From a virus (Duplodnaviria > Caudoviricetes), in the IMG/VR virus record IMGVR_UViG_3300036466_000505, positions 1 to 53,028 of that record: a stretch of DNA of 53,028 nucleotides, one strand, 5' to 3'. Position 1 is the stretch's first letter. Each line of letters begins with the position of its first letter. A program made the position numbers and the translations under genes. The notes beneath the pieces were generated by a model, which was given only the letters and a program-made list of their open reading frames with translations, ran no database searches and was not told the origin of the DNA. Of this stretch, positions 1 through 53,028 are shown one piece after another.

Positions 1-127
1 CTGGATACCGAGACCTGGATACCGGCCCCGGACGATATGCAGGGGCTTATTCTGACGTCAGGCGGAATCGCCGTGGGGTTTTCGGGTAAAGAACTGTATC
101 TGTCCGAGCCGTTTGTCATGTATGCCT
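1..127. repeat. Terminal direct repeat (circular assembly overlap), copy 1
   Basis: Identical to 52902-53028. The 127-bp length matches a k=127 assembler overlap. Confidence 0.97.
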
Positions 128-918
128 ATCCGGAAGGGTTTCGGCAGGTGGTGGATTACGACATTGTCGGTCTGGGATACTCCGGGTCCACAGTGTTCGT
201 GCTGACCACGGAAAAGCCTTACATCATGTCCGGGGTGTCCCCGGAAACCATGACCCTGCAAAAGGGCAGCTTTCCCCAGGCGTGTGTGTCCAGGCGGTCC
301 ATTGTGAACATCCCGGGCGGCTGCGTGTACGCCTCCCCGGACGGGTTGGTTATGCTTGATACCTCTGGAAACTGCCCGGTGCTGACCGAACAGGTGTACA
401 CAAAAGAGCAGTGGGCCGCGCTGGATCTGTCAAACATGATCGGGGCCTATTTTGATCGGAAGTATTATGCGTTCTTTTCCGGCGAAACCACGGCCCTGGT
501 ATTTGACCTGGATGCAGGAGCGGTCCGGCGGCTTTCCATCGGCGCTCCCGTGTACGACGCCATCTACGATTCTGCCGACGACGCCCTGTATCTGCTGGTC
601 TATGACAGCGGATACAAGGTCTATTCTCTCGGCGCCGGGGACGTGCTGACATACGTGTACAAAACGCGGCGGTGCAGGACCCTTGTCGCCACAAACATGG
701 CCTGCGCCCGAATCTACGGGGACCAGTCCTCTCTTTCGCCTGTCACGTTTGAACTGCACTGCGATGGTGCCGTGAAGCACACCAGGGTTGTCACCGACGA
801 TACCCCGTTTCGGCTTCCCGGCGGATTCAGGACCAAGGATATCGCGGTGAGCGTGCAGGGGAAAACAAACATCACCTTGATCGAGCTGGCAACCTCAGTC
901 ACGGAACTCAAAGCATGA
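1..918 (+). CDS. Tail tubular/stabilisation-type protein, 3' part
   Basis: Open frame from base 1, beta-rich (YASPDGLV motif). Stop overlaps the next ATG. Confidence 0.75.
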   Translation: MDTETWIPAPDDMQGLILTSGGIAVGFSGKELYLSEPFVMYAYPEGFRQVVDYDIVGLGYSGSTVFVLTTEKPYIMSGVSPETMTLQKGSFPQACVSRRSIVNIPGGCVYASPDGLVMLDTSGNCPVLTEQVYTKEQWAALDLSNMIGAYFDRKYYAFFSGETTALVFDLDAGAVRRLSIGAPVYDAIYDSADDALYLLVYDSGYKVYSLGAGDVLTYVYKTRRCRTLVATNMACARIYGDQSSLSPVTFELHCDGAVKHTRVVTDDTPFRLPGGFRTKDIAVSVQGKTNITLIELATSVTELKA

Positions 919-3569
919 GCAGATATCCATCCATTCCAGCCATCCCGGCAGACGCCACCCCGCAGCAACGAGCATGGATGCAGGCCGTGACCCAGGCGCT
1001 CCAGTCCGGCACCGGGGCTGTGCGCGGGGCGGACCGATTCCTGCGGATCTCGGACGTGGGCACCACCCTGCTGTCCGCAGACACGGCCACCTCCACCTCT
1101 CCGGCCTCCTCAACGGCCACGGGTCCGATCCCCAACCCCCCGTCCAATCTTGCGGTTGCGTCCACAGTCTATGGCGCCCGTCTGACCTGGGACTACCCGG
1201 AGAACGGGCTGGATGAAGTCTCTCATATAGAAGTCTGGACGCATAACGCCAATGCCCTGACCTCTGCCGCCCGGGTCGCCATCGTGACCAAGCCGGTGGC
1301 CGAGTTCCGGGATATCTGGGACGCCCCGTATGCGGATCATTACTACTGGATTCGGTGCGTGTCGTATGGTGGCAAATATTCGGCGTGGGTGCCCCGGGAG
1401 GAGATGGGGGGGATGCTGGTGACGGCCCAGGCATCCATCTCTGCCAAGATCGACGAGGCCATGGACATTCTTCAGGGCAACCTGACTGAAGACCAGCTTG
1501 TGCAGGACCTCGCCGCAGAGATCAACCTGATTTCCGCGCCGGAGACCGTGGAGCAGTCCGTAAATGCCAGGCTGGCCGAAGAGGCCCGTATCCGGTCGGA
1601 AGCCCTGGCTGCTGAGGCCGAGACCCGCGAACTCGGGATCACCCAGGAGCAGACCACCCGGCAGACCGAGACCGAGCGGCTGGACCGGGATCTGTACATC
1701 ATGCGGTCTGCCGTGGACAATGCCCAGGCCATGGTTCTGACGGAAGCAGAGGCCCGCGCGACCGGAGATGTGGCCAACGCAACGCTTTTGACCACCCTCC
1801 AGGCGTCCATCGACAGTACCACTTCCGTGCTGACCGAGGAACAGGGGGTACGGGCCGAGGCGGACAAGGCGTTGGCCTACCGTCTGGACAGTCTGGTTCT
1901 GGCTGCCGGGGACGGGATTGTGGAAATCGACTCCGAGATTGCCGCCCGAATCGCCGGTGACGACGCCCTGGCTTCCAGCATTCAAACCCTGGACACCAGG
2001 ATGGGGGACGCGGAATCGTCCATCGAGCAGGAGCAGACCGCCCGGACCACCAGCCTGGAGTCCGTGGCCCGGGATCTGTACATCGCCCGGACATCCATCG
2101 GCAACGCCCAGGGGCTCATCCAGAAGGAGTCTGCAATACGGGCCGACGAGGACCAGGTGGTCATCGACATGGTGAACACCGTGGACGCCAAAGTGGACAC
2201 CACGGCGGCGCTGCTGACCGAAGACATTCAGGTGGCCGCCACCAAGGCCGATGCGTCTGCCCGGTACGCCCGCACGCTCAAGGCTGAAACCGAGGCGACC
2301 ACCGCCGCGATCCAGCAGGATTTGGTCACCCAGACCGGCCCTGAAAGCGCCCTGGCAAAGTCCGTGGAAACCGTGCAGACCACGGTCGGGGAAAACACCG
2401 CCTCCATCGAGGACGCCGCCACCGCCATTGACGGCATCAAGGCCGAGCGGACCATGAAAGTGCAGGTCCGGGACGCAGACGGCAAGCTGGTGCTGGCCGG
2501 GATCGGGATGATCGCGGACGGCGAGACAGAACAGTCCGAGATCGTGCTCATGGCCAACGAATTGAGGATCGTTCAGCCCGACGGCACCGGCGCACTTCGC
2601 CAGCCGTTCACCGTGGGGATGGTGGACGGGGAATCTTTGGTCGGCATCGACGGTACCATGATGATCGACGGAAGCCTGCTGGCCAAAGCGATCAGCACGG
2701 ACCATGCCTTTATCGGCCACACATTGCAGAGCACAGATTATGACCCGGAAGCCGGTGCGGGATACAAAATCGACGGGCAGTCCGGAGAAGCGAATTTTTA
2801 CAACATGAGATTCCGCATCATGGACGGTGCTGCTGCGGCTGACGTGCGAAGTGATTTGAATGTGGCTGATGGCGCTACAGATGATTCAGGCATTTATTTC
2901 CCAGGCACAACAGAGGTTGATGGCGGGAAGATACGAACGAGGACGGTAAGTGCGGACAAAATAGAGTCAAACTCTCTTACGGCATCACAGATAGCGGCCA
3001 AGGCTGTCACGGCCGACAAAATAAACGTAACATCACTTTCGGCTATCAACGCAAATATTGGCATCGCTACAGCCGGAAGATTGCAAAACAGCGCAAACAC
3101 AAATTATATAAATTTAAATGCAGCAGGGACTAGTTCTTTTTTAAGGGTTGGCAATAATGTTGACATTCGGGCAGATGGGTCAGGTACTTTTGCTCGCACA
3201 CTTATAAGCGCGCCTAGAGTAGTTGCCAGCGGTATACGCGAAGGGCTATCTATAGATAATTACGGAAGTACGCTTATATATACGGGGATAAAAGCTCCTC
3301 AAACTACGTGGGGCAGCCCTCAATATAGTTCGTATATCGCAAGGGCAGGCGTTAAGGCTGCGTATCAAGATTCGTGGCCTTCTAGCGGGTATTACAAATG
3401 GTGGTACTTACGTACAGTTGTATACTTTCTGTCTGGAATCGGCCATTCGGGGGTTGTAACAAGCAGAGAAGGTGAAATTTATATAAAAGTTTATGTAGAC
3501 GGGCCAAATTCTCAATATGGATGTGACCATAATGTAACAAAAATTTGGTGGTCTTTATTGGAGGTTTAA
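915..3569 (+). CDS. Tail fibre/host-specificity-like protein (FN3-like N-terminus, coiled coil, DUF1983-like region, AT-rich C-terminus)
   Basis: YYWIRCV FN3-like motif, long heptad region, AGIGM..SEIVLMANE..PFTV motif, ITADKI-type repeats. Confidence 0.7.
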   Translation: MSRYPSIPAIPADATPQQRAWMQAVTQALQSGTGAVRGADRFLRISDVGTTLLSADTATSTSPASSTATGPIPNPPSNLAVASTVYGARLTWDYPENGLDEVSHIEVWTHNANALTSAARVAIVTKPVAEFRDIWDAPYADHYYWIRCVSYGGKYSAWVPREEMGGMLVTAQASISAKIDEAMDILQGNLTEDQLVQDLAAEINLISAPETVEQSVNARLAEEARIRSEALAAEAETRELGITQEQTTRQTETERLDRDLYIMRSAVDNAQAMVLTEAEARATGDVANATLLTTLQASIDSTTSVLTEEQGVRAEADKALAYRLDSLVLAAGDGIVEIDSEIAARIAGDDALASSIQTLDTRMGDAESSIEQEQTARTTSLESVARDLYIARTSIGNAQGLIQKESAIRADEDQVVIDMVNTVDAKVDTTAALLTEDIQVAATKADASARYARTLKAETEATTAAIQQDLVTQTGPESALAKSVETVQTTVGENTASIEDAATAIDGIKAERTMKVQVRDADGKLVLAGIGMIADGETEQSEIVLMANELRIVQPDGTGALRQPFTVGMVDGESLVGIDGTMMIDGSLLAKAISTDHAFIGHTLQSTDYDPEAGAGYKIDGQSGEANFYNMRFRIMDGAAAADVRSDLNVADGATDDSGIYFPGTTEVDGGKIRTRTVSADKIESNSLTASQIAAKAVTADKINVTSLSAINANIGIATAGRLQNSANTNYINLNAAGTSSFLRVGNNVDIRADGSGTFARTLISAPRVVASGIREGLSIDNYGSTLIYTGIKAPQTTWGSPQYSSYIARAGVKAAYQDSWPSSGYYKWWYLRTVVYFLSGIGHSGVVTSREGEIYIKVYVDGPNSQYGCDHNVTKIWWSLLEV

Positions 3570-3570
3570 T

Positions 3571-3930
3571 ATGGGCAAGTTTTTTGGTCCAATGGTTGAA
3601 TATTGTTGGGATTTAGCGTGGACTTTTTCATTTAACAACTTAAGTTCCGAAGGCGCTGTTTATGATACCGTAGAACAGGAAGACGGTTCTATAAATACGG
3701 AAAGCTTTGAAGACATTAAATATAATCATAATATAATAGTACACATTGAACTGCAAGACGCCGAAAGAAACAAGGTGGACGTAAAGGAGTGTTCGGTAAG
3801 TATTGCGACCACAACAGAGATGCTTGACCTTACAGGAAAGCAGGACTTGGTTTTTTCAGAAGAATCGAAGAAGCTTGTGGCGGAAACTGTTGCAGTCTTA
3901 AAAGAACAGTTCGCTGGGTATGTAGCTTGA
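3571..3930 (+). CDS. Hypothetical protein in the AT-rich patch after the tail fibre (possible fibre chaperone)
   Basis: 119-aa ORF starting 1 nt after the fibre gene stop. Confidence 0.6.
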   Translation: MGKFFGPMVEYCWDLAWTFSFNNLSSEGAVYDTVEQEDGSINTESFEDIKYNHNIIVHIELQDAERNKVDVKECSVSIATTTEMLDLTGKQDLVFSEESKKLVAETVAVLKEQFAGYVA

Positions 3931-3985
3931 TCAATACTACGCAGACTGCCTTGCAGTAAAAGAACGGTTTCCCAAGGAGTAGCCC

Positions 3986-5374
3986 ATGAAAATCACCACC
4001 CGCGCCGTCTTCGACATGACCGACCCCGCATTCTGGGACGGGGATATGCAGGATGCGTGCGTCGAGGAAGAGAGTTTTGAGTATGAAGGGGAGGTGGCCC
4101 TGTGTATGTCCATGCACGATGGTCCCGGAACGGATAGAGATAGTGACGGTGGGCTGGGTGATATGGGTGGAGGGAACGGAGGGAGCGACACCAGCTCCGA
4201 AACCCATGGCCGCAACAATTCCTATGGGGGGGCTTTTTCCGGGGCAAACGACTCCAGCTCGGAATATCATGGCCGCAACAATTCCTATGGGGGGGCTTTT
4301 TCCGGGGCAAACGACGCCAGCTCGGAATATCATGGCCGCAATAATTCTTACGGGGGTGCATTTTCCGGCGCGACCGGTACAGACCGGGCATGGAGCATAT
4401 CCCAAGGCTGGCACGACGTGTCAACCAGGGCCGTGAAGCCTTCTAGGCTCGGCGGGTTTATGACCACCTCCTACGGCTACCGGCATCCTGACGAGGCTGC
4501 CCGGCAGTATTCAGAGGCTCGCGCTCGGCAGAAGACGGATGCCAGGTCTATGATGTCGGAGATTCCGCAGCGGATCCAGTCCAAATGGGCCAACAACCCG
4601 GCCATGCAGGCCAGGCTGACCGATGCCCTGTCCGCCGGAAAGATCGGGGATCTGACCGCGGCCGGGGTGCTTTCCAGGGCTGAGGCCGAGCAGATGACCA
4701 ACACATTCGGCGGCGGGCTGGACCGGATCGGGCAGGCCGTGGGTATGGCCCCGGCTGATCTGGATATGCCGGAAGAAGCCTACGTGACCGGGCTGGACAA
4801 GGGGCTCATCGACCCGGACGGGAACCTGACCGGCAAGGGGGCGCTGACCACCTACGGCGGGCTGGCCGGACTGGCTGCCGGACCTGTGGCCGGAGCGATC
4901 ATGTCCGCCACAGGATCCCTTCCTGCCGCGCTGACCGGATATGCAGGGCTGCAGCTCGGGTCCGGGTATGCCCGGTCCAAGGGCATGGCCGGGTCTGCCA
5001 CGAGCGAAGCCCTCGGCATGGCCTCATCGCTGGCCGGGGCCCCGGGGATGATCACGGACAATCTGGCCCAGGCCGCGAATATGGCCGGGCTGGCCCGGGC
5101 CGCCAACTACGGGCAGGGCGAGCCCACCCGTACAGCCGGTCCTGAAACCAGGGACCCCGGGTCCGGTTCCGATGAAAACATGTTCGCGGACCTGACAACC
5201 TCCGGCCCGACCTCGGCCCCGGCGGCAGCAGCTGCCGCGAACGAGCCGAACAACTTCACCCTGTACAAAAACGCGCAGTCCGGCCCCGCGGCCTCGTCAG
5301 GGTCCGGGGCGACCGGGTTTCTGCCCGGGGTCTCCCCGGCTGTCTCCAACATGTTTGACGACCTTATGGTCTAG
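3986..5374 (+). CDS. Putative ejection/internal virion protein, Gly/Ala-rich, with three 21-aa repeats
   Basis: SD AAGGAG, N-terminal EESFEYEGEVALC leader-like motif, hydrophobic Gly-rich segments, gene position. Confidence 0.6.
   Translation: MKITTRAVFDMTDPAFWDGDMQDACVEEESFEYEGEVALCMSMHDGPGTDRDSDGGLGDMGGGNGGSDTSSETHGRNNSYGGAFSGANDSSSEYHGRNNSYGGAFSGANDASSEYHGRNNSYGGAFSGATGTDRAWSISQGWHDVSTRAVKPSRLGGFMTTSYGYRHPDEAARQYSEARARQKTDARSMMSEIPQRIQSKWANNPAMQARLTDALSAGKIGDLTAAGVLSRAEAEQMTNTFGGGLDRIGQAVGMAPADLDMPEEAYVTGLDKGLIDPDGNLTGKGALTTYGGLAGLAAGPVAGAIMSATGSLPAALTGYAGLQLGSGYARSKGMAGSATSEALGMASSLAGAPGMITDNLAQAANMAGLARAANYGQGEPTRTAGPETRDPGSGSDENMFADLTTSGPTSAPAAAAAANEPNNFTLYKNAQSGPAASSGSGATGFLPGVSPAVSNMFDDLMV
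4187..4372 (+). repeat. Three 63-bp in-frame tandem repeats (DxSSExHGRNNSYGGAFSGAN)
   Basis: Units start at 4187, 4250 and 4313. Confidence 0.93.
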
Positions 5375-5383
5375 GAGAAATGT

Positions 5384-6409
5384 ATGAGTATTTGGTCCAC
5401 AGTTATTGACACGGCCAAGAATATCGCCCCGATCGCGGCGGCCGGATATTCCATTTATTCCGGGCTGGAAGCCAACAACCGCGCCAATGACGCCTACAAC
5501 GTGGCCGCAGGATCCGCCAAGCAGCAGGACGCCATTGCCAAGGCCCAGTGGAATATTGCCAAGCCCCTGGCTGAAAAACAGGCCCAGGTGGATACGGCCA
5601 CGGCCGATGCCTATCTCGGCCTGCTGCCCGGGAACACCCAGGCAAAACAGCAGGGTCAGGCCAACGACCTGGCTGACCTGCGGCTGTACGGCCAGTACAT
5701 GCCCGGGCTCACGGAAAAGGCCTACCAGGGCCAGACCCAGGATATGAACGCGTATCTGGCCAATGCGGATACCAGGACCGCGACCATTGATCAGCAGTTC
5801 GGCAACCAGCTGGCCTCGGAACAGCTGGCCGGGCAGGGGATTACGGCCGCAGGCAATGATCTGGCCCAGTACGAGGCCAACCGGGGCATGGTCCAGGAGT
5901 TTTACGATCAGGCCCGGGACGGCCTCGATCCCACCCAGCAGGCCGACATGGCCGCAGCGGACATCGCCCAGGCATTCGGCAACCAGCAGGCCGCACAGCG
6001 CCGGGACATGTCTCGCATGGGCGTGAACCCCAATTCCGGGCGGTTTGCTGACCAGTCCCGCCTGAATGCCACGGCCCGGGCCGCGGCCACTGCCGGAGCC
6101 CGGACCAAGGCGCGTCAGGATACAAAGCAGCTGAACTTCTCCAGGCTGGGCGACGGGGTAAATGTCCTCAAGGGCATGGCCCCGTCCACGGGCATGGGCA
6201 CCTCGTTCACTCCCACGTCCCCGGCCGCGTCGGCCATCAGCCGGACCGGGCTGACGTCGCCCGACCTGAACACGTCCGGCGCAAATTCAGCCCTGTCCGG
6301 CTACGGGTCCAGCGGGTCCACCATGGCCTCCCTGGGCAACGCCGCGTCCAAGGCGGCCTCCTCGGATATGGCCGCCGGCGGATACCTTCTGAACATGGGC
6401 CTCAGCTAA
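5384..6409 (+). CDS. Putative ejection/DNA-transfer protein
   Basis: SD AGGAG, Ala/Gln-rich, RMGVNPNSGRF motif, position in the cluster. Confidence 0.6.
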   Translation: MSIWSTVIDTAKNIAPIAAAGYSIYSGLEANNRANDAYNVAAGSAKQQDAIAKAQWNIAKPLAEKQAQVDTATADAYLGLLPGNTQAKQQGQANDLADLRLYGQYMPGLTEKAYQGQTQDMNAYLANADTRTATIDQQFGNQLASEQLAGQGITAAGNDLAQYEANRGMVQEFYDQARDGLDPTQQADMAAADIAQAFGNQQAAQRRDMSRMGVNPNSGRFADQSRLNATARAAATAGARTKARQDTKQLNFSRLGDGVNVLKGMAPSTGMGTSFTPTSPAASAISRTGLTSPDLNTSGANSALSGYGSSGSTMASLGNAASKAASSDMAAGGYLLNMGLS

Positions 6410-6423
6410 CACGGGAGATCATA

Positions 6424-7614
6424 ATGGGATACACAGGCAGCGGAATGGGTGGACTGGTACAGGGATGGAGACAGGCGGACGCGGATCAGAAGGCCCAGGC
6501 CCGTAATGATTCGTATCTGAAAACCCAGACACTAAAACAGACCCAGGCCCAGCAGGGGATCGACGAATGGAACGCCGGGGCAGAAACCCGGGACATGAAA
6601 CGGGATTTTGAGAAGTCGAAAATGGTGGCCACCCAGGCCCTGCAGAGCATGACAAACATTCCGGACCAGCACTGGGGGGAGTTTCAGGCCAGGGCCTGGT
6701 CCGCTCTCCCGGTCCACGGCACGGTCCGGTTCGACCCCGAGCAGAACCGACTCATGGCCGAGGACGGGGAACCGGTCCCGAATCAGTCCCGGGAAGAGAT
6801 GGCGGACCTCCTGGCAAAATTTGCAGACCCGAACGCGTTTGTACAGATCAAGACCGCGGAACTGAAACGTAAAGAAACCCCGACCCAGTACGTGGATGCC
6901 CAGGGCAACGTGCGGACCATGAAACCCGGCGAGGCCGGGGCAGGCTGGAACCGCGTCGAAGACCGGGTCGCGGGACAGGGGCTGCAGAAGACACAGGCCG
7001 ATATCGATTCCACCAGGGCCCTGGAAGCGACCAGACAGGCCCAGCAGGAATACTACCGCCAGCAGCAGAACAAAGCCGGTCGCATCGATGTGGCCCCGGG
7101 GCACGTCGTGTACGGGCCGGGTGGACAGGAAATTGCCCGCGGGTTGCAGAAAGGGGGAAGCGGTTCCGGTGCGGGGGGAAAAGGATCGGGGGCCCCTCAG
7201 CCCTTTAACAAGCAGAACATTGAGCAGGCACTAGGGACCATGACGGAAGGGTTTATGCTTGCAAAGGGCTTTCAGAAGAAGTCTGTGTACAATCCTGATA
7301 CCGGGACAACGACCACGGAATTTGTTGACGCACAAGGCAATGTGGCCGATCTTCCCACGCTACAAAAAGCCGACAAAGTCGGTCGTCTGGCTGTAAATAT
7401 GTTGCAAACCGGACAGGCAAGTAATATAGTGCAGGCGCAGCAGATGGCAGAAAGAAAGCAAGAGGTTTTCGATACCGCCTCTACTGAATTCACTTCACGC
7501 ACAGGATTTTCCCCTCAACAAAAGCCTTCCGAATTCAAGCAGTTTTTGCTTGAATATTCACGCGGCCTTGATACGGGATACAGACAGCGTGTCCCCATAG
7601 GCAACCAAAGATAA
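6424..7614 (+). CDS. Putative ejection/internal virion protein
   Basis: SD GGAG, Gln-rich coiled coil, lies before the giant gene. Confidence 0.55.
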   Translation: MGYTGSGMGGLVQGWRQADADQKAQARNDSYLKTQTLKQTQAQQGIDEWNAGAETRDMKRDFEKSKMVATQALQSMTNIPDQHWGEFQARAWSALPVHGTVRFDPEQNRLMAEDGEPVPNQSREEMADLLAKFADPNAFVQIKTAELKRKETPTQYVDAQGNVRTMKPGEAGAGWNRVEDRVAGQGLQKTQADIDSTRALEATRQAQQEYYRQQQNKAGRIDVAPGHVVYGPGGQEIARGLQKGGSGSGAGGKGSGAPQPFNKQNIEQALGTMTEGFMLAKGFQKKSVYNPDTGTTTTEFVDAQGNVADLPTLQKADKVGRLAVNMLQTGQASNIVQAQQMAERKQEVFDTASTEFTSRTGFSPQQKPSEFKQFLLEYSRGLDTGYRQRVPIGNQR

Positions 7615-7645
7615 CAGCAGGCCCCTTAACGGCCGGGAGTTGTGT

Positions 7646-10600
7646 ATGTCTAATCTGTTTACGCCCGAGGACCTGGAGTATTTTGAACGAACCGAACTAC
7701 AGCCCTCGATAGACGCATACCAACCCCGGCCCGGCGACGCAGCCTGGCAGGAGCCGGAACCCCCGGCCCCTGTCCAGGCTGTGCCTGTTTCTGCGGGAGC
7801 GGGCATTCCTGCCGATGACCAGGGGCTGACCGGCGGGTTTGGATGGGGTGGGATGGAGACCCCGGAACAGGACTCCACGGTGGGCGCGGAGATGTGGGAG
7901 CGGACCAAAAAAGGCGGGTACCAGCTGGGGCAGATGATGGCCGATGCTCCCGGGTTTGTGTACGACGTGGCCGCAGTTCCGCAGAACTTTCTTGCGGATA
8001 AGCTGAACATGCCCGGGCTTCGGGCCACCAGCGATACCTCCGGGGCGATGCTGGGGCTGGAGCAAAATCCGGTTTCCGGGTATTTCAAAGACCAGTCCGA
8101 GATTTCGGAACAGAAAATAGCCAAAGCCAACCCGAAGTATCGCCAGGGCGTGATCGACTCTTTTGAAAAAGGGGACTGGTCCACGGGGTTTCGAAATCTG
8201 GCCGGTGGTATCCTGGAATCACTGCAGCCCTCCATGTCGGTGATGCTTTCCGGCGGGACCATGGGGACGGCCGGAACCGTAGGCACGGGCGCGGCCCTGT
8301 TCGGGGCAGGCAAGCAGGCCGAAATCGAACAGCACGGCTCGGACCTGCCTGAATGGCAGCAGACCATGGTGGCCGCGAATAACGGAGCCCTGGAAGGCCT
8401 GTTCGAAACCGCGCTGGGTGCCGGGGCTATGGGGAAAGCTTTTAAAAATGTCATCACCAGGTCCTTAAAGGAAGGGGGCGAGGAAGCCGCCCGGGCCGGG
8501 GGGAAGCGGTTTCTTGGTGATATGTGGGCCAGAATGGTGGCGGAAAATCCGGCCCTGGCGCCCCTGGGCGAAGGTTTTGAAGAACTGGGTACACAGATAT
8601 CCCAGAACGCGGTGGATAAATACAGCGGGTACCGTCCTGATATCGCCCTGACCGAGGGCGCCGGCGATGCCATGCTTATGGGTATCGGACAGGGCGGCAT
8701 GATGGCCGGCGGATTGTATGCCGCCAAGAGTGGGGTTGCGGACCCTGCCCCTGAACCCGGCAAGCAGACGGACATGCTGAACACCGGCGGCGACGTCCCC
8801 GGCGGCCTGTCGGCCAGTACCAAGCCGATGGCTCCCGAAGAGCTGGCCGAAACCATAAAGGCTCCCGGGCAGACCGCACCGCAGAAAGAACAGCCCGTGT
8901 CTACGGAACAGGCCCCGGCCGATCTTGTAGGGCTGGAGCCGGAAGAGATCGCGGAACTGTTGGAGGTGAACGGGGTGGCTGATGATCTCGTTTCCGACGC
9001 GGGGCGGTCCGGGGCGGAGGCTGTCCAGCCGACAGGGACAGAAGCCGGGCCGGAGCAGGTCGTTGAACAGGTCCCGTTCGAGCCGTTTACCGATGACGAG
9101 CTTGCCCTTATGCTGGACACCCGGGAATCCACGGTCCTTCCCGGGGAGCCGGATTTTTCTTTTTCACACCCTTCACAGGAACCCATTTCCGGTATATCAG
9201 AAAACAACCCCCAGGAGGTACCCAGTGGCCAAAAAGGACCTGAAACAGGAAGCCCGGATCAGGCGGGCGCAGTTGTGGGCCAAGAACCAGCCGGATATGG
9301 AACAGTTGGATATGGACAACCCGGAGATAATAGCAACGCTGTTGCTGGCGGGGGCGATGCAGAAGCAGAACCCCGAACCGTCCCCGGATACCGGGGAAAA
9401 AATGTAGCCATCCTGCATCCCGGAGGGGAAGAACAGGCTGATTATGCCGTTGTGGAAATGGCAGACCTGGTGCCGTCCCATGTGCCGGAACAGGGGTTTC
9501 AGAAAAACCCGGACTATACGCCGGTCAATGAGCGGACCTACCATTCCAGCCCTGACGAACAGGGCAAAGTCCTGGATAATGCGGCCGGTCTTGATCCTCG
9601 GTTTTTGATTACGGAATCGCCGGATGCCGTGCATGGTCCTCCCGTGGTGACCAGGGACGGGCAGGTACTGGGGGGGAACTCTCGGACCATGTCCACTCGG
9701 CTTGCATACGAACGACATCCTGAGCGGGCCGAACAGTACCGGCAGACGATCTCGGACAAGGCCGAAGAGTATGGTGTTGATCCTCAAGCCGTGCAGGAGA
9801 TGAATCAGCCTGTGCTGGTTCGGATGCTTCGCAATCGTCCCGACGAGCAGGAAACCGCCCGGTTGGTGTCCGCGTTCAATCAGGATTTCAAGCAGGCGGT
9901 CAATCCGGACGCCGAGGGCGTATCCAAGGCCAAGTTTGTCAGCGACGAGACGTTTTCCATTATGTCCAAGGGGCTGGAAAACCATAAGACGCTCAAGGAG
10001 TATCTGGATTCTGCCGGGGCCCGCCCGTTCCTGGAGTCTATGGTCAAGGACGGGGCCCTGGAAAAATCTCAGATGACCCGGTTTATGAAAGAGGGTCAGC
10101 TGACGCCTGAAGGGAAAACCCATGTTCAGCGGATTGTACGGGGCCGGGTGTTTGACGACCACGACCTCATCGACCAGCTGGCCCCGGACACTGTGAACAA
10201 GATTGACCGCGCCCTGCCCGGGCTGGTCAAGATTCTGGGCCGGGGCGGTAAATGGAATGTGGTGCCGCAGATGTCTCAGGCGTTGCGGCACTATGTGCGG
10301 TACAAGAATTCTCCGGAGTTTCCCACACTGGGATCGTATTTTGCTCAGAAGGAGATGTTCGAGGCCATTCCGGGCAAAAAGGATATCTGGACACAGACCC
10401 TGGCGTATGTCCTGAACGGCACCAAAACCACGGCCCTGTCCGAGGGGTTTCACCTGTTTTCCCGGGACGCAGTGGCCACCCAGAAAAAAACCGGAATGCT
10501 GCCCGGCATGGGCGAGATTCTGCCCACGGTTGAAAAATCAAGGCGGTATTTCAAGACGGATGAATCCGCGCATTTATTCAAAGGGGTGGAAGATGTAGGA

Positions 10601-13600
10601 CGGCCGGAAAAGAGTCTGGGAGACAGGAGACAGGAGACCGAAAAACCAGAACCTCCGGAACCCGTCGAGCAAAAGGTTTCCGAACCGCACCCCCCGCAGG
10701 CCGGCACAGCCACGGCCGCCGATTTTATGGCCGAATGGGACCGGCAGGAGGCGGCGGAGCAGGAGACGCAGCCGGTAACCGGAACCGCTTCTGTTGACAC
10801 GCCTCCCTCCAATAAGGTGCAGCAGCAGGCCCAGGCAAAGAAAGATTCTGCCAAGTCGCACATGAAAGAAGCGGCCGGGCTGCTTTCTCAGGTCAACGAC
10901 ATCCTGTCCAAAAACGTCGGGTTGTCCGTGAAGGACGTTTCTCGGGATTCCGAAATTGACGAGTCCCTGTATCAGCAGATTCAGCCGCTTTTGAAACAGG
11001 CCCTGGATCATGTGATTGCCGCGGGCAAGGACGTGGCCGAGTACGTGACCCTTGCCCGGCAGATGCTCAAGGGGCCCAATGGCCGGAAATATTTCAAACG
11101 ATTTATCGAGGAGGAGTTCGATGCACCAGGTACCGCAGACCGTATGGGAAAAGATCGCCGAGACCGGGAAACTTCGGACCAACTGGGCGAAGATGATGTT
11201 CCAGATACAGGAACAGGACCGGGACGCGATAATGGAGCTGGTGGAACAGAAACTGGACGAACAGGGGGTCCCGAACAAGACGATCACCAGTTATCTGGAA
11301 GTGCTCCCTCTGGTGCTGGAACCAACAGCGATCAGCGCGGCAGTGGAACAGAACCCGGAACTGCGTCAGGCTCTGCCCGAGGTTCTGAACCGGCAGGAAG
11401 CAGTCCGGCTCATGACCCGCGACAGGCTGCTTCTGCCGAGCGAACAGACCGCACTGATGAAGCTCCTGCCCGAAACCCTGAATCAGGTGTGGGAAGCCTG
11501 GAGAGATCCGGCGGACCGGGTGCTGAATTCGAGCAGAAGCGACAGCAGCAGCGAGACGCCGAGTCCGTAACCGTTACCACCGGGGACCTGGACAACATCA
11601 AAAAGACCCTGCCGTTTTTGTATCCGGAACAGCACCAGGACGTGCTCAAGGCGGAAAACCGGTTCTTTGGAAAACAGCCTGAGCATCCGGACCCGTCCGC
11701 CAGGGCGAACCGGGGCATACTGTTCACCAACGGCACCGGGACAGGGAAAACCTATACCGGTCTGGGGATCATCAAGCGCCAGGAGCGCCAGGGCAGGACC
11801 AACATCATCGTGGTCACCCCGTCGGATAAAAAGGTGAAAGACTGGATTCAGGACGGGGAAAACCTCGGCCTGACCATGACCCAGCTGGAATCCCTCCAGG
11901 ATGCGGGAGAAGGCGTGGTGGTCACCACCTATGCCAATTTCGGGCAGAATACCGCCCTGCAGAGCCGGGACTGGGACCTGTTTGTCTTCGATGAATCCCA
12001 CAAACTGTCTGAGAACAAGGACGGCTCCAAGACCCTGTCCTGGAAGCAGTTTGAAGACCTCTCGTTTGCGGGCAGGCCCGGGATCAACCGGGTCCTTGAA
12101 GAATTCAAGGAAGAGCTGAGAGCCAAATATCCCAATCGTGGTCTTGAGGTCACAGATCCGTATTCCCTCCCCGGGGACCTTGGAGACCGGGTCCGGGCCC
12201 GAATCAACGAACTCCGCAACTCCCGGGCCGTGTTCCTGTCGGCCTCGCCCTTCGCGTACCGGAAATCCGTCATGTATGGCGACGGGTTCCTGTTCAATAC
12301 GGGCAGAGAACAACCGGACAACACCTCCGGGTACAATGCCGGAAACCCGGAACAGCAGTTTCTGATGTCCCGGTTCGGGTACCGGATGCGGTACAACAAG
12401 CTCACGGAACCGGAATCTTCCGTGGATGTGGCCCTGATGGAGCGGGAGTTTAATTCCTGGCTGCAGAGCATCGGAGCCCTGTCTGGCAGGGTTCTGGATA
12501 TGGACGCGGATTATTCCCGGGAATTTATCGACGTCCCCAGCGAATTGGGCTCCAAGATTCAGGCCGGGCTCGATTCGATGTCCGACCATGACACGTACCC
12601 GACCTTGTCCGGGGCCAGATATAAGGCATTTGACTACCATTACACGTCCTTGCTTTTGGAGTCGCTCAAGGTACGAGCGGCAGTGGACCGGATCAGGAAA
12701 CATCTTGATCTGGGACGCAAGGTGGTGGTGTTTCATTCCAGAAACCAGGGTGTGGCCAAGCATCCCTTTTCCCTGGACAGGATCATGGCTACGGCCAAAG
12801 TCTCTGGAGACGAAGCAAAAGAACTCCGGCGGGAATTTAATGCCTGGGCCCGCAAGCATCCGGATCTGGCAGGCTTGAACCTGTCGTCTCTGCAGAATGT
12901 GCCCGAGGCCATGGCCGGGGCGTTTGGTGACCAGGCTGTCTTTTTCAACGGCACGGTCCCCACGGCCACCAGAGAGCAGGGTGTGGCCGACTTCAACGAC
13001 GATACCGGCAGGTCCAGAGTTTTTGTGGTTCAGATCGACGCAGGAAAGGAGGGGATATCTCTGCATGACACCACGGGAAAATTCCCCCGGGTCATGCTCT
13101 CCTTGTATCTGCCCATCAAACCCACGGACGCGATTCAGTCCGAAGGTCGGATTTATCGGCTTGGCCAGAAATCCGATGCCGTGTTTGAATATCCCAAAAC
13201 CGGACTGCCGCTGGAACGGCATTTGTTCGGTTCCAAGGTCAACGAACGGGCCGGGACAGCTGAAAATCTGGCGCTGGGCGGATTGGCGCGAGACCTTCGG
13301 ACAGCGTACAGGGAAGGATATCTGAACTCCATTTCCGACGATCCCGGGACCCACCAGGGCCGGGGCGGCAAAGGAGCGGACAGAACAACCCAGCAGGCCA
13401 CGCCGTTTGAACGGGCGAAGTCGTATTATTTCGGCAGACAAAAACGGACAGCAAAAAACAAATCCAAAGAAGGGATCGACTATTTTGCCACTCCCGAACC
13501 TCTTGGGTTCAAGATGGTGGAATGGCTGAACCTCAAGCCCGGGGACAAGGTTCTTGAACCGTCTGCCGGCCATGGCGCCATTGCCCGTTTTTTCCCGGAC

Positions 13601-16600
13601 ACGGTCCAGGCGATTATGGTGGAACCGTCCGGGGAACTCTCGTCTCAGCTCTCCGTGGTGGCCCGTGGCCGGATCGACCGTACCCGGTTTGAGGATCTGA
13701 GCCAGAACAACAAGTTCGACGGGATTGCCATGAACCCGCCTTTTGGGAAAGGCGGCAAGCAGGCCATGGAACACCTGGCAAAAGCGTTCAAGCATTTGCG
13801 AGACGGTGGGCGGATTGTGGCCATTGTGCCTGATGGTCCGGCAATGGCCAGACGGCTGACGGCATGGCACCAGAGTGAAGATGCACAGAACGCTGTGCTG
13901 CGGGGGATGTTTGATCTTCCGCCGGTAACCTTTGAGCGGGCAGGAACCAGGGTGGCCACTCAGGTGGTTATCCTGGACAAATACAAGAATCCGGACCAGC
14001 GGGCAGAAATGGCGTACGCGGCCAACGCGGAGATTCAGGCCAACGATATCAACGAGCTGTTCAACCGGATCGAGGGGCTGTCCGCCCCGGAACGGGTCGC
14101 TCCCAAAGCAGAAGCAAACCAGGCACCCGCAGACCTGAAGGCATTCGGCTTGTCTTTGGATCAGGCCAAAAACGACCGGGGTTCCTTCTGGCTGGTGACC
14201 GGAAACACCTACAAGCACAAAGAGGACCTGAAGCGGGCCGGGGCAAAATGGAACCGGACGGAAAAAGGGTGGGCCTTTTACCAGGAAGAGAGTCCGGCAG
14301 AAAAGATTTTATCGGCACTGCCGGAACCGGAACCGAAATACTTCAGGGAGACACCGGTGCCCGGGGCCGGGATCGACACCCGGGACGCTGAAGATGTGGT
14401 GGATGCTATCCGGTCCATGCTGGCGGATGATATCGAGATCGAGGTGAAAGGCTCGGTTGATCAGCTTCCTGCCGCGATCCAGGACGATATGAAGGTCAAT
14501 GATGCCGAAGGATCTCCCGGGGTGTTCTGGAAGGGGACCGTGTATGTGGTGGCCGACAACCTTGAAAGCCGGGACGACCTGGTCAAGAACGTGCTGGGTC
14601 ACGAACTGACCCATGCCGGGTTGGCAAAAATGCGGGCACGGTTCCGCGGGCTGACCGGCAAGGCCAAAAAGGCCGCGACAGATATCGACCGGGTGCTGCG
14701 CCAGATATGGATGGCCAAAACCCGGGAGATCCGGAAGATGGCCGAGGAAGGAGGGCAGTACCATGGCGTGTTTGATCTGCGCACAGACAAGGGCCGCCTT
14801 GGGCTGACTGAAGAATGGCTTGCCAATCACGCCAAGGGCACCAGGTGGTACGACAAGTTCGTGGCCGCTGTCCGGCGGTTTCTGCGGGCCGTTGGGGACG
14901 CGGCCGGATTCAAGGTGGAGTTCTCCGAGGCTGAAGTTCGGGACCTGCTTGATCAGGCGGGACAGGCGGTGATGCGGTCCGGGGAGATGGAAGGGGAAAT
15001 TGCCCCTGCCTACTCCCGTCGGAGCAAAAACAACACCACCACCTCGGCGTCCTCTTCCCTGTTCCCGGAAGTCCAGGCCCGTATTGATGCGAACCGGGGG
15101 GTGAAGGCCAAGCGGTTCCTGGAGAAGGTCCAGGATTGGGCAACGCACGCAAAGCATGTGGCCTTTCGTCATTTTGTGCATCTTGATCCCAAGAAGTTCG
15201 GGAATGTGATTTCCATTCTTCGGGAAGCAGAAGCCATTCCGTCCACGTCTCAGGAATGGGCGGCCGAGCGGATGCGGGAGATCCTTGGGGATTTCTCCAA
15301 AGAGGAGTACCGGATCTTTTCCATGCGGGTCATTCTGCCGGATATGCTCAAGGATATTGATTCCGGATTGCTGGATGAAACCAAAATCCCCTTTGGGTAC
15401 GAATCCCGGGACCAGGTGGTCCAGGATCTGGAGCATTTTGAAGCCGGATCATCGGAGCTGGTGAACGAACGGCTTCGGACCCGGGACGAGATCATGGAAG
15501 AACTGCGCAAGGATATGGTCGCGCATAAAGTCCTGCCCAAGGATGTCCTCGATGACCCCCGGTATTTTCATCACCAGGTGATGCAGTACATGGCCGCAAC
15601 CGATTATTCCGGCACCGGGTCCAAGGATGCCCGGGTGCGCTGGAAGGGGTGGAAGACGGCACGAAAAGGTTCTGCCCTGGACTACAATACCGACTATCTG
15701 CAGGCCGAGTTCACCATTATGTCGCAGGGGCGGGCCGACGCGCTCCGGGCGGAGGTCCTGGCAGAGATCCGCAAGGTTACGGACAGATCCAAACGGCTCA
15801 AGCGGGATGCCAAGAAGACCAACCGGGCACAGTTCTATGCGGTGGCCGGGGTGCTTCCGCATGAGATCGGGACCAAGGCGGACCCGCTCCATCCGTATGC
15901 CGGGAAAATGGCCATGTATTTTTCCAAGCTGGAAAAGATGGCCAAGGACGACACGCTGGTGGCTCCTCCTGAATTCGAAGACGTGCTCGGAGAGCTGGAA
16001 GAGATTTCCGAACTGCGGCCGGAGATGGAGGAGGCCGGGCTGAGTTCCGATGAAATGCACATCCAGAACCCGAAGCTGTTTGCCTATCTTGGATGGCTGG
16101 CCCAGGGAGACCATCCCGGGACAGGAACAGCCAGGGGGATCTTCAAGGTGATTGCCAGCCGGGAAAAGCTGATCAAAACCACGCTTGGCAAACAGTTCAA
16201 GACCCTGAAGGACCTGGTCCCTGAAGGCTATGTGATCTGGTCGCCCATGGTGAAATCGCCCATGTTCAAGGCTCCCACCATCCCTGAGAAGATTATGCGG
16301 CAACTGCTGCTGGGGGAAAAGATCGAGATCGGCCGGGGCGATGTGAAGGAGATGTGGGCGCGGGGCCAGAAGGAATTGTGGGTGATTCCGGAACCGGTGG
16401 CCAATCAGTTGGATGAACCGGCCCAGGTGGAAACCTCATCCCTTGGCCGGGCAGACCGGGCAATTTTGAACGGCTGGAAACAATGGACCTTGCTGAATCC
16501 GTTTCGCGTGCTGAAATACAATCTGAACAACACCTCCGGAGATGCTGATATCGTGATGGCTTATGACCCGGCCATCTTCAAGGAAGTTCGCCAGGCGGCT

Positions 16601-18046
16601 TCGGATCTCTGGAAGTGGACCCACGGCAAAGAACTGGGAAGCGCGGCCCGCGACGAGCTGCACGACGCCCTGTCTCGTGATGTGATTGGCTCCGGGTTGA
16701 CGGTGCAGGAAGTGCCGGACGTAACCGCTCAGATGTCGGAAGACCGATTGCTGGAAGATTTGTTCCGGGACCGGAAACCTTCGGTGATGTCCAGGTACTG
16801 GCGTACGGTAAAGGATTTTACCACCTGGAGGGAAAACGTGCTGCGGCTGGCCGCGTACAGGCATTTTAAAGCAAAGGTCCAAGCCGGAACGTTGAAAGAT
16901 TATGCTGCATCCATCCCGGAGATGATTGACGACATCAAAGACCCCAATCGCAAGGCGGCCACCCTGGCGCGCGAGCTGGTAGGGGATTACGGAAACCTGT
17001 CTCAAGCCGGGATGTGGATCAGGAGACATATGATCCCGTTCTGGTCCTGGATGGAGATCAACCTCCCCAGGTATGTCCGGCTGATGCGGAATCTGCCCAA
17101 TGAGAACCAGGGACGGCTGGCCAAGATCGGAGGCTGGAAAGCAGGGAAAAAAGGTGCAGGGCTGGCGCTGAAGGCGTTCGTGCTGTACGGGGCGGTCCAG
17201 CTCTGGAATCACCTGTTCTTTCCGGATGAGGAGGAAGAACTGAGCCGCACCGGCAGGAATCAGGTCCACTTGATTCTTGGCAGGAGAGGCGATGGTTCTA
17301 TTCGCTCTATCCGCTTCCAGGGCGCTTTGACAGATGCTTTGTCCTGGTTTGGGATGGAGAACCCGGTTTCCACGCTAAAGGCGCTGTACAAGGACACCAT
17401 GGATGGCGCGGATGTATGGGAGGAGTTCCTGAAATCCGCTCCCAATAAGTTGATCCTGTCAGCCAGGCCTTTTGCTAGGACAGGTATGGAGGTGTTGACC
17501 GGCGACCAGTTGTACCCCGACGCGTTCAGAGCGCGACCGGTGCGGGATAAAGTGGAGCACCTGGCGCGGACGTTTTCCATGTCCGGCCTGGTCAACTGGC
17601 TGGAAGGCAAGCCCAAGCGGGGCGGGTCTGTCTTTGGCCAGCTTGCCCGGGATATCGAGGGGCTGCTCATGTATTCCACGGACCCGGGCGAATCCGCATA
17701 CTGGGATATTCGCGCGGATATGTACAAATGGCTTCGGCGAAACGGGGTGGAAACCGGGGCCAGCAAGCCCACCAGCAAAGGCAATGCCCTGTACTGGTAC
17801 AAGCAATCCCTGCGGTTCGGGGACCTGAAAGGCGCGGAACGGTTCTGGAAGCAGTATCGTGATCTTGGAGGCAACAGGCGGAGCGCGGACCGGTCCATTC
17901 GGATGGCAGATCCGAGAAGGACGCCCCCGGGCGTGAAGCGGCGGAAGATGGAGGAATACAAGCGACAACTCAGCCCGGCCCGAAAGAAGCTGATGGACCA
18001 GGCCGTGAGGTGGTATAAAGACGTGTACGCGGATCGAAAGCAATAG
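7646..18046 (+). CDS. Giant polyvalent (DarB-like) protein: DdrB-like ParB fold, Strawberry-notch-type SF2 helicase, N6-adenine MTase, HExxH zincin, LPD-type C-terminus
   Basis: VVEMADLVPSH...GPPVV...GGNSR (~9440-9700); GTGTGKT (~11730) and FDESH (~11990); YFATP, VLEPSAGHG and NPPF (~13480-13745); HELTH (~14600). ATG 7646 follows GGAG; the track start is 7640. Confidence 0.85.
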   Translation: MSNLFTPEDLEYFERTELQPSIDAYQPRPGDAAWQEPEPPAPVQAVPVSAGAGIPADDQGLTGGFGWGGMETPEQDSTVGAEMWERTKKGGYQLGQMMADAPGFVYDVAAVPQNFLADKLNMPGLRATSDTSGAMLGLEQNPVSGYFKDQSEISEQKIAKANPKYRQGVIDSFEKGDWSTGFRNLAGGILESLQPSMSVMLSGGTMGTAGTVGTGAALFGAGKQAEIEQHGSDLPEWQQTMVAANNGALEGLFETALGAGAMGKAFKNVITRSLKEGGEEAARAGGKRFLGDMWARMVAENPALAPLGEGFEELGTQISQNAVDKYSGYRPDIALTEGAGDAMLMGIGQGGMMAGGLYAAKSGVADPAPEPGKQTDMLNTGGDVPGGLSASTKPMAPEELAETIKAPGQTAPQKEQPVSTEQAPADLVGLEPEEIAELLEVNGVADDLVSDAGRSGAEAVQPTGTEAGPEQVVEQVPFEPFTDDELALMLDTRESTVLPGEPDFSFSHPSQEPISGISENNPQEVPSGQKGPETGSPDQAGAVVGQEPAGYGTVGYGQPGDNSNAVAGGGDAEAEPRTVPGYRGKNVAILHPGGEEQADYAVVEMADLVPSHVPEQGFQKNPDYTPVNERTYHSSPDEQGKVLDNAAGLDPRFLITESPDAVHGPPVVTRDGQVLGGNSRTMSTRLAYERHPERAEQYRQTISDKAEEYGVDPQAVQEMNQPVLVRMLRNRPDEQETARLVSAFNQDFKQAVNPDAEGVSKAKFVSDETFSIMSKGLENHKTLKEYLDSAGARPFLESMVKDGALEKSQMTRFMKEGQLTPEGKTHVQRIVRGRVFDDHDLIDQLAPDTVNKIDRALPGLVKILGRGGKWNVVPQMSQALRHYVRYKNSPEFPTLGSYFAQKEMFEAIPGKKDIWTQTLAYVLNGTKTTALSEGFHLFSRDAVATQKKTGMLPGMGEILPTVEKSRRYFKTDESAHLFKGVEDVGRPEKSLGDRRQETEKPEPPEPVEQKVSEPHPPQAGTATAADFMAEWDRQEAAEQETQPVTGTASVDTPPSNKVQQQAQAKKDSAKSHMKEAAGLLSQVNDILSKNVGLSVKDVSRDSEIDESLYQQIQPLLKQALDHVIAAGKDVAEYVTLARQMLKGPNGRKYFKRFIEEEFDAPGTADRMGKDRRDRETSDQLGEDDVPDTGTGPGRDNGAGGTETGRTGGPEQDDHQLSGSAPSGAGTNSDQRGSGTEPGTASGSARGSEPAGSSPAHDPRQAASAERTDRTDEAPARNPESGVGSLERSGGPGAEFEQKRQQQRDAESVTVTTGDLDNIKKTLPFLYPEQHQDVLKAENRFFGKQPEHPDPSARANRGILFTNGTGTGKTYTGLGIIKRQERQGRTNIIVVTPSDKKVKDWIQDGENLGLTMTQLESLQDAGEGVVVTTYANFGQNTALQSRDWDLFVFDESHKLSENKDGSKTLSWKQFEDLSFAGRPGINRVLEEFKEELRAKYPNRGLEVTDPYSLPGDLGDRVRARINELRNSRAVFLSASPFAYRKSVMYGDGFLFNTGREQPDNTSGYNAGNPEQQFLMSRFGYRMRYNKLTEPESSVDVALMEREFNSWLQSIGALSGRVLDMDADYSREFIDVPSELGSKIQAGLDSMSDHDTYPTLSGARYKAFDYHYTSLLLESLKVRAAVDRIRKHLDLGRKVVVFHSRNQGVAKHPFSLDRIMATAKVSGDEAKELRREFNAWARKHPDLAGLNLSSLQNVPEAMAGAFGDQAVFFNGTVPTATREQGVADFNDDTGRSRVFVVQIDAGKEGISLHDTTGKFPRVMLSLYLPIKPTDAIQSEGRIYRLGQKSDAVFEYPKTGLPLERHLFGSKVNERAGTAENLALGGLARDLRTAYREGYLNSISDDPGTHQGRGGKGADRTTQQATPFERAKSYYFGRQKRTAKNKSKEGIDYFATPEPLGFKMVEWLNLKPGDKVLEPSAGHGAIARFFPDTVQAIMVEPSGELSSQLSVVARGRIDRTRFEDLSQNNKFDGIAMNPPFGKGGKQAMEHLAKAFKHLRDGGRIVAIVPDGPAMARRLTAWHQSEDAQNAVLRGMFDLPPVTFERAGTRVATQVVILDKYKNPDQRAEMAYAANAEIQANDINELFNRIEGLSAPERVAPKAEANQAPADLKAFGLSLDQAKNDRGSFWLVTGNTYKHKEDLKRAGAKWNRTEKGWAFYQEESPAEKILSALPEPEPKYFRETPVPGAGIDTRDAEDVVDAIRSMLADDIEIEVKGSVDQLPAAIQDDMKVNDAEGSPGVFWKGTVYVVADNLESRDDLVKNVLGHELTHAGLAKMRARFRGLTGKAKKAATDIDRVLRQIWMAKTREIRKMAEEGGQYHGVFDLRTDKGRLGLTEEWLANHAKGTRWYDKFVAAVRRFLRAVGDAAGFKVEFSEAEVRDLLDQAGQAVMRSGEMEGEIAPAYSRRSKNNTTTSASSSLFPEVQARIDANRGVKAKRFLEKVQDWATHAKHVAFRHFVHLDPKKFGNVISILREAEAIPSTSQEWAAERMREILGDFSKEEYRIFSMRVILPDMLKDIDSGLLDETKIPFGYESRDQVVQDLEHFEAGSSELVNERLRTRDEIMEELRKDMVAHKVLPKDVLDDPRYFHHQVMQYMAATDYSGTGSKDARVRWKGWKTARKGSALDYNTDYLQAEFTIMSQGRADALRAEVLAEIRKVTDRSKRLKRDAKKTNRAQFYAVAGVLPHEIGTKADPLHPYAGKMAMYFSKLEKMAKDDTLVAPPEFEDVLGELEEISELRPEMEEAGLSSDEMHIQNPKLFAYLGWLAQGDHPGTGTARGIFKVIASREKLIKTTLGKQFKTLKDLVPEGYVIWSPMVKSPMFKAPTIPEKIMRQLLLGEKIEIGRGDVKEMWARGQKELWVIPEPVANQLDEPAQVETSSLGRADRAILNGWKQWTLLNPFRVLKYNLNNTSGDADIVMAYDPAIFKEVRQAASDLWKWTHGKELGSAARDELHDALSRDVIGSGLTVQEVPDVTAQMSEDRLLEDLFRDRKPSVMSRYWRTVKDFTTWRENVLRLAAYRHFKAKVQAGTLKDYAASIPEMIDDIKDPNRKAATLARELVGDYGNLSQAGMWIRRHMIPFWSWMEINLPRYVRLMRNLPNENQGRLAKIGGWKAGKKGAGLALKAFVLYGAVQLWNHLFFPDEEEELSRTGRNQVHLILGRRGDGSIRSIRFQGALTDALSWFGMENPVSTLKALYKDTMDGADVWEEFLKSAPNKLILSARPFARTGMEVLTGDQLYPDAFRARPVRDKVEHLARTFSMSGLVNWLEGKPKRGGSVFGQLARDIEGLLMYSTDPGESAYWDIRADMYKWLRRNGVETGASKPTSKGNALYWYKQSLRFGDLKGAERFWKQYRDLGGNRRSADRSIRMADPRRTPPGVKRRKMEEYKRQLSPARKKLMDQAVRWYKDVYADRKQ
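9225..9407 (+). CDS. Putative overprinted 60-aa protein nested in the +1 frame of the giant gene
   Basis: AGGAGGT then 5 nt then GTG. Sequence MAKKDLKQEARIRRAQLWAKNQPDME... looks helical, while the host frame here is a low-complexity linker. Confidence 0.5.
   Translation: MAKKDLKQEARIRRAQLWAKNQPDMEQLDMDNPEIIATLLLAGAMQKQNPEPSPDTGEKM
11121..11570 (+). CDS. Putative overprinted 149-aa protein nested in the +1 frame of the giant gene
   Basis: GAGGAGGAG then 4 nt then ATG. Sequence MHQVPQTVWEKIAETGKLRTNWAKMMFQ... is amphipathic and helical, while the host frame is a G/S/T/D/R-rich linker. Confidence 0.65.
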   Translation: MHQVPQTVWEKIAETGKLRTNWAKMMFQIQEQDRDAIMELVEQKLDEQGVPNKTITSYLEVLPLVLEPTAISAAVEQNPELRQALPEVLNRQEAVRLMTRDRLLLPSEQTALMKLLPETLNQVWEAWRDPADRVLNSSRSDSSSETPSP

Positions 18047-18050
18047 CAGC

Positions 18051-18089
18051 AGACAGCCCCGCCAGGAGATACTGGCGGGGCTGTCTTTT
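18051..18089. terminator. Intrinsic terminator between convergent operons
   Basis: 15-bp perfect stem AGACAGCCCCGCCAG/CTGGCGGGGCTGTCT followed by Ts. Confidence 0.85.
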
Positions 18090-18098
18090 GGCTCCTGC

Positions 18099-18353
18099 TT
18101 AAAAAGCGGGTCGAGCACCGTATGGTTCGAATTGTCGTTTAAAGAACATGCTGAACTTGCCGGGAAAAAGTTGTTCTTCCCAGGATTGGCCAGGAAAATT
18201 CAGGACCCGAAGAGTTTTTCTGAGTTCGTACATTTTCTCCTGCTCTTCCTTGATGACCGCCCGGGACCATTCGTCAAACATCCCTCCCCGGACGTTTTTC
18301 GGTATTTCAGGGTTCAGCCACTTTAGCGGCCAGATATTAAGTTGTGCGCTCAT
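18099..18353 (-). CDS. Hypothetical protein
   Basis: 84-aa ORF whose start overlaps the upstream stop. Confidence 0.6.
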   Translation of the reverse strand: MSAQLNIWPLKWLNPEIPKNVRGGMFDEWSRAVIKEEQEKMYELRKTLRVLNFPGQSWEEQLFPGKFSMFFKRQFEPYGARPAF

Positions 18354-18616
18354 TGATCTTCCCCCTTGGCCTTCGCTTCAATTTCTCGAAAGTAATCATA
18401 AACCCACTGTTCTTCTTCCTGCACCCCCACCCTTTCCCATCGATTCAACATATTGCCCAAAGCGGGCAGCATTTCCGGTGCGGCAGAGATGACGGGGAGA
18501 TCATCGGGGTCAGGCACATAGGCAACGATTTTCCCATCGGCACGTTTGATGACACCGGCATCAGGGGCGGAAAGGGCAGGTCCTGCTTTCCATGGCCCTT
18601 TGGAGTGTTTGTTCAT
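18350..18616 (-). CDS. Small phage protein of the 'HTPGPW...LIAAAPEML' type
   Basis: MNKHSKGPW...VISAAPEMLPAL; similar to 23936..24199. Confidence 0.7.
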   Translation of the reverse strand: MNKHSKGPWKAGPALSAPDAGVIKRADGKIVAYVPDPDDLPVISAAPEMLPALGNMLNRWERVGVQEEEQWVYDYFREIEAKAKGEDQ

Positions 18617-18715
18617 ATTATCCACCCTCTCCGAAACCGTCAAAAACTTGACGGGCTAAAAATTATGGGTCAAAGTATGGCATCCGTTTTGCAAATTTAT
18701 CTGTGAGGCCTTGTC

Positions 18716-19054
18716 ATGAAAAAAATCTCTCCCAAAGCCCAGCGGCTTGGAAAACTGCCCGGGTTTGAGCAGGATCTTTCTCAGCTTCCCCGGGAGCACC
18801 GGCTGCGGATCTGGCTGTCCGAGCACGGGCTGGGGTTGATCGACCTGTGCGGGCTTCTTGGCCGGGACGGAGTGCCCTGCCACAAGTCCTACCCCGGCAA
18901 AGTACTGATCTCCTGCGTGGACCGCCTGCCCGACCACCAGCGGCAGTCCCTGATCGACTTCGGCATCCCCGAAGACCTGCTGCCCGAGCGGATCGAAATC
19001 AGGCACCATGCCCGTCCGGTCCGGGAGAAGCGGCCGAACCCCCTGGCGCTGTAG
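18716..19054 (+). CDS. Hypothetical protein (possible HTH regulator)
   Basis: 112-aa ORF with GAGG upstream, divergent from the 18616 gene. Confidence 0.55.
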   Translation: MKKISPKAQRLGKLPGFEQDLSQLPREHRLRIWLSEHGLGLIDLCGLLGRDGVPCHKSYPGKVLISCVDRLPDHQRQSLIDFGIPEDLLPERIEIRHHARPVREKRPNPLAL

Positions 19055-20270
19055 GTTTCCCGGCCCGATTCCAGGCGACAAACACCTTGGTTTCCGAATT
19101 CGCGCCGTAAGCACCCTTGAGCGCGTTTTCTCGCTCATTCGCGGATAGTGTGTCCCACCACGCTGCTGCGGCTGTTTTTTCGGCACTCTCGCGCGAAATT
19201 CGGGCGTCTGCGACCCGTCTTTCCACCTCCTCCCGTATCGTCTGCTCCCGGATCTCCTCGTTGAGCCGGATCAGATCCTCCTGCGACAGGTAGCCCTTGG
19301 GGCGGCGATAGCTGCCTTTTTCCAGGGCTTTGAATACCCAGGACGCAGGGTCCTCCACCGGGGCCCCCTCCTTGTCCGTCATGCAGCAGTTCTCGAGCTC
19401 CCATTCCGCGTAAGCTAGAAAAGTTTTCATGGTCACGGGGTCTCTGCAGGATTCTTCCCAGATAGCTTCCAGCTGGTCCAGCTGGGTTTCCCCGAAACCG
19501 GCCTGCCGCAGATGCGGGTACATGAGCTTCAAAGCCTCGCGCGCGCCCATGCGCGGAAAAAAGATAGATAGATTCTTATCTATCTTTCTATCTCTTACGC
19601 GCGTACCTATTAGTGAACTCCCTTCGTTAGTCCCTTCGTCGATTCGTGACTCCCTTCGTCGATTCGTGACTCCCTTCGTGAGTCCGTTCGTGAGTCCCTT
19701 CGTTAGTTCGTTCGACACTTTCACCTCTTCCCTGATGTCTTTTGCCACCACGATCTTCACCCCTTTCATGCGTCCCTTTCCGTAATAGGACGAAGAGATA
19801 TGGCCGAGTTTTTTTAGCCGATAAATAACCGTTCTTACTGTTTCTTTTTTTATTCCTGCGCCATGTACGATGTCGTCGTAATTCAGGATTTCAGGGGTGT
19901 CGTCCAGACAGAGATACGACAGCACGGCCAGCTGTTTTTCAGTAAGGTGTCGAAGTTCGCCAGATAGTCCCTTCGTTAGTCCTTTCGTCAGTCCTTTCGT
20001 TAGTCCTTTCGTCAGTCCCTTCGTTAGTCCTTTCGTCAGTCCCTTCGTTAGTCCTTTCGTGTCTCGATTCGTGACTCGATTCGTGACTCGATTCGTCGAT
20101 TCGTGACTCGATTCGTGACTCGGTTCGTTAGTCCTTTCGTTAGTCCGTTCGTTAGTGTTTTCCGTCTGCGGAGATAGGGGTTTATTGATGGAGCGGACCT
20201 GATCCGAGGCCGCATTCAGGATGCCGTCGGTGTCCGACATGCCTTTCGTGAGAAGTTTGCGAAGCCCCAT
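18999..20270 (-). CDS. Putative plasmid-type replication initiator (wHTH) with internal DNA repeats
   Basis: wHTH-like segment LTEKQLAVLSYL...IKKETVRTVIYRLKKLGHI; C-terminal DPASWVFKALEKGSY; starts 2 nt after the parA stop. Confidence 0.6.
   Translation of the reverse strand: MGLRKLLTKGMSDTDGILNAASDQVRSINKPLSPQTENTNERTNERTNEPSHESSHESTNRVTNRVTNRDTKGLTKGLTKGLTKGLTKGLTKGLTKGLTKGLSGELRHLTEKQLAVLSYLCLDDTPEILNYDDIVHGAGIKKETVRTVIYRLKKLGHISSSYYGKGRMKGVKIVVAKDIREEVKVSNELTKGLTNGLTKGVTNRRRESRIDEGTNEGSSLIGTRVRDRKIDKNLSIFFPRMGAREALKLMYPHLRQAGFGETQLDQLEAIWEESCRDPVTMKTFLAYAEWELENCCMTDKEGAPVEDPASWVFKALEKGSYRRPKGYLSQEDLIRLNEEIREQTIREEVERRVADARISRESAEKTAAAAWWDTLSANERENALKGAYGANSETKVFVAWNRAGKPTAPGGSAASPGPDGHGA
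19616..19712. repeat. Iteron-like 12-bp repeat cluster 2 (TTCGT core)
   Basis: AGTCCCTTCGT, ACTCCCTTCGT and GATTCGT units. Confidence 0.8.
19966..20156. repeat. Iteron-like 12-bp repeat cluster 1
   Basis: Eight tandem AGTCCYTTCGTB units (19966-20061), then ACTCGATTCGTG units and more AGTCCKTTCGTT units. Confidence 0.92.
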
Positions 20271-20272
20271 AG

Positions 20273-21055
20273 TTATCTCTCCCGGGTGATTTCTCGGATC
20301 TCTTTTGCCAGGGCTCTGAACTTGGTGGACGCGGCACAGGATGGGGAGTGGCGCAGGATGGACATGTTCATGCTTTCGGCCTGCTCTACGGCTGTGTTGG
20401 TCGGAATGGATGCGTTGCAGATATTCTCTTTCCCGAACCGGTCGTACAGCTGTTTGACGATGGTCCTGGAGATAATGGTTCGCCGGTCCGTCCGGCTGAT
20501 CACGATACGCAGAAAGCGCAGGTCCGGATTGGAGGTTTCCCGGACATCCCGAATGGACTGCACAGCCCTTCCCAGTCCTTTGATGGAGCGTTTGGAGCTG
20601 GCCACCACAGGGACCAGAACGAAGTCCGCACAGAGCAGGGCCATGGTCACATAGATGCCCATATTGGGCGGGGTGTCCAGGATGGTGAAGTCGTAATTCT
20701 GCGTGGCGTATTCCCGAAGCAGGTTCCGCAACAGGCTGTAGCTCCCGGGCAGGTCCTGGTATAGTTCGTCCTCGATAAACGCGGATTCGACATGATTGGG
20801 CAGAAGGGAAACACCGCGCTCCTCTGTTGTTGTAATGCAGTCCTCAGCCGAAATTGAAGACTCCTGTCGCAACAGATCGTACAGGGTCTTCTGTTCATAG
20901 ACCGGCCCAAGGTTGTCGGAGGCGTCACACTGCGGGTCCAGATCCACGACCAGGACGTTCGTCTTATCGCTCCCCAGCGCCGCCGCCAGGTTCACCGAAA
21001 TCGTGGATTTTCCCACCCCGCCCTTATTATTGGCCACTGCGATAATTTTTCCCAT
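20273..21055 (-). CDS. parA: ParA/Soj-family partition ATPase
   Basis: Deviant Walker A KGGVGKS, VDLDPQ, DTPP. Confidence 0.95.
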   Translation of the reverse strand: MGKIIAVANNKGGVGKSTISVNLAAALGSDKTNVLVVDLDPQCDASDNLGPVYEQKTLYDLLRQESSISAEDCITTTEERGVSLLPNHVESAFIEDELYQDLPGSYSLLRNLLREYATQNYDFTILDTPPNMGIYVTMALLCADFVLVPVVASSKRSIKGLGRAVQSIRDVRETSNPDLRFLRIVISRTDRRTIISRTIVKQLYDRFGKENICNASIPTNTAVEQAESMNMSILRHSPSCAASTKFRALAKEIREITRER

Positions 21056-21159
21056 GGCAGAACTCCTTTGTTTTTTTCGCAGTTAGCAGCGTGAAGCAAG
21101 GTTTTGCAAGGTTTTTTTTATTATCTTGGTGTTTTTTTTAAAAACGGGAAGCGTCCAAA

Positions 21160-21195
21160 AAAAGCCCGGCCCCGAGACTTCGGAGCCGGGCTTTT
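21160..21195 (-). terminator. Intrinsic terminator after ssb
   Basis: AAAAGCCCGGC...GCCGGGCTTTT stem with A/T tails. Confidence 0.8.
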
Positions 21196-21210
21196 CAGTT
21201 CAGGTAAGCG

Positions 21211-21693
21211 TCAAAACGGCTCATCCCCGGGATCATCCTGCGGCGGATACCTGTTCCCGTGTCCGCTTTGGTTCTGCTGCGGCGGCGCCTGCTGCCCTCC
21301 GTATCCCGGAGCCGGAGCCGTCCCGCCCTGCTGCCCCTGTCTGTGCTGCTCGGCCTGGGTCTTGCTTTCCAGGAACTGGATAATCCGCGCCACAATCTCC
21401 GTGGTGTACCGGTCCTGCCCCTGCTGGTCCTGCCACTTCCTGGTCTGCAATTTCCCCTCGATGTAGACCAGGGACCCCTTGTGCAGGTAGTTGGCCACCA
21501 GGTCGGCCAGCTTGCCCCAGGCAACAACCCGGTGCCACTCTGTAGCGTCAACTTTTTGACGGTTTTTGTCAGTATAGGACTCATCCGTGGCCATGGTGAA
21601 ATTTGCCACGGAATTTCCACCCTGCGTATTCCTGAATTCGGGATCTTTCCCGAGCCTGCCGATCAACATCACCTTGTTCAACGATCCTGCCAT
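21211..21693 (-). CDS. ssb: Single-stranded DNA-binding protein
   Basis: [24 protein letters not shown]-rich tail, acidic C-terminus ending DEPF. Confidence 0.97.
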
Positions 21694-22426
21694 TTATTTC
21701 TCCTATCGGAAGCTTAAGATGTCTGTCTTCTTCTGCAAATCTTGCTTCAAGATCATGAACTGTCACATAATCCTTGAAACCTCGATTATGTTCCGGCCCT
21801 GCCGAATCCCATTCGAGCATTTTACTCCAAAGGTCAGGGAAATGTTTTCTTACCTTTTTCAATTCCCCGAGTCGTTGCAGGGGACAACAAAAACAGGAAA
21901 CCCTTTTAAATATTCCATACAGCCCCCCCCAGTCGAAACCGTGTTTCTGACAAATGTTAAGGGCGGTAGGCTCGTCAATATTCCACTCGACAAGTGGGTA
22001 TCGTCGCAAGTTTTTTGGATGATACTTTATCCGGTGTGCTTCGTCTGCGGCAATACCGATGCAAGAGACTGGGCTTTCAATGCCTTTGCAATATTTAATT
22101 ATGGCCCCAACTTTTTGACGTGTACACCATCTTCTCATAGGAGAGGGCCATCCATTGCCTATGCGGTGAACTTTGCCCTTTAGCGGCCCTTTTCTGGCAA
22201 CGACTTCACGCTCGAACATCCAATAAGTAAACGGTCTTTTTGGTTTTAATACTGTGATTTTCAAGCCAGTATAATCTTCAAATTTTTCCCAGTGGTCGTA
22301 CATTTGTGGAAATTCCCATCCCGTATCAAATGCAACCAGGGAATGGATTGGCTCTCCTTTTTCGAGCATAAGGAGAGCCATCGCCGTGGAGTCTTTGCCT
22401 CCGGAAAAAGAAATTACGTTATTCAT
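21581..22426 (-). CDS. PAPS reductase-family (CysH/DndC-like) protein
   Basis: [10 protein letters not shown]-loop, [19 protein letters not shown]. Confidence 0.88.
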
Positions 22427-23339
22427 TGGCCCTATCCAGCCTCACCCCCACAGCCTCCTGCACTTCCACCGGCAACCCGGCAAACCCTGCGGCTCCTTTG
22501 TGGCCGCCTCCTCCGTGGGCCCTGGCGATCTCGGAGACGTCGCAGTCGTCCACGGCGTAGATGGAGCACTGCCAGCCTCGCTTGGGGGAGAACCCGAACA
22601 GCATCACCGCGTCGTAATGGTCTTTGCCGGTGACCACTGAATCGAAAATCTTGCTTCCGGCTCCCCTGCGGTTCAGGCACAGGACCTTTTTGCCCATGAT
22701 CTCCACGGGGAACGCGGACTTTGCGGCAATGGCGTTCTGTTTGATCTCGTATCGCAGGATGCCCTCGCCCATGGACAGCCAGGCGGGCGGAATCATCTCC
22801 TCGCACTGAAAGAGCATTCCCCAGAGGTCCATATTGTCATCGTCGGGCCACGATTCCGGCACCCGCATGGCATACTGAAACGGGAGACACTCGGGGTCCC
22901 TGTGATCCCAGACATCATACCGGCCCAGGAGGCGGATGGCCGGGGGGAGCAGGAGTGGCCACTGGGTTCTGAACCAGCCAGGGGGTGTGGTCTTGGGAAT
23001 TTTGATCCCCTGGGGGGAACAGAACACCCAGGTCAATTCGCACCCGGCAAAGTCCGGGCGCCTGATCCCGGCGATCTGGTCAGCCAATCCGTCCATGTCC
23101 TCGATGGCGGTCTTGTGGTGATCGATCCATGTCAGACGGCATTCCCGGTGCAGCCGGAGCATGTCGTCCACAGGAAATGAGAAATCGACCACAAACACCC
23201 GTTCCGCCGCGCTGAGTTTATTGAAGTCCGGCCGGTCTCCGTAGTTCACCCCGATCATCTCGCAGTCGGGGTGATGATATTTGACGATGGCCCCGGCGCA
23301 ATGGCCGTCCAGGTCCGCGCTATGAAAAAAACACTTCAT
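22419..23339 (-). CDS. DHH/DHHA1-family phosphoesterase
   Basis: DLDG, VDFS, DHH, GGGGHKGAAGF. Confidence 0.92.
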   Translation of the reverse strand: MKCFFHSADLDGHCAGAIVKYHHPDCEMIGVNYGDRPDFNKLSAAERVFVVDFSFPVDDMLRLHRECRLTWIDHHKTAIEDMDGLADQIAGIRRPDFAGCELTWVFCSPQGIKIPKTTPPGWFRTQWPLLLPPAIRLLGRYDVWDHRDPECLPFQYAMRVPESWPDDDNMDLWGMLFQCEEMIPPAWLSMGEGILRYEIKQNAIAAKSAFPVEIMGKKVLCLNRRGAGSKIFDSVVTGKDHYDAVMLFGFSPKRGWQCSIYAVDDCDVSEIARAHGGGGHKGAAGFAGLPVEVQEAVGVRLDRANE

Positions 23340-23527
23340 TGATTTTCTTCCTCTTCAAAAAGGGTGCTGGTCGGAAACACGATCTCTGCCCCGCACTCCC
23401 GATTCGTGCAGGCCATCCGGTCGTTGTCCCATCCTCCCCCATACAGGGGGAGCATGATGGAACCGCAGATGTCGCAGACGATCTCTTTCTCTTTTTTGGC
23501 CATGAGTTCGAATTGTGATTTCGTCAC
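23336..23527 (-). CDS. Small zinc-ribbon protein
   Basis: CxxC...CxxxxC; overlaps the neighbouring start and stop codons. Confidence 0.6.
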   Translation of the reverse strand: MTKSQFELMAKKEKEIVCDICGSIMLPLYGGGWDNDRMACTNRECGAEIVFPTSTLFEEEENQ

Positions 23528-23943
23528 TCAACATTCCCTCTGGTGCCTACAAGGTGCTCGTTGCCTTCGAATGTGATGCACTGAGCCCAAGCCGCCGAAA
23601 TGCTGTTATACGGATAATTCTTGTCTGAGGTGTAATGCGAAAACAGGGACGCCTTCCAGTAATCACGGTCCTCGTCCCGCACTAATACTTTGTCGAATGG
23701 CTCAAACTTCGGTTTTTCGTCTTCTGGACAGGGTGGAGCCCAGTGCGGGATGTCCGGGTGGCCTTTGGGCCAAGCAGAGGGGAAAGCATCCCCTCGTAGT
23801 CGTTTGCCTTCGACGGAATACCTGTCGACGCACTCTATAGTATAGAATGAACCTTCAACTAACTCTGTAATCCTTGTCCACCCATTCCGAATAGTAAACA
23901 CCCAATCACCAACGTTTACATCTTCCAGAATAGCTTTACTCAT
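23524..23943 (-). CDS. Hypothetical phage protein
   Basis: FEPFDKVLVRD...W..CI..EGNEHLVG motif common in phage proteins. Confidence 0.7.
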   Translation of the reverse strand: MSKAILEDVNVGDWVFTIRNGWTRITELVEGSFYTIECVDRYSVEGKRLRGDAFPSAWPKGHPDIPHWAPPCPEDEKPKFEPFDKVLVRDEDRDYWKASLFSHYTSDKNYPYNSISAAWAQCITFEGNEHLVGTRGNVE

Positions 23944-24199
23944 GACTTTCTCCTTTAGCTTTTGCTATTGCGGCCCGGTTCCTGCAATTTATACAACTTT
24001 CCTTCATACAGAGACCAACACCCAAAGCGTTTCTGCATGTGTTTTCCAGCGCCTTCAGCATATCCGGAGCCGCTGCAATAAGACGTGCGTCTTCTTCTTT
24101 TTCTATAACCCCAATAGACTCATTATTACTTCCAACGATCCAGAGTCCTCCGTAAGGGCCTTCATTGCACTCCCACGGCCCCGGTGTGTGCCTGCTCAT
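23936..24199 (-). CDS. Small phage protein of the 'HTPGPW' type
   Basis: MSRHTPGPW...DARLIAAAPDMLKAL. Confidence 0.75.
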   Translation of the reverse strand: MSRHTPGPWECNEGPYGGLWIVGSNNESIGVIEKEEDARLIAAAPDMLKALENTCRNALGVGLCMKESCINCRNRAAIAKAKGESHE

Positions 24200-24287
24200 T
24201 CTTCCACCTCCCCCATCGCCCCGTGCAACAGCTCCCGGACCCGCCGGGCGTGCGCGGCCTCCTGTTTTACCAGGACCGGGGCCAGGG

Positions 24288-24452
24288 CTATCTTTTCTTC
24301 CATGCTTCCTGCTCCTGCCTGTATTGTGCTCGGCGTTTTGCTGCTTCCGCCTCGTTTTTCTGTCGGTTGTTGAAGGCCCGCGGTTTGCGGGTAGCCACCT
24401 GGGACTCGAAATCCAGACGGGCCAGATGGTCGGCTACGAGTTCGTTGTTCAT
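24288..24452 (-). CDS. Small basic hypothetical protein
   Basis: MNNELVADHLARL...; ATG overlaps the upstream stop. Confidence 0.45.
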   Translation of the reverse strand: MNNELVADHLARLDFESQVATRKPRAFNNRQKNEAEAAKRRAQYRQEQEAWKKR

Positions 24453-24898
24453 TGCGCCATCCTCCATACAGCTTCGCCCAGGGCCTGCCCGGTCACCTGG
24501 TCGGGGCCGGTCGGGTCGCCCCAGTCCGGTTCCATGACCAGATACATATCCCGCAGCGCGTGCAGCAAATACAACCACGGCATCCGCCGGTCTCTGGGCG
24601 CCTGTCTCCATGCCTCTTCCACCAGGATCAGCCCGGCGGTCAGAAACATGGCCAGCTGTTTCGGGCCGGGCACCAGCTCCACGGCCCTGGCAGTGGCGGC
24701 CACCATGGCCGTGCGCATCCGGATCATGTTTTTTTCGTTCTGCCGGCTCGGCTGAATAAATGCGGTACACCGAGCCACCCACTTATCCAGCCGCGCCAGA
24801 ATCCGGTCCTGATCCCCGTTCGGCGTGCCGGACAGGGTGGCCGACCGAATGGAGTCCACGAACAGCAACGGCAAAGCCTGGCGGTTATATGCGGCCAT
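24449..24898 (-). CDS. Hypothetical protein
   Basis: GAGG upstream of MAAYNRQ; lies in the operon. Confidence 0.6.
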   Translation of the reverse strand: MAAYNRQALPLLFVDSIRSATLSGTPNGDQDRILARLDKWVARCTAFIQPSRQNEKNMIRMRTAMVAATARAVELVPGPKQLAMFLTAGLILVEEAWRQAPRDRRMPWLYLLHALRDMYLVMEPDWGDPTGPDQVTGQALGEAVWRMAQ

Positions 24899-24967
24899 GC
24901 TGCACGTCCTCGCTTTCCCACCCACCTTGGACGGTAAACACCCAATCGCCGACCTTTATGTATCTGC

Positions 24968-25237
24968 TCATATTTTTGCCGTACCCGTTTTTTTGTATAT
25001 CTCTGTCTGATCAAGGCTCCCATGCTCGGACAAGGGAAAATAATCGCCGAGCCCGATGGAAGCCAGATTCTGAATTTTAATGGTCAGCGGGCTGGCCACC
25101 AGTTCGGCGGCGCAGGCCCAGCGGATTTTCATCAGGGCGTCGCGCATGGCCCTGTTGTCCTGACTGCGGGCGACTATTGTTAAACCGGCAATCGCGGCGC
25201 CGGCCAAGAAACCAAGAACGAAGTGCATGTCTGCCAT
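24968..25237 (-). CDS. Hypothetical protein with an N-terminal TM helix
   Basis: FVLGFLAGAAIAGLTIVA. Confidence 0.55.
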   Translation of the reverse strand: MADMHFVLGFLAGAAIAGLTIVARSQDNRAMRDALMKIRWACAAELVASPLTIKIQNLASIGLGDYFPLSEHGSLDQTEIYKKTGTAKI

Positions 25238-25240
25238 TTT

Positions 25241-25840
25241 CTAAAATCCCCATACCGGGTCCGGGACCCGGAGGTTTTTGAACCCGAGCAGGTTGACCCA
25301 GTCCGGATCGTCGATTTTCGGTTCCGTAGCCACGGTCTGCACCTTGGCGCCGCGGTGGTCCAGGCGGGCGTTGTCATACCGGTTTCGAGACCGGCACCAG
25401 CTGAGCCACTTCCCGTCAACATCCACAGCCTCGTCCGGCCAGTATTCGGCCAGCAGGTCGATCACCCGGTTGGATGCGCCGGGCACGGTGTACCGCACTC
25501 CGGTAATGGTGGAACTCTTGACGTTGGGCAGCAGCACATATCCGGCGGGTAGTTTTCCGGTGGCCTCCCTGCGTCGCAGGCGACCAAGGGATGATACCTC
25601 AAAATCCGCCCACTCCCCCCTCCCTGGCGCCCACTGTTCTTCGCGTTGTTCCGGAGGGTCGCAGGGTTCGTCCCGGTTCCGGCCCAGCGGAACCCCCATG
25701 CGCGCGGCCTTTTTCTGTACCCCGGGCGGCTCCCGGTCATATCCGGCCTCTGCCAGGGCGTCGCTTACGGCCCTGGACCCGGCCGGGGCGACCCTGGTCA
25801 GAATTTCAAGCTCTTCCTCTGTCCATGTGTTTGGATTCAT
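25241..25840 (-). CDS. DNA-binding protein with a WTEEE (Myb/SANT-like) start and a NUMOD4-like motif
   Basis: MNPNTWTEEELEIL; EEQWAP...FEVSSLGRLRR; no HNH motif seen. Confidence 0.6.
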   Translation of the reverse strand: MNPNTWTEEELEILTRVAPAGSRAVSDALAEAGYDREPPGVQKKAARMGVPLGRNRDEPCDPPEQREEQWAPGRGEWADFEVSSLGRLRRREATGKLPAGYVLLPNVKSSTITGVRYTVPGASNRVIDLLAEYWPDEAVDVDGKWLSWCRSRNRYDNARLDHRGAKVQTVATEPKIDDPDWVNLLGFKNLRVPDPVWGF

Positions 25841-25887
25841 ACGCAATACTCCGTACCGCCCCGGGAGGTGGTCCCGGGGCGTTTGGC

Positions 25888-26634
25888 TTACAGCAGAACA
25901 GGAACCGTCTCGATGTGGTCTGTCAGGTACTCCGCGATGCTGCGGGATGCCGCAATCTGCCACCGGTTGCCGTCGGCCTCGAACAGCGCAAAGGACACCG
26001 GGTTCCTGCTGTCCTGGTCCTGGCGCATTCGAAAAACAAACTGACATTCGGGCTGTTTAATTTCCGGGAATGTCCGGTACGGCTGCAGGGTGACCGGGTT
26101 GGGCAGAACGACTTCCTCTCGTCGGGCAATGCCGGTCTTGGCCGTGGTTCGCTGGCTCACGCCGTCGTCTGCAATCCCGACAGAGGCGTTAACCTCTACA
26201 TTTCCAGCAATCTGCAGCAGCTTACTCCGGTTTTCGGATGGGCAGAATTCCGACTGGACGTTGATGGCAAACTTTTCGGAATCCTGAAACTGGCCGAACT
26301 GAAAGTTGTTTTTCAGGGTTGTCGCCCGGAGCAGTACGGATCGCTGCAGAAACGGGCCATGTAGGGGGGTGCACAAAGATACGGTCCGGTAATCTTCAAC
26401 ATGAAAAAACAAGGACGGGGCGTGGCCGATATCTTTGGCAAGACAGGAGCCGAGTTCGCTGTCGAGCCCATTCTTGAAATACGAGACCAGGCCCTGGAGC
26501 GAACAGACGTCCACGGTTGTCGGCTCAGGTTCGTTGATGGGCCGGAGCTGTTTGTCAGAATATCTGCGCCCCTCAAGGTCATAAAGCTGCGGTTTGGCCT
26601 TTTCCAAAAGAAACTGCATTGCGGACTTAATCAT
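25888..26634 (-). CDS. Conserved phage hypothetical protein
   Basis: DDGVSQ...PNPVTLQPYRTFPEI.QP...FVFRM...ALFEADG motif. Confidence 0.8.
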   Translation of the reverse strand: MIKSAMQFLLEKAKPQLYDLEGRRYSDKQLRPINEPEPTTVDVCSLQGLVSYFKNGLDSELGSCLAKDIGHAPSLFFHVEDYRTVSLCTPLHGPFLQRSVLLRATTLKNNFQFGQFQDSEKFAINVQSEFCPSENRSKLLQIAGNVEVNASVGIADDGVSQRTTAKTGIARREEVVLPNPVTLQPYRTFPEIKQPECQFVFRMRQDQDSRNPVSFALFEADGNRWQIAASRSIAEYLTDHIETVPVLL

Positions 26635-26978
26635 TTTGCACCTCCTGTTCCGTGCATGGGCAGTACTCCGCCCATTTCTTCCTGTTGCGTCTTGAATTCG
26701 CTGGCCATAGCCCGACCGGACCGGTCCTTGTCGATCAGGATCTGGGTCTCAAGCGCTTCGGCCGGAGCCAGCTGGGATTTCGCCTGAAACAGGACCTGTC
26801 CGATATTGCGTTCTTTGTTGGGTTTGATTTTGATCTCCAGAACCACCTTGCGCATCTTGTCCGCCTCGGTGTTGGGGTCAAGAATGTTCTGCAGGACATT
26901 GTTCAGTTCGATATCCACAGCCTCAATCATTGCTCCACCATGCAGGGTGGACGCGGACAACACTTCACCTTCCATCAT
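26631..26978 (-). CDS. Conserved phage hypothetical protein (usual partner of the gene above)
   Basis: GGA..E.....L..VL.NI.DPNT....RK motif. Confidence 0.75.
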   Translation of the reverse strand: MMEGEVLSASTLHGGAMIEAVDIELNNVLQNILDPNTEADKMRKVVLEIKIKPNKERNIGQVLFQAKSQLAPAEALETQILIDKDRSGRAMASEFKTQQEEMGGVLPMHGTGGAK

Positions 26979-27266
26979 GTCTGTTCCCTTTGATAATAAG
27001 TGAGGTTCCGGGCAGGCGGTCAGCCTCCGGAGCCAGATAAAAACGGGCCCGCACCGCATACAGGGGTGTCTCGTGCCCTGGGTGCGGGCCCGCTCCAGCA
27101 AATGAAAGAACGTTCAGCCTGGCGGGTCTCTACTTCCGACAGGCCCAGCCGCCGCTTTTTGTTGTGCGCCGGACGGTCCAGGCGCGAAATGGTTCCTTTC
27201 GGGGGGTGCGTGCGGGGACGGTGTGTGTCTCCCTGTCCAGGCTGCCCTCTCCGTCAAGATGGCCAC

Positions 27267-27317
27267 AGAATAGGAATATTATTCCGGTCTTGTCAAGGAA
27301 AATAGGAACTGTGTTCC
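27267..27317 (-). promoter_or_regulatory. Leftward early promoter TTGACA-N18-TATTCT with two GGAA-N5-TTCC operators (27273-27285, 27305-27317)
   Basis: Minus strand reads ttgaca agaccggaataatattcc tattct. Confidence 0.7.
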
Positions 27318-27351
27318 GCTTTATGCGCAAAAATGCGGGGAGAACCACAAA

Positions 27352-27390
27352 AAAACCCTACCTTTGACACTTGCAAAAAGGTAGGGTTTT
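27352..27390 (-). terminator. Intrinsic terminator after the HTH gene
   Basis: AAAACCCTACCTTT...AAAGGTAGGGTTTT inverted repeat. Confidence 0.8.
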
Positions 27391-27408
27391 CCTCTTGATT
27401 GAAATAGA

Positions 27409-27630
27409 TTAGGGTATCACGTCTGTGTCGAACAGATCCTTGGGGTCCACGTGCAGGGCCTGGCCGATACGGGCCAGCGTGCGCAGAGACAGTGTCTCGA
27501 TACGGTGATCCCGGGCGCGCTGGATCGTGGTCGTATCCAGCCGGGACAGGTCGGCAAGACGGCGAATGGAGATGTGCCGGGCCTGCATCAGGGCGCGGAC
27601 ATGGGAGGTGATGGACGGCCTGTTGGTCAT
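27409..27630 (-). CDS. Cro/C1-type HTH regulator
   Basis: ISIRRLADLSRLDTTTIQR...TLARIGQALHVDPKDLF. Confidence 0.85.
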   Translation of the reverse strand: MTNRPSITSHVRALMQARHISIRRLADLSRLDTTTIQRARDHRIETLSLRTLARIGQALHVDPKDLFDTDVIP

Positions 27631-27688
27631 GGGCTGTCCGAGTTCAGGAATATGCAGGAATTGTGTGGGGGGATATCCACACGGGGAG

Positions 27689-27929
27689 TATGCCAGAAAT
27701 GGAAATTGCAGAGATGTTGGAGATGGCAGAGGCGCTGCAGGGCGCGCATCACGGGTATGACGTGCGTGTCATGGGGGCTCGACTACAGATGCTTGCGGAG
27801 CGCCTGAACGACCGGCATACGATCGCCCAGGGCTCCGCCGGTCAGGTCAATGCACCTGATCCGGAGTTTTTACAGGCTGGCTCGCTGTGCGCTGCCGGTC
27901 CTGTATCCGGGACTGGGCAGCAAAAATGA
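27689..27929 (+). CDS. Hypothetical protein (start uncertain)
   Basis: Helical ORF MPEMEIAEMLEMAEAL...; overlaps the 3' end of the convergent repressor gene. Confidence 0.35.
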
Positions 27930-28149
27930 GCTGAGCAAAATCCTGATACAGGGCGTCGGCCAGCATGGCCGCCTCTGTAAACGCCAACGTGGTCTTCCCG
28001 TTCAGCAGCAATCGGAACTTCCTGGCTGCGTCACGCTGGTGCGGCCACGCCCTCCGGGTCAACTCTGTTGGCCCGATTTTTTTGCGCTTTGCTATCTCTT
28101 GTATCAATAACAGATATTCTTTTTCTAAATCCTTGAATGTGTTTTGCAT
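27847..28149 (-). CDS. Putative repressor (HTH-only, CI-like position)
   Basis: SD AAGGAGG, XRE-like helices, divergent from the cro-like gene. Confidence 0.65.
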   Translation of the reverse strand: MQNTFKDLEKEYLLLIQEIAKRKKIGPTELTRRAWPHQRDAARKFRLLLNGKTTLAFTEAAMLADALYQDFAQLIFAAQSRIQDRQRTASQPVKTPDQVH

Positions 28150-28173
28150 GGGTCCTCCTTGCGGTCGACATAC

Positions 28174-28239
28174 GGGAAACCGGTTCCCCTGTCTGCCGGA
28201 AAAAATTGCTGGACAACACCGGAACTATATTCCTATCAT
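28174..28239 (+). promoter_or_regulatory. Rightward promoter TGGACA-N18-TATCAT with operators at 28175-28187 and 28221-28233
   Basis: tggaca acaccggaactatattcc tatcat, plus the GGGAAaccggTTCCC inverted repeat upstream. Confidence 0.7.
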
Positions 28240-28246
28240 CGGCCGC

Positions 28247-28453
28247 ATGAAAACGATCACTGACATAGATTTCGCGGCCCTGCGGGACCGCTACGGCTCA
28301 CACCAGGCAGTGGCCGATGCGCTGGGGATTTCCGCCCGCCAATATCACAACCTGCGGACCGGTCGGGGCGCGGTATCCAGACGACTTAAAGCGCATCTGC
28401 TCCTTTTTGCACAGTCTTCCCGGTTCGGGGTGACAGATAGTGTACATGAATAA
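28247..28453 (+). CDS. Cro-like HTH protein
   Basis: YGSHQAVADALGISARQYHNLRTG. Confidence 0.8.
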   Translation: MKTITDIDFAALRDRYGSHQAVADALGISARQYHNLRTGRGAVSRRLKAHLLLFAQSSRFGVTDSVHE

Positions 28454-28557
28454 TTTCCGATTCCCGCGAGCGGGGCCGACTCGGGACTGCAGGCACGGGC
28501 ATCGCGTCCCTCGGTATGCAGTCTGATAGGATATCGGTCCATGACAACCTCCTTTTG

Positions 28558-28580
28558 GGGCCCGGGTTCCGGGCCCTTTG
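28558..28580 (+). terminator. tR1-like hairpin after the cro-like gene
   Basis: GGGCCCGG-gtt-CCGGGCCC followed by TTT. Confidence 0.55.
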
Positions 28581-28627
28581 TGTATCTATCGGGCTTTTGT
28601 AAACCATATAATACGCGGAGAACAGAA

Positions 28628-29293
28628 ATGAAAGTGGTTCACCAGAAAGTTTCGGTTTTATGGTGTCCGCCGATCCCGCTGGAGCGGATCGAGGAGGCGG
28701 GGCGGACATCGTATCTGAGCCAGGACAAGATGACGGACGGATCGGCCAAAAAGTTTACAGACCGGCTGGTTCGGCTCGGGCACGACTCTGTTTTGGAACA
28801 TGTGTCCATGTCGCTGCATTTTTTGACAAATATCGGCGTGGGGCGGGAGCTTTTACGGCACAGGCATACGTCCCCGACAGAGCAGTCCACCCGGTACGTC
28901 AATTTTTCCGGCCGGGAGATGCGCTTTATCGAGCCTGTCTGGTGGGATGAATGGTCGGCCGAAGAACAGGCAATCTGGACCTGGCAGATGGTCGAGGCCG
29001 AAAAAGCGTATCGTCGATTGATCAAAGCCGGGAGTTCGCCCCAGAAAGCCCGGGAGGTGCTGCCGCTGGCTCTGGCTACAGAAATTGCGTTGACCGCAAA
29101 CCTTCGGGAGTGGCGGCACATTTTTGCACTGCGGGCGCTGGGCACCACGGGGAAACCGCACCCGCAGATGCAGGCGCTTATGGCTCAGGCGTTGGATATG
29201 TGCGCCGCGCTGGTGCCGGTGGTTTTTGACGACCTGGTGGCCGCGGCCCGTATTGCCGGGCTGCTGCCGATCGGCGGGGAGGCTCCATGCTGA
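28628..29293 (+). CDS. thyX: Flavin-dependent thymidylate synthase
   Basis: GHDSVLEH; RELLRHR-x7-STRY (RHRx7S motif); NLREWRH. Confidence 0.95.
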   Translation: MKVVHQKVSVLWCPPIPLERIEEAGRTSYLSQDKMTDGSAKKFTDRLVRLGHDSVLEHVSMSLHFLTNIGVGRELLRHRHTSPTEQSTRYVNFSGREMRFIEPVWWDEWSAEEQAIWTWQMVEAEKAYRRLIKAGSSPQKAREVLPLALATEIALTANLREWRHIFALRALGTTGKPHPQMQALMAQALDMCAALVPVVFDDLVAAARIAGLLPIGGEAPC

Positions 29294-29517
29294 TACAAGA
29301 GCAGGACCGGGCACTGGAAGAACTCCCGGGGCAGGTGGCCCTGATCCGGGAGATGGCTGCGGCGGTGCGGACAGAACTGGATGCCCGGCTCGGGGCGGAC
29401 CTGCTGTTCCGCGATTCGGGCGAGCTGGACCGGCTGTGCAGAGGGGTGGGCAGTCTTGCCGAGGAGCTGAATTACTTGCAGGCGCTGAACCGGGTTTTTA
29501 GCCGTGCGGCCGAATAA
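29287..29517 (+). CDS. Hypothetical coiled-coil protein
   Basis: SD GGAGG; overlaps both neighbours. Confidence 0.6.
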   Translation: MLIQEQDRALEELPGQVALIREMAAAVRTELDARLGADLLFRDSGELDRLCRGVGSLAEELNYLQALNRVFSRAAE

Positions 29518-30850
29518 CAACGACCGACTGCAAACACCCGGCAGCGTCCCGAGCGGGGCTGCGGTGCCGCCGCACAACCTGCAGGCCGAACAAGGTGTTC
29601 TGGGCGCGGTGTTCCGGTCCCAGGACGTGCTCGATTCGGTCCGCTTGCGCGCTGACGATTTTTACGAGCCGCGGCACCAGCAGGTATGGACAGCAATGCT
29701 TGAGGCCCGCCAGCAGGGACATGCCTGTGACCTGGTCACGGTCCTGGACCGGCTGACCCGGTCCGGGATCGACGCGGACCCGAGCTACCTGACACAGCTG
29801 GCAGACTCTTCGGCCCTGGCCGGCCGGGCTGCGGATTACGCGGAACTGGTCACTGACTGCGCTGTCCGGCGCACGCTGATCCAGCGCTCGTACGAAATGG
29901 CCCATGCGGCCCAGGACCTGGCGCACCCCTTGGAGGAGGCCGCAGCCATGGCCCAGGGGCTGGCGGACGCGGCGTGCGAAACCCGGTTCGACGAGTCCGG
30001 GCAGGCCCCGCCCCAGGTCTGTGCCGGATTTCTGGAGTACCTGGAGCGGATCCAGGAGCAGGTGGGAGTGGGCATCCAGACCCAGTTCGAGGGGCTGAAC
30101 CGGCTCACCGGGGGGTTTTTCCCGGGGGAGGTGACTATTCTGGCAGCCCGTCCCGGGTGCGGCAAGACAGCAATGGCCCTGAATCTGGGCATGTACTCTC
30201 TGGTACAGGATCATCCTATCGGGATTTTTTCGCTGGAGATGCCAAAAAACGCGCTTCTGGCCCGGCTCTGCGCTGCGGCCTGCGATGTGGACGCGCAAGC
30301 ATTTCGAACCGGGCAGTTTCGAGGTGGAGAAATCGAGGCAATGCAGGGATTTATGGACAAGCTGTCGCAGCGGACGTGGCGGGTCTACGACCGGACCGGC
30401 CTGACCGTGACTGAGATGCGCAGCCAGGCCCGGCGCTGGAAGCGGGAGATGGGGGTGGAGATGCTCATCCTGGACTATCTGCAGCTGATCAAGCCGGACC
30501 GCAGGGGCGGCAGTAGGGAGCAGGAGGTGGCCGAGGCGTCCCGGTCCATCAAAGAGATGGCGTTGGAGCTGGACGTGCCGGTCCTGCTGCTGGCCCAGCT
30601 CAACCGGGAGGCCGAGAAATCCGCAAAACCGATGCTGTCCCATCTGCGGGAGTCAGGATCTGTCGAACAGGATGCGGATATCGTGCTGTTTTTGTCTGGC
30701 ATGTCCGCCGGAGTCGGCGGGGACGTGGCCCAGGTGGACCTGGACGTGGCGAAAGGGCGGAGTAACAGTTGCGGGGGGGTGAAACTGAATTTTCTCCGGC
30801 GGTTTTTGAGGTTTGAGGAGCGGATGGAGGAAAACGGAAATGGGTATTGA
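29504..30850 (+). CDS. dnaB: Replicative DNA helicase
   Basis: PPHNLQAEQGVLG, AARPGCGKT, DYLQL, LRESGSVEQDAD. Confidence 0.96.
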   Translation: MRPNNNDRLQTPGSVPSGAAVPPHNLQAEQGVLGAVFRSQDVLDSVRLRADDFYEPRHQQVWTAMLEARQQGHACDLVTVLDRLTRSGIDADPSYLTQLADSSALAGRAADYAELVTDCAVRRTLIQRSYEMAHAAQDLAHPLEEAAAMAQGLADAACETRFDESGQAPPQVCAGFLEYLERIQEQVGVGIQTQFEGLNRLTGGFFPGEVTILAARPGCGKTAMALNLGMYSLVQDHPIGIFSLEMPKNALLARLCAAACDVDAQAFRTGQFRGGEIEAMQGFMDKLSQRTWRVYDRTGLTVTEMRSQARRWKREMGVEMLILDYLQLIKPDRRGGSREQEVAEASRSIKEMALELDVPVLLLAQLNREAEKSAKPMLSHLRESGSVEQDADIVLFLSGMSAGVGGDVAQVDLDVAKGRSNSCGGVKLNFLRRFLRFEERMEENGNGY

Positions 30851-30865
30851 GCCAGGGGGGCACGC

Positions 30866-31465
30866 ATGTTGATCATAGGAATATCCGGCAAGATAGGCAC
30901 CGGCAAAACCGAGCTGACAAAACTACTGATGGAGCGGCTGGGCAAAGGCTGTGCGCGCCTGGCGTTCGGGGACGCGCTCAAGCGGGAATGCGCAGAGCGA
31001 TACAACTTTGACCTGGCGTTGTGTTACTCCCAGGAGGGCAAGCTGAAACACCTTCTGCACCCGGACCTCCCTGGCGGCTGTATGCAGGTCCGGGAGATCC
31101 TGCAGTGGCACGGGCAGAAAAGGAGACGCGAGCACCCCGGGTACTGGGTCGGAAGATGGGCGGCCCTGCTCCAGGAGCTGCCGGACGACACCACGTGTCT
31201 GTTTGTAGACGACGTGCGGTATCCGGACGAAAAAAACGCGGTGGAGCATCGGCATGGGTTTTGCGTGCGCCTGAACCCGTGGCCGGGCTGGGTGCCGGGA
31301 CCGTATGCCGGCCATGAGAGCGAGACAGCGCTGGACGCCTATGCATGGCACGAGTGGGCGGAACATCCGACTCGGACACAGGACGACCTTTTGCTCCTGG
31401 CTGACCGCGTGGAAAAGACGGCGAGGGAATGGGAGGAAACGCAGGGGTGGGGGTTTGTAGACTGA
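30866..31465 (+). CDS. Deoxynucleoside monophosphate kinase-like protein
   Basis: IGISGKIGTGK, AFGDALK, REILQ, DDVRYPDE, HESETALD. Confidence 0.88.
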   Translation: MLIIGISGKIGTGKTELTKLLMERLGKGCARLAFGDALKRECAERYNFDLALCYSQEGKLKHLLHPDLPGGCMQVREILQWHGQKRRREHPGYWVGRWAALLQELPDDTTCLFVDDVRYPDEKNAVEHRHGFCVRLNPWPGWVPGPYAGHESETALDAYAWHEWAEHPTRTQDDLLLLADRVEKTAREWEETQGWGFVD

Positions 31466-31638
31466 AGGGGGAGCTATGGCTCTGTGCAGAGAGCAGGTAG
31501 GCGGAGGGTGTGCAAAGGGAAAGGTTCGAAAGTGGTTTAAAAATCAAATGGCGAGGTTTATGCGGCGGGAGTGGAAGCGGAACGGGGAGGAGGCGCTGAG
31601 GCGAAGGAGATATAAGGGGTGGTCGGATTGAGAGAGGG

Positions 31639-31680
31639 GCCGGTCATCACCCGGAAGGGGGTGGTGACCGGCTTTGTTGT
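31639..31680. terminator. Terminator between convergent operons
   Basis: GCCGGTCATCAC...GTGGTGACCGGC followed by TTTGTT. Confidence 0.7.
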
Positions 31681-31686
31681 GTAAGG

Positions 31687-32079
31687 TTAAAGGTGGTGGC
31701 TACTTTTTTCCCCGAGGTTAGATTGTTCAACCCAGTCTCTCAGGGCGACGACACAGAGAAACGGCATCTCTTCGTCAAGCAGGTCACCCAGGTCTTCGTC
31801 TTTGCGCCGCACCAGCTGCACCAATTCGTTTGCCGCGTTACTGGCGGCAAGAAAGCTGCTGGGATCAAAGCTTTTCAGCTGCCCTTTTATAGACAGGATC
31901 GTGGCCACCTGGTCGGCGGTGAGCCGGTCCATGGCGTCGGTCTCTGCGCCATCAAGCAGAGACCAGAGCAGGCCCAAATCGTTCTGGATCTGGGCCGACC
32001 TCTTTCGGCCGGACCGGGCGGAGCGGGTGTCGAGTGTTTTGAGGGTTTCCGCCGGGGCGGAGAACGAAGCGGTGGGCAT
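31687..32079 (-). CDS. Hypothetical protein
   Basis: SD AAGGAG; 130 aa. Confidence 0.65.
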   Translation of the reverse strand: MPTASFSAPAETLKTLDTRSARSGRKRSAQIQNDLGLLWSLLDGAETDAMDRLTADQVATILSIKGQLKSFDPSSFLAASNAANELVQLVRRKDEDLGDLLDEEMPFLCVVALRDWVEQSNLGEKSSHHL

Positions 32080-32091
32080 GTGGGGGCTCCT

Positions 32092-32412
32092 TTAGTTTTC
32101 TGTGTTCGGGTATTTTTCAACCAGATCGTTTTCTTTTGCCATTTCTTCTAAAACGTAATCAGGAATTGTGACGCCAAATTCAGCACATTTGGCAATGACA
32201 GCATCACGGGTCATATCCTGATATTCCAGCTGAAGATTGGAGAAGAGAAGGCTGTCGTTTACTCTGTCCTCAATGCTGAGATAGTAAGATTTTATGATAT
32301 AAATGGGATGGTTGTGATAATTCCATTCCCAGCCCACAAGGATTTCCAGGTTTTTATGAAAAAACCAATAACGACCTTGGTCTTTTGTGCTTTTTTGTTT
32401 TTGCAAATTCAT
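32092..32412 (-). CDS. Hypothetical protein (AT-rich)
   Basis: GGAGG upstream of MNLQKQK. Confidence 0.65.
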   Translation of the reverse strand: MNLQKQKSTKDQGRYWFFHKNLEILVGWEWNYHNHPIYIIKSYYLSIEDRVNDSLLFSNLQLEYQDMTRDAVIAKCAEFGVTIPDYVLEEMAKENDLVEKYPNTEN

Positions 32413-32478
32413 AAACCCTCCAAGGTTCGAGGTTAAAGTTCCTGCCTTCATTGCCGCCCCGAAGGGCGGTTATTGAAA

Positions 32479-32691
32479 TCAGGAATAATCGCTGACGTTG
32501 ACCAGCTCTTCTTCGGGTTCCCCTTCCGGGCGGTGTCGGTGGATGATGCGGATAGTTTTGTAATTAAACATTTTGGCGGAACTCATAACGCCTGCCCATG
32601 TTTTTGCGTTGTCACAAGTGCCATCGTTGTAATCTACATCATAAAGATTTCCTGCAACGCGAATTGCGGTAAGAGCTTTCTGTGAGGTCAT
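32479..32691 (-). CDS. Hypothetical protein
   Basis: SD AGGAGG; 70 aa. Confidence 0.65.
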   Translation of the reverse strand: MTSQKALTAIRVAGNLYDVDYNDGTCDNAKTWAGVMSSAKMFNYKTIRIIHRHRPEGEPEEELVNVSDYS

Positions 32692-32768
32692 GCTGTCCTC
32701 CTGGTTTGGGTTAAAATTCCGATTCCATTCCCAGCCCCGATAGTTCGGGGCTGGTTTGGGGCCGGAAT

Positions 32769-33332
32769 TTAATCGTCAATCTGGTCACAATCAACAATCA
32801 CCGATTCCAGCCGCATGCTCCAGTTAATATCACCCCAGTCGCCGGTTTCGTCGACCAATGCCTGATCTTCAGGGGTGGTGCGGTAAGCCACCTTGACCGG
32901 CACTCCGTCGATTTCGGCGTCTTCTGACCATTCCGGGTATTCAAAGTTTTCGTCCCCGGGAATAAGTCGGTTGGTGAACTCAGCGCCGCTGCCGTTCTCG
33001 AGCATGCCAAAAAGTTCGGCAGGGGCGGTGTTTTCGATTATCTTTTCAATATAATCTACCAGGTCACTCCGGTCAAAATCCACCAGTCCATTTCTTTCTG
33101 TCCAGATGTCAGACATGCCGTCGAACCCAAATTCTTTGACGTGATAATAGTATCTCTCGGCCATTGGTTTAGCTGTAAAGCCGGAGTTGCCGTCTTCCAG
33201 GAGGCTTTCCATATCCTGGTACCCTGCCCCATCCAGAGCGTCTTCGACGGCCGCTTCTTCGGTCTGGCCGATACCATAGATGGTTGCGCCTGTTTCGTTG
33301 CCGATTGCTGCAAAAAATTTCTGTGCTGCCAT
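32769..33332 (-). CDS. Highly acidic hypothetical protein
   Basis: SD GAGGAGG; D/E-rich, 187 aa. Confidence 0.75.
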   Translation of the reverse strand: MAAQKFFAAIGNETGATIYGIGQTEEAAVEDALDGAGYQDMESLLEDGNSGFTAKPMAERYYYHVKEFGFDGMSDIWTERNGLVDFDRSDLVDYIEKIIENTAPAELFGMLENGSGAEFTNRLIPGDENFEYPEWSEDAEIDGVPVKVAYRTTPEDQALVDETGDWGDINWSMRLESVIVDCDQIDD

Positions 33333-33413
33333 GGTGTTTCCTCCTCTTATCTCGGGCCCCGGGAATCAGGGCCTGCTTATTGTTTGGAAGAAGGGGCCGG
33401 AGCCCCTGTATTT

Positions 33414-33599
33414 TTAATCGTCGTCTTCGGTGATTTTATATTCACCGACAATGTCGCCATTGTAGTCTCGGAGTATTCCGTTCCATGCGTACCCATCCCT
33501 GATTTTGTTGGCCAGATCATCCAAGATTCTGGCGACTTCCGTCCGTGGCATATCGGCAAACACGTCGCCGTTGCATCTAAATTTTACGATGAATTCCAT
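33414..33599 (-). CDS. Small conserved-looking phage protein
   Basis: SD GAGGAGG; EVARIL..LA.KI...LRDYNGDIVG. Confidence 0.7.
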   Translation of the reverse strand: MEFIVKFRCNGDVFADMPRTEVARILDDLANKIRDGYAWNGILRDYNGDIVGEYKITEDDD

Positions 33600-33802
33600 A
33601 GTTGATCCTCCTCGTATCTGCGGACCGCGGGGTTGCTGTCCGCCCATTCTTTGGAGTAATTTGGCGCGTATTGGATGATCATCTCACCTTGCCTCGCCGT
33701 CCCGCCCCGCGGGGTTTGTCTCGATCAACTTGCCTTTACAATACAGCCTATCAACACTTTGTCAACACTTTTTTAATAAAAAAATGATAAAAGGTGCTAA
33801 CT

Positions 33803-34024
33803 ATGCGAACGAAAAAGCAAAAGCCATGTGAAATTTGTCGGGATATTCGGTGCCTGGGGAGCCAGGGGACTTGTTTTGGCTGGGTGTACTGGGGTTTGCC
33901 GGTCCGGAACAAGGTTCCGTCCGCGGCAAAAGGAAAAGCGGCGGCCGAGCTGCAGTCCTGCCCGTACGAAAGGCAAGCGCTGGCGTGGATCGGCGTCCGG
34001 CCGGAGTCGCCGCTGAAATTGTAA
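33803..34024 (+). CDS. Small Cys-rich protein
   Basis: AAGGTG upstream; CxxC/C pattern. Confidence 0.45.
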   Translation: MRTKKQKPCEICRDIRCLGSQGTCFGWVYWGLPVRNKVPSAAKGKAAAELQSCPYERQALAWIGVRPESPLKL

Positions 34025-34047
34025 ATTGCGTATTTTCGGGGCCGATG

Positions 34048-34066
34048 ATAGGAACTGTATTCCTAT
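34048..34066. promoter_or_regulatory. Operator-like inverted repeat ATAGGAA-ctgta-TTCCTAT upstream of the second rep gene
   Basis: Shares 15 bp (GGCCGATGATAGGAA) with the reverse complement of the cro promoter operator region. Confidence 0.7.
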
Positions 34067-34092
34067 TTCCAGACAAAAAAAAGCGGGACTCT

Positions 34093-35058
34093 ATGATTAA
34101 GTCTAATTTTCTGCGGCTGCTCGGCAGACCGCTGCAGCTGCAGGCGTACTGCTGGCTACTCTCTCGCGTCGATGAAAACGGCATTGCAGACGCTTCGCCG
34201 ACAGCCCTGGCAGCTGCTCTCGACGAGACTCTACGGCGTGCAAAATACGCACTCAAAAGCCTAAAAAAGGAGGGGATGATCCGTCCCTCGGGGCGGGGTC
34301 AGGTCTCTCTCGGGAGTGGCGCTTTTGTCCCTTTTGTGTCCCAAAGTTTGTCCCAAAATTTGTCCCACCCAGACACATCTTATGTCTCTGGGTTTATTGA
34401 CGATAATCGGCCCGACAAAGACGGAAATTGTCCTTCTTTTTGTCCCTCTTTTTGTCCTTCGAGTGTCCCTTCTCTTGAAACCGGCCCCGCCCCGGCTGCT
34501 TTTTCGGCTGCTCAACGTCCTTTCTGTGTCCCTCCTGAAGCGCCGGAAGGGCCTGGAATGACAGAGGAAAAACAGAACCAAAAAGGTATGGAGTGTCCTT
34601 CGAGCGTCCTTTCTGAGCAAAAATCCGGGAGAGAGTCTTATAAGAGTAAAAAAAGAAAAGAATCTCTCCCGGCAGAAAAATGGATGGATTTATCCGCCCG
34701 GTGGGTCGAGGATTCGAAAAAGCGTCATCCATCAAAAACCAGGTCATACGGACGGAGTCACATTCTCGCCGGGGCTCGAGCCCTGGAATCGTTGGCGGAG
34801 AAATGGAAATATGATTGGGAGACCGAGATTCGTCCCGTACTTCTGTGGGCCAGGCAGGATTCTTTTTGGTCCCCGCAGATTTTATCTTTGGGGGGATTAG
34901 CTAAGCGCCGGGAAAACGGGGCTTTAAAATTTGAAAATGTCGCTGCAAAAATGGAACAGGCCACCAGTAGTCAATCTGTTCGACAGGTCGAGACCATCAG
35001 CTTGGACGAATACCGGGCCCAGAGCGGAGGTAAGATCAAAAATTCGATCGCTTTCTGA
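34093..35058 (+). CDS. Putative lytic replication initiator (lambda O-like layout: wHTH, repeat-rich linker, C-terminal domain)
   Basis: wHTH-like LAAALDETLRRAKYALKSLKKEGMI; WARQDSFWSPQILS motif typical of phage Rep C-termini; TGTCC repeats in the linker. Confidence 0.65.
   Translation: MIKSNFLRLLGRPLQLQAYCWLLSRVDENGIADASPTALAAALDETLRRAKYALKSLKKEGMIRPSGRGQVSLGSGAFVPFVSQSLSQNLSHPDTSYVSGFIDDNRPDKDGNCPSFCPSFCPSSVPSLETGPAPAAFSAAQRPFCVPPEAPEGPGMTEEKQNQKGMECPSSVLSEQKSGRESYKSKKRKESLPAEKWMDLSARWVEDSKKRHPSKTRSYGRSHILAGARALESLAEKWKYDWETEIRPVLLWARQDSFWSPQILSLGGLAKRRENGALKFENVAAKMEQATSSQSVRQVETISLDEYRAQSGGKIKNSIAF
34323..34612. repeat. Iteron-like TGTCC(C/T) repeats inside the second rep gene
   Basis: About 10 copies, partly at 12-bp spacing (TTTTGTCCC, TTTGTCCC, TTTTTGTCCT, GAGTGTCCC). 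Confidence 0.7.
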
Positions 35059-35207
35059 ATCCCGGGCGAAAGCCAGTAAAAACGGGATGAAGAGGGGAAA
35101 AATGCCGGGAATGAGGGAGAAACTCGGAAGGGGAGAGGGAGAAGTGAGGGAGTGAGGGAATAAAAACGGGAGGTTGCCCGGGCTGGTGAGGTTCGGGATG
35201 GTGACAG

Positions 35208-35235
35208 AGCCGGGAGCGATCCCGGCTTTTGTTGT
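35208..35235 (+). terminator. Intrinsic terminator
   Basis: AGCCGGGA-gcga-TCCCGGCT followed by a T-rich tail. Confidence 0.75.
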
Positions 35236-35330
35236 TTCTGGGCGCCTGATCCTTTTCTCGGCGGCAAAGAGAAGATCAGGCCGAAGTCGAGGTGGATCCA
35301 GAGCCGGTTTCGTTGGCGGGGAAAAGAAGG

Positions 35331-35445
35331 TGTCCAAAAAGTAAGACTTTTGAAACGACGATCACCCCGCCGTCGTTGCTTGTTTCTAAACGCCTGTTGC
35401 TTCTTTTGAAACAGGGTGCTACGATAAGTCTAGACATTTCGGACA
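35331..35445. promoter_or_regulatory. Putative res site (three resolvase-binding subsites)
   Basis: TGTCCAAAA...TTTTGAAAC; TGTTTCTAAA...TTTTGAAACA; ...TTTCGGACA, directly upstream of the resolvase gene. Confidence 0.6.
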
Positions 35446-35464
35446 AACAAAAGGAGGTTTTGAG

Positions 35465-36034
35465 ATGGCAGGACAGACGATTGGCTACATCAGGGTCAGT
35501 TCAGTGGACCAGCACTTGGACAGACAGGAAGAATCATTAGCGCAGGTGTCTCCGGACCGGGTTTTTTCGGATAAAGCCAGCGGTAAAGATGCAAAGCGCC
35601 CAGGGCTGCAAGAATGCCTTGGGTATTTGCGGTCCGGAGACACCTGGGTTGTACACTCGATCGATCGGGCGGCCAGAAGTCTCCAGGACCTGCAGGCCAT
35701 AGTTCAGGACCTCACGGCCCGGGGCGTGACGGTCCGGTTTATCAAAGAGGGGCTGACCTTTTCCCCTGACGGAGCTGGCGCAGCCATGGACAAACTGCTG
35801 TTTCAGGTGCTCGGGGCTTTCGCCGAGTTCGAAAGATCGCTGATCAAAGAGCGGCAGGCCGAGGGGATCAAGGCGGCCAAGGCCAAGGGCACCAGGTTCG
35901 GCCGCACTCCGTCGCTTTCTTCGGAGCAGCTCCAGGAGGTCAAGGACCGAGCAGCAGCAGGCGAGACGCACACAGCCATCGCCAAGAGCCTGGGCGTCAG
36001 CCGCCAGACCGTCTGGAGAGCAGCCAAAGCATGA
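35465..36034 (+). CDS. Small serine recombinase (resolvase/invertase family)
   Basis: GYIRVSS, SGK, DRAARS, AEFERSLIKERQAEG, C-terminal HTH; SD AAGGAGG. Confidence 0.96.
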   Translation: MAGQTIGYIRVSSVDQHLDRQEESLAQVSPDRVFSDKASGKDAKRPGLQECLGYLRSGDTWVVHSIDRAARSLQDLQAIVQDLTARGVTVRFIKEGLTFSPDGAGAAMDKLLFQVLGAFAEFERSLIKERQAEGIKAAKAKGTRFGRTPSLSSEQLQEVKDRAAAGETHTAIAKSLGVSRQTVWRAAKA

Positions 36035-36244
36035 CAGCAGGAGGGGGCTTCCACCAGGCACCCCCCCCGCACCCTACCCCCCCCCACCCCCCGCGGGTGG
36101 TCCGCGATCGATCGCCTTCCTGTAGTATCTGTGCGCAGTCTCACGAGCAGGTCGTTTTTGCCAAACCCATTCGAGATTGGTCGTAGAATTCCAAAAAATA
36201 TAGCTGGAAATTTTTGCCTGAACCGGTTCCCGTACCGAGGGAAG

Positions 36245-36318
36245 GGAAAGTTTTTCCTCGTTTTTTGTTCAAACCTCCCGTCTTTTACTGGACAGCCGGA
36301 ACCGTGTTCCGGTATAGT
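36245..36318 (+). promoter_or_regulatory. Promoter TGGACA-N18-TATAGT with operators at 36245-36257 and 36298-36310, upstream of the terminase
   Basis: tggaca gccggaaccgtgttccgg tatagt. Confidence 0.7.
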
Positions 36319-36401
36319 CCCCAAAGTTGAGGCGAAAGAGAGAAGGCAGCGGCCCAGGGCTGTGGGCGACGGTCGTAAAAAAACAATCGAGGCGACAGGC
36401 A

Positions 36402-37979
36402 ATGGCGAAAACGAAAGGGGATCTGTTCTCCGACTTCCTGAACAAAGTGCAGTCCAAGGTGCCTGTGCAGGAGCAGGCCCCTGGCGGGGTTGGAGAGTGG
36501 GCAATCCAGGCCGGCATCCAGCTGGACCGGGGGCGGTTCAGTTTTCGCAAGCACGAGTTCATGGAAAAGCCGTATGCCGACAATCATCCGTTCCAGGTAG
36601 AGATGAAGTGCACGCAGACCGGCAACTCCACCCGCGCGTTTCTGCGTAAGTTCTGGGCCGGGCTATACATGCCGTTTGTCGGGCTGATGTACCTGTTTCC
36701 GTCCAAGACCGGTTCCGGCGATTTCTCCAAGTCTCGTATTTCGCCGTTTGTCGAGCGTAATCCGGAAACCATCGGCAAATACATTCAGGACACGGACAGC
36801 GTGAGTCTGAAGCGGATTAAGGGGAAGAACTTCTACTTTCGCGGCACCCAGTCCACGGAAGGATTGAGGTCTGACCCTGTTGACTTCATGACGTTCGACG
36901 AATTTGACCTCTTCCCGAAAGGCATTGAAACAGTTGCCCGGGAACGTATGGCCCACTCAGATTACAAGTGGCAGCACTACCTGAGCAACCCGCTTTTGCC
37001 CGACCGCGGCATACACAAGCTGATACAGCAGACAGACGAGCAGCACTGGATGCTGAAGTGCCCCAAATGCGGCAAGTTCACCTGCCTGTCGGACACCGTG
37101 TCTGACGACGATATCGGGTGTCTGGCGGAATGGTCGGACGGCCGCGTGACCCTGCTGTGTACCCATTGCCGGGATGCGGAACTCAATCCTGCCGTTGGAG
37201 AGTGGGTGGCCAAACGGCCCAGCGTGACCGAGCGGCGAGGGTACTGCTACACCCAGCTGTTCAGCCAGTACGTGACCCCGGCCGAGATCCTGCACGCATT
37301 TCGGAACGACCCAAACCGAGCAGGCGTGATGAACTACAAGCTGGGCCTGCCGTATGTCGAGGCCGAGAACCGGCTTTCCATCGAGGAGATTTTGAAGCTG
37401 TGCGGCACGGCAGGAATTTCGTCCAGCGATCCGGGGCCGTGCTGGATGGGGGTTGACCAGGGAAAAGGACTGCATGTGGTGATTGGCCGGCTGCATCCCG
37501 ACAGGGTGGTGTATGTGGCCGAACTGAAGGAGTGGGATGAACTGGATCGGCTCATGGATCAGTTCAATATCCTACGGGCCGTAGTGGATGCCATGCCGGA
37601 ACGTCGCAATGCCCGGGCATTTGCAGACCGGTTCCCGGGAAAGGTGTTCGTGAACTATTACAACGAGCACGCCAGGGACGGCGCGGCCTGGAACGAAGGC
37701 AAGATGGTTGTGTCGTCCAACCGAACCGAGTCCATGGACGAATCCCACCGGCTGCTTCTGAAGGGGCTGATGGGGCTGCCCAAGGACTGCGACGCCGTGC
37801 GTGAATTCGCCGAGCACTGCCATAATGTGGCTAAAAAGCTCGAAGAGAAAGAGGACGGCAGCAAGCGATACGTGTACGTGAAGCTGGGCGCAGACCATTA
37901 CCGCCACGCCTTCAACTACGCGGTACTGGCCAGATCGGCCATGGTGAATTCATATTTCGGAGAAGGGGACTTATCATGA
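36402..37979 (+). CDS. terL: Terminase large subunit (GpA-like)
   Basis: MKCTQTG Walker A variant, FDEFD, CPKC/CTHC zinc ribbon, LGLPY, MGVDQG, DHYRHA. Confidence 0.88.
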   Translation: MAKTKGDLFSDFLNKVQSKVPVQEQAPGGVGEWAIQAGIQLDRGRFSFRKHEFMEKPYADNHPFQVEMKCTQTGNSTRAFLRKFWAGLYMPFVGLMYLFPSKTGSGDFSKSRISPFVERNPETIGKYIQDTDSVSLKRIKGKNFYFRGTQSTEGLRSDPVDFMTFDEFDLFPKGIETVARERMAHSDYKWQHYLSNPLLPDRGIHKLIQQTDEQHWMLKCPKCGKFTCLSDTVSDDDIGCLAEWSDGRVTLLCTHCRDAELNPAVGEWVAKRPSVTERRGYCYTQLFSQYVTPAEILHAFRNDPNRAGVMNYKLGLPYVEAENRLSIEEILKLCGTAGISSSDPGPCWMGVDQGKGLHVVIGRLHPDRVVYVAELKEWDELDRLMDQFNILRAVVDAMPERRNARAFADRFPGKVFVNYYNEHARDGAAWNEGKMVVSSNRTESMDESHRLLLKGLMGLPKDCDAVREFAEHCHNVAKKLEEKEDGSKRYVYVKLGADHYRHAFNYAVLARSAMVNSYFGEGDLS

Positions 37980-38689
37980 CCGACATGGAAGAAATGGAAA
38001 GGTTATTGGAAAAAATTTTGGCACCTGTTTCTGGTGCTGCAAAGGATTTTCACATGAAGCCCCTGCACTCCCCATGGCGCACAGCCCCTCAGTACACCGA
38101 CGGCACGCGCACCTACTCCCGGATCGCCGGGGGGATCGGGTGGCCGTCTCACGGCAACCCGGGGTGGTTTTGCGTGCTCGGGGAGGACCGGGACCTGAAC
38201 GAGTACGGGAGCCATGACTTACATGTGCTGGCGGAAGGGGATTCGTATCTCGGGGAACCGGTGATGGACCCGTACCTGCTTTTTGAAAGCATGGCTGACC
38301 AGGGGCAAACGAACAAAGTCGTGTCCTGGTACGGGATGCAGACCTTCCCCAAGCTGGAACTGGTGGCCTTTAACAAAGCGCAACTCCTGCTGAAGCGGCC
38401 CAGGCTTCGGGTGCTGCCGCCGCCGGACGAGGGATCCCGGGGAATGGCCGGATACCTGCAGCTGGTGCGGCGCCGAGTCAGCAGCAGCAAGACGCTGTTT
38501 TTCGGGGAGCATCAGCGTATTGCCGCGGCTCTGTCCGGCCTGCCGGCAGATATCGACGCGCTGCGATACGATGACCACCCGGCAGTCACAGCGCTGCTCA
38601 CGGCCGTTGCCGGACTGGATTTGAAGCAGCTGCCCCAGGAGCCGACCAGGGGCGGGACATTAAAGGCGGACACATACGCAGGGTATTGA
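37976..38689 (+). CDS. Hypothetical protein coupled to terL
   Basis: ATGA overlap; 237 aa. Confidence 0.7.
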   Translation: MTDMEEMERLLEKILAPVSGAAKDFHMKPLHSPWRTAPQYTDGTRTYSRIAGGIGWPSHGNPGWFCVLGEDRDLNEYGSHDLHVLAEGDSYLGEPVMDPYLLFESMADQGQTNKVVSWYGMQTFPKLELVAFNKAQLLLKRPRLRVLPPPDEGSRGMAGYLQLVRRRVSSSKTLFFGEHQRIAAALSGLPADIDALRYDDHPAVTALLTAVAGLDLKQLPQEPTRGGTLKADTYAGY

Positions 38690-38748
38690 TGTCTGCGAAG
38701 TTTGTTTCATAGACATCTGCTAAGGGGCTGAATTTTAAGAGGGAAAGC

Positions 38749-39300
38749 ATGGGCAAGATCGACGACGTACAACTTTTGAAGATGATCAGGGAAGGCAAGA
38801 CCGGGGAGGAGTGCGCGGCCTACTTCGGGGTGGGGAATTCCACGATCTCCCGGCACAAAAAGAAGCTGGAAAAAGAGATGGCCGGGTCGTTTGCCATGAT
38901 GCGGACCGACGCCCTGGTGAAGGCGGCTGTCGAGATCAGAGAGGTGGACGACCTTGGCGTTCTGGTGGCGCAGTCCCGGCGGACCATGGACCTGGTGGAG
39001 CTTGCCCTGCACGGGGAGGACAAGGAGAGTTACGAGGCATTGCGGCGCCTGCGTCGTCTTTCCGGGCAAAAGAACTTTGTGACCATGTACACCACCATGC
39101 TCAAGGAGCTGCGGAATCAGCTTGAATTTTACTTCACCATGCGGGAGCGGGTCGTGGGCCTGAAAAAAGTGGAAGACTTTCAGCGCACAGTGCTGGACGC
39201 CATCACCGAATGCGATCCCGGCACAGCACAGCGGATTGTGAAAAAGCTGGTGGAGATACAGGCCATTCATTCCAGCCTGGATCTCGGGGTGACGCAATGA
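38749..39300 (+). CDS. Putative terminase small subunit (N-terminal HTH plus coiled coil)
   Basis: GKTGEECAAYFGVGNSTISRH HTH and a helical C-terminus. Confidence 0.55.
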   Translation: MGKIDDVQLLKMIREGKTGEECAAYFGVGNSTISRHKKKLEKEMAGSFAMMRTDALVKAAVEIREVDDLGVLVAQSRRTMDLVELALHGEDKESYEALRRLRRLSGQKNFVTMYTTMLKELRNQLEFYFTMRERVVGLKKVEDFQRTVLDAITECDPGTAQRIVKKLVEIQAIHSSLDLGVTQ

Positions 39301-39494
39301 CCGACACCCCGCAGATCCTGCGCGGTTCCCGTGAGATCGCCCGTTTCATGCGGCGCAGCAAAAACGAGGTGCTTCGCCTGATCAAAGAAGAAGGGCTCCC
39401 GGTATCACGGGAGTCCAATTCATACATAACATCGACATCGCTGGTGATTAAATGGCAGGAAGGGCGGTGTTGTAAACTTCATGAGGATATATGA
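39297..39494 (+). CDS. Small excisionase-like HTH DNA-binding protein (possible late activator)
   Basis: LRGSREIARFMRRS...LIKEEGLPV. Confidence 0.7.
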   Translation: MTDTPQILRGSREIARFMRRSKNEVLRLIKEEGLPVSRESNSYITSTSLVIKWQEGRCCKLHEDI

Positions 39495-39673
39495 AAAAAT
39501 TTCTGAGCTACGTAAAACAATACGGCGTTGGGGTGGCGGGCGGAGTCGCATCCCACCTAAGCGGGTTTGAGCCGTTTTCCTGGGAGTCCTTTGTTTTTTT
39601 GGTTTTTCTGTTGTTTATGGTGGAACTGCGTGTTCATGAGGTCGTAAAAATCATGGAGAAAAAATATGTCTGA
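39491..39673 (+). CDS. Small membrane protein
   Basis: Hydrophobic segments; coupled to both neighbours. Confidence 0.5.
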   Translation: MKKFLSYVKQYGVGVAGGVASHLSGFEPFSWESFVFLVFLLFMVELRVHEVVKIMEKKYV

Positions 39674-39959
39674 TCAACAGAAAACATCCATCACCAAGGA
39701 AGACATCGACGCGATTATTCGAAGTTGCGAGATCAACCACTTCAAGGTCGGCGAAAAAACCACGCTGGTGCAGTTGGTGATGCCCACCGGCTTCACACTC
39801 ACGGAATCCTCTTCCTGTGTGGATCCGGCCAATTATGATCATGACATGGGCGTGAATCTCGCCATGAAAAAGGTTGAAGACAAAATCTGGTTTCTGGAGG
39901 GGTACGTGTTGCAGAACGTGCTTGCCGGACGGTTCCAGGATCTGGTACACTCCTCCTAA
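39666..39959 (+). CDS. Phage gp49/gp66-family protein
   Basis: GFTLTESSSCVDPANYD...G...A....KIWFLEGYVLQ signature. Confidence 0.85.
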   Translation: MSDQQKTSITKEDIDAIIRSCEINHFKVGEKTTLVQLVMPTGFTLTESSSCVDPANYDHDMGVNLAMKKVEDKIWFLEGYVLQNVLAGRFQDLVHSS

Positions 39960-39974
39960 ACCAAGGAGGCTCTC

Positions 39975-40184
39975 GTGTACTACCTGCTGCGTGCCCTCAA
40001 GTTTTTGCTGGCGGAACTGCCCATTATTCTGCTGCCCGGATGGATGGTGGTCATCCCGGTGTTGTTTTTGACCCTGCCTGAAGCGTGGGCCGAGGTCGGT
40101 GCCCGGGTGACGGCCGGGATTGCCTGCGCTTCGCCGTTGAGCGCGTTTGTTTTTGCCCCGCTTTTTGAGCGCCTGGATTTCTGA
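39975..40184 (+). CDS. Small two-TM membrane protein
   Basis: SD AAGGAGG; hydrophobic. Confidence 0.55.
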   Translation: MYYLLRALKFLLAELPIILLPGWMVVIPVLFLTLPEAWAEVGARVTAGIACASPLSAFVFAPLFERLDF

Positions 40185-40241
40185 CGCTGTAAACCGTTTT
40201 GTTCCATATCCCCATCAAGTCCTTCCCTGCCAGGAAGGCAC

Positions 40242-40269
40242 AAAAGCCCCGTCAAACGGGGCTTTTTTT
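40242..40269 (+). terminator. Intrinsic terminator
   Basis: AAAAGCCCCGT-caa-ACGGGGCTTTTTTT. Confidence 0.85.
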
Positions 40270-40445
40270 GTGTCCAAAACCTGCCCGTCACCCCCCTCTT
40301 TTCTTCCCACCCCTCTGCAAACCCAAAAAAACCCAAAACAACACCAAAACAAGACAAAGGCAGGCTTCAATATCGCGTGTCCATCTGGTATGCTGTGCAC
40401 TGTGTTGAGATGGTAAAGACACGAAACAATAGCGGAGTTGAGTTA

Positions 40446-40721
40446 ATGCCAAATGAGTCGCGGATATGGGACGGGATAAGCGACATACGGGAGCGAACCG
40501 CCCGCATTGAGACGGGTCTGCAAGGGTTGTACAGCCAGGTTTCTGAGCGGTGTCGTGTTCGGGAAGAGCGGCTTACCAAGGTCGAGCAGTGTTATGACGC
40601 GCTGTCGCTTCGGATGTCCGCCATTGAAAAACGGCTCTGGATCATAGTCGGCGCATCTGCTGTGTTGTCTACTCTGGGGACCAAACTACTGTCAGTTTTG
40701 CTTGGGGAGATTCTGTCGTGA
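40446..40721 (+). CDS. Coiled-coil protein with a C-terminal TM helix (holin/antiholin-like)
   Basis: First gene of the lysis cassette; GGAG upstream. Confidence 0.55.
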   Translation: MPNESRIWDGISDIRERTARIETGLQGLYSQVSERCRVREERLTKVEQCYDALSLRMSAIEKRLWIIVGASAVLSTLGTKLLSVLLGEILS

Positions 40722-41149
40722 ACTGGACCAGGCTTGAAGAGAATTTGATCCGCGATGAGGGGCTGAGGTTGCGGAAATACCCATGCTCCGAAGGACATCC
40801 CACCATCGGCGTGGGGCACAAGCTTCGTCCGCACGAGCGGGACCTGAAAGAGGTTTCCCTCATTGAAGCCGGCCGACTGCTCCGCCTGGACATCAGCGAC
40901 GCCATTACCGACCTCGAGGCGCTTTTCGCCCCTCAGTGTCTGGACCGGTGGACCGAGCCCCGGCAGAGGGCCCTGGTCAACATGGCCTTCAATCTTGGCC
41001 GGACACGCCTGTCCGGGTTTCGAAAGATGATCGCGGCCATCAACAGCGACGACTGGCCCGAGGCAGCCCGGCAATGCCTCGATTCCAAATACGCCCGCCA
41101 GGTCGGGGAACGGGCAGTCAGAATAGCCACCGCACTGCGGTTCGGCTGA
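40718..41149 (+). CDS. Endolysin, GH24 (T4-like) lysozyme
   Basis: [43 protein letters not shown]. Confidence 0.93.
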
Positions 41150-41156
41150 GGTTTTC

Positions 41157-41357
41157 ATGGAAACATTTTTCAATTTTCTCGCGTCTCAGGAATTTCAGGC
41201 ATGGATCGTCGCCGTCACAGGAGTGGTGACGGCCTGTACTGCCATCACGGCCATCACGCCTACCACTGTGGATAATAAGATTCTGGATGCCTTGCTGACC
41301 GTCCTGAATGTTCTGGCCGGCAACCTTGGCAAAAACAAGAACGCCGATGATCGGTAA
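41157..41357 (+). CDS. Putative holin
   Basis: Two TM segments, ITAITPT..DN motif, basic tail. Confidence 0.65.
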
Positions 41358-41556
41358 GTGCCTTGATGTTCTCGCATTCATCACACGCCTGGCGCGCACA
41401 TTCATGGCCCGGGCAAAAGCGGCGGCGCAGCAGCGGGAAGCCGATAAGCTGGCGGAAAATCCTTCTGGCTGGTTTCGCGGTCATTTTTCTCACCAGTTGC
41501 ACACCCACGATGATGGTCAAGCCGCCAAAACCGACACTGACCATCCTGGAACGTGA
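41347..41556 (+). CDS. Putative i-spanin-like protein
   Basis: Hydrophobic N-terminus plus helix; overlaps the lipoprotein ORF. Confidence 0.45.
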
Positions 41557-41638
41557 TGACGGCGGAATCTGTCTTGACCGACACAACACCACGCTGCTCG
41601 GCAGTTACATACAAGCACTGGAATCCGGATACCCATGA
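41363..41638 (+). CDS. Putative o-spanin-like lipoprotein (start uncertain)
   Basis: Signal-like [13 protein letters not shown] with lipobox LTS-C; Pro-rich. Confidence 0.5.
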   Translation: MMFSHSSHAWRAHSWPGQKRRRSSGKPISWRKILLAGFAVIFLTSCTPTMMVKPPKPTLTILERDDGGICLDRHNTTLLGSYIQALESGYP

Positions 41639-43569
41639 GTGACACCGTACAGAACATCGGCCGTCTTTTTGCGGCGGAGTTTGAAACCGCTCGTAACGCC
41701 AGGCGCAATCACGAGCAGCGCTGGCTGGACGACCTGCGCGATTACCGCGGCCAGTATGACGAAGCCACGCTGGCCCGACTGGAAAAATCCGGCGGTTCAC
41801 GCCTGTATATCCGGCTCACCAAGCAAAAGGTCAAGACTGTTCTGGCACGACTGATGGATCTGCTGTTCCCGGCCAACGGGGAAAAGAACTGGGGGATCCA
41901 GCCCACGCCCGACCCGGAGCTGCCGCCGGAACAGGTGGCCATGTTTGCCCAGCAGTTCATAGCCCAGACCGGTCAGCCGCCCGGACCCATGGAAACGCAG
42001 CAGTACGTGCGCGAGACCGTCACTAAAGCGGCTGAAGCCATGGGGAAGACCATCGAGGATCAGCTGGCCGAAACCCCTCAGAAGACCGGGTACCGGCAGG
42101 AGATCAAGAAGGTCATCAAGTCCGGACTGGTGTATGGAACCGGCATCCTCAAGGGCCCCCTGGTGACGCGGGCCAGACGACAGGCGTGGGTGCCTGACCC
42201 GGCCACTGGTCAGTTCCGGCTCCAGGAAGTGAAGGGCGACCTGCAGCCGTATTTTGAGTTCGTGCCGATCTGGGACGTGTATCCGGAACCCGAAGCCACG
42301 GAAGTACGGAACTGCCGGTATATCTGGCACGACCACCTGCAGACCAAAGCCGAAGTACTGGACGTGTGCGTGCAGGAACAGATGTTCGACGAGGACCTGG
42401 TGCGCGAATACCTGCGCGACCATCCCGACGGCGACGCCACCATGGAGAACCATGAACAATCTCTGCGCTCCATCGGCGCGGACGAAGCTCCTCGGACCCT
42501 GGACCGCCGATATCGCCTGCATGAGCGATGGGGCATGGTGTCCGCCCGGGACCTGGTCAAGGCGGGCATGGATCTGCCTGATGAGAATGTGGATGAATAT
42601 TTCGCCAATATCTGGCTGCTCGGCGACAAGTGCGTGAAGTGCGTGCTGAATCCCATCGAGGGCGTGCGGTCCTATTTTTATTTCTGGAATTACGACCGGG
42701 ACGAAACCTCGATCTGGGGCGAAGGCATCCCGGCCGATATGCGGGACCCGGCCAAGGGGTTCAACGCCTCCATACGCAAGATGGTGGATTCCTACTCCAT
42801 CTCCGGCCCCATGTTCGGCGTGAACGCCGCAGCCATGGACCCCACCGAAGACCCCCGGGACATCCACGCCAACAAGGCGTTTCTGTTCGAGTCCGCCGAA
42901 GACATCCAGAAGGCTTTGCAGATATGGACCATCCCCGCGTTTATCCAGGACGGGGTGGCCATGACCGGTTTTTTCCAGAATTTTGTGGACGAGGTCACCG
43001 CCCCCCGGTTCATGCAGGGCGACAATCCCACCAAGGGCGCCGGCGGCACTGCCTCGGGGTTGTCCATGCTCATGGGCGCAGTGAACGTGAACCTCAAGGA
43101 TCTGGTCAAAGATTTTGACGACTTCATCACCGCGCCTTTTATCGAGGCACTGTACCACTGGAATATGAACTTCAATCCCCAGCCTGAAACGGCCGGAGAC
43201 TTCGAGGTCGTGGCCCGTGGTTCCACAGCCCTGATGGCGCGGGAGATCCGGGCCCAGCAGCTGATGCAGGCGGCCCAGGTCACGGACTCCCCTCGCTTTC
43301 AGGGCTGGAGCCGGGACGACAAGCTGCTTCGCGAGCTGTTCAAGGCCATGGATGTGGCCGCCACGGACCTGATCAAGACCAAGGAAGAACACCAGGCCGA
43401 GCAGCAGCAGCAGATGGCCCAGCAGGCAGGCATGATTGCCAAGCAGCAGGTCACCGAGACCATGAACGAGATGCGGGCTAGAGGGCTCCAGCCGGAACAG
43501 GCGCTGGTGCAGATGCTCGGACAGAGCGCCCAGGAATTTTTACAGGCCCAGCAGGCCCAGAGGGTGTGA
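41635..43569 (+). CDS. Portal protein
   Basis: 644 aa; YGTGILKGP, WGEGIP, TASGLSMLM, Gln-rich C-terminal barrel. Confidence 0.9.
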   Translation: MSDTVQNIGRLFAAEFETARNARRNHEQRWLDDLRDYRGQYDEATLARLEKSGGSRLYIRLTKQKVKTVLARLMDLLFPANGEKNWGIQPTPDPELPPEQVAMFAQQFIAQTGQPPGPMETQQYVRETVTKAAEAMGKTIEDQLAETPQKTGYRQEIKKVIKSGLVYGTGILKGPLVTRARRQAWVPDPATGQFRLQEVKGDLQPYFEFVPIWDVYPEPEATEVRNCRYIWHDHLQTKAEVLDVCVQEQMFDEDLVREYLRDHPDGDATMENHEQSLRSIGADEAPRTLDRRYRLHERWGMVSARDLVKAGMDLPDENVDEYFANIWLLGDKCVKCVLNPIEGVRSYFYFWNYDRDETSIWGEGIPADMRDPAKGFNASIRKMVDSYSISGPMFGVNAAAMDPTEDPRDIHANKAFLFESAEDIQKALQIWTIPAFIQDGVAMTGFFQNFVDEVTAPRFMQGDNPTKGAGGTASGLSMLMGAVNVNLKDLVKDFDDFITAPFIEALYHWNMNFNPQPETAGDFEVVARGSTALMAREIRAQQLMQAAQVTDSPRFQGWSRDDKLLRELFKAMDVAATDLIKTKEEHQAEQQQQMAQQAGMIAKQQVTETMNEMRARGLQPEQALVQMLGQSAQEFLQAQQAQRV

Positions 43570-43784
43570 TGATGACCGCCAAACCGAAAGGCCGTCACGC
43601 CCTGGAACAGCTCAAGGCCGTAGCCCATACCGAGAGTTCGGCGATCTGGCTCGCGTTTCTGGAAACCGAGATCGACCAGATCACAAACATGATGGTCACC
43701 ACCGAAGATGACGCCACCATGCATCGGCATCAGGGCGCGGTCCGCAAACTCCGCGATATTCTGCGCCGGGTGCAGCGCACATAA
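43566..43784 (+). CDS. Small conserved protein after the portal
   Basis: RHQGAVRKLRDIL motif; usual position. Confidence 0.7.
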   Translation: MMMTAKPKGRHALEQLKAVAHTESSAIWLAFLETEIDQITNMMVTTEDDATMHRHQGAVRKLRDILRRVQRT

Positions 43785-43871
43785 ATTTCAAGAAGAGGCC
43801 CGGATATCCCGGCTCCCTCGAACAACCTTACGTGATGTCGGCCCCGGCTCTGCCCGCCCGGCAAGGAGTGG

Positions 43872-44960
43872 ATGATGCCCGAAGAGATGATGGACGACGA
43901 TTTTGGCTCGGCCTTTGCCGACGCGCTAAAGGGATACGAGGACCCCGGTGATCAGGATCCGCCCGCAGAAGCGGCCCCGGAAACACCCGACGAACCGGCC
44001 GACGATCCTGCACAGGGCGACCCGGCAGAAGGCGAAGCAGCCCAGGCCGACCCGACCGACCACCCTGACCCCCAAACAGGCGACGACCCGGCACCGTCCG
44101 ATACCGCCGACGATCCGCCCGCACCCGCGGCCCCGGACGACGATATCGAGCAGCTGAAGACCAAGGCGCACGGGTACGACTCCATGTTTGGCAGGTTGGA
44201 TCAGGTCCGACGGGAAAATGACCAGCTCAAGCAGCGGCTGGCCCAGCTGGAACAGATGGCCGGCGGACAGCAGGAGCCCCAACAGGCGCAGTCTGGTCAG
44301 CCTCAGTCTTTTGCCCCGCAGGCGGCCCAGATCCCGGAAGAGATCCGGGAGGAGGTGCAGGAGTTTCAGCGGCAATACCCTCATTTTGCCGAGCTGGTCT
44401 CAGACCAGGGGCAGGTGGGCCAGTCGTTGCGCAAGCTCCTCGCTGACTACGGTCCTGAAGTGGCGGCCATCCAGGCCGACTCCGTGGTCACTAGAAACCA
44501 GCTGCAGCAGCAGGTACAGCAGGTGCAGCAGACTTTTGAGCAGGACCGTGCGCAGCAGCTGGTGGAGCAGAAGCGGTCCGCCCTTTTGGGCAATCATCCG
44601 GAACTGGCCGCCGTGGCCGATATCGGCGCGGACGGCAGACTCTATGCCCGCCAGGGCAAAGAGCAGGACCTGCAGGGATACCTGCAGGGCGTGGATACCT
44701 GGATTCGGTCTCTGCCATATGGCGAGGCTGAAAACTGGATGCGGATACAGCGAGAGGGCTCACCCGCAGAGGTGAGCCAGCTCTTGTCCGCGTATCACAA
44801 ACAGACACAATCACAGCAGCCAGCAGCGCAACACGACCCGAAACGGTCCGCCAAAGCGGCAGCGGCAGGAGCGGTCCCGTCCAGGCGGGCCTCTCTGCCC
44901 AAAGCCGAGCCGGCACCGGACGACTTTTCCGGGGCGTTTGCCGCAGCGCTGGCTGAATAG
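43872..44960 (+). CDS. Putative scaffolding protein
   Basis: Acidic disordered N-terminus, coiled coil, DDF.SAFA-like motif at both ends, precedes the MCP. Confidence 0.7.
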   Translation: MMPEEMMDDDFGSAFADALKGYEDPGDQDPPAEAAPETPDEPADDPAQGDPAEGEAAQADPTDHPDPQTGDDPAPSDTADDPPAPAAPDDDIEQLKTKAHGYDSMFGRLDQVRRENDQLKQRLAQLEQMAGGQQEPQQAQSGQPQSFAPQAAQIPEEIREEVQEFQRQYPHFAELVSDQGQVGQSLRKLLADYGPEVAAIQADSVVTRNQLQQQVQQVQQTFEQDRAQQLVEQKRSALLGNHPELAAVADIGADGRLYARQGKEQDLQGYLQGVDTWIRSLPYGEAENWMRIQREGSPAEVSQLLSAYHKQTQSQQPAAQHDPKRSAKAAAAGAVPSRRASLPKAEPAPDDFSGAFAAALAE

Positions 44961-44971
44961 GAGCTTTTATC

Positions 44972-46009
44972 ATGCCTACCGGAACAACCTCTTACGGGGA
45001 CATTTCCCCTCGTACTGCCGCGTATGTAATCAAGGATTTTCTGGCCGTGGGGCTGCCGTATGTGGTGTTTGAGCCTTTTCTTCAGGCGAAAACCATCCCG
45101 CAGGGCAACTCGAAATCCATTGATTTTCGTCGATACAAGGCCTTGGACGCCACTCCGAATGCCCTGACCGAAGGCGTTACGCCGTCTTCCAAAAAGCTGG
45201 AAGCTGAGGACGTAACAGCCACGCTTGTGCAGTACGGTGATTCCGTCACCCTGACTGACGTGGTGTTGGACACACACGAAGATCCGACCTTGAAAATTGC
45301 CACAGAACGCCTGGGGGAACAGGCAGGGGAAATGATTGAACGGACCCGGTTCGGGGTAATGAAGGCCGGCACGAATGTCTTTTATGCCAACGGGACCACT
45401 CGGTCCGCAGTGAACACGCCACTGACAAGATCTCTCCAGCGCAAGGTTGTCCGGGGGATGAAACGGCAGCGGGCCAAGAAAATTACAAAGGCCCTGAATT
45501 CCACGCCGGCATACGGCACTGTGTCTGTGCCCGCGGCGTTTATCGGGGTCGTGCACCCCGACCTGGAGTCCGACGTTCGGGAGATGGAAGGGTTTAAGGA
45601 TGTGGTCGATTACGGACAGGTTACACCGTACCCTAACGAGATCGGGGAGGTGGAAGGTGTTCGGTATCTACTGACAGACTTGAGTGAGCCGTGGGAAGAT
45701 GCAGGAGGCGTTTTTGACGGGTCGGGCACGGAGATGCTGTCCACCTCCGGAGCCAACGCCGACGTATATCCCGTTATTTATATCGCCCGGGACTGTGCGG
45801 GTACGGTCGCACTGCGCGGGTACGGGCAGAAGAACAATAACGGGAAGATGAAGATGGTCAGTCCCGTCAAGGTAATGGTTGTCAATCCGAAGCCGTCGGA
45901 TTCCGACCGTCTGGCCCAGCGCGGCCATGCGGGTTGGAAGACCTACGCGCAGACTGTTATTTTGAACGATCTCTGGATGGCCCGGGCTGAAGTGGCCGCC
46001 ACCGACTAA
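44972..46009 (+). CDS. Major capsid protein, N4-gp56 family
   Basis: YGDISPRTAA, LTEGVTP, QYGD, EIGEVEGVRY, DRLAQRGHAGWK. Confidence 0.93.
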   Translation: MPTGTTSYGDISPRTAAYVIKDFLAVGLPYVVFEPFLQAKTIPQGNSKSIDFRRYKALDATPNALTEGVTPSSKKLEAEDVTATLVQYGDSVTLTDVVLDTHEDPTLKIATERLGEQAGEMIERTRFGVMKAGTNVFYANGTTRSAVNTPLTRSLQRKVVRGMKRQRAKKITKALNSTPAYGTVSVPAAFIGVVHPDLESDVREMEGFKDVVDYGQVTPYPNEIGEVEGVRYLLTDLSEPWEDAGGVFDGSGTEMLSTSGANADVYPVIYIARDCAGTVALRGYGQKNNNGKMKMVSPVKVMVVNPKPSDSDRLAQRGHAGWKTYAQTVILNDLWMARAEVAATD

Positions 46010-46017
46010 TACAACTG

Positions 46018-46049
46018 TTTTCGGCCCGGGATATATCCCGGGCCGAAAA
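46018..46049. repeat. Perfect 32-bp palindrome after the MCP gene
   Basis: TTTTCGGCCCGGGATATATCCCGGGCCGAAAA. Confidence 0.85.
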
Positions 46050-46064
46050 GGAGATAAAAAAGCA

Positions 46065-46361
46065 ATGAGTAAAAAAGACGCCCCGGAAAATGTCTCCGAG
46101 ATGTCGCCCTCGCCCCGCCCCGTTAAAAAATACAGAATCACCATCCACAACCAGGAAGGCCCCGGCGGCAAGGATGATGTTCCCGTAGGAGTAAACGGCG
46201 ATGTTTGGCAGATCAAGCGCGAACACGAGGTGGAGGTCCCGGAGATGGTTTTTGACGTGCTCAAAAACGCCGTCGAAGATCGGTACCACATGGACGCCAG
46301 CGACAATATCGTGCGGTCGAGCTCAACGAGATTTCCCATTTCCTCATCTCTGGTTGCATAG
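46065..46361 (+). CDS. Conserved head-module protein
   Basis: VPVGVNG..WQIKR..EVEVP....VLKNA motif. Confidence 0.8.
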   Translation: MSKKDAPENVSEMSPSPRPVKKYRITIHNQEGPGGKDDVPVGVNGDVWQIKREHEVEVPEMVFDVLKNAVEDRYHMDASDNIVRSSSTRFPISSSLVA

Positions 46362-46463
46362 GAATGTTGTGAAAAAGGGGCTCGTTACTCTGTCCGCTAT
46401 GCCGTCACAGGCCATTACCGATAACCGACAACCCTCAGCCACAGCGCCTCCGAGGGATGCCAT

Positions 46464-46490
46464 AAAGGGGGATTGTATCCCCCTTTTTTT
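46464..46490 (+). terminator. Intrinsic terminator between head and tail genes
   Basis: AAAGGGGGAT-tgt-ATCCCCCTTTTTTT. Confidence 0.75.
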
Positions 46491-46506
46491 ATAGGAGAAC
46501 AGCATT

Positions 46507-47127
46507 ATGGCCACTGCGGCAGAACTGATTTCCAGGGCGTGGACCCTGCTCCTGGATGGCGGCAGCCGGTATACGGAATCGGCCATGCTGGCCAACCTGA
46601 ACGAGGCGATCGTCGAAGCCGTCGCTCTGAAGCCGGATTTGAACCTGATCGAAACGGCCGTCACCCTGGGGTCCGGCCCGCGTCAGGAACTTCCAGCGGA
46701 CGGACTGCTCCTGGAGCGGATCATCCGTAACGAGACAGGGCAGCGCATCGAGATCATCAACCCGGACGTGCTGGCCATGCAGGACCCGGAATGGGGGTCC
46801 AGGACCGGAACAGTGGTCACCCATGCCTGGGCCGACCCGAAAGACCACAAGGTGTTTTACGTGTATCCGGCCGCCGCCGGGGAGCAGATCCGTATTCAGT
46901 ATGCGGCCGGCCCCGATGCCCTGACCGCCACGACAGAGAGTGTGCCCCTGGACGGCACGGCCCACGGCGCCCTGGTGGACTATCTTGTGTACCGGGCGCT
47001 CTCTATTGACGACGATGCCGGCGACAAGGCCACTGCCCAGACCGCATATAAGTCGTTTCTGGCCAAACTGGGCGCCAGGGATTCCCGCGAGGAACATGAC
47101 CGACCCCGGCCCGGAGGTGCCTCATGA
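46507..47127 (+). CDS. Head-tail adaptor-like protein
   Basis: LNEA..E, FYVYP, ALVDYLVYRALS.D motifs. Confidence 0.75.
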   Translation: MATAAELISRAWTLLLDGGSRYTESAMLANLNEAIVEAVALKPDLNLIETAVTLGSGPRQELPADGLLLERIIRNETGQRIEIINPDVLAMQDPEWGSRTGTVVTHAWADPKDHKVFYVYPAAAGEQIRIQYAAGPDALTATTESVPLDGTAHGALVDYLVYRALSIDDDAGDKATAQTAYKSFLAKLGARDSREEHDRPRPGGAS

Positions 47128-47690
47128 CCGCCATTACCGACCTGATTCCGGATATCCGCCTGGAAGTGCCCGGGTGCATCGACCTGACCATCACCCGGGA
47201 GCTTCGAAATGCCGCCCGGGAGTTCTGCGAAAAAACCGGATGCTGGGAGGTCATCCTGGATGATGTCAGCCTGGTCGAAGGGCAGGACACCTATTCGCTT
47301 GTCCTGCCGGGCGAATCCTCTTTGGTATCCATCACGGCCGTGACCCGGGACGGCCAGCCTTTTGACGCCTACCGGCTTCACCTTCCGGATCTGGAACTGG
47401 TCCTGAACCATGTTCCCACGGAAACAGCCGCCCTGTCCGTCACCGCTCTGCTTATGCCCACCCGCACGGCCACCACAGTGCCGGACATTCTGGAACGGGA
47501 TTACTACGACGGCGTGCGGGCCCTGACTCTGTACCGGCTTATGCGCCAGGCCGGCGTGCCGTGGAACAACCCTTCCATGGCCGCGCACTATAAAGCGGAA
47601 GCCAGGCGCCTGATGGGCAGGGCCACGGTCCGGCGGTGGAGGGAACGATCCGGCGAGGCCATGCATGTGCGGCCGCAACCTTTTTTCTGA
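47124..47690 (+). CDS. Second adaptor/tail tubular A-like protein
   Basis: VPGC...AAREFCEKT..W; LYRLM....PW.NP..A. Confidence 0.7.
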   Translation: MTAITDLIPDIRLEVPGCIDLTITRELRNAAREFCEKTGCWEVILDDVSLVEGQDTYSLVLPGESSLVSITAVTRDGQPFDAYRLHLPDLELVLNHVPTETAALSVTALLMPTRTATTVPDILERDYYDGVRALTLYRLMRQAGVPWNNPSMAAHYKAEARRLMGRATVRRWRERSGEAMHVRPQPFF

Positions 47691-47702
47691 CGGGGAAACG
47701 CA

Positions 47703-47999
47703 ATGAAATCAACAAAAACCATCACTGCCGGGGATGACTACCTGGATTTTACAGTGTTTGGCAGGAACGCCGTTTCCGGCATAACCGACGGCCCCGGCAC
47801 CTTTGAAATCGCCGTATCCGGGCGCGTTACATCCACGATTCGCCTTTATGCCCAGATCGACGGCCAGTGGGTGCAGGACAGCGTGATCGCTCAGGACGGC
47901 GTACATCCCGGCACTGTGGCGACGACGCGCAAGTACCGGATCGGGTGTCCTGTCGCCGACTATGAGGGCGAAACTATCTACATCGAGGTGGCCCAATGA
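47703..47999 (+). CDS. Hypothetical beta-rich virion protein
   Basis: 98-aa ORF in the tail operon. Confidence 0.65.
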   Translation: MKSTKTITAGDDYLDFTVFGRNAVSGITDGPGTFEIAVSGRVTSTIRLYAQIDGQWVQDSVIAQDGVHPGTVATTRKYRIGCPVADYEGETIYIEVAQ

Positions 48000-48166
48000 G
48001 CGTCCTTTCTTCCGGCGGCGGCAGTGGTGCGGAACAGCAATTCGTCCTTGAGGTTGAAGAGGCGCTTACGACGACATCCGCCCTCAACGACTCCAATTTA
48101 GGATTGCTCGATTACCTGTATAGAACCATTTTACGATATCATCTTACCGAAGCGGGAGTGATCTGA
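47996..48166 (+). CDS. Small 56-aa protein (not in the ORF track)
   Basis: MSVLSSGGGSGAEQQF...; overlaps both neighbours (ATGA and TGATG). Confidence 0.6.
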   Translation: MSVLSSGGGSGAEQQFVLEVEEALTTTSALNDSNLGLLDYLYRTILRYHLTEAGVI

Positions 48167-49728
48167 TGGCAGTCATCAATAACCTTGTACTGGCCCGAAA
48201 CGCGGACAACACCATTCAGGTGGACACTGCGTATTATGACCTGAACACAAAAGCGGGGGCGTTGGTCGACGACCTGGTCACGTTCCTGCAAGCGGCCGTA
48301 TCGGATGTGGATGCGTATGTACCCGGGCGCGTGGATGCGTTGTTTGACCAGGAATTGGGCAGTACGGTCTATACCCAGGGCGAAATTGACGCCATGCTGG
48401 AACGGGTCAATGAAACCACCCTTGCATCGCTTGGTGCGCAGGGAGCAATGTACGACCCTGTGTCGGATTCCTGGACCGCGCTCGGCGGCGACGTAAACGA
48501 GTGGCAGAACCTCTTTCGCGGGTACGTGTACAACCGATCTGATGAAGTGGTCTATTTCCTGAACCCCACGGACTGGTCGTACAAATACGCATGGGAGTAC
48601 GACGCAAACCTGCCCTATGCCACAGGCGCATACTGCACCCTGTCCGGAACCACATACAAAGCACTCCAGTCCGCCAAAGGCAAAGACCCTGCAACAGAGA
48701 CCACGTACTGGACCGTTACCGCAGACACCCCGGAGTCCATTCTGGCCAGCACGGACGGGACGGACGGCGCTGTAGGTGTGCTGGTGCCTGCCGGGTATAC
48801 AGCCAGATATACTCGTTCCGGGAAGTCCTATTTCTGGTGCTCTCTTGCACCGTTGCCTGGTCTGGCACTCGACCCGGCATTTCTGCCCGGAGGTATCCCG
48901 GTGACCCACCGGACCTTCGGGGCGTATGAATCCATTCTGTATGATGATTCCGCGTCTGCCTACATAGACGGCACCGGTGATTCCGACGCCACCTCGCTTG
49001 TTGATCTGGGCAACGATTACCTTGCTCCGGTGTCCGGGAAAAAGCCGTGGACAGGGCTGACCAGAGCGGAGAACCGCGCACTGCACAGCAACTTTTCCAC
49101 CAAGGCCCATCTTCAGGACTACATTTTCCGCAACGATCTGCTCCGGCACCTCTTTGTATGCGAACACAGAACGTGGGATAGCGAATCCGTTATTCCCGGG
49201 CATTGTGACGATTCTTATGATTATGCAAACGTATCCGTCACCGGCCTGACAGACTACCTCGGAAACGGATCGGGTTCGTACAAGCCTGATACGTTATATT
49301 TGGCGAACCGGTATCGCGGCATTGAAAATCCCTTTGGGGATGTGTGGGAGTTTGTGGACGGGATCAACTTTAATGACTGGAAACCGTACATAACCAGAGA
49401 TCCGCACGGTTGCGCGGACGACGTGGACGACACCAACAGCTCGTATGCCTATGTGAGGGCATCCGACGAAAACGGAAATGTCATTACTTGCCCGGACTCC
49501 AGCAACTACCAGAAATTCCTGTGGCCGGGGACGTTTTTGCCGCAGTCTGTCGGAGGTGCCAGCTCCACCTATATCACCGATCCCTGGTACCAGAACCCCG
49601 GCTGGCGGGTCCTGCGGGTGGGCGGCCGTTTGAGCAGTGGTCGTCAGGCGGGGCTCGGGTATCTGAGTGCGTATAGCGCTTCCACGTATGCGAATTGGAA
49701 TTTCGGGGGGCGGGCTGCCCTCGCTTAA
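48166..49728 (+). CDS. DGR target protein: putative receptor-binding tail protein with a CBM5/12-like motif and C-terminal CLec-type fold
   Basis: YRGIENPFGDVWEFVDG motif; C-terminal VR ending in GGR; Y..GAYCTLSGTTYKAL...P...YW motif. Confidence 0.9.
   Translation: MAVINNLVLARNADNTIQVDTAYYDLNTKAGALVDDLVTFLQAAVSDVDAYVPGRVDALFDQELGSTVYTQGEIDAMLERVNETTLASLGAQGAMYDPVSDSWTALGGDVNEWQNLFRGYVYNRSDEVVYFLNPTDWSYKYAWEYDANLPYATGAYCTLSGTTYKALQSAKGKDPATETTYWTVTADTPESILASTDGTDGAVGVLVPAGYTARYTRSGKSYFWCSLAPLPGLALDPAFLPGGIPVTHRTFGAYESILYDDSASAYIDGTGDSDATSLVDLGNDYLAPVSGKKPWTGLTRAENRALHSNFSTKAHLQDYIFRNDLLRHLFVCEHRTWDSESVIPGHCDDSYDYANVSVTGLTDYLGNGSGSYKPDTLYLANRYRGIENPFGDVWEFVDGINFNDWKPYITRDPHGCADDVDDTNSSYAYVRASDENGNVITCPDSSNYQKFLWPGTFLPQSVGGASSTYITDPWYQNPGWRVLRVGGRLSSGRQAGLGYLSAYSASTYANWNFGGRAALA
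49601..49720 (+). repeat. DGR variable repeat (VR)
   Basis: 120-bp ungapped match to TR with 18 mismatches. Confidence 0.97.
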
Positions 49729-49854
49729 AACGCAGCGCGGCGGAACCGCTGGACGAAGGCACGAAGGCACGCGGTACGCAAACCGCAAAACGCAACGCGA
49801 AACGCTTGCCTTCGCTCTACCTCATGGTTAAACAGTTCTCAGGCAAACGCGGAA

Positions 49855-49974
49855 GCTGGCAGGTCCTGCAAGTGGGCGGCAATTTGAACAATGGTCGTAA
49901 AGCAGGGCTCGGGTATCTGAATGCGAATAACGATTCCACGAATGCGAATTGGAATATCAGGGGGCAGGCTGCCC
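49855..49974 (+). repeat. DGR template repeat (TR)
   Basis: Every mismatch to VR is at a TR adenine; nine in-frame AAY codons. Confidence 0.97.
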
Positions 49975-50093
49975 ATGCTTCTGCATAAAAAATCAACCCC
50001 GCGTTTGCCTTGGCTCTTGCCAAAAAATAACAGTTTCATCCCTTGCGCGTTGGTAGGGCAACCGAAAACGACCGGGAGCAGAAGCGAGAAAAA

Positions 50094-51152
50094 GTGAAGC
50101 GACACGGAAATCTGTATCCGAAAATCATTGAAGTTGAAAACATTCTTCTTGCACATAGAAAGGCGCGCCTTGGAAAGGCACATTATCTTGACGTGCAGAT
50201 GGTTAACCAAAACGAGCACGAACACTGCACAAGAATACATGACATTCTGAAGAAAAAAGAGTATTCTGACATTGGTTACAAGGTCAGACATATTCAGGAC
50301 ATGGGGAAGACGAGGACTATCTACGTACTCGACTACTACCCGCACCGGATCATTCAGTGGGCCATGGCTCTTGAGCTGGTGCCGATCTGGAAGCCGACGC
50401 TGATTACAGACACTTATTCCAGTATCGATGGGCGCGGCCTGCACGACGCGGCCAAGCGGGTAAGAAAGTGGATGCACGACCGGGACGCCTGCCGGCACTG
50501 TCTGAAAATGGACGTGCGGCACTTTTACCCGAGCGTAGATCACGATGTGATGAAGTCTATTCTGCGTCGCAAGATCAAATGCAAAGACACGCTCTGGCTA
50601 CTGGACCTGATTATCGACTCTGCCCCGGGCCTGCCCATCGGGAACTACCTGTCACAATATCTGGGCAATGTGTATCTGGCAGGGTTGGACCACTGGATGA
50701 AGCAGGAGATCGAAGCACGGCATTACATGCGTTACTGCGACGATCTGGTTGTGTTCATGTCCGACAAGAAGGAGCTGCACGACCTGCGGTGCCGGGTGGA
50801 TGAAAAGCTGGCAGCGCTGAAGTTGGAGATGAAAGGGAACCACCAGGTGTTTCCGGCGTATGAGCGCGGGGTGGACTTTATGGGGTACCGGTTTTTTGGG
50901 TCTCACGTGCTGGTCCGCAAGTCCATCAAGCAGGCGTTTAAGAAACGGGTCAGGTACATCAAGCGGCACGGCCATCGCCTTCCACCCAGGCAGGTCATTA
51001 ATCCGCTGATGAGTTATTACGGCTGGCTGAAGCACTGCGACGCCAGAAACCTTTGGAACACTTACATCGATAGTGACGTTCGCATGGTCGTGGCGTCTGC
51101 GGCCAGACGGGCAAATATGAAAAACCCAATGGAGAACATCTCATGGCAGTAA
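50094..51152 (+). CDS. DGR reverse transcriptase
   Basis: MKRHGNLY start (GTG 50094; track start 50043), LKMDVRHFYPS, GLPIGNYLSQ, YMRYCDD, GVDFMGY. Confidence 0.97.
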   Translation: MKRHGNLYPKIIEVENILLAHRKARLGKAHYLDVQMVNQNEHEHCTRIHDILKKKEYSDIGYKVRHIQDMGKTRTIYVLDYYPHRIIQWAMALELVPIWKPTLITDTYSSIDGRGLHDAAKRVRKWMHDRDACRHCLKMDVRHFYPSVDHDVMKSILRRKIKCKDTLWLLDLIIDSAPGLPIGNYLSQYLGNVYLAGLDHWMKQEIEARHYMRYCDDLVVFMSDKKELHDLRCRVDEKLAALKLEMKGNHQVFPAYERGVDFMGYRFFGSHVLVRKSIKQAFKKRVRYIKRHGHRLPPRQVINPLMSYYGWLKHCDARNLWNTYIDSDVRMVVASAARRANMKNPMENISWQ

Positions 51153-51481
51153 GAATCTGCAATCAGACAGAGGCCCCGGCCCGTGCGTTTCGGCACGGCA
51201 CTAATGTGATCGTCACTCGCAACGTCACCGAGAAAACAGACGACGAGGGCAATGTGTCGTATGACTTCGAGGCCTACACCCTGCCTGCCGCCCCCTTGCC
51301 CGATCCGGACCAGTATTGTTTGGACAACTATGCTGCCATTCGAGAAGCGGTCATCCTGGCGCATTGGCCCCAGAAGGCGCAGAACGAGGCGGCCATGGAA
51401 GATGCCATGGGCAGGCCGGAGAAGCTGGCCGAGTACATCGCGTTCAAGGACGCGCTGGACGAGGAGTTTCCCAAGCCGTGA
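51143..51481 (+). CDS. Hypothetical protein coupled to the RT (candidate DGR accessory or fibre chaperone)
   Basis: SD GGAG; overlaps the RT stop by 10 nt. Confidence 0.75.
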   Translation: MAVRICNQTEAPARAFRHGTNVIVTRNVTEKTDDEGNVSYDFEAYTLPAAPLPDPDQYCLDNYAAIREAVILAHWPQKAQNEAAMEDAMGRPEKLAEYIAFKDALDEEFPKP

Positions 51482-51783
51482 TGCACAGATTCTCCGAGTT
51501 CGCGGAAGAGGAAGGGCCGCTTGCAGGAGACAAGGTGCGGATCGAGGACCTGTTGGGCCGGGATATCGAAATTCTGGCCTATCGCCTCGGTCCGTCGCGG
51601 TACCCGGACAAGTCAGAAAGCGGAAAATACCTGCAACTGCAATTCCGCTTTTCCGACGAAGACGCTCTACGGTGCATGTTTACCGGCTCAGGTGTGTTGA
51701 TTCGACAACTGGAAAAATACCACGACAAAATACCGTTTCTGGCCTCGATCGAGCGTCGGGGACGGTGTTTTACGTTTGTATGA
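51481..51783 (+). CDS. Conserved hypothetical 100-aa protein (candidate DGR accessory)
   Basis: MHRFSEF...GDKVRIEDLL...LQLQF...FTGSGVLIRQL...PF; TGATG overlap; SD GAGGAG. Confidence 0.75.
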   Translation: MHRFSEFAEEEGPLAGDKVRIEDLLGRDIEILAYRLGPSRYPDKSESGKYLQLQFRFSDEDALRCMFTGSGVLIRQLEKYHDKIPFLASIERRGRCFTFV

Positions 51784-52163
51784 AAAAAATACCAAGCACC
51801 GAACTCCGCGCCGTCCTGCGCTCTGCGTGGCCGGAAGCGGATATCCGGCTCCCGGACAAGTCCTACATTCTGCCGACAAGGCACCGGATATGGGACGAGC
51901 TGGTTTCCAGCTACTTTGAGGACTACACCTATCAGGCCGACATTCTGGACTGCGACGACTATGCTCTGCTGCTGCACGCCTGGATCAGGCAACAGCAGTA
52001 CCGGGAACAGTGGCCCAACCCCCTTGCTTTTGGCGAGGCATGGAGCAGAACACATGCACTCAACATCGTTGTATTGGACGACAAGACTGTGCGCCTGGTG
52101 GAACCCCAGACGGACGGCTTTGTTGCTCCTGACGATCACGATATTATTTTTATCCGGATGTAA
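51780..52163 (+). CDS. Papain/transglutaminase-like protein (MOA lectin C-terminal-like)
   Basis: DCDDYA...HALN...VEPQ, a Cys-His-Glu arrangement; ATGA overlap. Confidence 0.7.
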   Translation: MKKIPSTELRAVLRSAWPEADIRLPDKSYILPTRHRIWDELVSSYFEDYTYQADILDCDDYALLLHAWIRQQQYREQWPNPLAFGEAWSRTHALNIVVLDDKTVRLVEPQTDGFVAPDDHDIIFIRM

Positions 52164-52202
52164 CGCACACCACAACTGGCCCATCACCAACGGACCGTAC
52201 CA

Positions 52203-53028
52203 ATGAAAATCCAATTCCAGAATCCCCAGGGAATGCGCCCACGTCTCCGCCCGGATAAACTGCCGGACAACTACGCGCAAACAGCCACGGATTGCGACTT
52301 TCGGTCCGGGGTGCTGGCTCCCGTACCCGGCTCGCTCGAGGTCAAGTCCCTCCCCAAGCCGGGCACCCTTCGCACGCTGTACAAGCACGGTTCCCGGTTT
52401 CTGGCCTTTCCCGGCAACGTGGATGTCATTGAATCGCCGATTGCCGACGCGGATGGCCGTTTTGCCTGGACAGGCGGGGGCAAGCCCATGCAGTCCAACG
52501 ACACCATGGCCTTTGCTGCCGGGTACCCGGAGTCGGGTTGGCCCGCCATCACCAGGACGCTCGGCGTGCCGTATCCGGCCGCCCCGCTGACCATTGCGCT
52601 GTCCGGCACGGCAGGCGACGAGGTCGAGCACTCCTACTCCTACTGCTACACATACGTCACAGAATGGGGTGAAGAGTCGGCAAACTCCCTCCCCACCGGC
52701 CTGACCGATATCTATGCAGGCCAGACCGTTACGCTGACCGGGTTCACCGTGCCGAGCGTGTCCGGCCTGGTTGTCGACAAATTCCGGATTTATCGCTCGG
52801 AAGCCACTTCTTCCGGGGGCGCTGTCTGGGAACTGGTGGCCGAAGTGGAGGAAACCACTTCGGAATGGGAGGACACAGCCGCAAGCGCCCTGGACGATAC
52901 CCTGGATACCGAGACCTGGATACCGGCCCCGGACGATATGCAGGGGCTTATTCTGACGTCAGGCGGAATCGCCGTGGGGTTTTCGGGTAAAGAACTGTAT
53001 CTGTCCGAGCCGTTTGTCATGTATGCCT
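52203..53028 (+). CDS. Tail tubular/stabilisation-type protein, 5' part (continues through the junction to 918; about 538 aa in total)
   Basis: ATG at 52203 (MKIQFQNPQGMRPRLRPDKLP...YCYTYVTEWGEES) is in frame with ORF 37..918 across the terminal repeat. Motifs are typical of podophage tail tube B-like proteins. Confidence 0.75.
   Translation, partial: MKIQFQNPQGMRPRLRPDKLPDNYAQTATDCDFRSGVLAPVPGSLEVKSLPKPGTLRTLYKHGSRFLAFPGNVDVIESPIADADGRFAWTGGGKPMQSNDTMAFAAGYPESGWPAITRTLGVPYPAAPLTIALSGTAGDEVEHSYSYCYTYVTEWGEESANSLPTGLTDIYAGQTVTLTGFTVPSVSGLVVDKFRIYRSEATSSGGAVWELVAEVEETTSEWEDTAASALDDTLDTETWIPAPDDMQGLILTSGGIAVGFSGKELYLSEPFVMYA
52902..53028. repeat. Terminal direct repeat (circular assembly overlap), copy 2
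   Basis: Identical to 1-127. Confidence 0.97.

Follow-up and report, generated by a model that had tools for sequence, protein, structure and literature searches.

[quoted passage not shown] The preliminary description had proposed a complete, apparently functional DGR, a reading that is supported by the A-only substitution pattern, the RT, the predicted fold of the target and the existence of two alleles of the variable repeat (VR). The repeat pair and the two genes that define the element are as follows.

48166..49728, + strand: target gene, an ORF of 520 aa
49601..49726, + strand: VR, spanning the final 42 codons of the target (49601-49720 in the preliminary description)
49704..49726, + strand: candidate IMH, made up of 16 nt of only G and C (49704-49719) and the 7 nt that follow
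49855..49980, + strand: TR, from repeat search and mismatch count (49855-49974 in the preliminary description)
50094..51152, + strand: DGR reverse transcriptase, 352 aa from GTG 50094 (VKRHGNLY...)

Repeat pair and reverse transcriptase

A repeat search found a single direct repeat, 49601-49726 and 49855-49980, with 84% identity and a spacing of 254, and no further copies exist in the whole genome. The preliminary description had reported a gapless 120-bp alignment with 18 mismatches, all at TR adenines, and our recount was identical. Over 49601-49720 and 49855-49974, an ungapped count gives 18 mismatches in 120 positions, each at a TR adenine (12 A>G, 3 A>C, 3 A>T). The TR contains 31 A, 40 G, 25 C and 24 T over this span, and the probability that all 18 mismatches would fall on A by chance is 1.9e-13 (hypergeometric). 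The altered share of TR adenines, 18 of 31 (58%), can be set beside the 51.6% measured for BPP-1 in vitro (PMC7826257). Read in the VR frame, the TR has nine AAY codons and one AAA codon. Homology extends 6 nt past the 120-nt span, to 49726 and 49980, and brings two additional mismatches: a TR adenine at 49975 that is T in the VR, and one non-A difference, T49976 in the TR against C49722 in the VR. Over 126 nt, 19 of 20 mismatches are therefore at TR adenines. The last 23 nt of the VR differ from their TR counterpart at four positions (TR A, A, A and T) and are alike in both VR alleles described below; by analogy with BPP-1, this segment may be an IMH with a non-identical IMH* in the TR, which would fit the description in PMC5758913. 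A 97-aa ORF at 49695-49988 was rejected as a gene, being the TR read in the VR frame.

The RT frame is open across 50043-51152, from TTG 50043, with GTG 50094 as the probable start. An intact RT with the motifs GNYLSQ and YCDD had been described previously, and both the ORF and its translation confirm this; 16 related RTs all keep IGNYLSQ and YCDD unchanged. The protein matches Pfam PF00078 (5.8e-16) and phrog_1423 (2.7e-104), as well as 154 phage records that include Bordetella phages and DGR RTs of crAss-like phages. Its closest solved structure is 8ub7_A (E 3e-38), which we take to be the BPP-1 bRT, its 328-aa length being equal to that of the brt CDS; direct comparison with BPP-1 brt gives 30.1% identity (2e-32). 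Kinship with group II intron or retron RTs had been named as the outcome that would speak against a DGR, and these are more distant, with GsI-IIC the best group II intron RT at 5.1e-15 and a chain named 'retron-type' at 8.4e-10. On these sequence comparisons, the [I/V/L]GxxxSQ motif and a closer match to bRT than to the RTs of group II introns and retrons place the enzyme in the DGR clade.

Target protein and its natural variants

The N-terminal ~190 aa of the target are specific to this phage, and residues ~190-520 form a widespread CLec-type variable-protein module, to which 1599 representatives match at E<=1e-3. The protein matches phrog_5302 'tail protein' (3e-50). No Pfam match was found, including to any tail-fibre domain, and phmmer against PDB sequences returned nothing at E<=1. 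The structure was predicted with AF2 (pLDDT 84.6). The model matches TaqVP, the variable protein of a Thermus aquaticus DGR (5vf4_A), with a Foldseek E of 3.3e-10, and this is also the top structural match at Z 26.5, with an rmsd of 3.1 Å over 272 residues and a superposition of model residues 115-520 on chain residues 17-380. Lower Z scores were obtained for TvpA (12.6), FGE (about 11.5) and Mtd (about 11.3 to 11.5). TaqVP shares 20% sequence identity with the target and belongs to a bacterium rather than to a phage tail. The C-terminal domain of the target is accordingly predicted by modelling to adopt a C-type-lectin (CLec)/FGE-like fold that carries the VR at its end, in line with the CLec fold anticipated by the preliminary description, and its nearest neighbour is a solved DGR variable protein.

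Natural variation of the VR is observed. A second member of the target cluster, P0121, from another contig of 6,615 b, is identical at 509 of 520 residues; residues 1-487 are identical and all 11 differences lie within residues 488-513, inside the VR. Ten of these 11 changes are attainable from the TR codon by A-only change. In one metagenome run (X1), which may be the sample of origin of the genome, contigs break at the VR: 47000-49626 and 49703-52000 are each present with 0 differences, and two 136-nt contigs span the gap, one identical to the genome (depth 10) and the other with 17 differences (depth 6.4). One of these 17 appears to affect a thymine of the TR (residue 499, TAT to GGT), as deduced from the protein and a tally of change types rather than from the contig letters, and it counts against strict A-mutagenesis because A-only mutagenesis does not yield this change. 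Little of the stretch is present in runs X3 to X8, and X3 and X4 each have two short identical pieces. All runs consist of assembled contigs rather than raw reads, so the two alleles come without frequencies. The preliminary description had suggested searching reads for VR variation confined to TR-A positions, and the two natural alleles, with residue differences confined to the VR and mostly A-reachable, bear this out. It had also argued for recent activity from the lack of non-A mismatches; the activity stands, directly supported by two co-existing VR alleles between identical flanks, and the argument itself is weaker than the alleles.

Three other readings of the cassette can be weighed against these data. 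The repeat pair could have arisen by plain duplication, with later divergence through point mutation or recombination and no reverse transcription involved. Nothing but the presence of a repeat speaks for this, and the data already contradict it: all 18 mismatches fall on A of one copy, a DGR-type RT begins 113 nt past the TR copy, and all 49 related loci analysed show A-biased TR/VR pairs, which leaves this reading a negligible probability. The element could also be a fossil, once active, with old VR/TR differences and a target that is no longer diversified. Indeed, current activity cannot be read from the window alone, and the two alleles share the same substitution at nine TR-A positions, which may be read as old and fixed. 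We nevertheless regard a fossil as very improbable, given alleles that differ at 17 nt in 136 nt between letter-identical flanks of 2.6 kb and 2.3 kb in one run, allele proteins that are identical up to the VR, an intact RT frame with invariant catalytic motifs and no non-A mismatch in 120 nt. More weight, though still well short of an even chance, goes to a target that is diversified but binds something other than the host receptor, as a protein for another ligand, a decoration or a secondary adhesin, so that host range would not be switched. The missing Pfam tail-fibre domain is consistent with this, as is the gene's position between head-tail adaptor-type genes and the RT, away from the J-like fibre gene (915-3569), and CLec-fold DGR targets have many roles (PMC5758913). 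Against it stand the phrog_5302 match, the closest cultured relative, whose gene is annotated 'putative tail fiber protein' and likewise has TR and RT downstream, and the related RT cassettes of crAss-like phages, which act on a tail-collar fibre (PMC7290462). From the PHROG label, the relative's depositor annotation, the gene position and the fold, we infer that an active DGR here diversifies a tail receptor-binding protein, and VR diversification would then allow receptor switching.

RNA elements around the template repeat

The TR lies 126 nt past the target stop and is followed by a spacer of ~115 nt before the RT. The following elements were identified in and around it.

49737..49814, + strand: candidate DNA hairpins downstream of VR, 49737-49749 (4-bp GC stem) and 49762-49779/49797-49814 (18-nt arms, 83% complementary)
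49841..49852, + strand: 5' arm of TR-closing duplex (AGGCAAACGCGG), 12 nt, 100% complementary to 49999-50010
49999..50010, + strand: 3' arm of TR-closing duplex, starting 18 nt past the end of TR homology
50006..50092, + strand: RT-17-like spacer RNA (hairpin, A-rich single strand, distal stem), ending at the RT start
50011..50031, + strand: hairpin UGGC-UCUU-GCCA and then an A-rich run, abutting the duplex, from an alignment of 34 spacers

The 12-bp duplex that would close the TR was attained in 0 of 1000 shuffles. Relatives form helices at this position from sequences that are unrelated: 15 of 34 spacers place a helix of at least 9 bp directly against the hairpin, and in 20 of 34 the helix is reached by 10 or fewer of 200 shuffles. 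The hairpin itself shows compensatory changes at four of four pairs in the 34-spacer alignment, and for the RT-17-like spacer 93.8% of cells pair against 63.4% in shuffles, a value that none of 500 shuffles reached. The inner hairpin of the distal stem is GNRA-capped. The distal stem of the window is shifted relative to the consensus, and at two pairs the window sequence is the row that does not pair. The spacer gives a full-length match to positions 1-95 of Rfam RT-17 (RF03020), hairpin, A-rich stretch and UGGUAG...CGAA stem included, at 27 bits and E 0.0095; it falls below the gathering score of 40.4 and is not a member by Rfam's rule, and the TR-closing duplex is partly outside the model. 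At the same place, the gathering score is attained in 6 of 20 loci scanned. A single-sequence fold of TR plus spacer was no better than shuffles (z -0.62), and the same holds for a fold of 49700-49860 (z -0.57), which covers the hairpins downstream of the VR; these hairpins are weak candidates for DNA elements. A promoter scan gave nothing above expectation. A 4-bp hairpin, AUGC/GCAU, is also present at 49975-49986, and, as a guess, it would be compatible with a cDNA start at ~49974, just 5' of the non-A mismatch.

Comparison with BPP-1 places these elements in context. The 'cPRT Stop' of BPP-1 (bioRxiv 10.1101/2023.10.23.563531) consists of a duplex flanking the TR, a short hairpin and adenosines, the same as found here, and by this likeness the window RNA resembles the cPRT-Stop type and may function similarly. 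There are also differences. In BPP-1, the TR end and the 3' arm are 58 nt apart, a distance that includes a 31-nt Avd-binding stem-loop, Sp3-33, whereas only 18 nt are available in the window, which leaves no room for an Avd-binding hairpin. The stop hairpin has 4 bp and a UCUU loop in the window versus 2 bp and UNCG in BPP-1, and the spacer is RT-17-like in the window versus RT-10 in BPP-1 (PMC5737381). The conservation analysis in the bioRxiv text covered 278 DGRs with Avd homologues.

By analogy with BPP-1, from which the order of steps is taken, TR and spacer would be transcribed as one RNA, and pairing of the sequences just before and after the TR would loop the template shut. The duplex, the stacked short hairpin, the A-rich stretch and the distal RT-17-like stem would then provide a platform from which the RT copies the TR and misreads its adenines. 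The A-mutagenised cDNA would be swapped in for the last ~40 codons of the tail-protein gene, and the ligand-binding face of the CLec-fold domain would be re-drawn with its scaffold unchanged.

Avd-less architecture and a candidate helper

The preliminary description had likened the element to that of BPP-1 (mtd-avd-TR-brt). The likeness holds for the A-specific transfer from TR to VR at the 3' end of a gene for a CLec-fold tail protein and for the [I/V/L]GxxxSQ RT, and fails for the Avd-bearing layout: because the avd gene is missing, the cassette is not wholly BPP-1-like, and it has an OB-fold-like gene downstream. The bAvd profile PF22296 found nothing at E<=1 in the complete genome, in Yersinia phage fEV-1 or in the records of two relatives, and recovered BPP-1 Avd at 2.2e-37 as a positive control. 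A phmmer search with BPP-1 Avd found nothing at E<=10. Searches with PF05635 and TIGR02436 were rejected as evidence because PF05635 missed BPP-1 Avd.

The cassette belongs to a known compact Avd-less target-TR-RT type, a class described in 2017-2020. It shares with Architecture A1/Lineage 3 DGRs (Wu et al. 2018, PMC5758913) the target-VR-TR-RT order, uninterrupted by any accessory gene, the lack of avd and a tail-fibre-type CLec target; in that survey, 26% of DGRs are without avd and 29% have Architecture A. The RT of the lineage-3 crAssphage LMMB (PMC7290462) is 37.7% identical to that of the window, a kinship by identity and not by tree. Among related IMG/VR loci, 50 of 80 have an RT match just downstream of the target, and the target end is 245-375 nt from the RT start in 44 of the 49 loci analysed. 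A blastn search with the cassette as query returned nothing from 50,697 phage records, and single target or RT proteins as queries found no related loci in viral contigs or metagenome contigs. The closest cultured phage with both genes is fEV-1 (LT992259, g27-g29), whose target and RT are 33.7% and 37.8% identical. It has the same compact order, with 25 of 25 TR/VR mismatches at A; no perfect TR-closing helix of at least 7 bp was found there, and its spacer does not reach the RT-17 gathering score.

Two ORFs follow the RT.

51143..51481, + strand: 112-aa acidic ORF, pI 4.6, overlapping the RT stop by 10 nt
51481..51783, + strand: 100-aa OB-fold-like ORF of an RT-linked family (fam2), its ATG overlapping the previous stop (TGATG)

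Kinship of the 112-aa ORF with a target-linked family, fam0, was not established (nothing by hmmsearch, 7% probability by hhalign). Family fam0 was itself rejected as an RT helper, since 16 target-bearing loci that lack an RT match contain it too; in fEV-1, g30 has a fam0 domain and no fam2 was found. The model of the fam2 protein (pLDDT 89.4) has the order b1-b3, helix, b4-b5, with best Z scores of 6.7 (RuvBL2 OB) and 5.8 (SSB), and the Atlas names PF28814 for this fold. The window protein matches no Pfam family at E<=1, and a phi29-type SSB was rejected (PF17427, no match at E<=10). Its pI of 6.1 is not basic; the family mean is 8.1 and that of Avd is 9.6. The only lineage-3a accessory gene named in the text of PMC5758913 is CH1, which is acidic and of 160-169 aa, as opposed to ~98 aa for fam2, and neither fam2 nor fam0 has a match at E<=1 in the LMMB locus. 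A literature search found no paper describing fam2 among those covered, and its motifs were not found in one supplementary file of PMC5758913, which may contain no protein sequences.

The 51481-51783 gene is a candidate substitute for the Avd helper. One may object that it could be a common phage gene with a function such as that of a replication SSB, which accompanies this group of phages and has no role in retrohoming. Its fold matches, to OB folds of the SSB/PriB type, reach a modest Z of 5 to 7, another ORF separates it from the RT in the window, and, among the 39 related DGR loci whose downstream DNA is long enough, 22 lack it; being found in the other 17, fam2 is not universal. Linkage to the RT argues the other way. 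With fam2 alone as query, an RT is present in 78 of the 80 best loci and ends less than 100 nt upstream in 54 of them, and 32 of 33 clusters at 70% identity have an RT. Of the fam2 loci with A-biased TR/VR pairs, 37 of 59 have targets without detectable likeness to that of the window. Across 48 loci, only fam0 and fam2 recur among neighbouring ORFs in more than four, once a set of mostly read-through frames over the TR is put aside. In three loci (L047, L072, L141) fam2 occupies the position that avd has in BPP-1, between target and TR. Natural fusions exist as well: 12 of 15 longer homologues carry PF00078, and one was verified as an in-frame RT-fam2 protein. An ordinary, co-travelling gene therefore seems improbable to us. 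As a helper, fam2 would do the job of Avd, positioning the template-primer duplex and holding the RNA on the RT, and would come in three forms: as a gene directly after the RT, between target and TR, or fused to the RT C-terminus. The window would carry the separate-gene form. For the wider proposal, that in a large Avd-less DGR group a ~100-aa OB-fold-like protein replaces Avd while the RNA has lost the Avd-binding hairpin and kept the TR-closing duplex, we consider the balance to be even.

A complete genome and two natural VR alleles in one sample make this a clean case in which the activity of a DGR could be measured within a subsurface or marine community. The BPP-1 RNA architecture, a duplex-closed template with a stem-loop and adenosines, appears to persist in Avd-less elements from which the Avd-binding hairpin is gone. 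The window also adds an independent example of fam2, a family that nearly always adjoins or is fused to DGR RTs. If fam2 is the missing helper, it would explain how a quarter of DGRs function without Avd, and DGR reverse transcription would have been solved a second time, in a structurally unrelated way. Programmable A-mutagenesis would then need a much smaller tool-kit, and engineered DGR systems could be simplified.

The phage genome and its retroelement

The 53,028-base record is a whole virus genome with direct terminal repeats (127 nt, exact) and a completeness rated at 100%. It carries the gene set of a tailed phage, and the DGR cassette sits within the structural module, where further virion proteins are encoded alongside those listed here.

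Genes outside the cassette (strand where assigned)
36327-37979, large terminase
41635-43569, portal-size connector protein (PHROG label 'head-tail adaptor')
44972-46009, major head protein
46507-47127, SU10-type adaptor (PF24175, 1.6e-23)
915-3569, J-like fibre protein
7640-18046, plus strand, 3,468-aa ORF at the end of the structural module, with a ddrB-like ParB domain (residues 598-730), ResIII/helicase domains (1331-1842) and a methyltransferase-like stretch (1935-2150)
20273-21055, minus strand, ParA-type partition ATPase
21581-23339, minus strand, PAPS-reductase-like gene adjoining a DHH phosphoesterase
28541-29293, thymidylate synthase
30866-31465, dNMP kinase
35465-36034, plus strand, small serine recombinase/invertase

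By its domains, the 3,468-aa product looks like a giant DarB-type protein, which would perhaps be packaged and injected against restriction. The ParA and serine recombinase genes may point to plasmid-like prophage persistence or to an invertible segment carried by the phage; no tyrosine integrase was seen in the phage genome. The PAPS-reductase-like, DHH phosphoesterase, thymidylate synthase and dNMP kinase genes are nucleotide or DNA-modification genes.

Within 47000-53028 a single direct repeat stands out (49601-49726 and 49855-49980, 84% identity), and the whole genome holds no third copy. The preliminary description had placed 18 mismatches over 120 bp, all at adenines of the template repeat (TR), and a recount of the ungapped 120-nt comparison with the variable repeat (VR) agreed to the letter: 18 of 18 mismatches fall at TR adenines, or 18 of the 31 A (A>G 12, A>C 3, A>T 3). 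The chance of 18 random mismatches all hitting 31 A among 120 positions is 1.9e-13. A further 6 nt of homology adds two mismatches, one at an A and one elsewhere (TR AT versus VR TC, 49721-49722). Read in the frame of the target gene, the TR contains nine AAY codons and one AAA codon, and from an AAY codon A-only changes can reach 15 amino acids and no stop.

The 520-aa target has no Pfam match. It matches phrog_5302 ('tail protein', 3e-50) over residues 77-517 and is 33.7% identical over residues 194-516 to g27 of Yersinia phage fEV-1, a 'putative tail fiber protein'. The stretch from about residue 190 to 520 is a module that recurs as the C-terminal part of proteins differing widely in length (1,599 representatives at E<=1e-3). 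In an AlphaFold2 model built from 113 sequences (pLDDT 84.6, and >90 across most of residues 190-520), the Thermus aquaticus DGR variable protein ranks first among solved structures (Foldseek E 3.3e-10; Z 26.5, rmsd 3.1 Å over 272 residues), followed by the Treponema variable protein (Z 12.6), formylglycine-generating enzymes (about 11.5) and Mtd, the BPP-1 variable protein (about 11.3 to 11.5). The predicted structure, with a DGR variable protein as its best match, thus bears out the CLec-type fold expected of the target C-terminus. Its labels, gene position and fold suggest that the target binds the host receptor.

The reverse transcriptase (RT) frame spans 50043-51152, with GTG at 50094 (VKRHGNLY...) as the most likely start, giving 352 aa that match PF00078 (5.8e-16) and phrog_1423 (2.7e-104). 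Its earlier assignment as DGR-type holds, since its closest kinship is with neither group II intron nor retron RTs: the best solved structure is 8ub7_A (328 aa) at E 3e-38, versus 5.1e-15 for the best group II intron RT, 8.4e-10 for a 'retron-type' chain and 1.5e-7 for Drt2. The 8ub7 chain is as long as the brt product of BPP-1, and we take it to be the BPP-1 RT (bRT). The RT matched 154 phage records by tblastn, with identities of 44.8% to Psychrobacillus phage Perkons, 37-43% to crAss-like phages, 37.8% to fEV-1 and 30.1% to BPP-1 brt. Across 16 related RTs there is no variation in IGNYLSQ, the catalytic D140 or YCDD.

Similar cassettes recur in related loci. An IMG/VR scan with a profile of the ten closest targets gave 568 confirmed loci, of which 80 were kept, and an RT match (39-52% identical) lies just downstream of the target in 50 of these 80. 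We analysed the 49 with a near-complete RT match from its first residues, leaving out one locus with a partial match. In 44 of the 49, 245-375 nt lie between the end of the target and the RT start. Every one of the 49 has a TR/VR pair whose mismatches fall mainly at A; the smallest share, 6 of 8, comes from a poorly delimited pair of 25 nt. In fEV-1, a cultured phage, the pair (4863-4971 and 5052-5160) has 25 mismatches, every one at a TR adenine. In the fEV-1 record, a 38-aa 'hypothetical protein' (g28) is annotated over most of the TR.

Two alleles of the variable repeat

Current or recent activity had also been proposed, and two independent observations uphold it. The 90% cluster of the target contains a second sequence, from a 6,615-b contig, that shares 509 of 520 residues with that of the window; the 11 that differ all fall within residues 488-513, inside the VR, and 10 of the 11 changes can be reached from the TR codon by adenine-only changes. 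The other comes from X1, a run labelled as a shale gas metagenome and taken as Logan contigs, not reads; it is possibly the source of the genome and may not be independent of it. Its contigs stop at the VR (47000-49626 and 49703-52000, zero differences in each), and two alternative 136-nt contigs span 49597-49732, one identical (depth 10) and the other with 17 differences (depth 6.4). The two observations agree: the tally of these changes (A>C 3, A>G 3, A>T 1, C>A 1, C>G 1, G>A 4, G>C 1, T>A 1, T>G 2) matches one for one the nucleotide changes that the 11 substituted residues of the second protein require, leaving none silent, a correspondence derived from the protein and the tally rather than from contig letters. 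At the level of contigs, then, genomes that are otherwise identical carry two different VR alleles. Because the second target copy varies solely in the VR and X1 carries two VR alleles, we regard the DGR as active.

Among the 17 differences in the second allele, the sole non-adenine one lies at residue 499, where the codon is TAT in both the TR and the window's own VR; the replacement of Tyr499 by Gly calls for a T-to-G change at 49660 (TR 49914). One BPP-1 study put misincorporation at template U at about 0.5%, versus 51.6% at A (PMC7826257). A rare RT error is one possible source of this change, and a later point mutation is another.

Nine TR-A positions carry the identical substitution in both alleles. 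The TR encodes Gln at residues 481, 484 and 516, where both alleles encode Arg, and Arg at residue 514, where both encode Gly (VR 49607, 49616-49617, 49705, 49712; TR 49861, 49870-49871, 49959, 49966). Several of the shared substitutions restore residues that are invariant or nearly so across the target family (R481, G514 and R516, with Q or R in the TR). The sharing could come from selection on the scaffold, or from limits of cDNA transfer at both ends. The TR itself may encode no working protein, with perhaps only A-to-G outcomes surviving at the sites behind these four residues.

A diverged relative was seen in run X2, labelled as a seawater metagenome, when it was aligned to 47000-52000 (pieces 85-99% alike, RT included). 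One X2 contig passes from 49593 straight onto the TR copy, which suggests that the VR of this relative is closer to the TR than to the VR of our phage.

Avd and the RNA around the template repeat

The BPP-1-type accessory protein Avd was sought with profile models. In a six-frame search at E<=1, PF05635 missed BPP-1's own Avd (1830-2216 of its locus), and the PF05635 and TIGR02436 negatives were discarded; 'no Avd' calls that rest on PF05635 alone are unsafe. PF22296 (bAvd) recovered the BPP-1 protein at 2.2e-37 and gave no match at E<=1 in our phage genome, in fEV-1 or in the records of two relatives (one 100% complete). Phmmer with BPP-1 Avd found no match in the six frames of the window. 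The gaps are 126 nt from target stop to TR and 113 nt from TR to RT start, and the cassette is of the known Architecture A1.

A perfect 12-bp inverted repeat brackets the TR (49841-49852 and 49999-50010), a length reached in none of 1000 shuffles. Directly 3′ of its 3′ arm lies the hairpin UGGC-UCUU-GCCA (50011-50022), followed by an A-run. We aligned 34 TR-plus-spacer regions, namely that of the window and those of 33 non-identical relatives with TR >=100 nt, and RNAalifold returned the 50011-50022 hairpin and a distal two-part stem, with compensatory changes in 10 of 10 pairs. The predicted pairs form in 93.8% of cells versus 63.4% in shuffles (0/500) and 21-43% with slid partners, a comparison in which the tested structure is somewhat favoured, having been derived from the same alignment. 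The covariation score is 0.891, versus at most 0.161 with slid partners. At two of the distal pairs the window is the row that does not pair, its stem being shifted. The bracket helix is unalignable across relatives because its sequence differs everywhere; in 15 of the 34 regions, the sequence before the TR can form a helix of at least 9 bp, G-U pairs included, with the bases next to the hairpin. Against 200 shuffles per region, none reach the bracket helix in 14 of the 34, and at most 10 do in 20.

The Rfam RT-17 model matches the window spacer end to end with 27 bits (E 0.0095), below its gathering score of 40.4, which was passed in 6 of 20 loci scanned. Weinberg et al. assign RT-10 to the BPP-1 spacer and speculate that other RT motifs serve DGRs (PMC5737381). 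According to a preprint, the BPP-1 cPRT Stop consists of an 11-bp avd:Sp duplex, a short stem-loop and A-minor adenosines; a single-stranded 'thumb ring' comes next, and then a long RT-binding stem (10.1101/2023.10.23.563531). The duplex, short hairpin and A-run of our phage have an equal arrangement. The distance from TR to 3′ arm differs, at 18 nt here versus 58 nt in BPP-1, where it includes an Avd-binding stem-loop (10.1101/2023.10.23.563531). An RNA without an Avd site in a genome without avd would make a coherent picture.

Small genes downstream of the reverse transcriptase

Clustering of all ORFs of >=60 aa around the cassette, in 48 loci that include the window, left only three families present in more than 4 of the 48, one of them made mostly of frames reading through the TR. 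Another, the acidic fam0 (about 105 aa, pI 4.9; L025 3272-3589 is an example), was recovered by BLAST clustering in 25 of the 48 loci. Its domain also forms part of fEV-1 g30 (6220-6825, 2.8e-15). A profile search places it after the target-type gene in 27 of the 39 DGR loci that have enough downstream DNA, and likewise in 16 loci that have a target gene but no RT match; its association is therefore with the target. It may serve in fibre assembly or as a partner of variable proteins of this class.

ORFs downstream of the RT
51143-51481, ORF with only a faint resemblance to fam0
51481-51783, fam2 gene, its start overlapping the preceding stop and its stop the following start
51780-52163, plus strand, 127-aa ORF, start-stop coupled to the fam2 gene; sub-threshold Agglutinin_C match (7e-5, 23.6 bits versus a cut-off of 26.8)

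The third family, fam2 (about 98 aa), is found in just 17 of the 39 related DGR loci whose downstream DNA is long enough. With fam2 as the sole query, a scan gave 274 confirmed loci. Among the best 80 of these 274, which we examined, a DGR-type RT is present in 78, and in 60 of the 62 with at least 2.5 kb upstream; by cluster, the figures are 51/53 at 90% identity and 32/33 at 70%. In the same 80, the RT ends <100 nt upstream of fam2 in 54 and 100-600 nt upstream in 23, and lies downstream in 1. An A-biased TR/VR pair accompanies 59 of the 62, 37 of these 59 having a target unlike that of the window. In three loci (L047, L072, L141) the fam2 gene lies between target and TR. Among longer proteins with a fam2 domain, 12 of 15 contain PF00078, and in one (P0396) residues 120-438 are an RT 43% identical to that of the window and residues 437-533 are fam2 (hhalign probability 99.7%).

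In the fam2 model (pLDDT 89.4), the secondary-structure elements run strand-strand-strand-helix-strand-strand, as in an OB fold. The model's matches to solved structures are modest and all OB folds (RuvBL2 OB Z 6.7, SSBs 5.8, then PriB), and the best matches in a viral library are parts of RT proteins (4.4e-7, 2e-6), then phage SSBs. An ESM Atlas search gave the same picture and named the Pfam family PF28814. The family comprises at least 1,456 clusters, and among the 120 listed none has a name beyond 'hypothetical' or a Pfam domain. A literature search of titles, abstracts and passages found no description of an RT-linked OB-fold-like family; supplements and preprint tables may list such loci.

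DGRs without avd are themselves known. Wu et al. 2018 report that avd is absent from 26% of DGRs, that 29% are without an accessory gene, and that 'Lineage 3' is without avd (PMC5758913), and crAssphage LMMB has been described as an Avd-less example (PMC7290462). The element studied here is a real, active DGR and a new member of this described Avd-less class, and its RT-linked OB-fold-like gene goes beyond the class as described.
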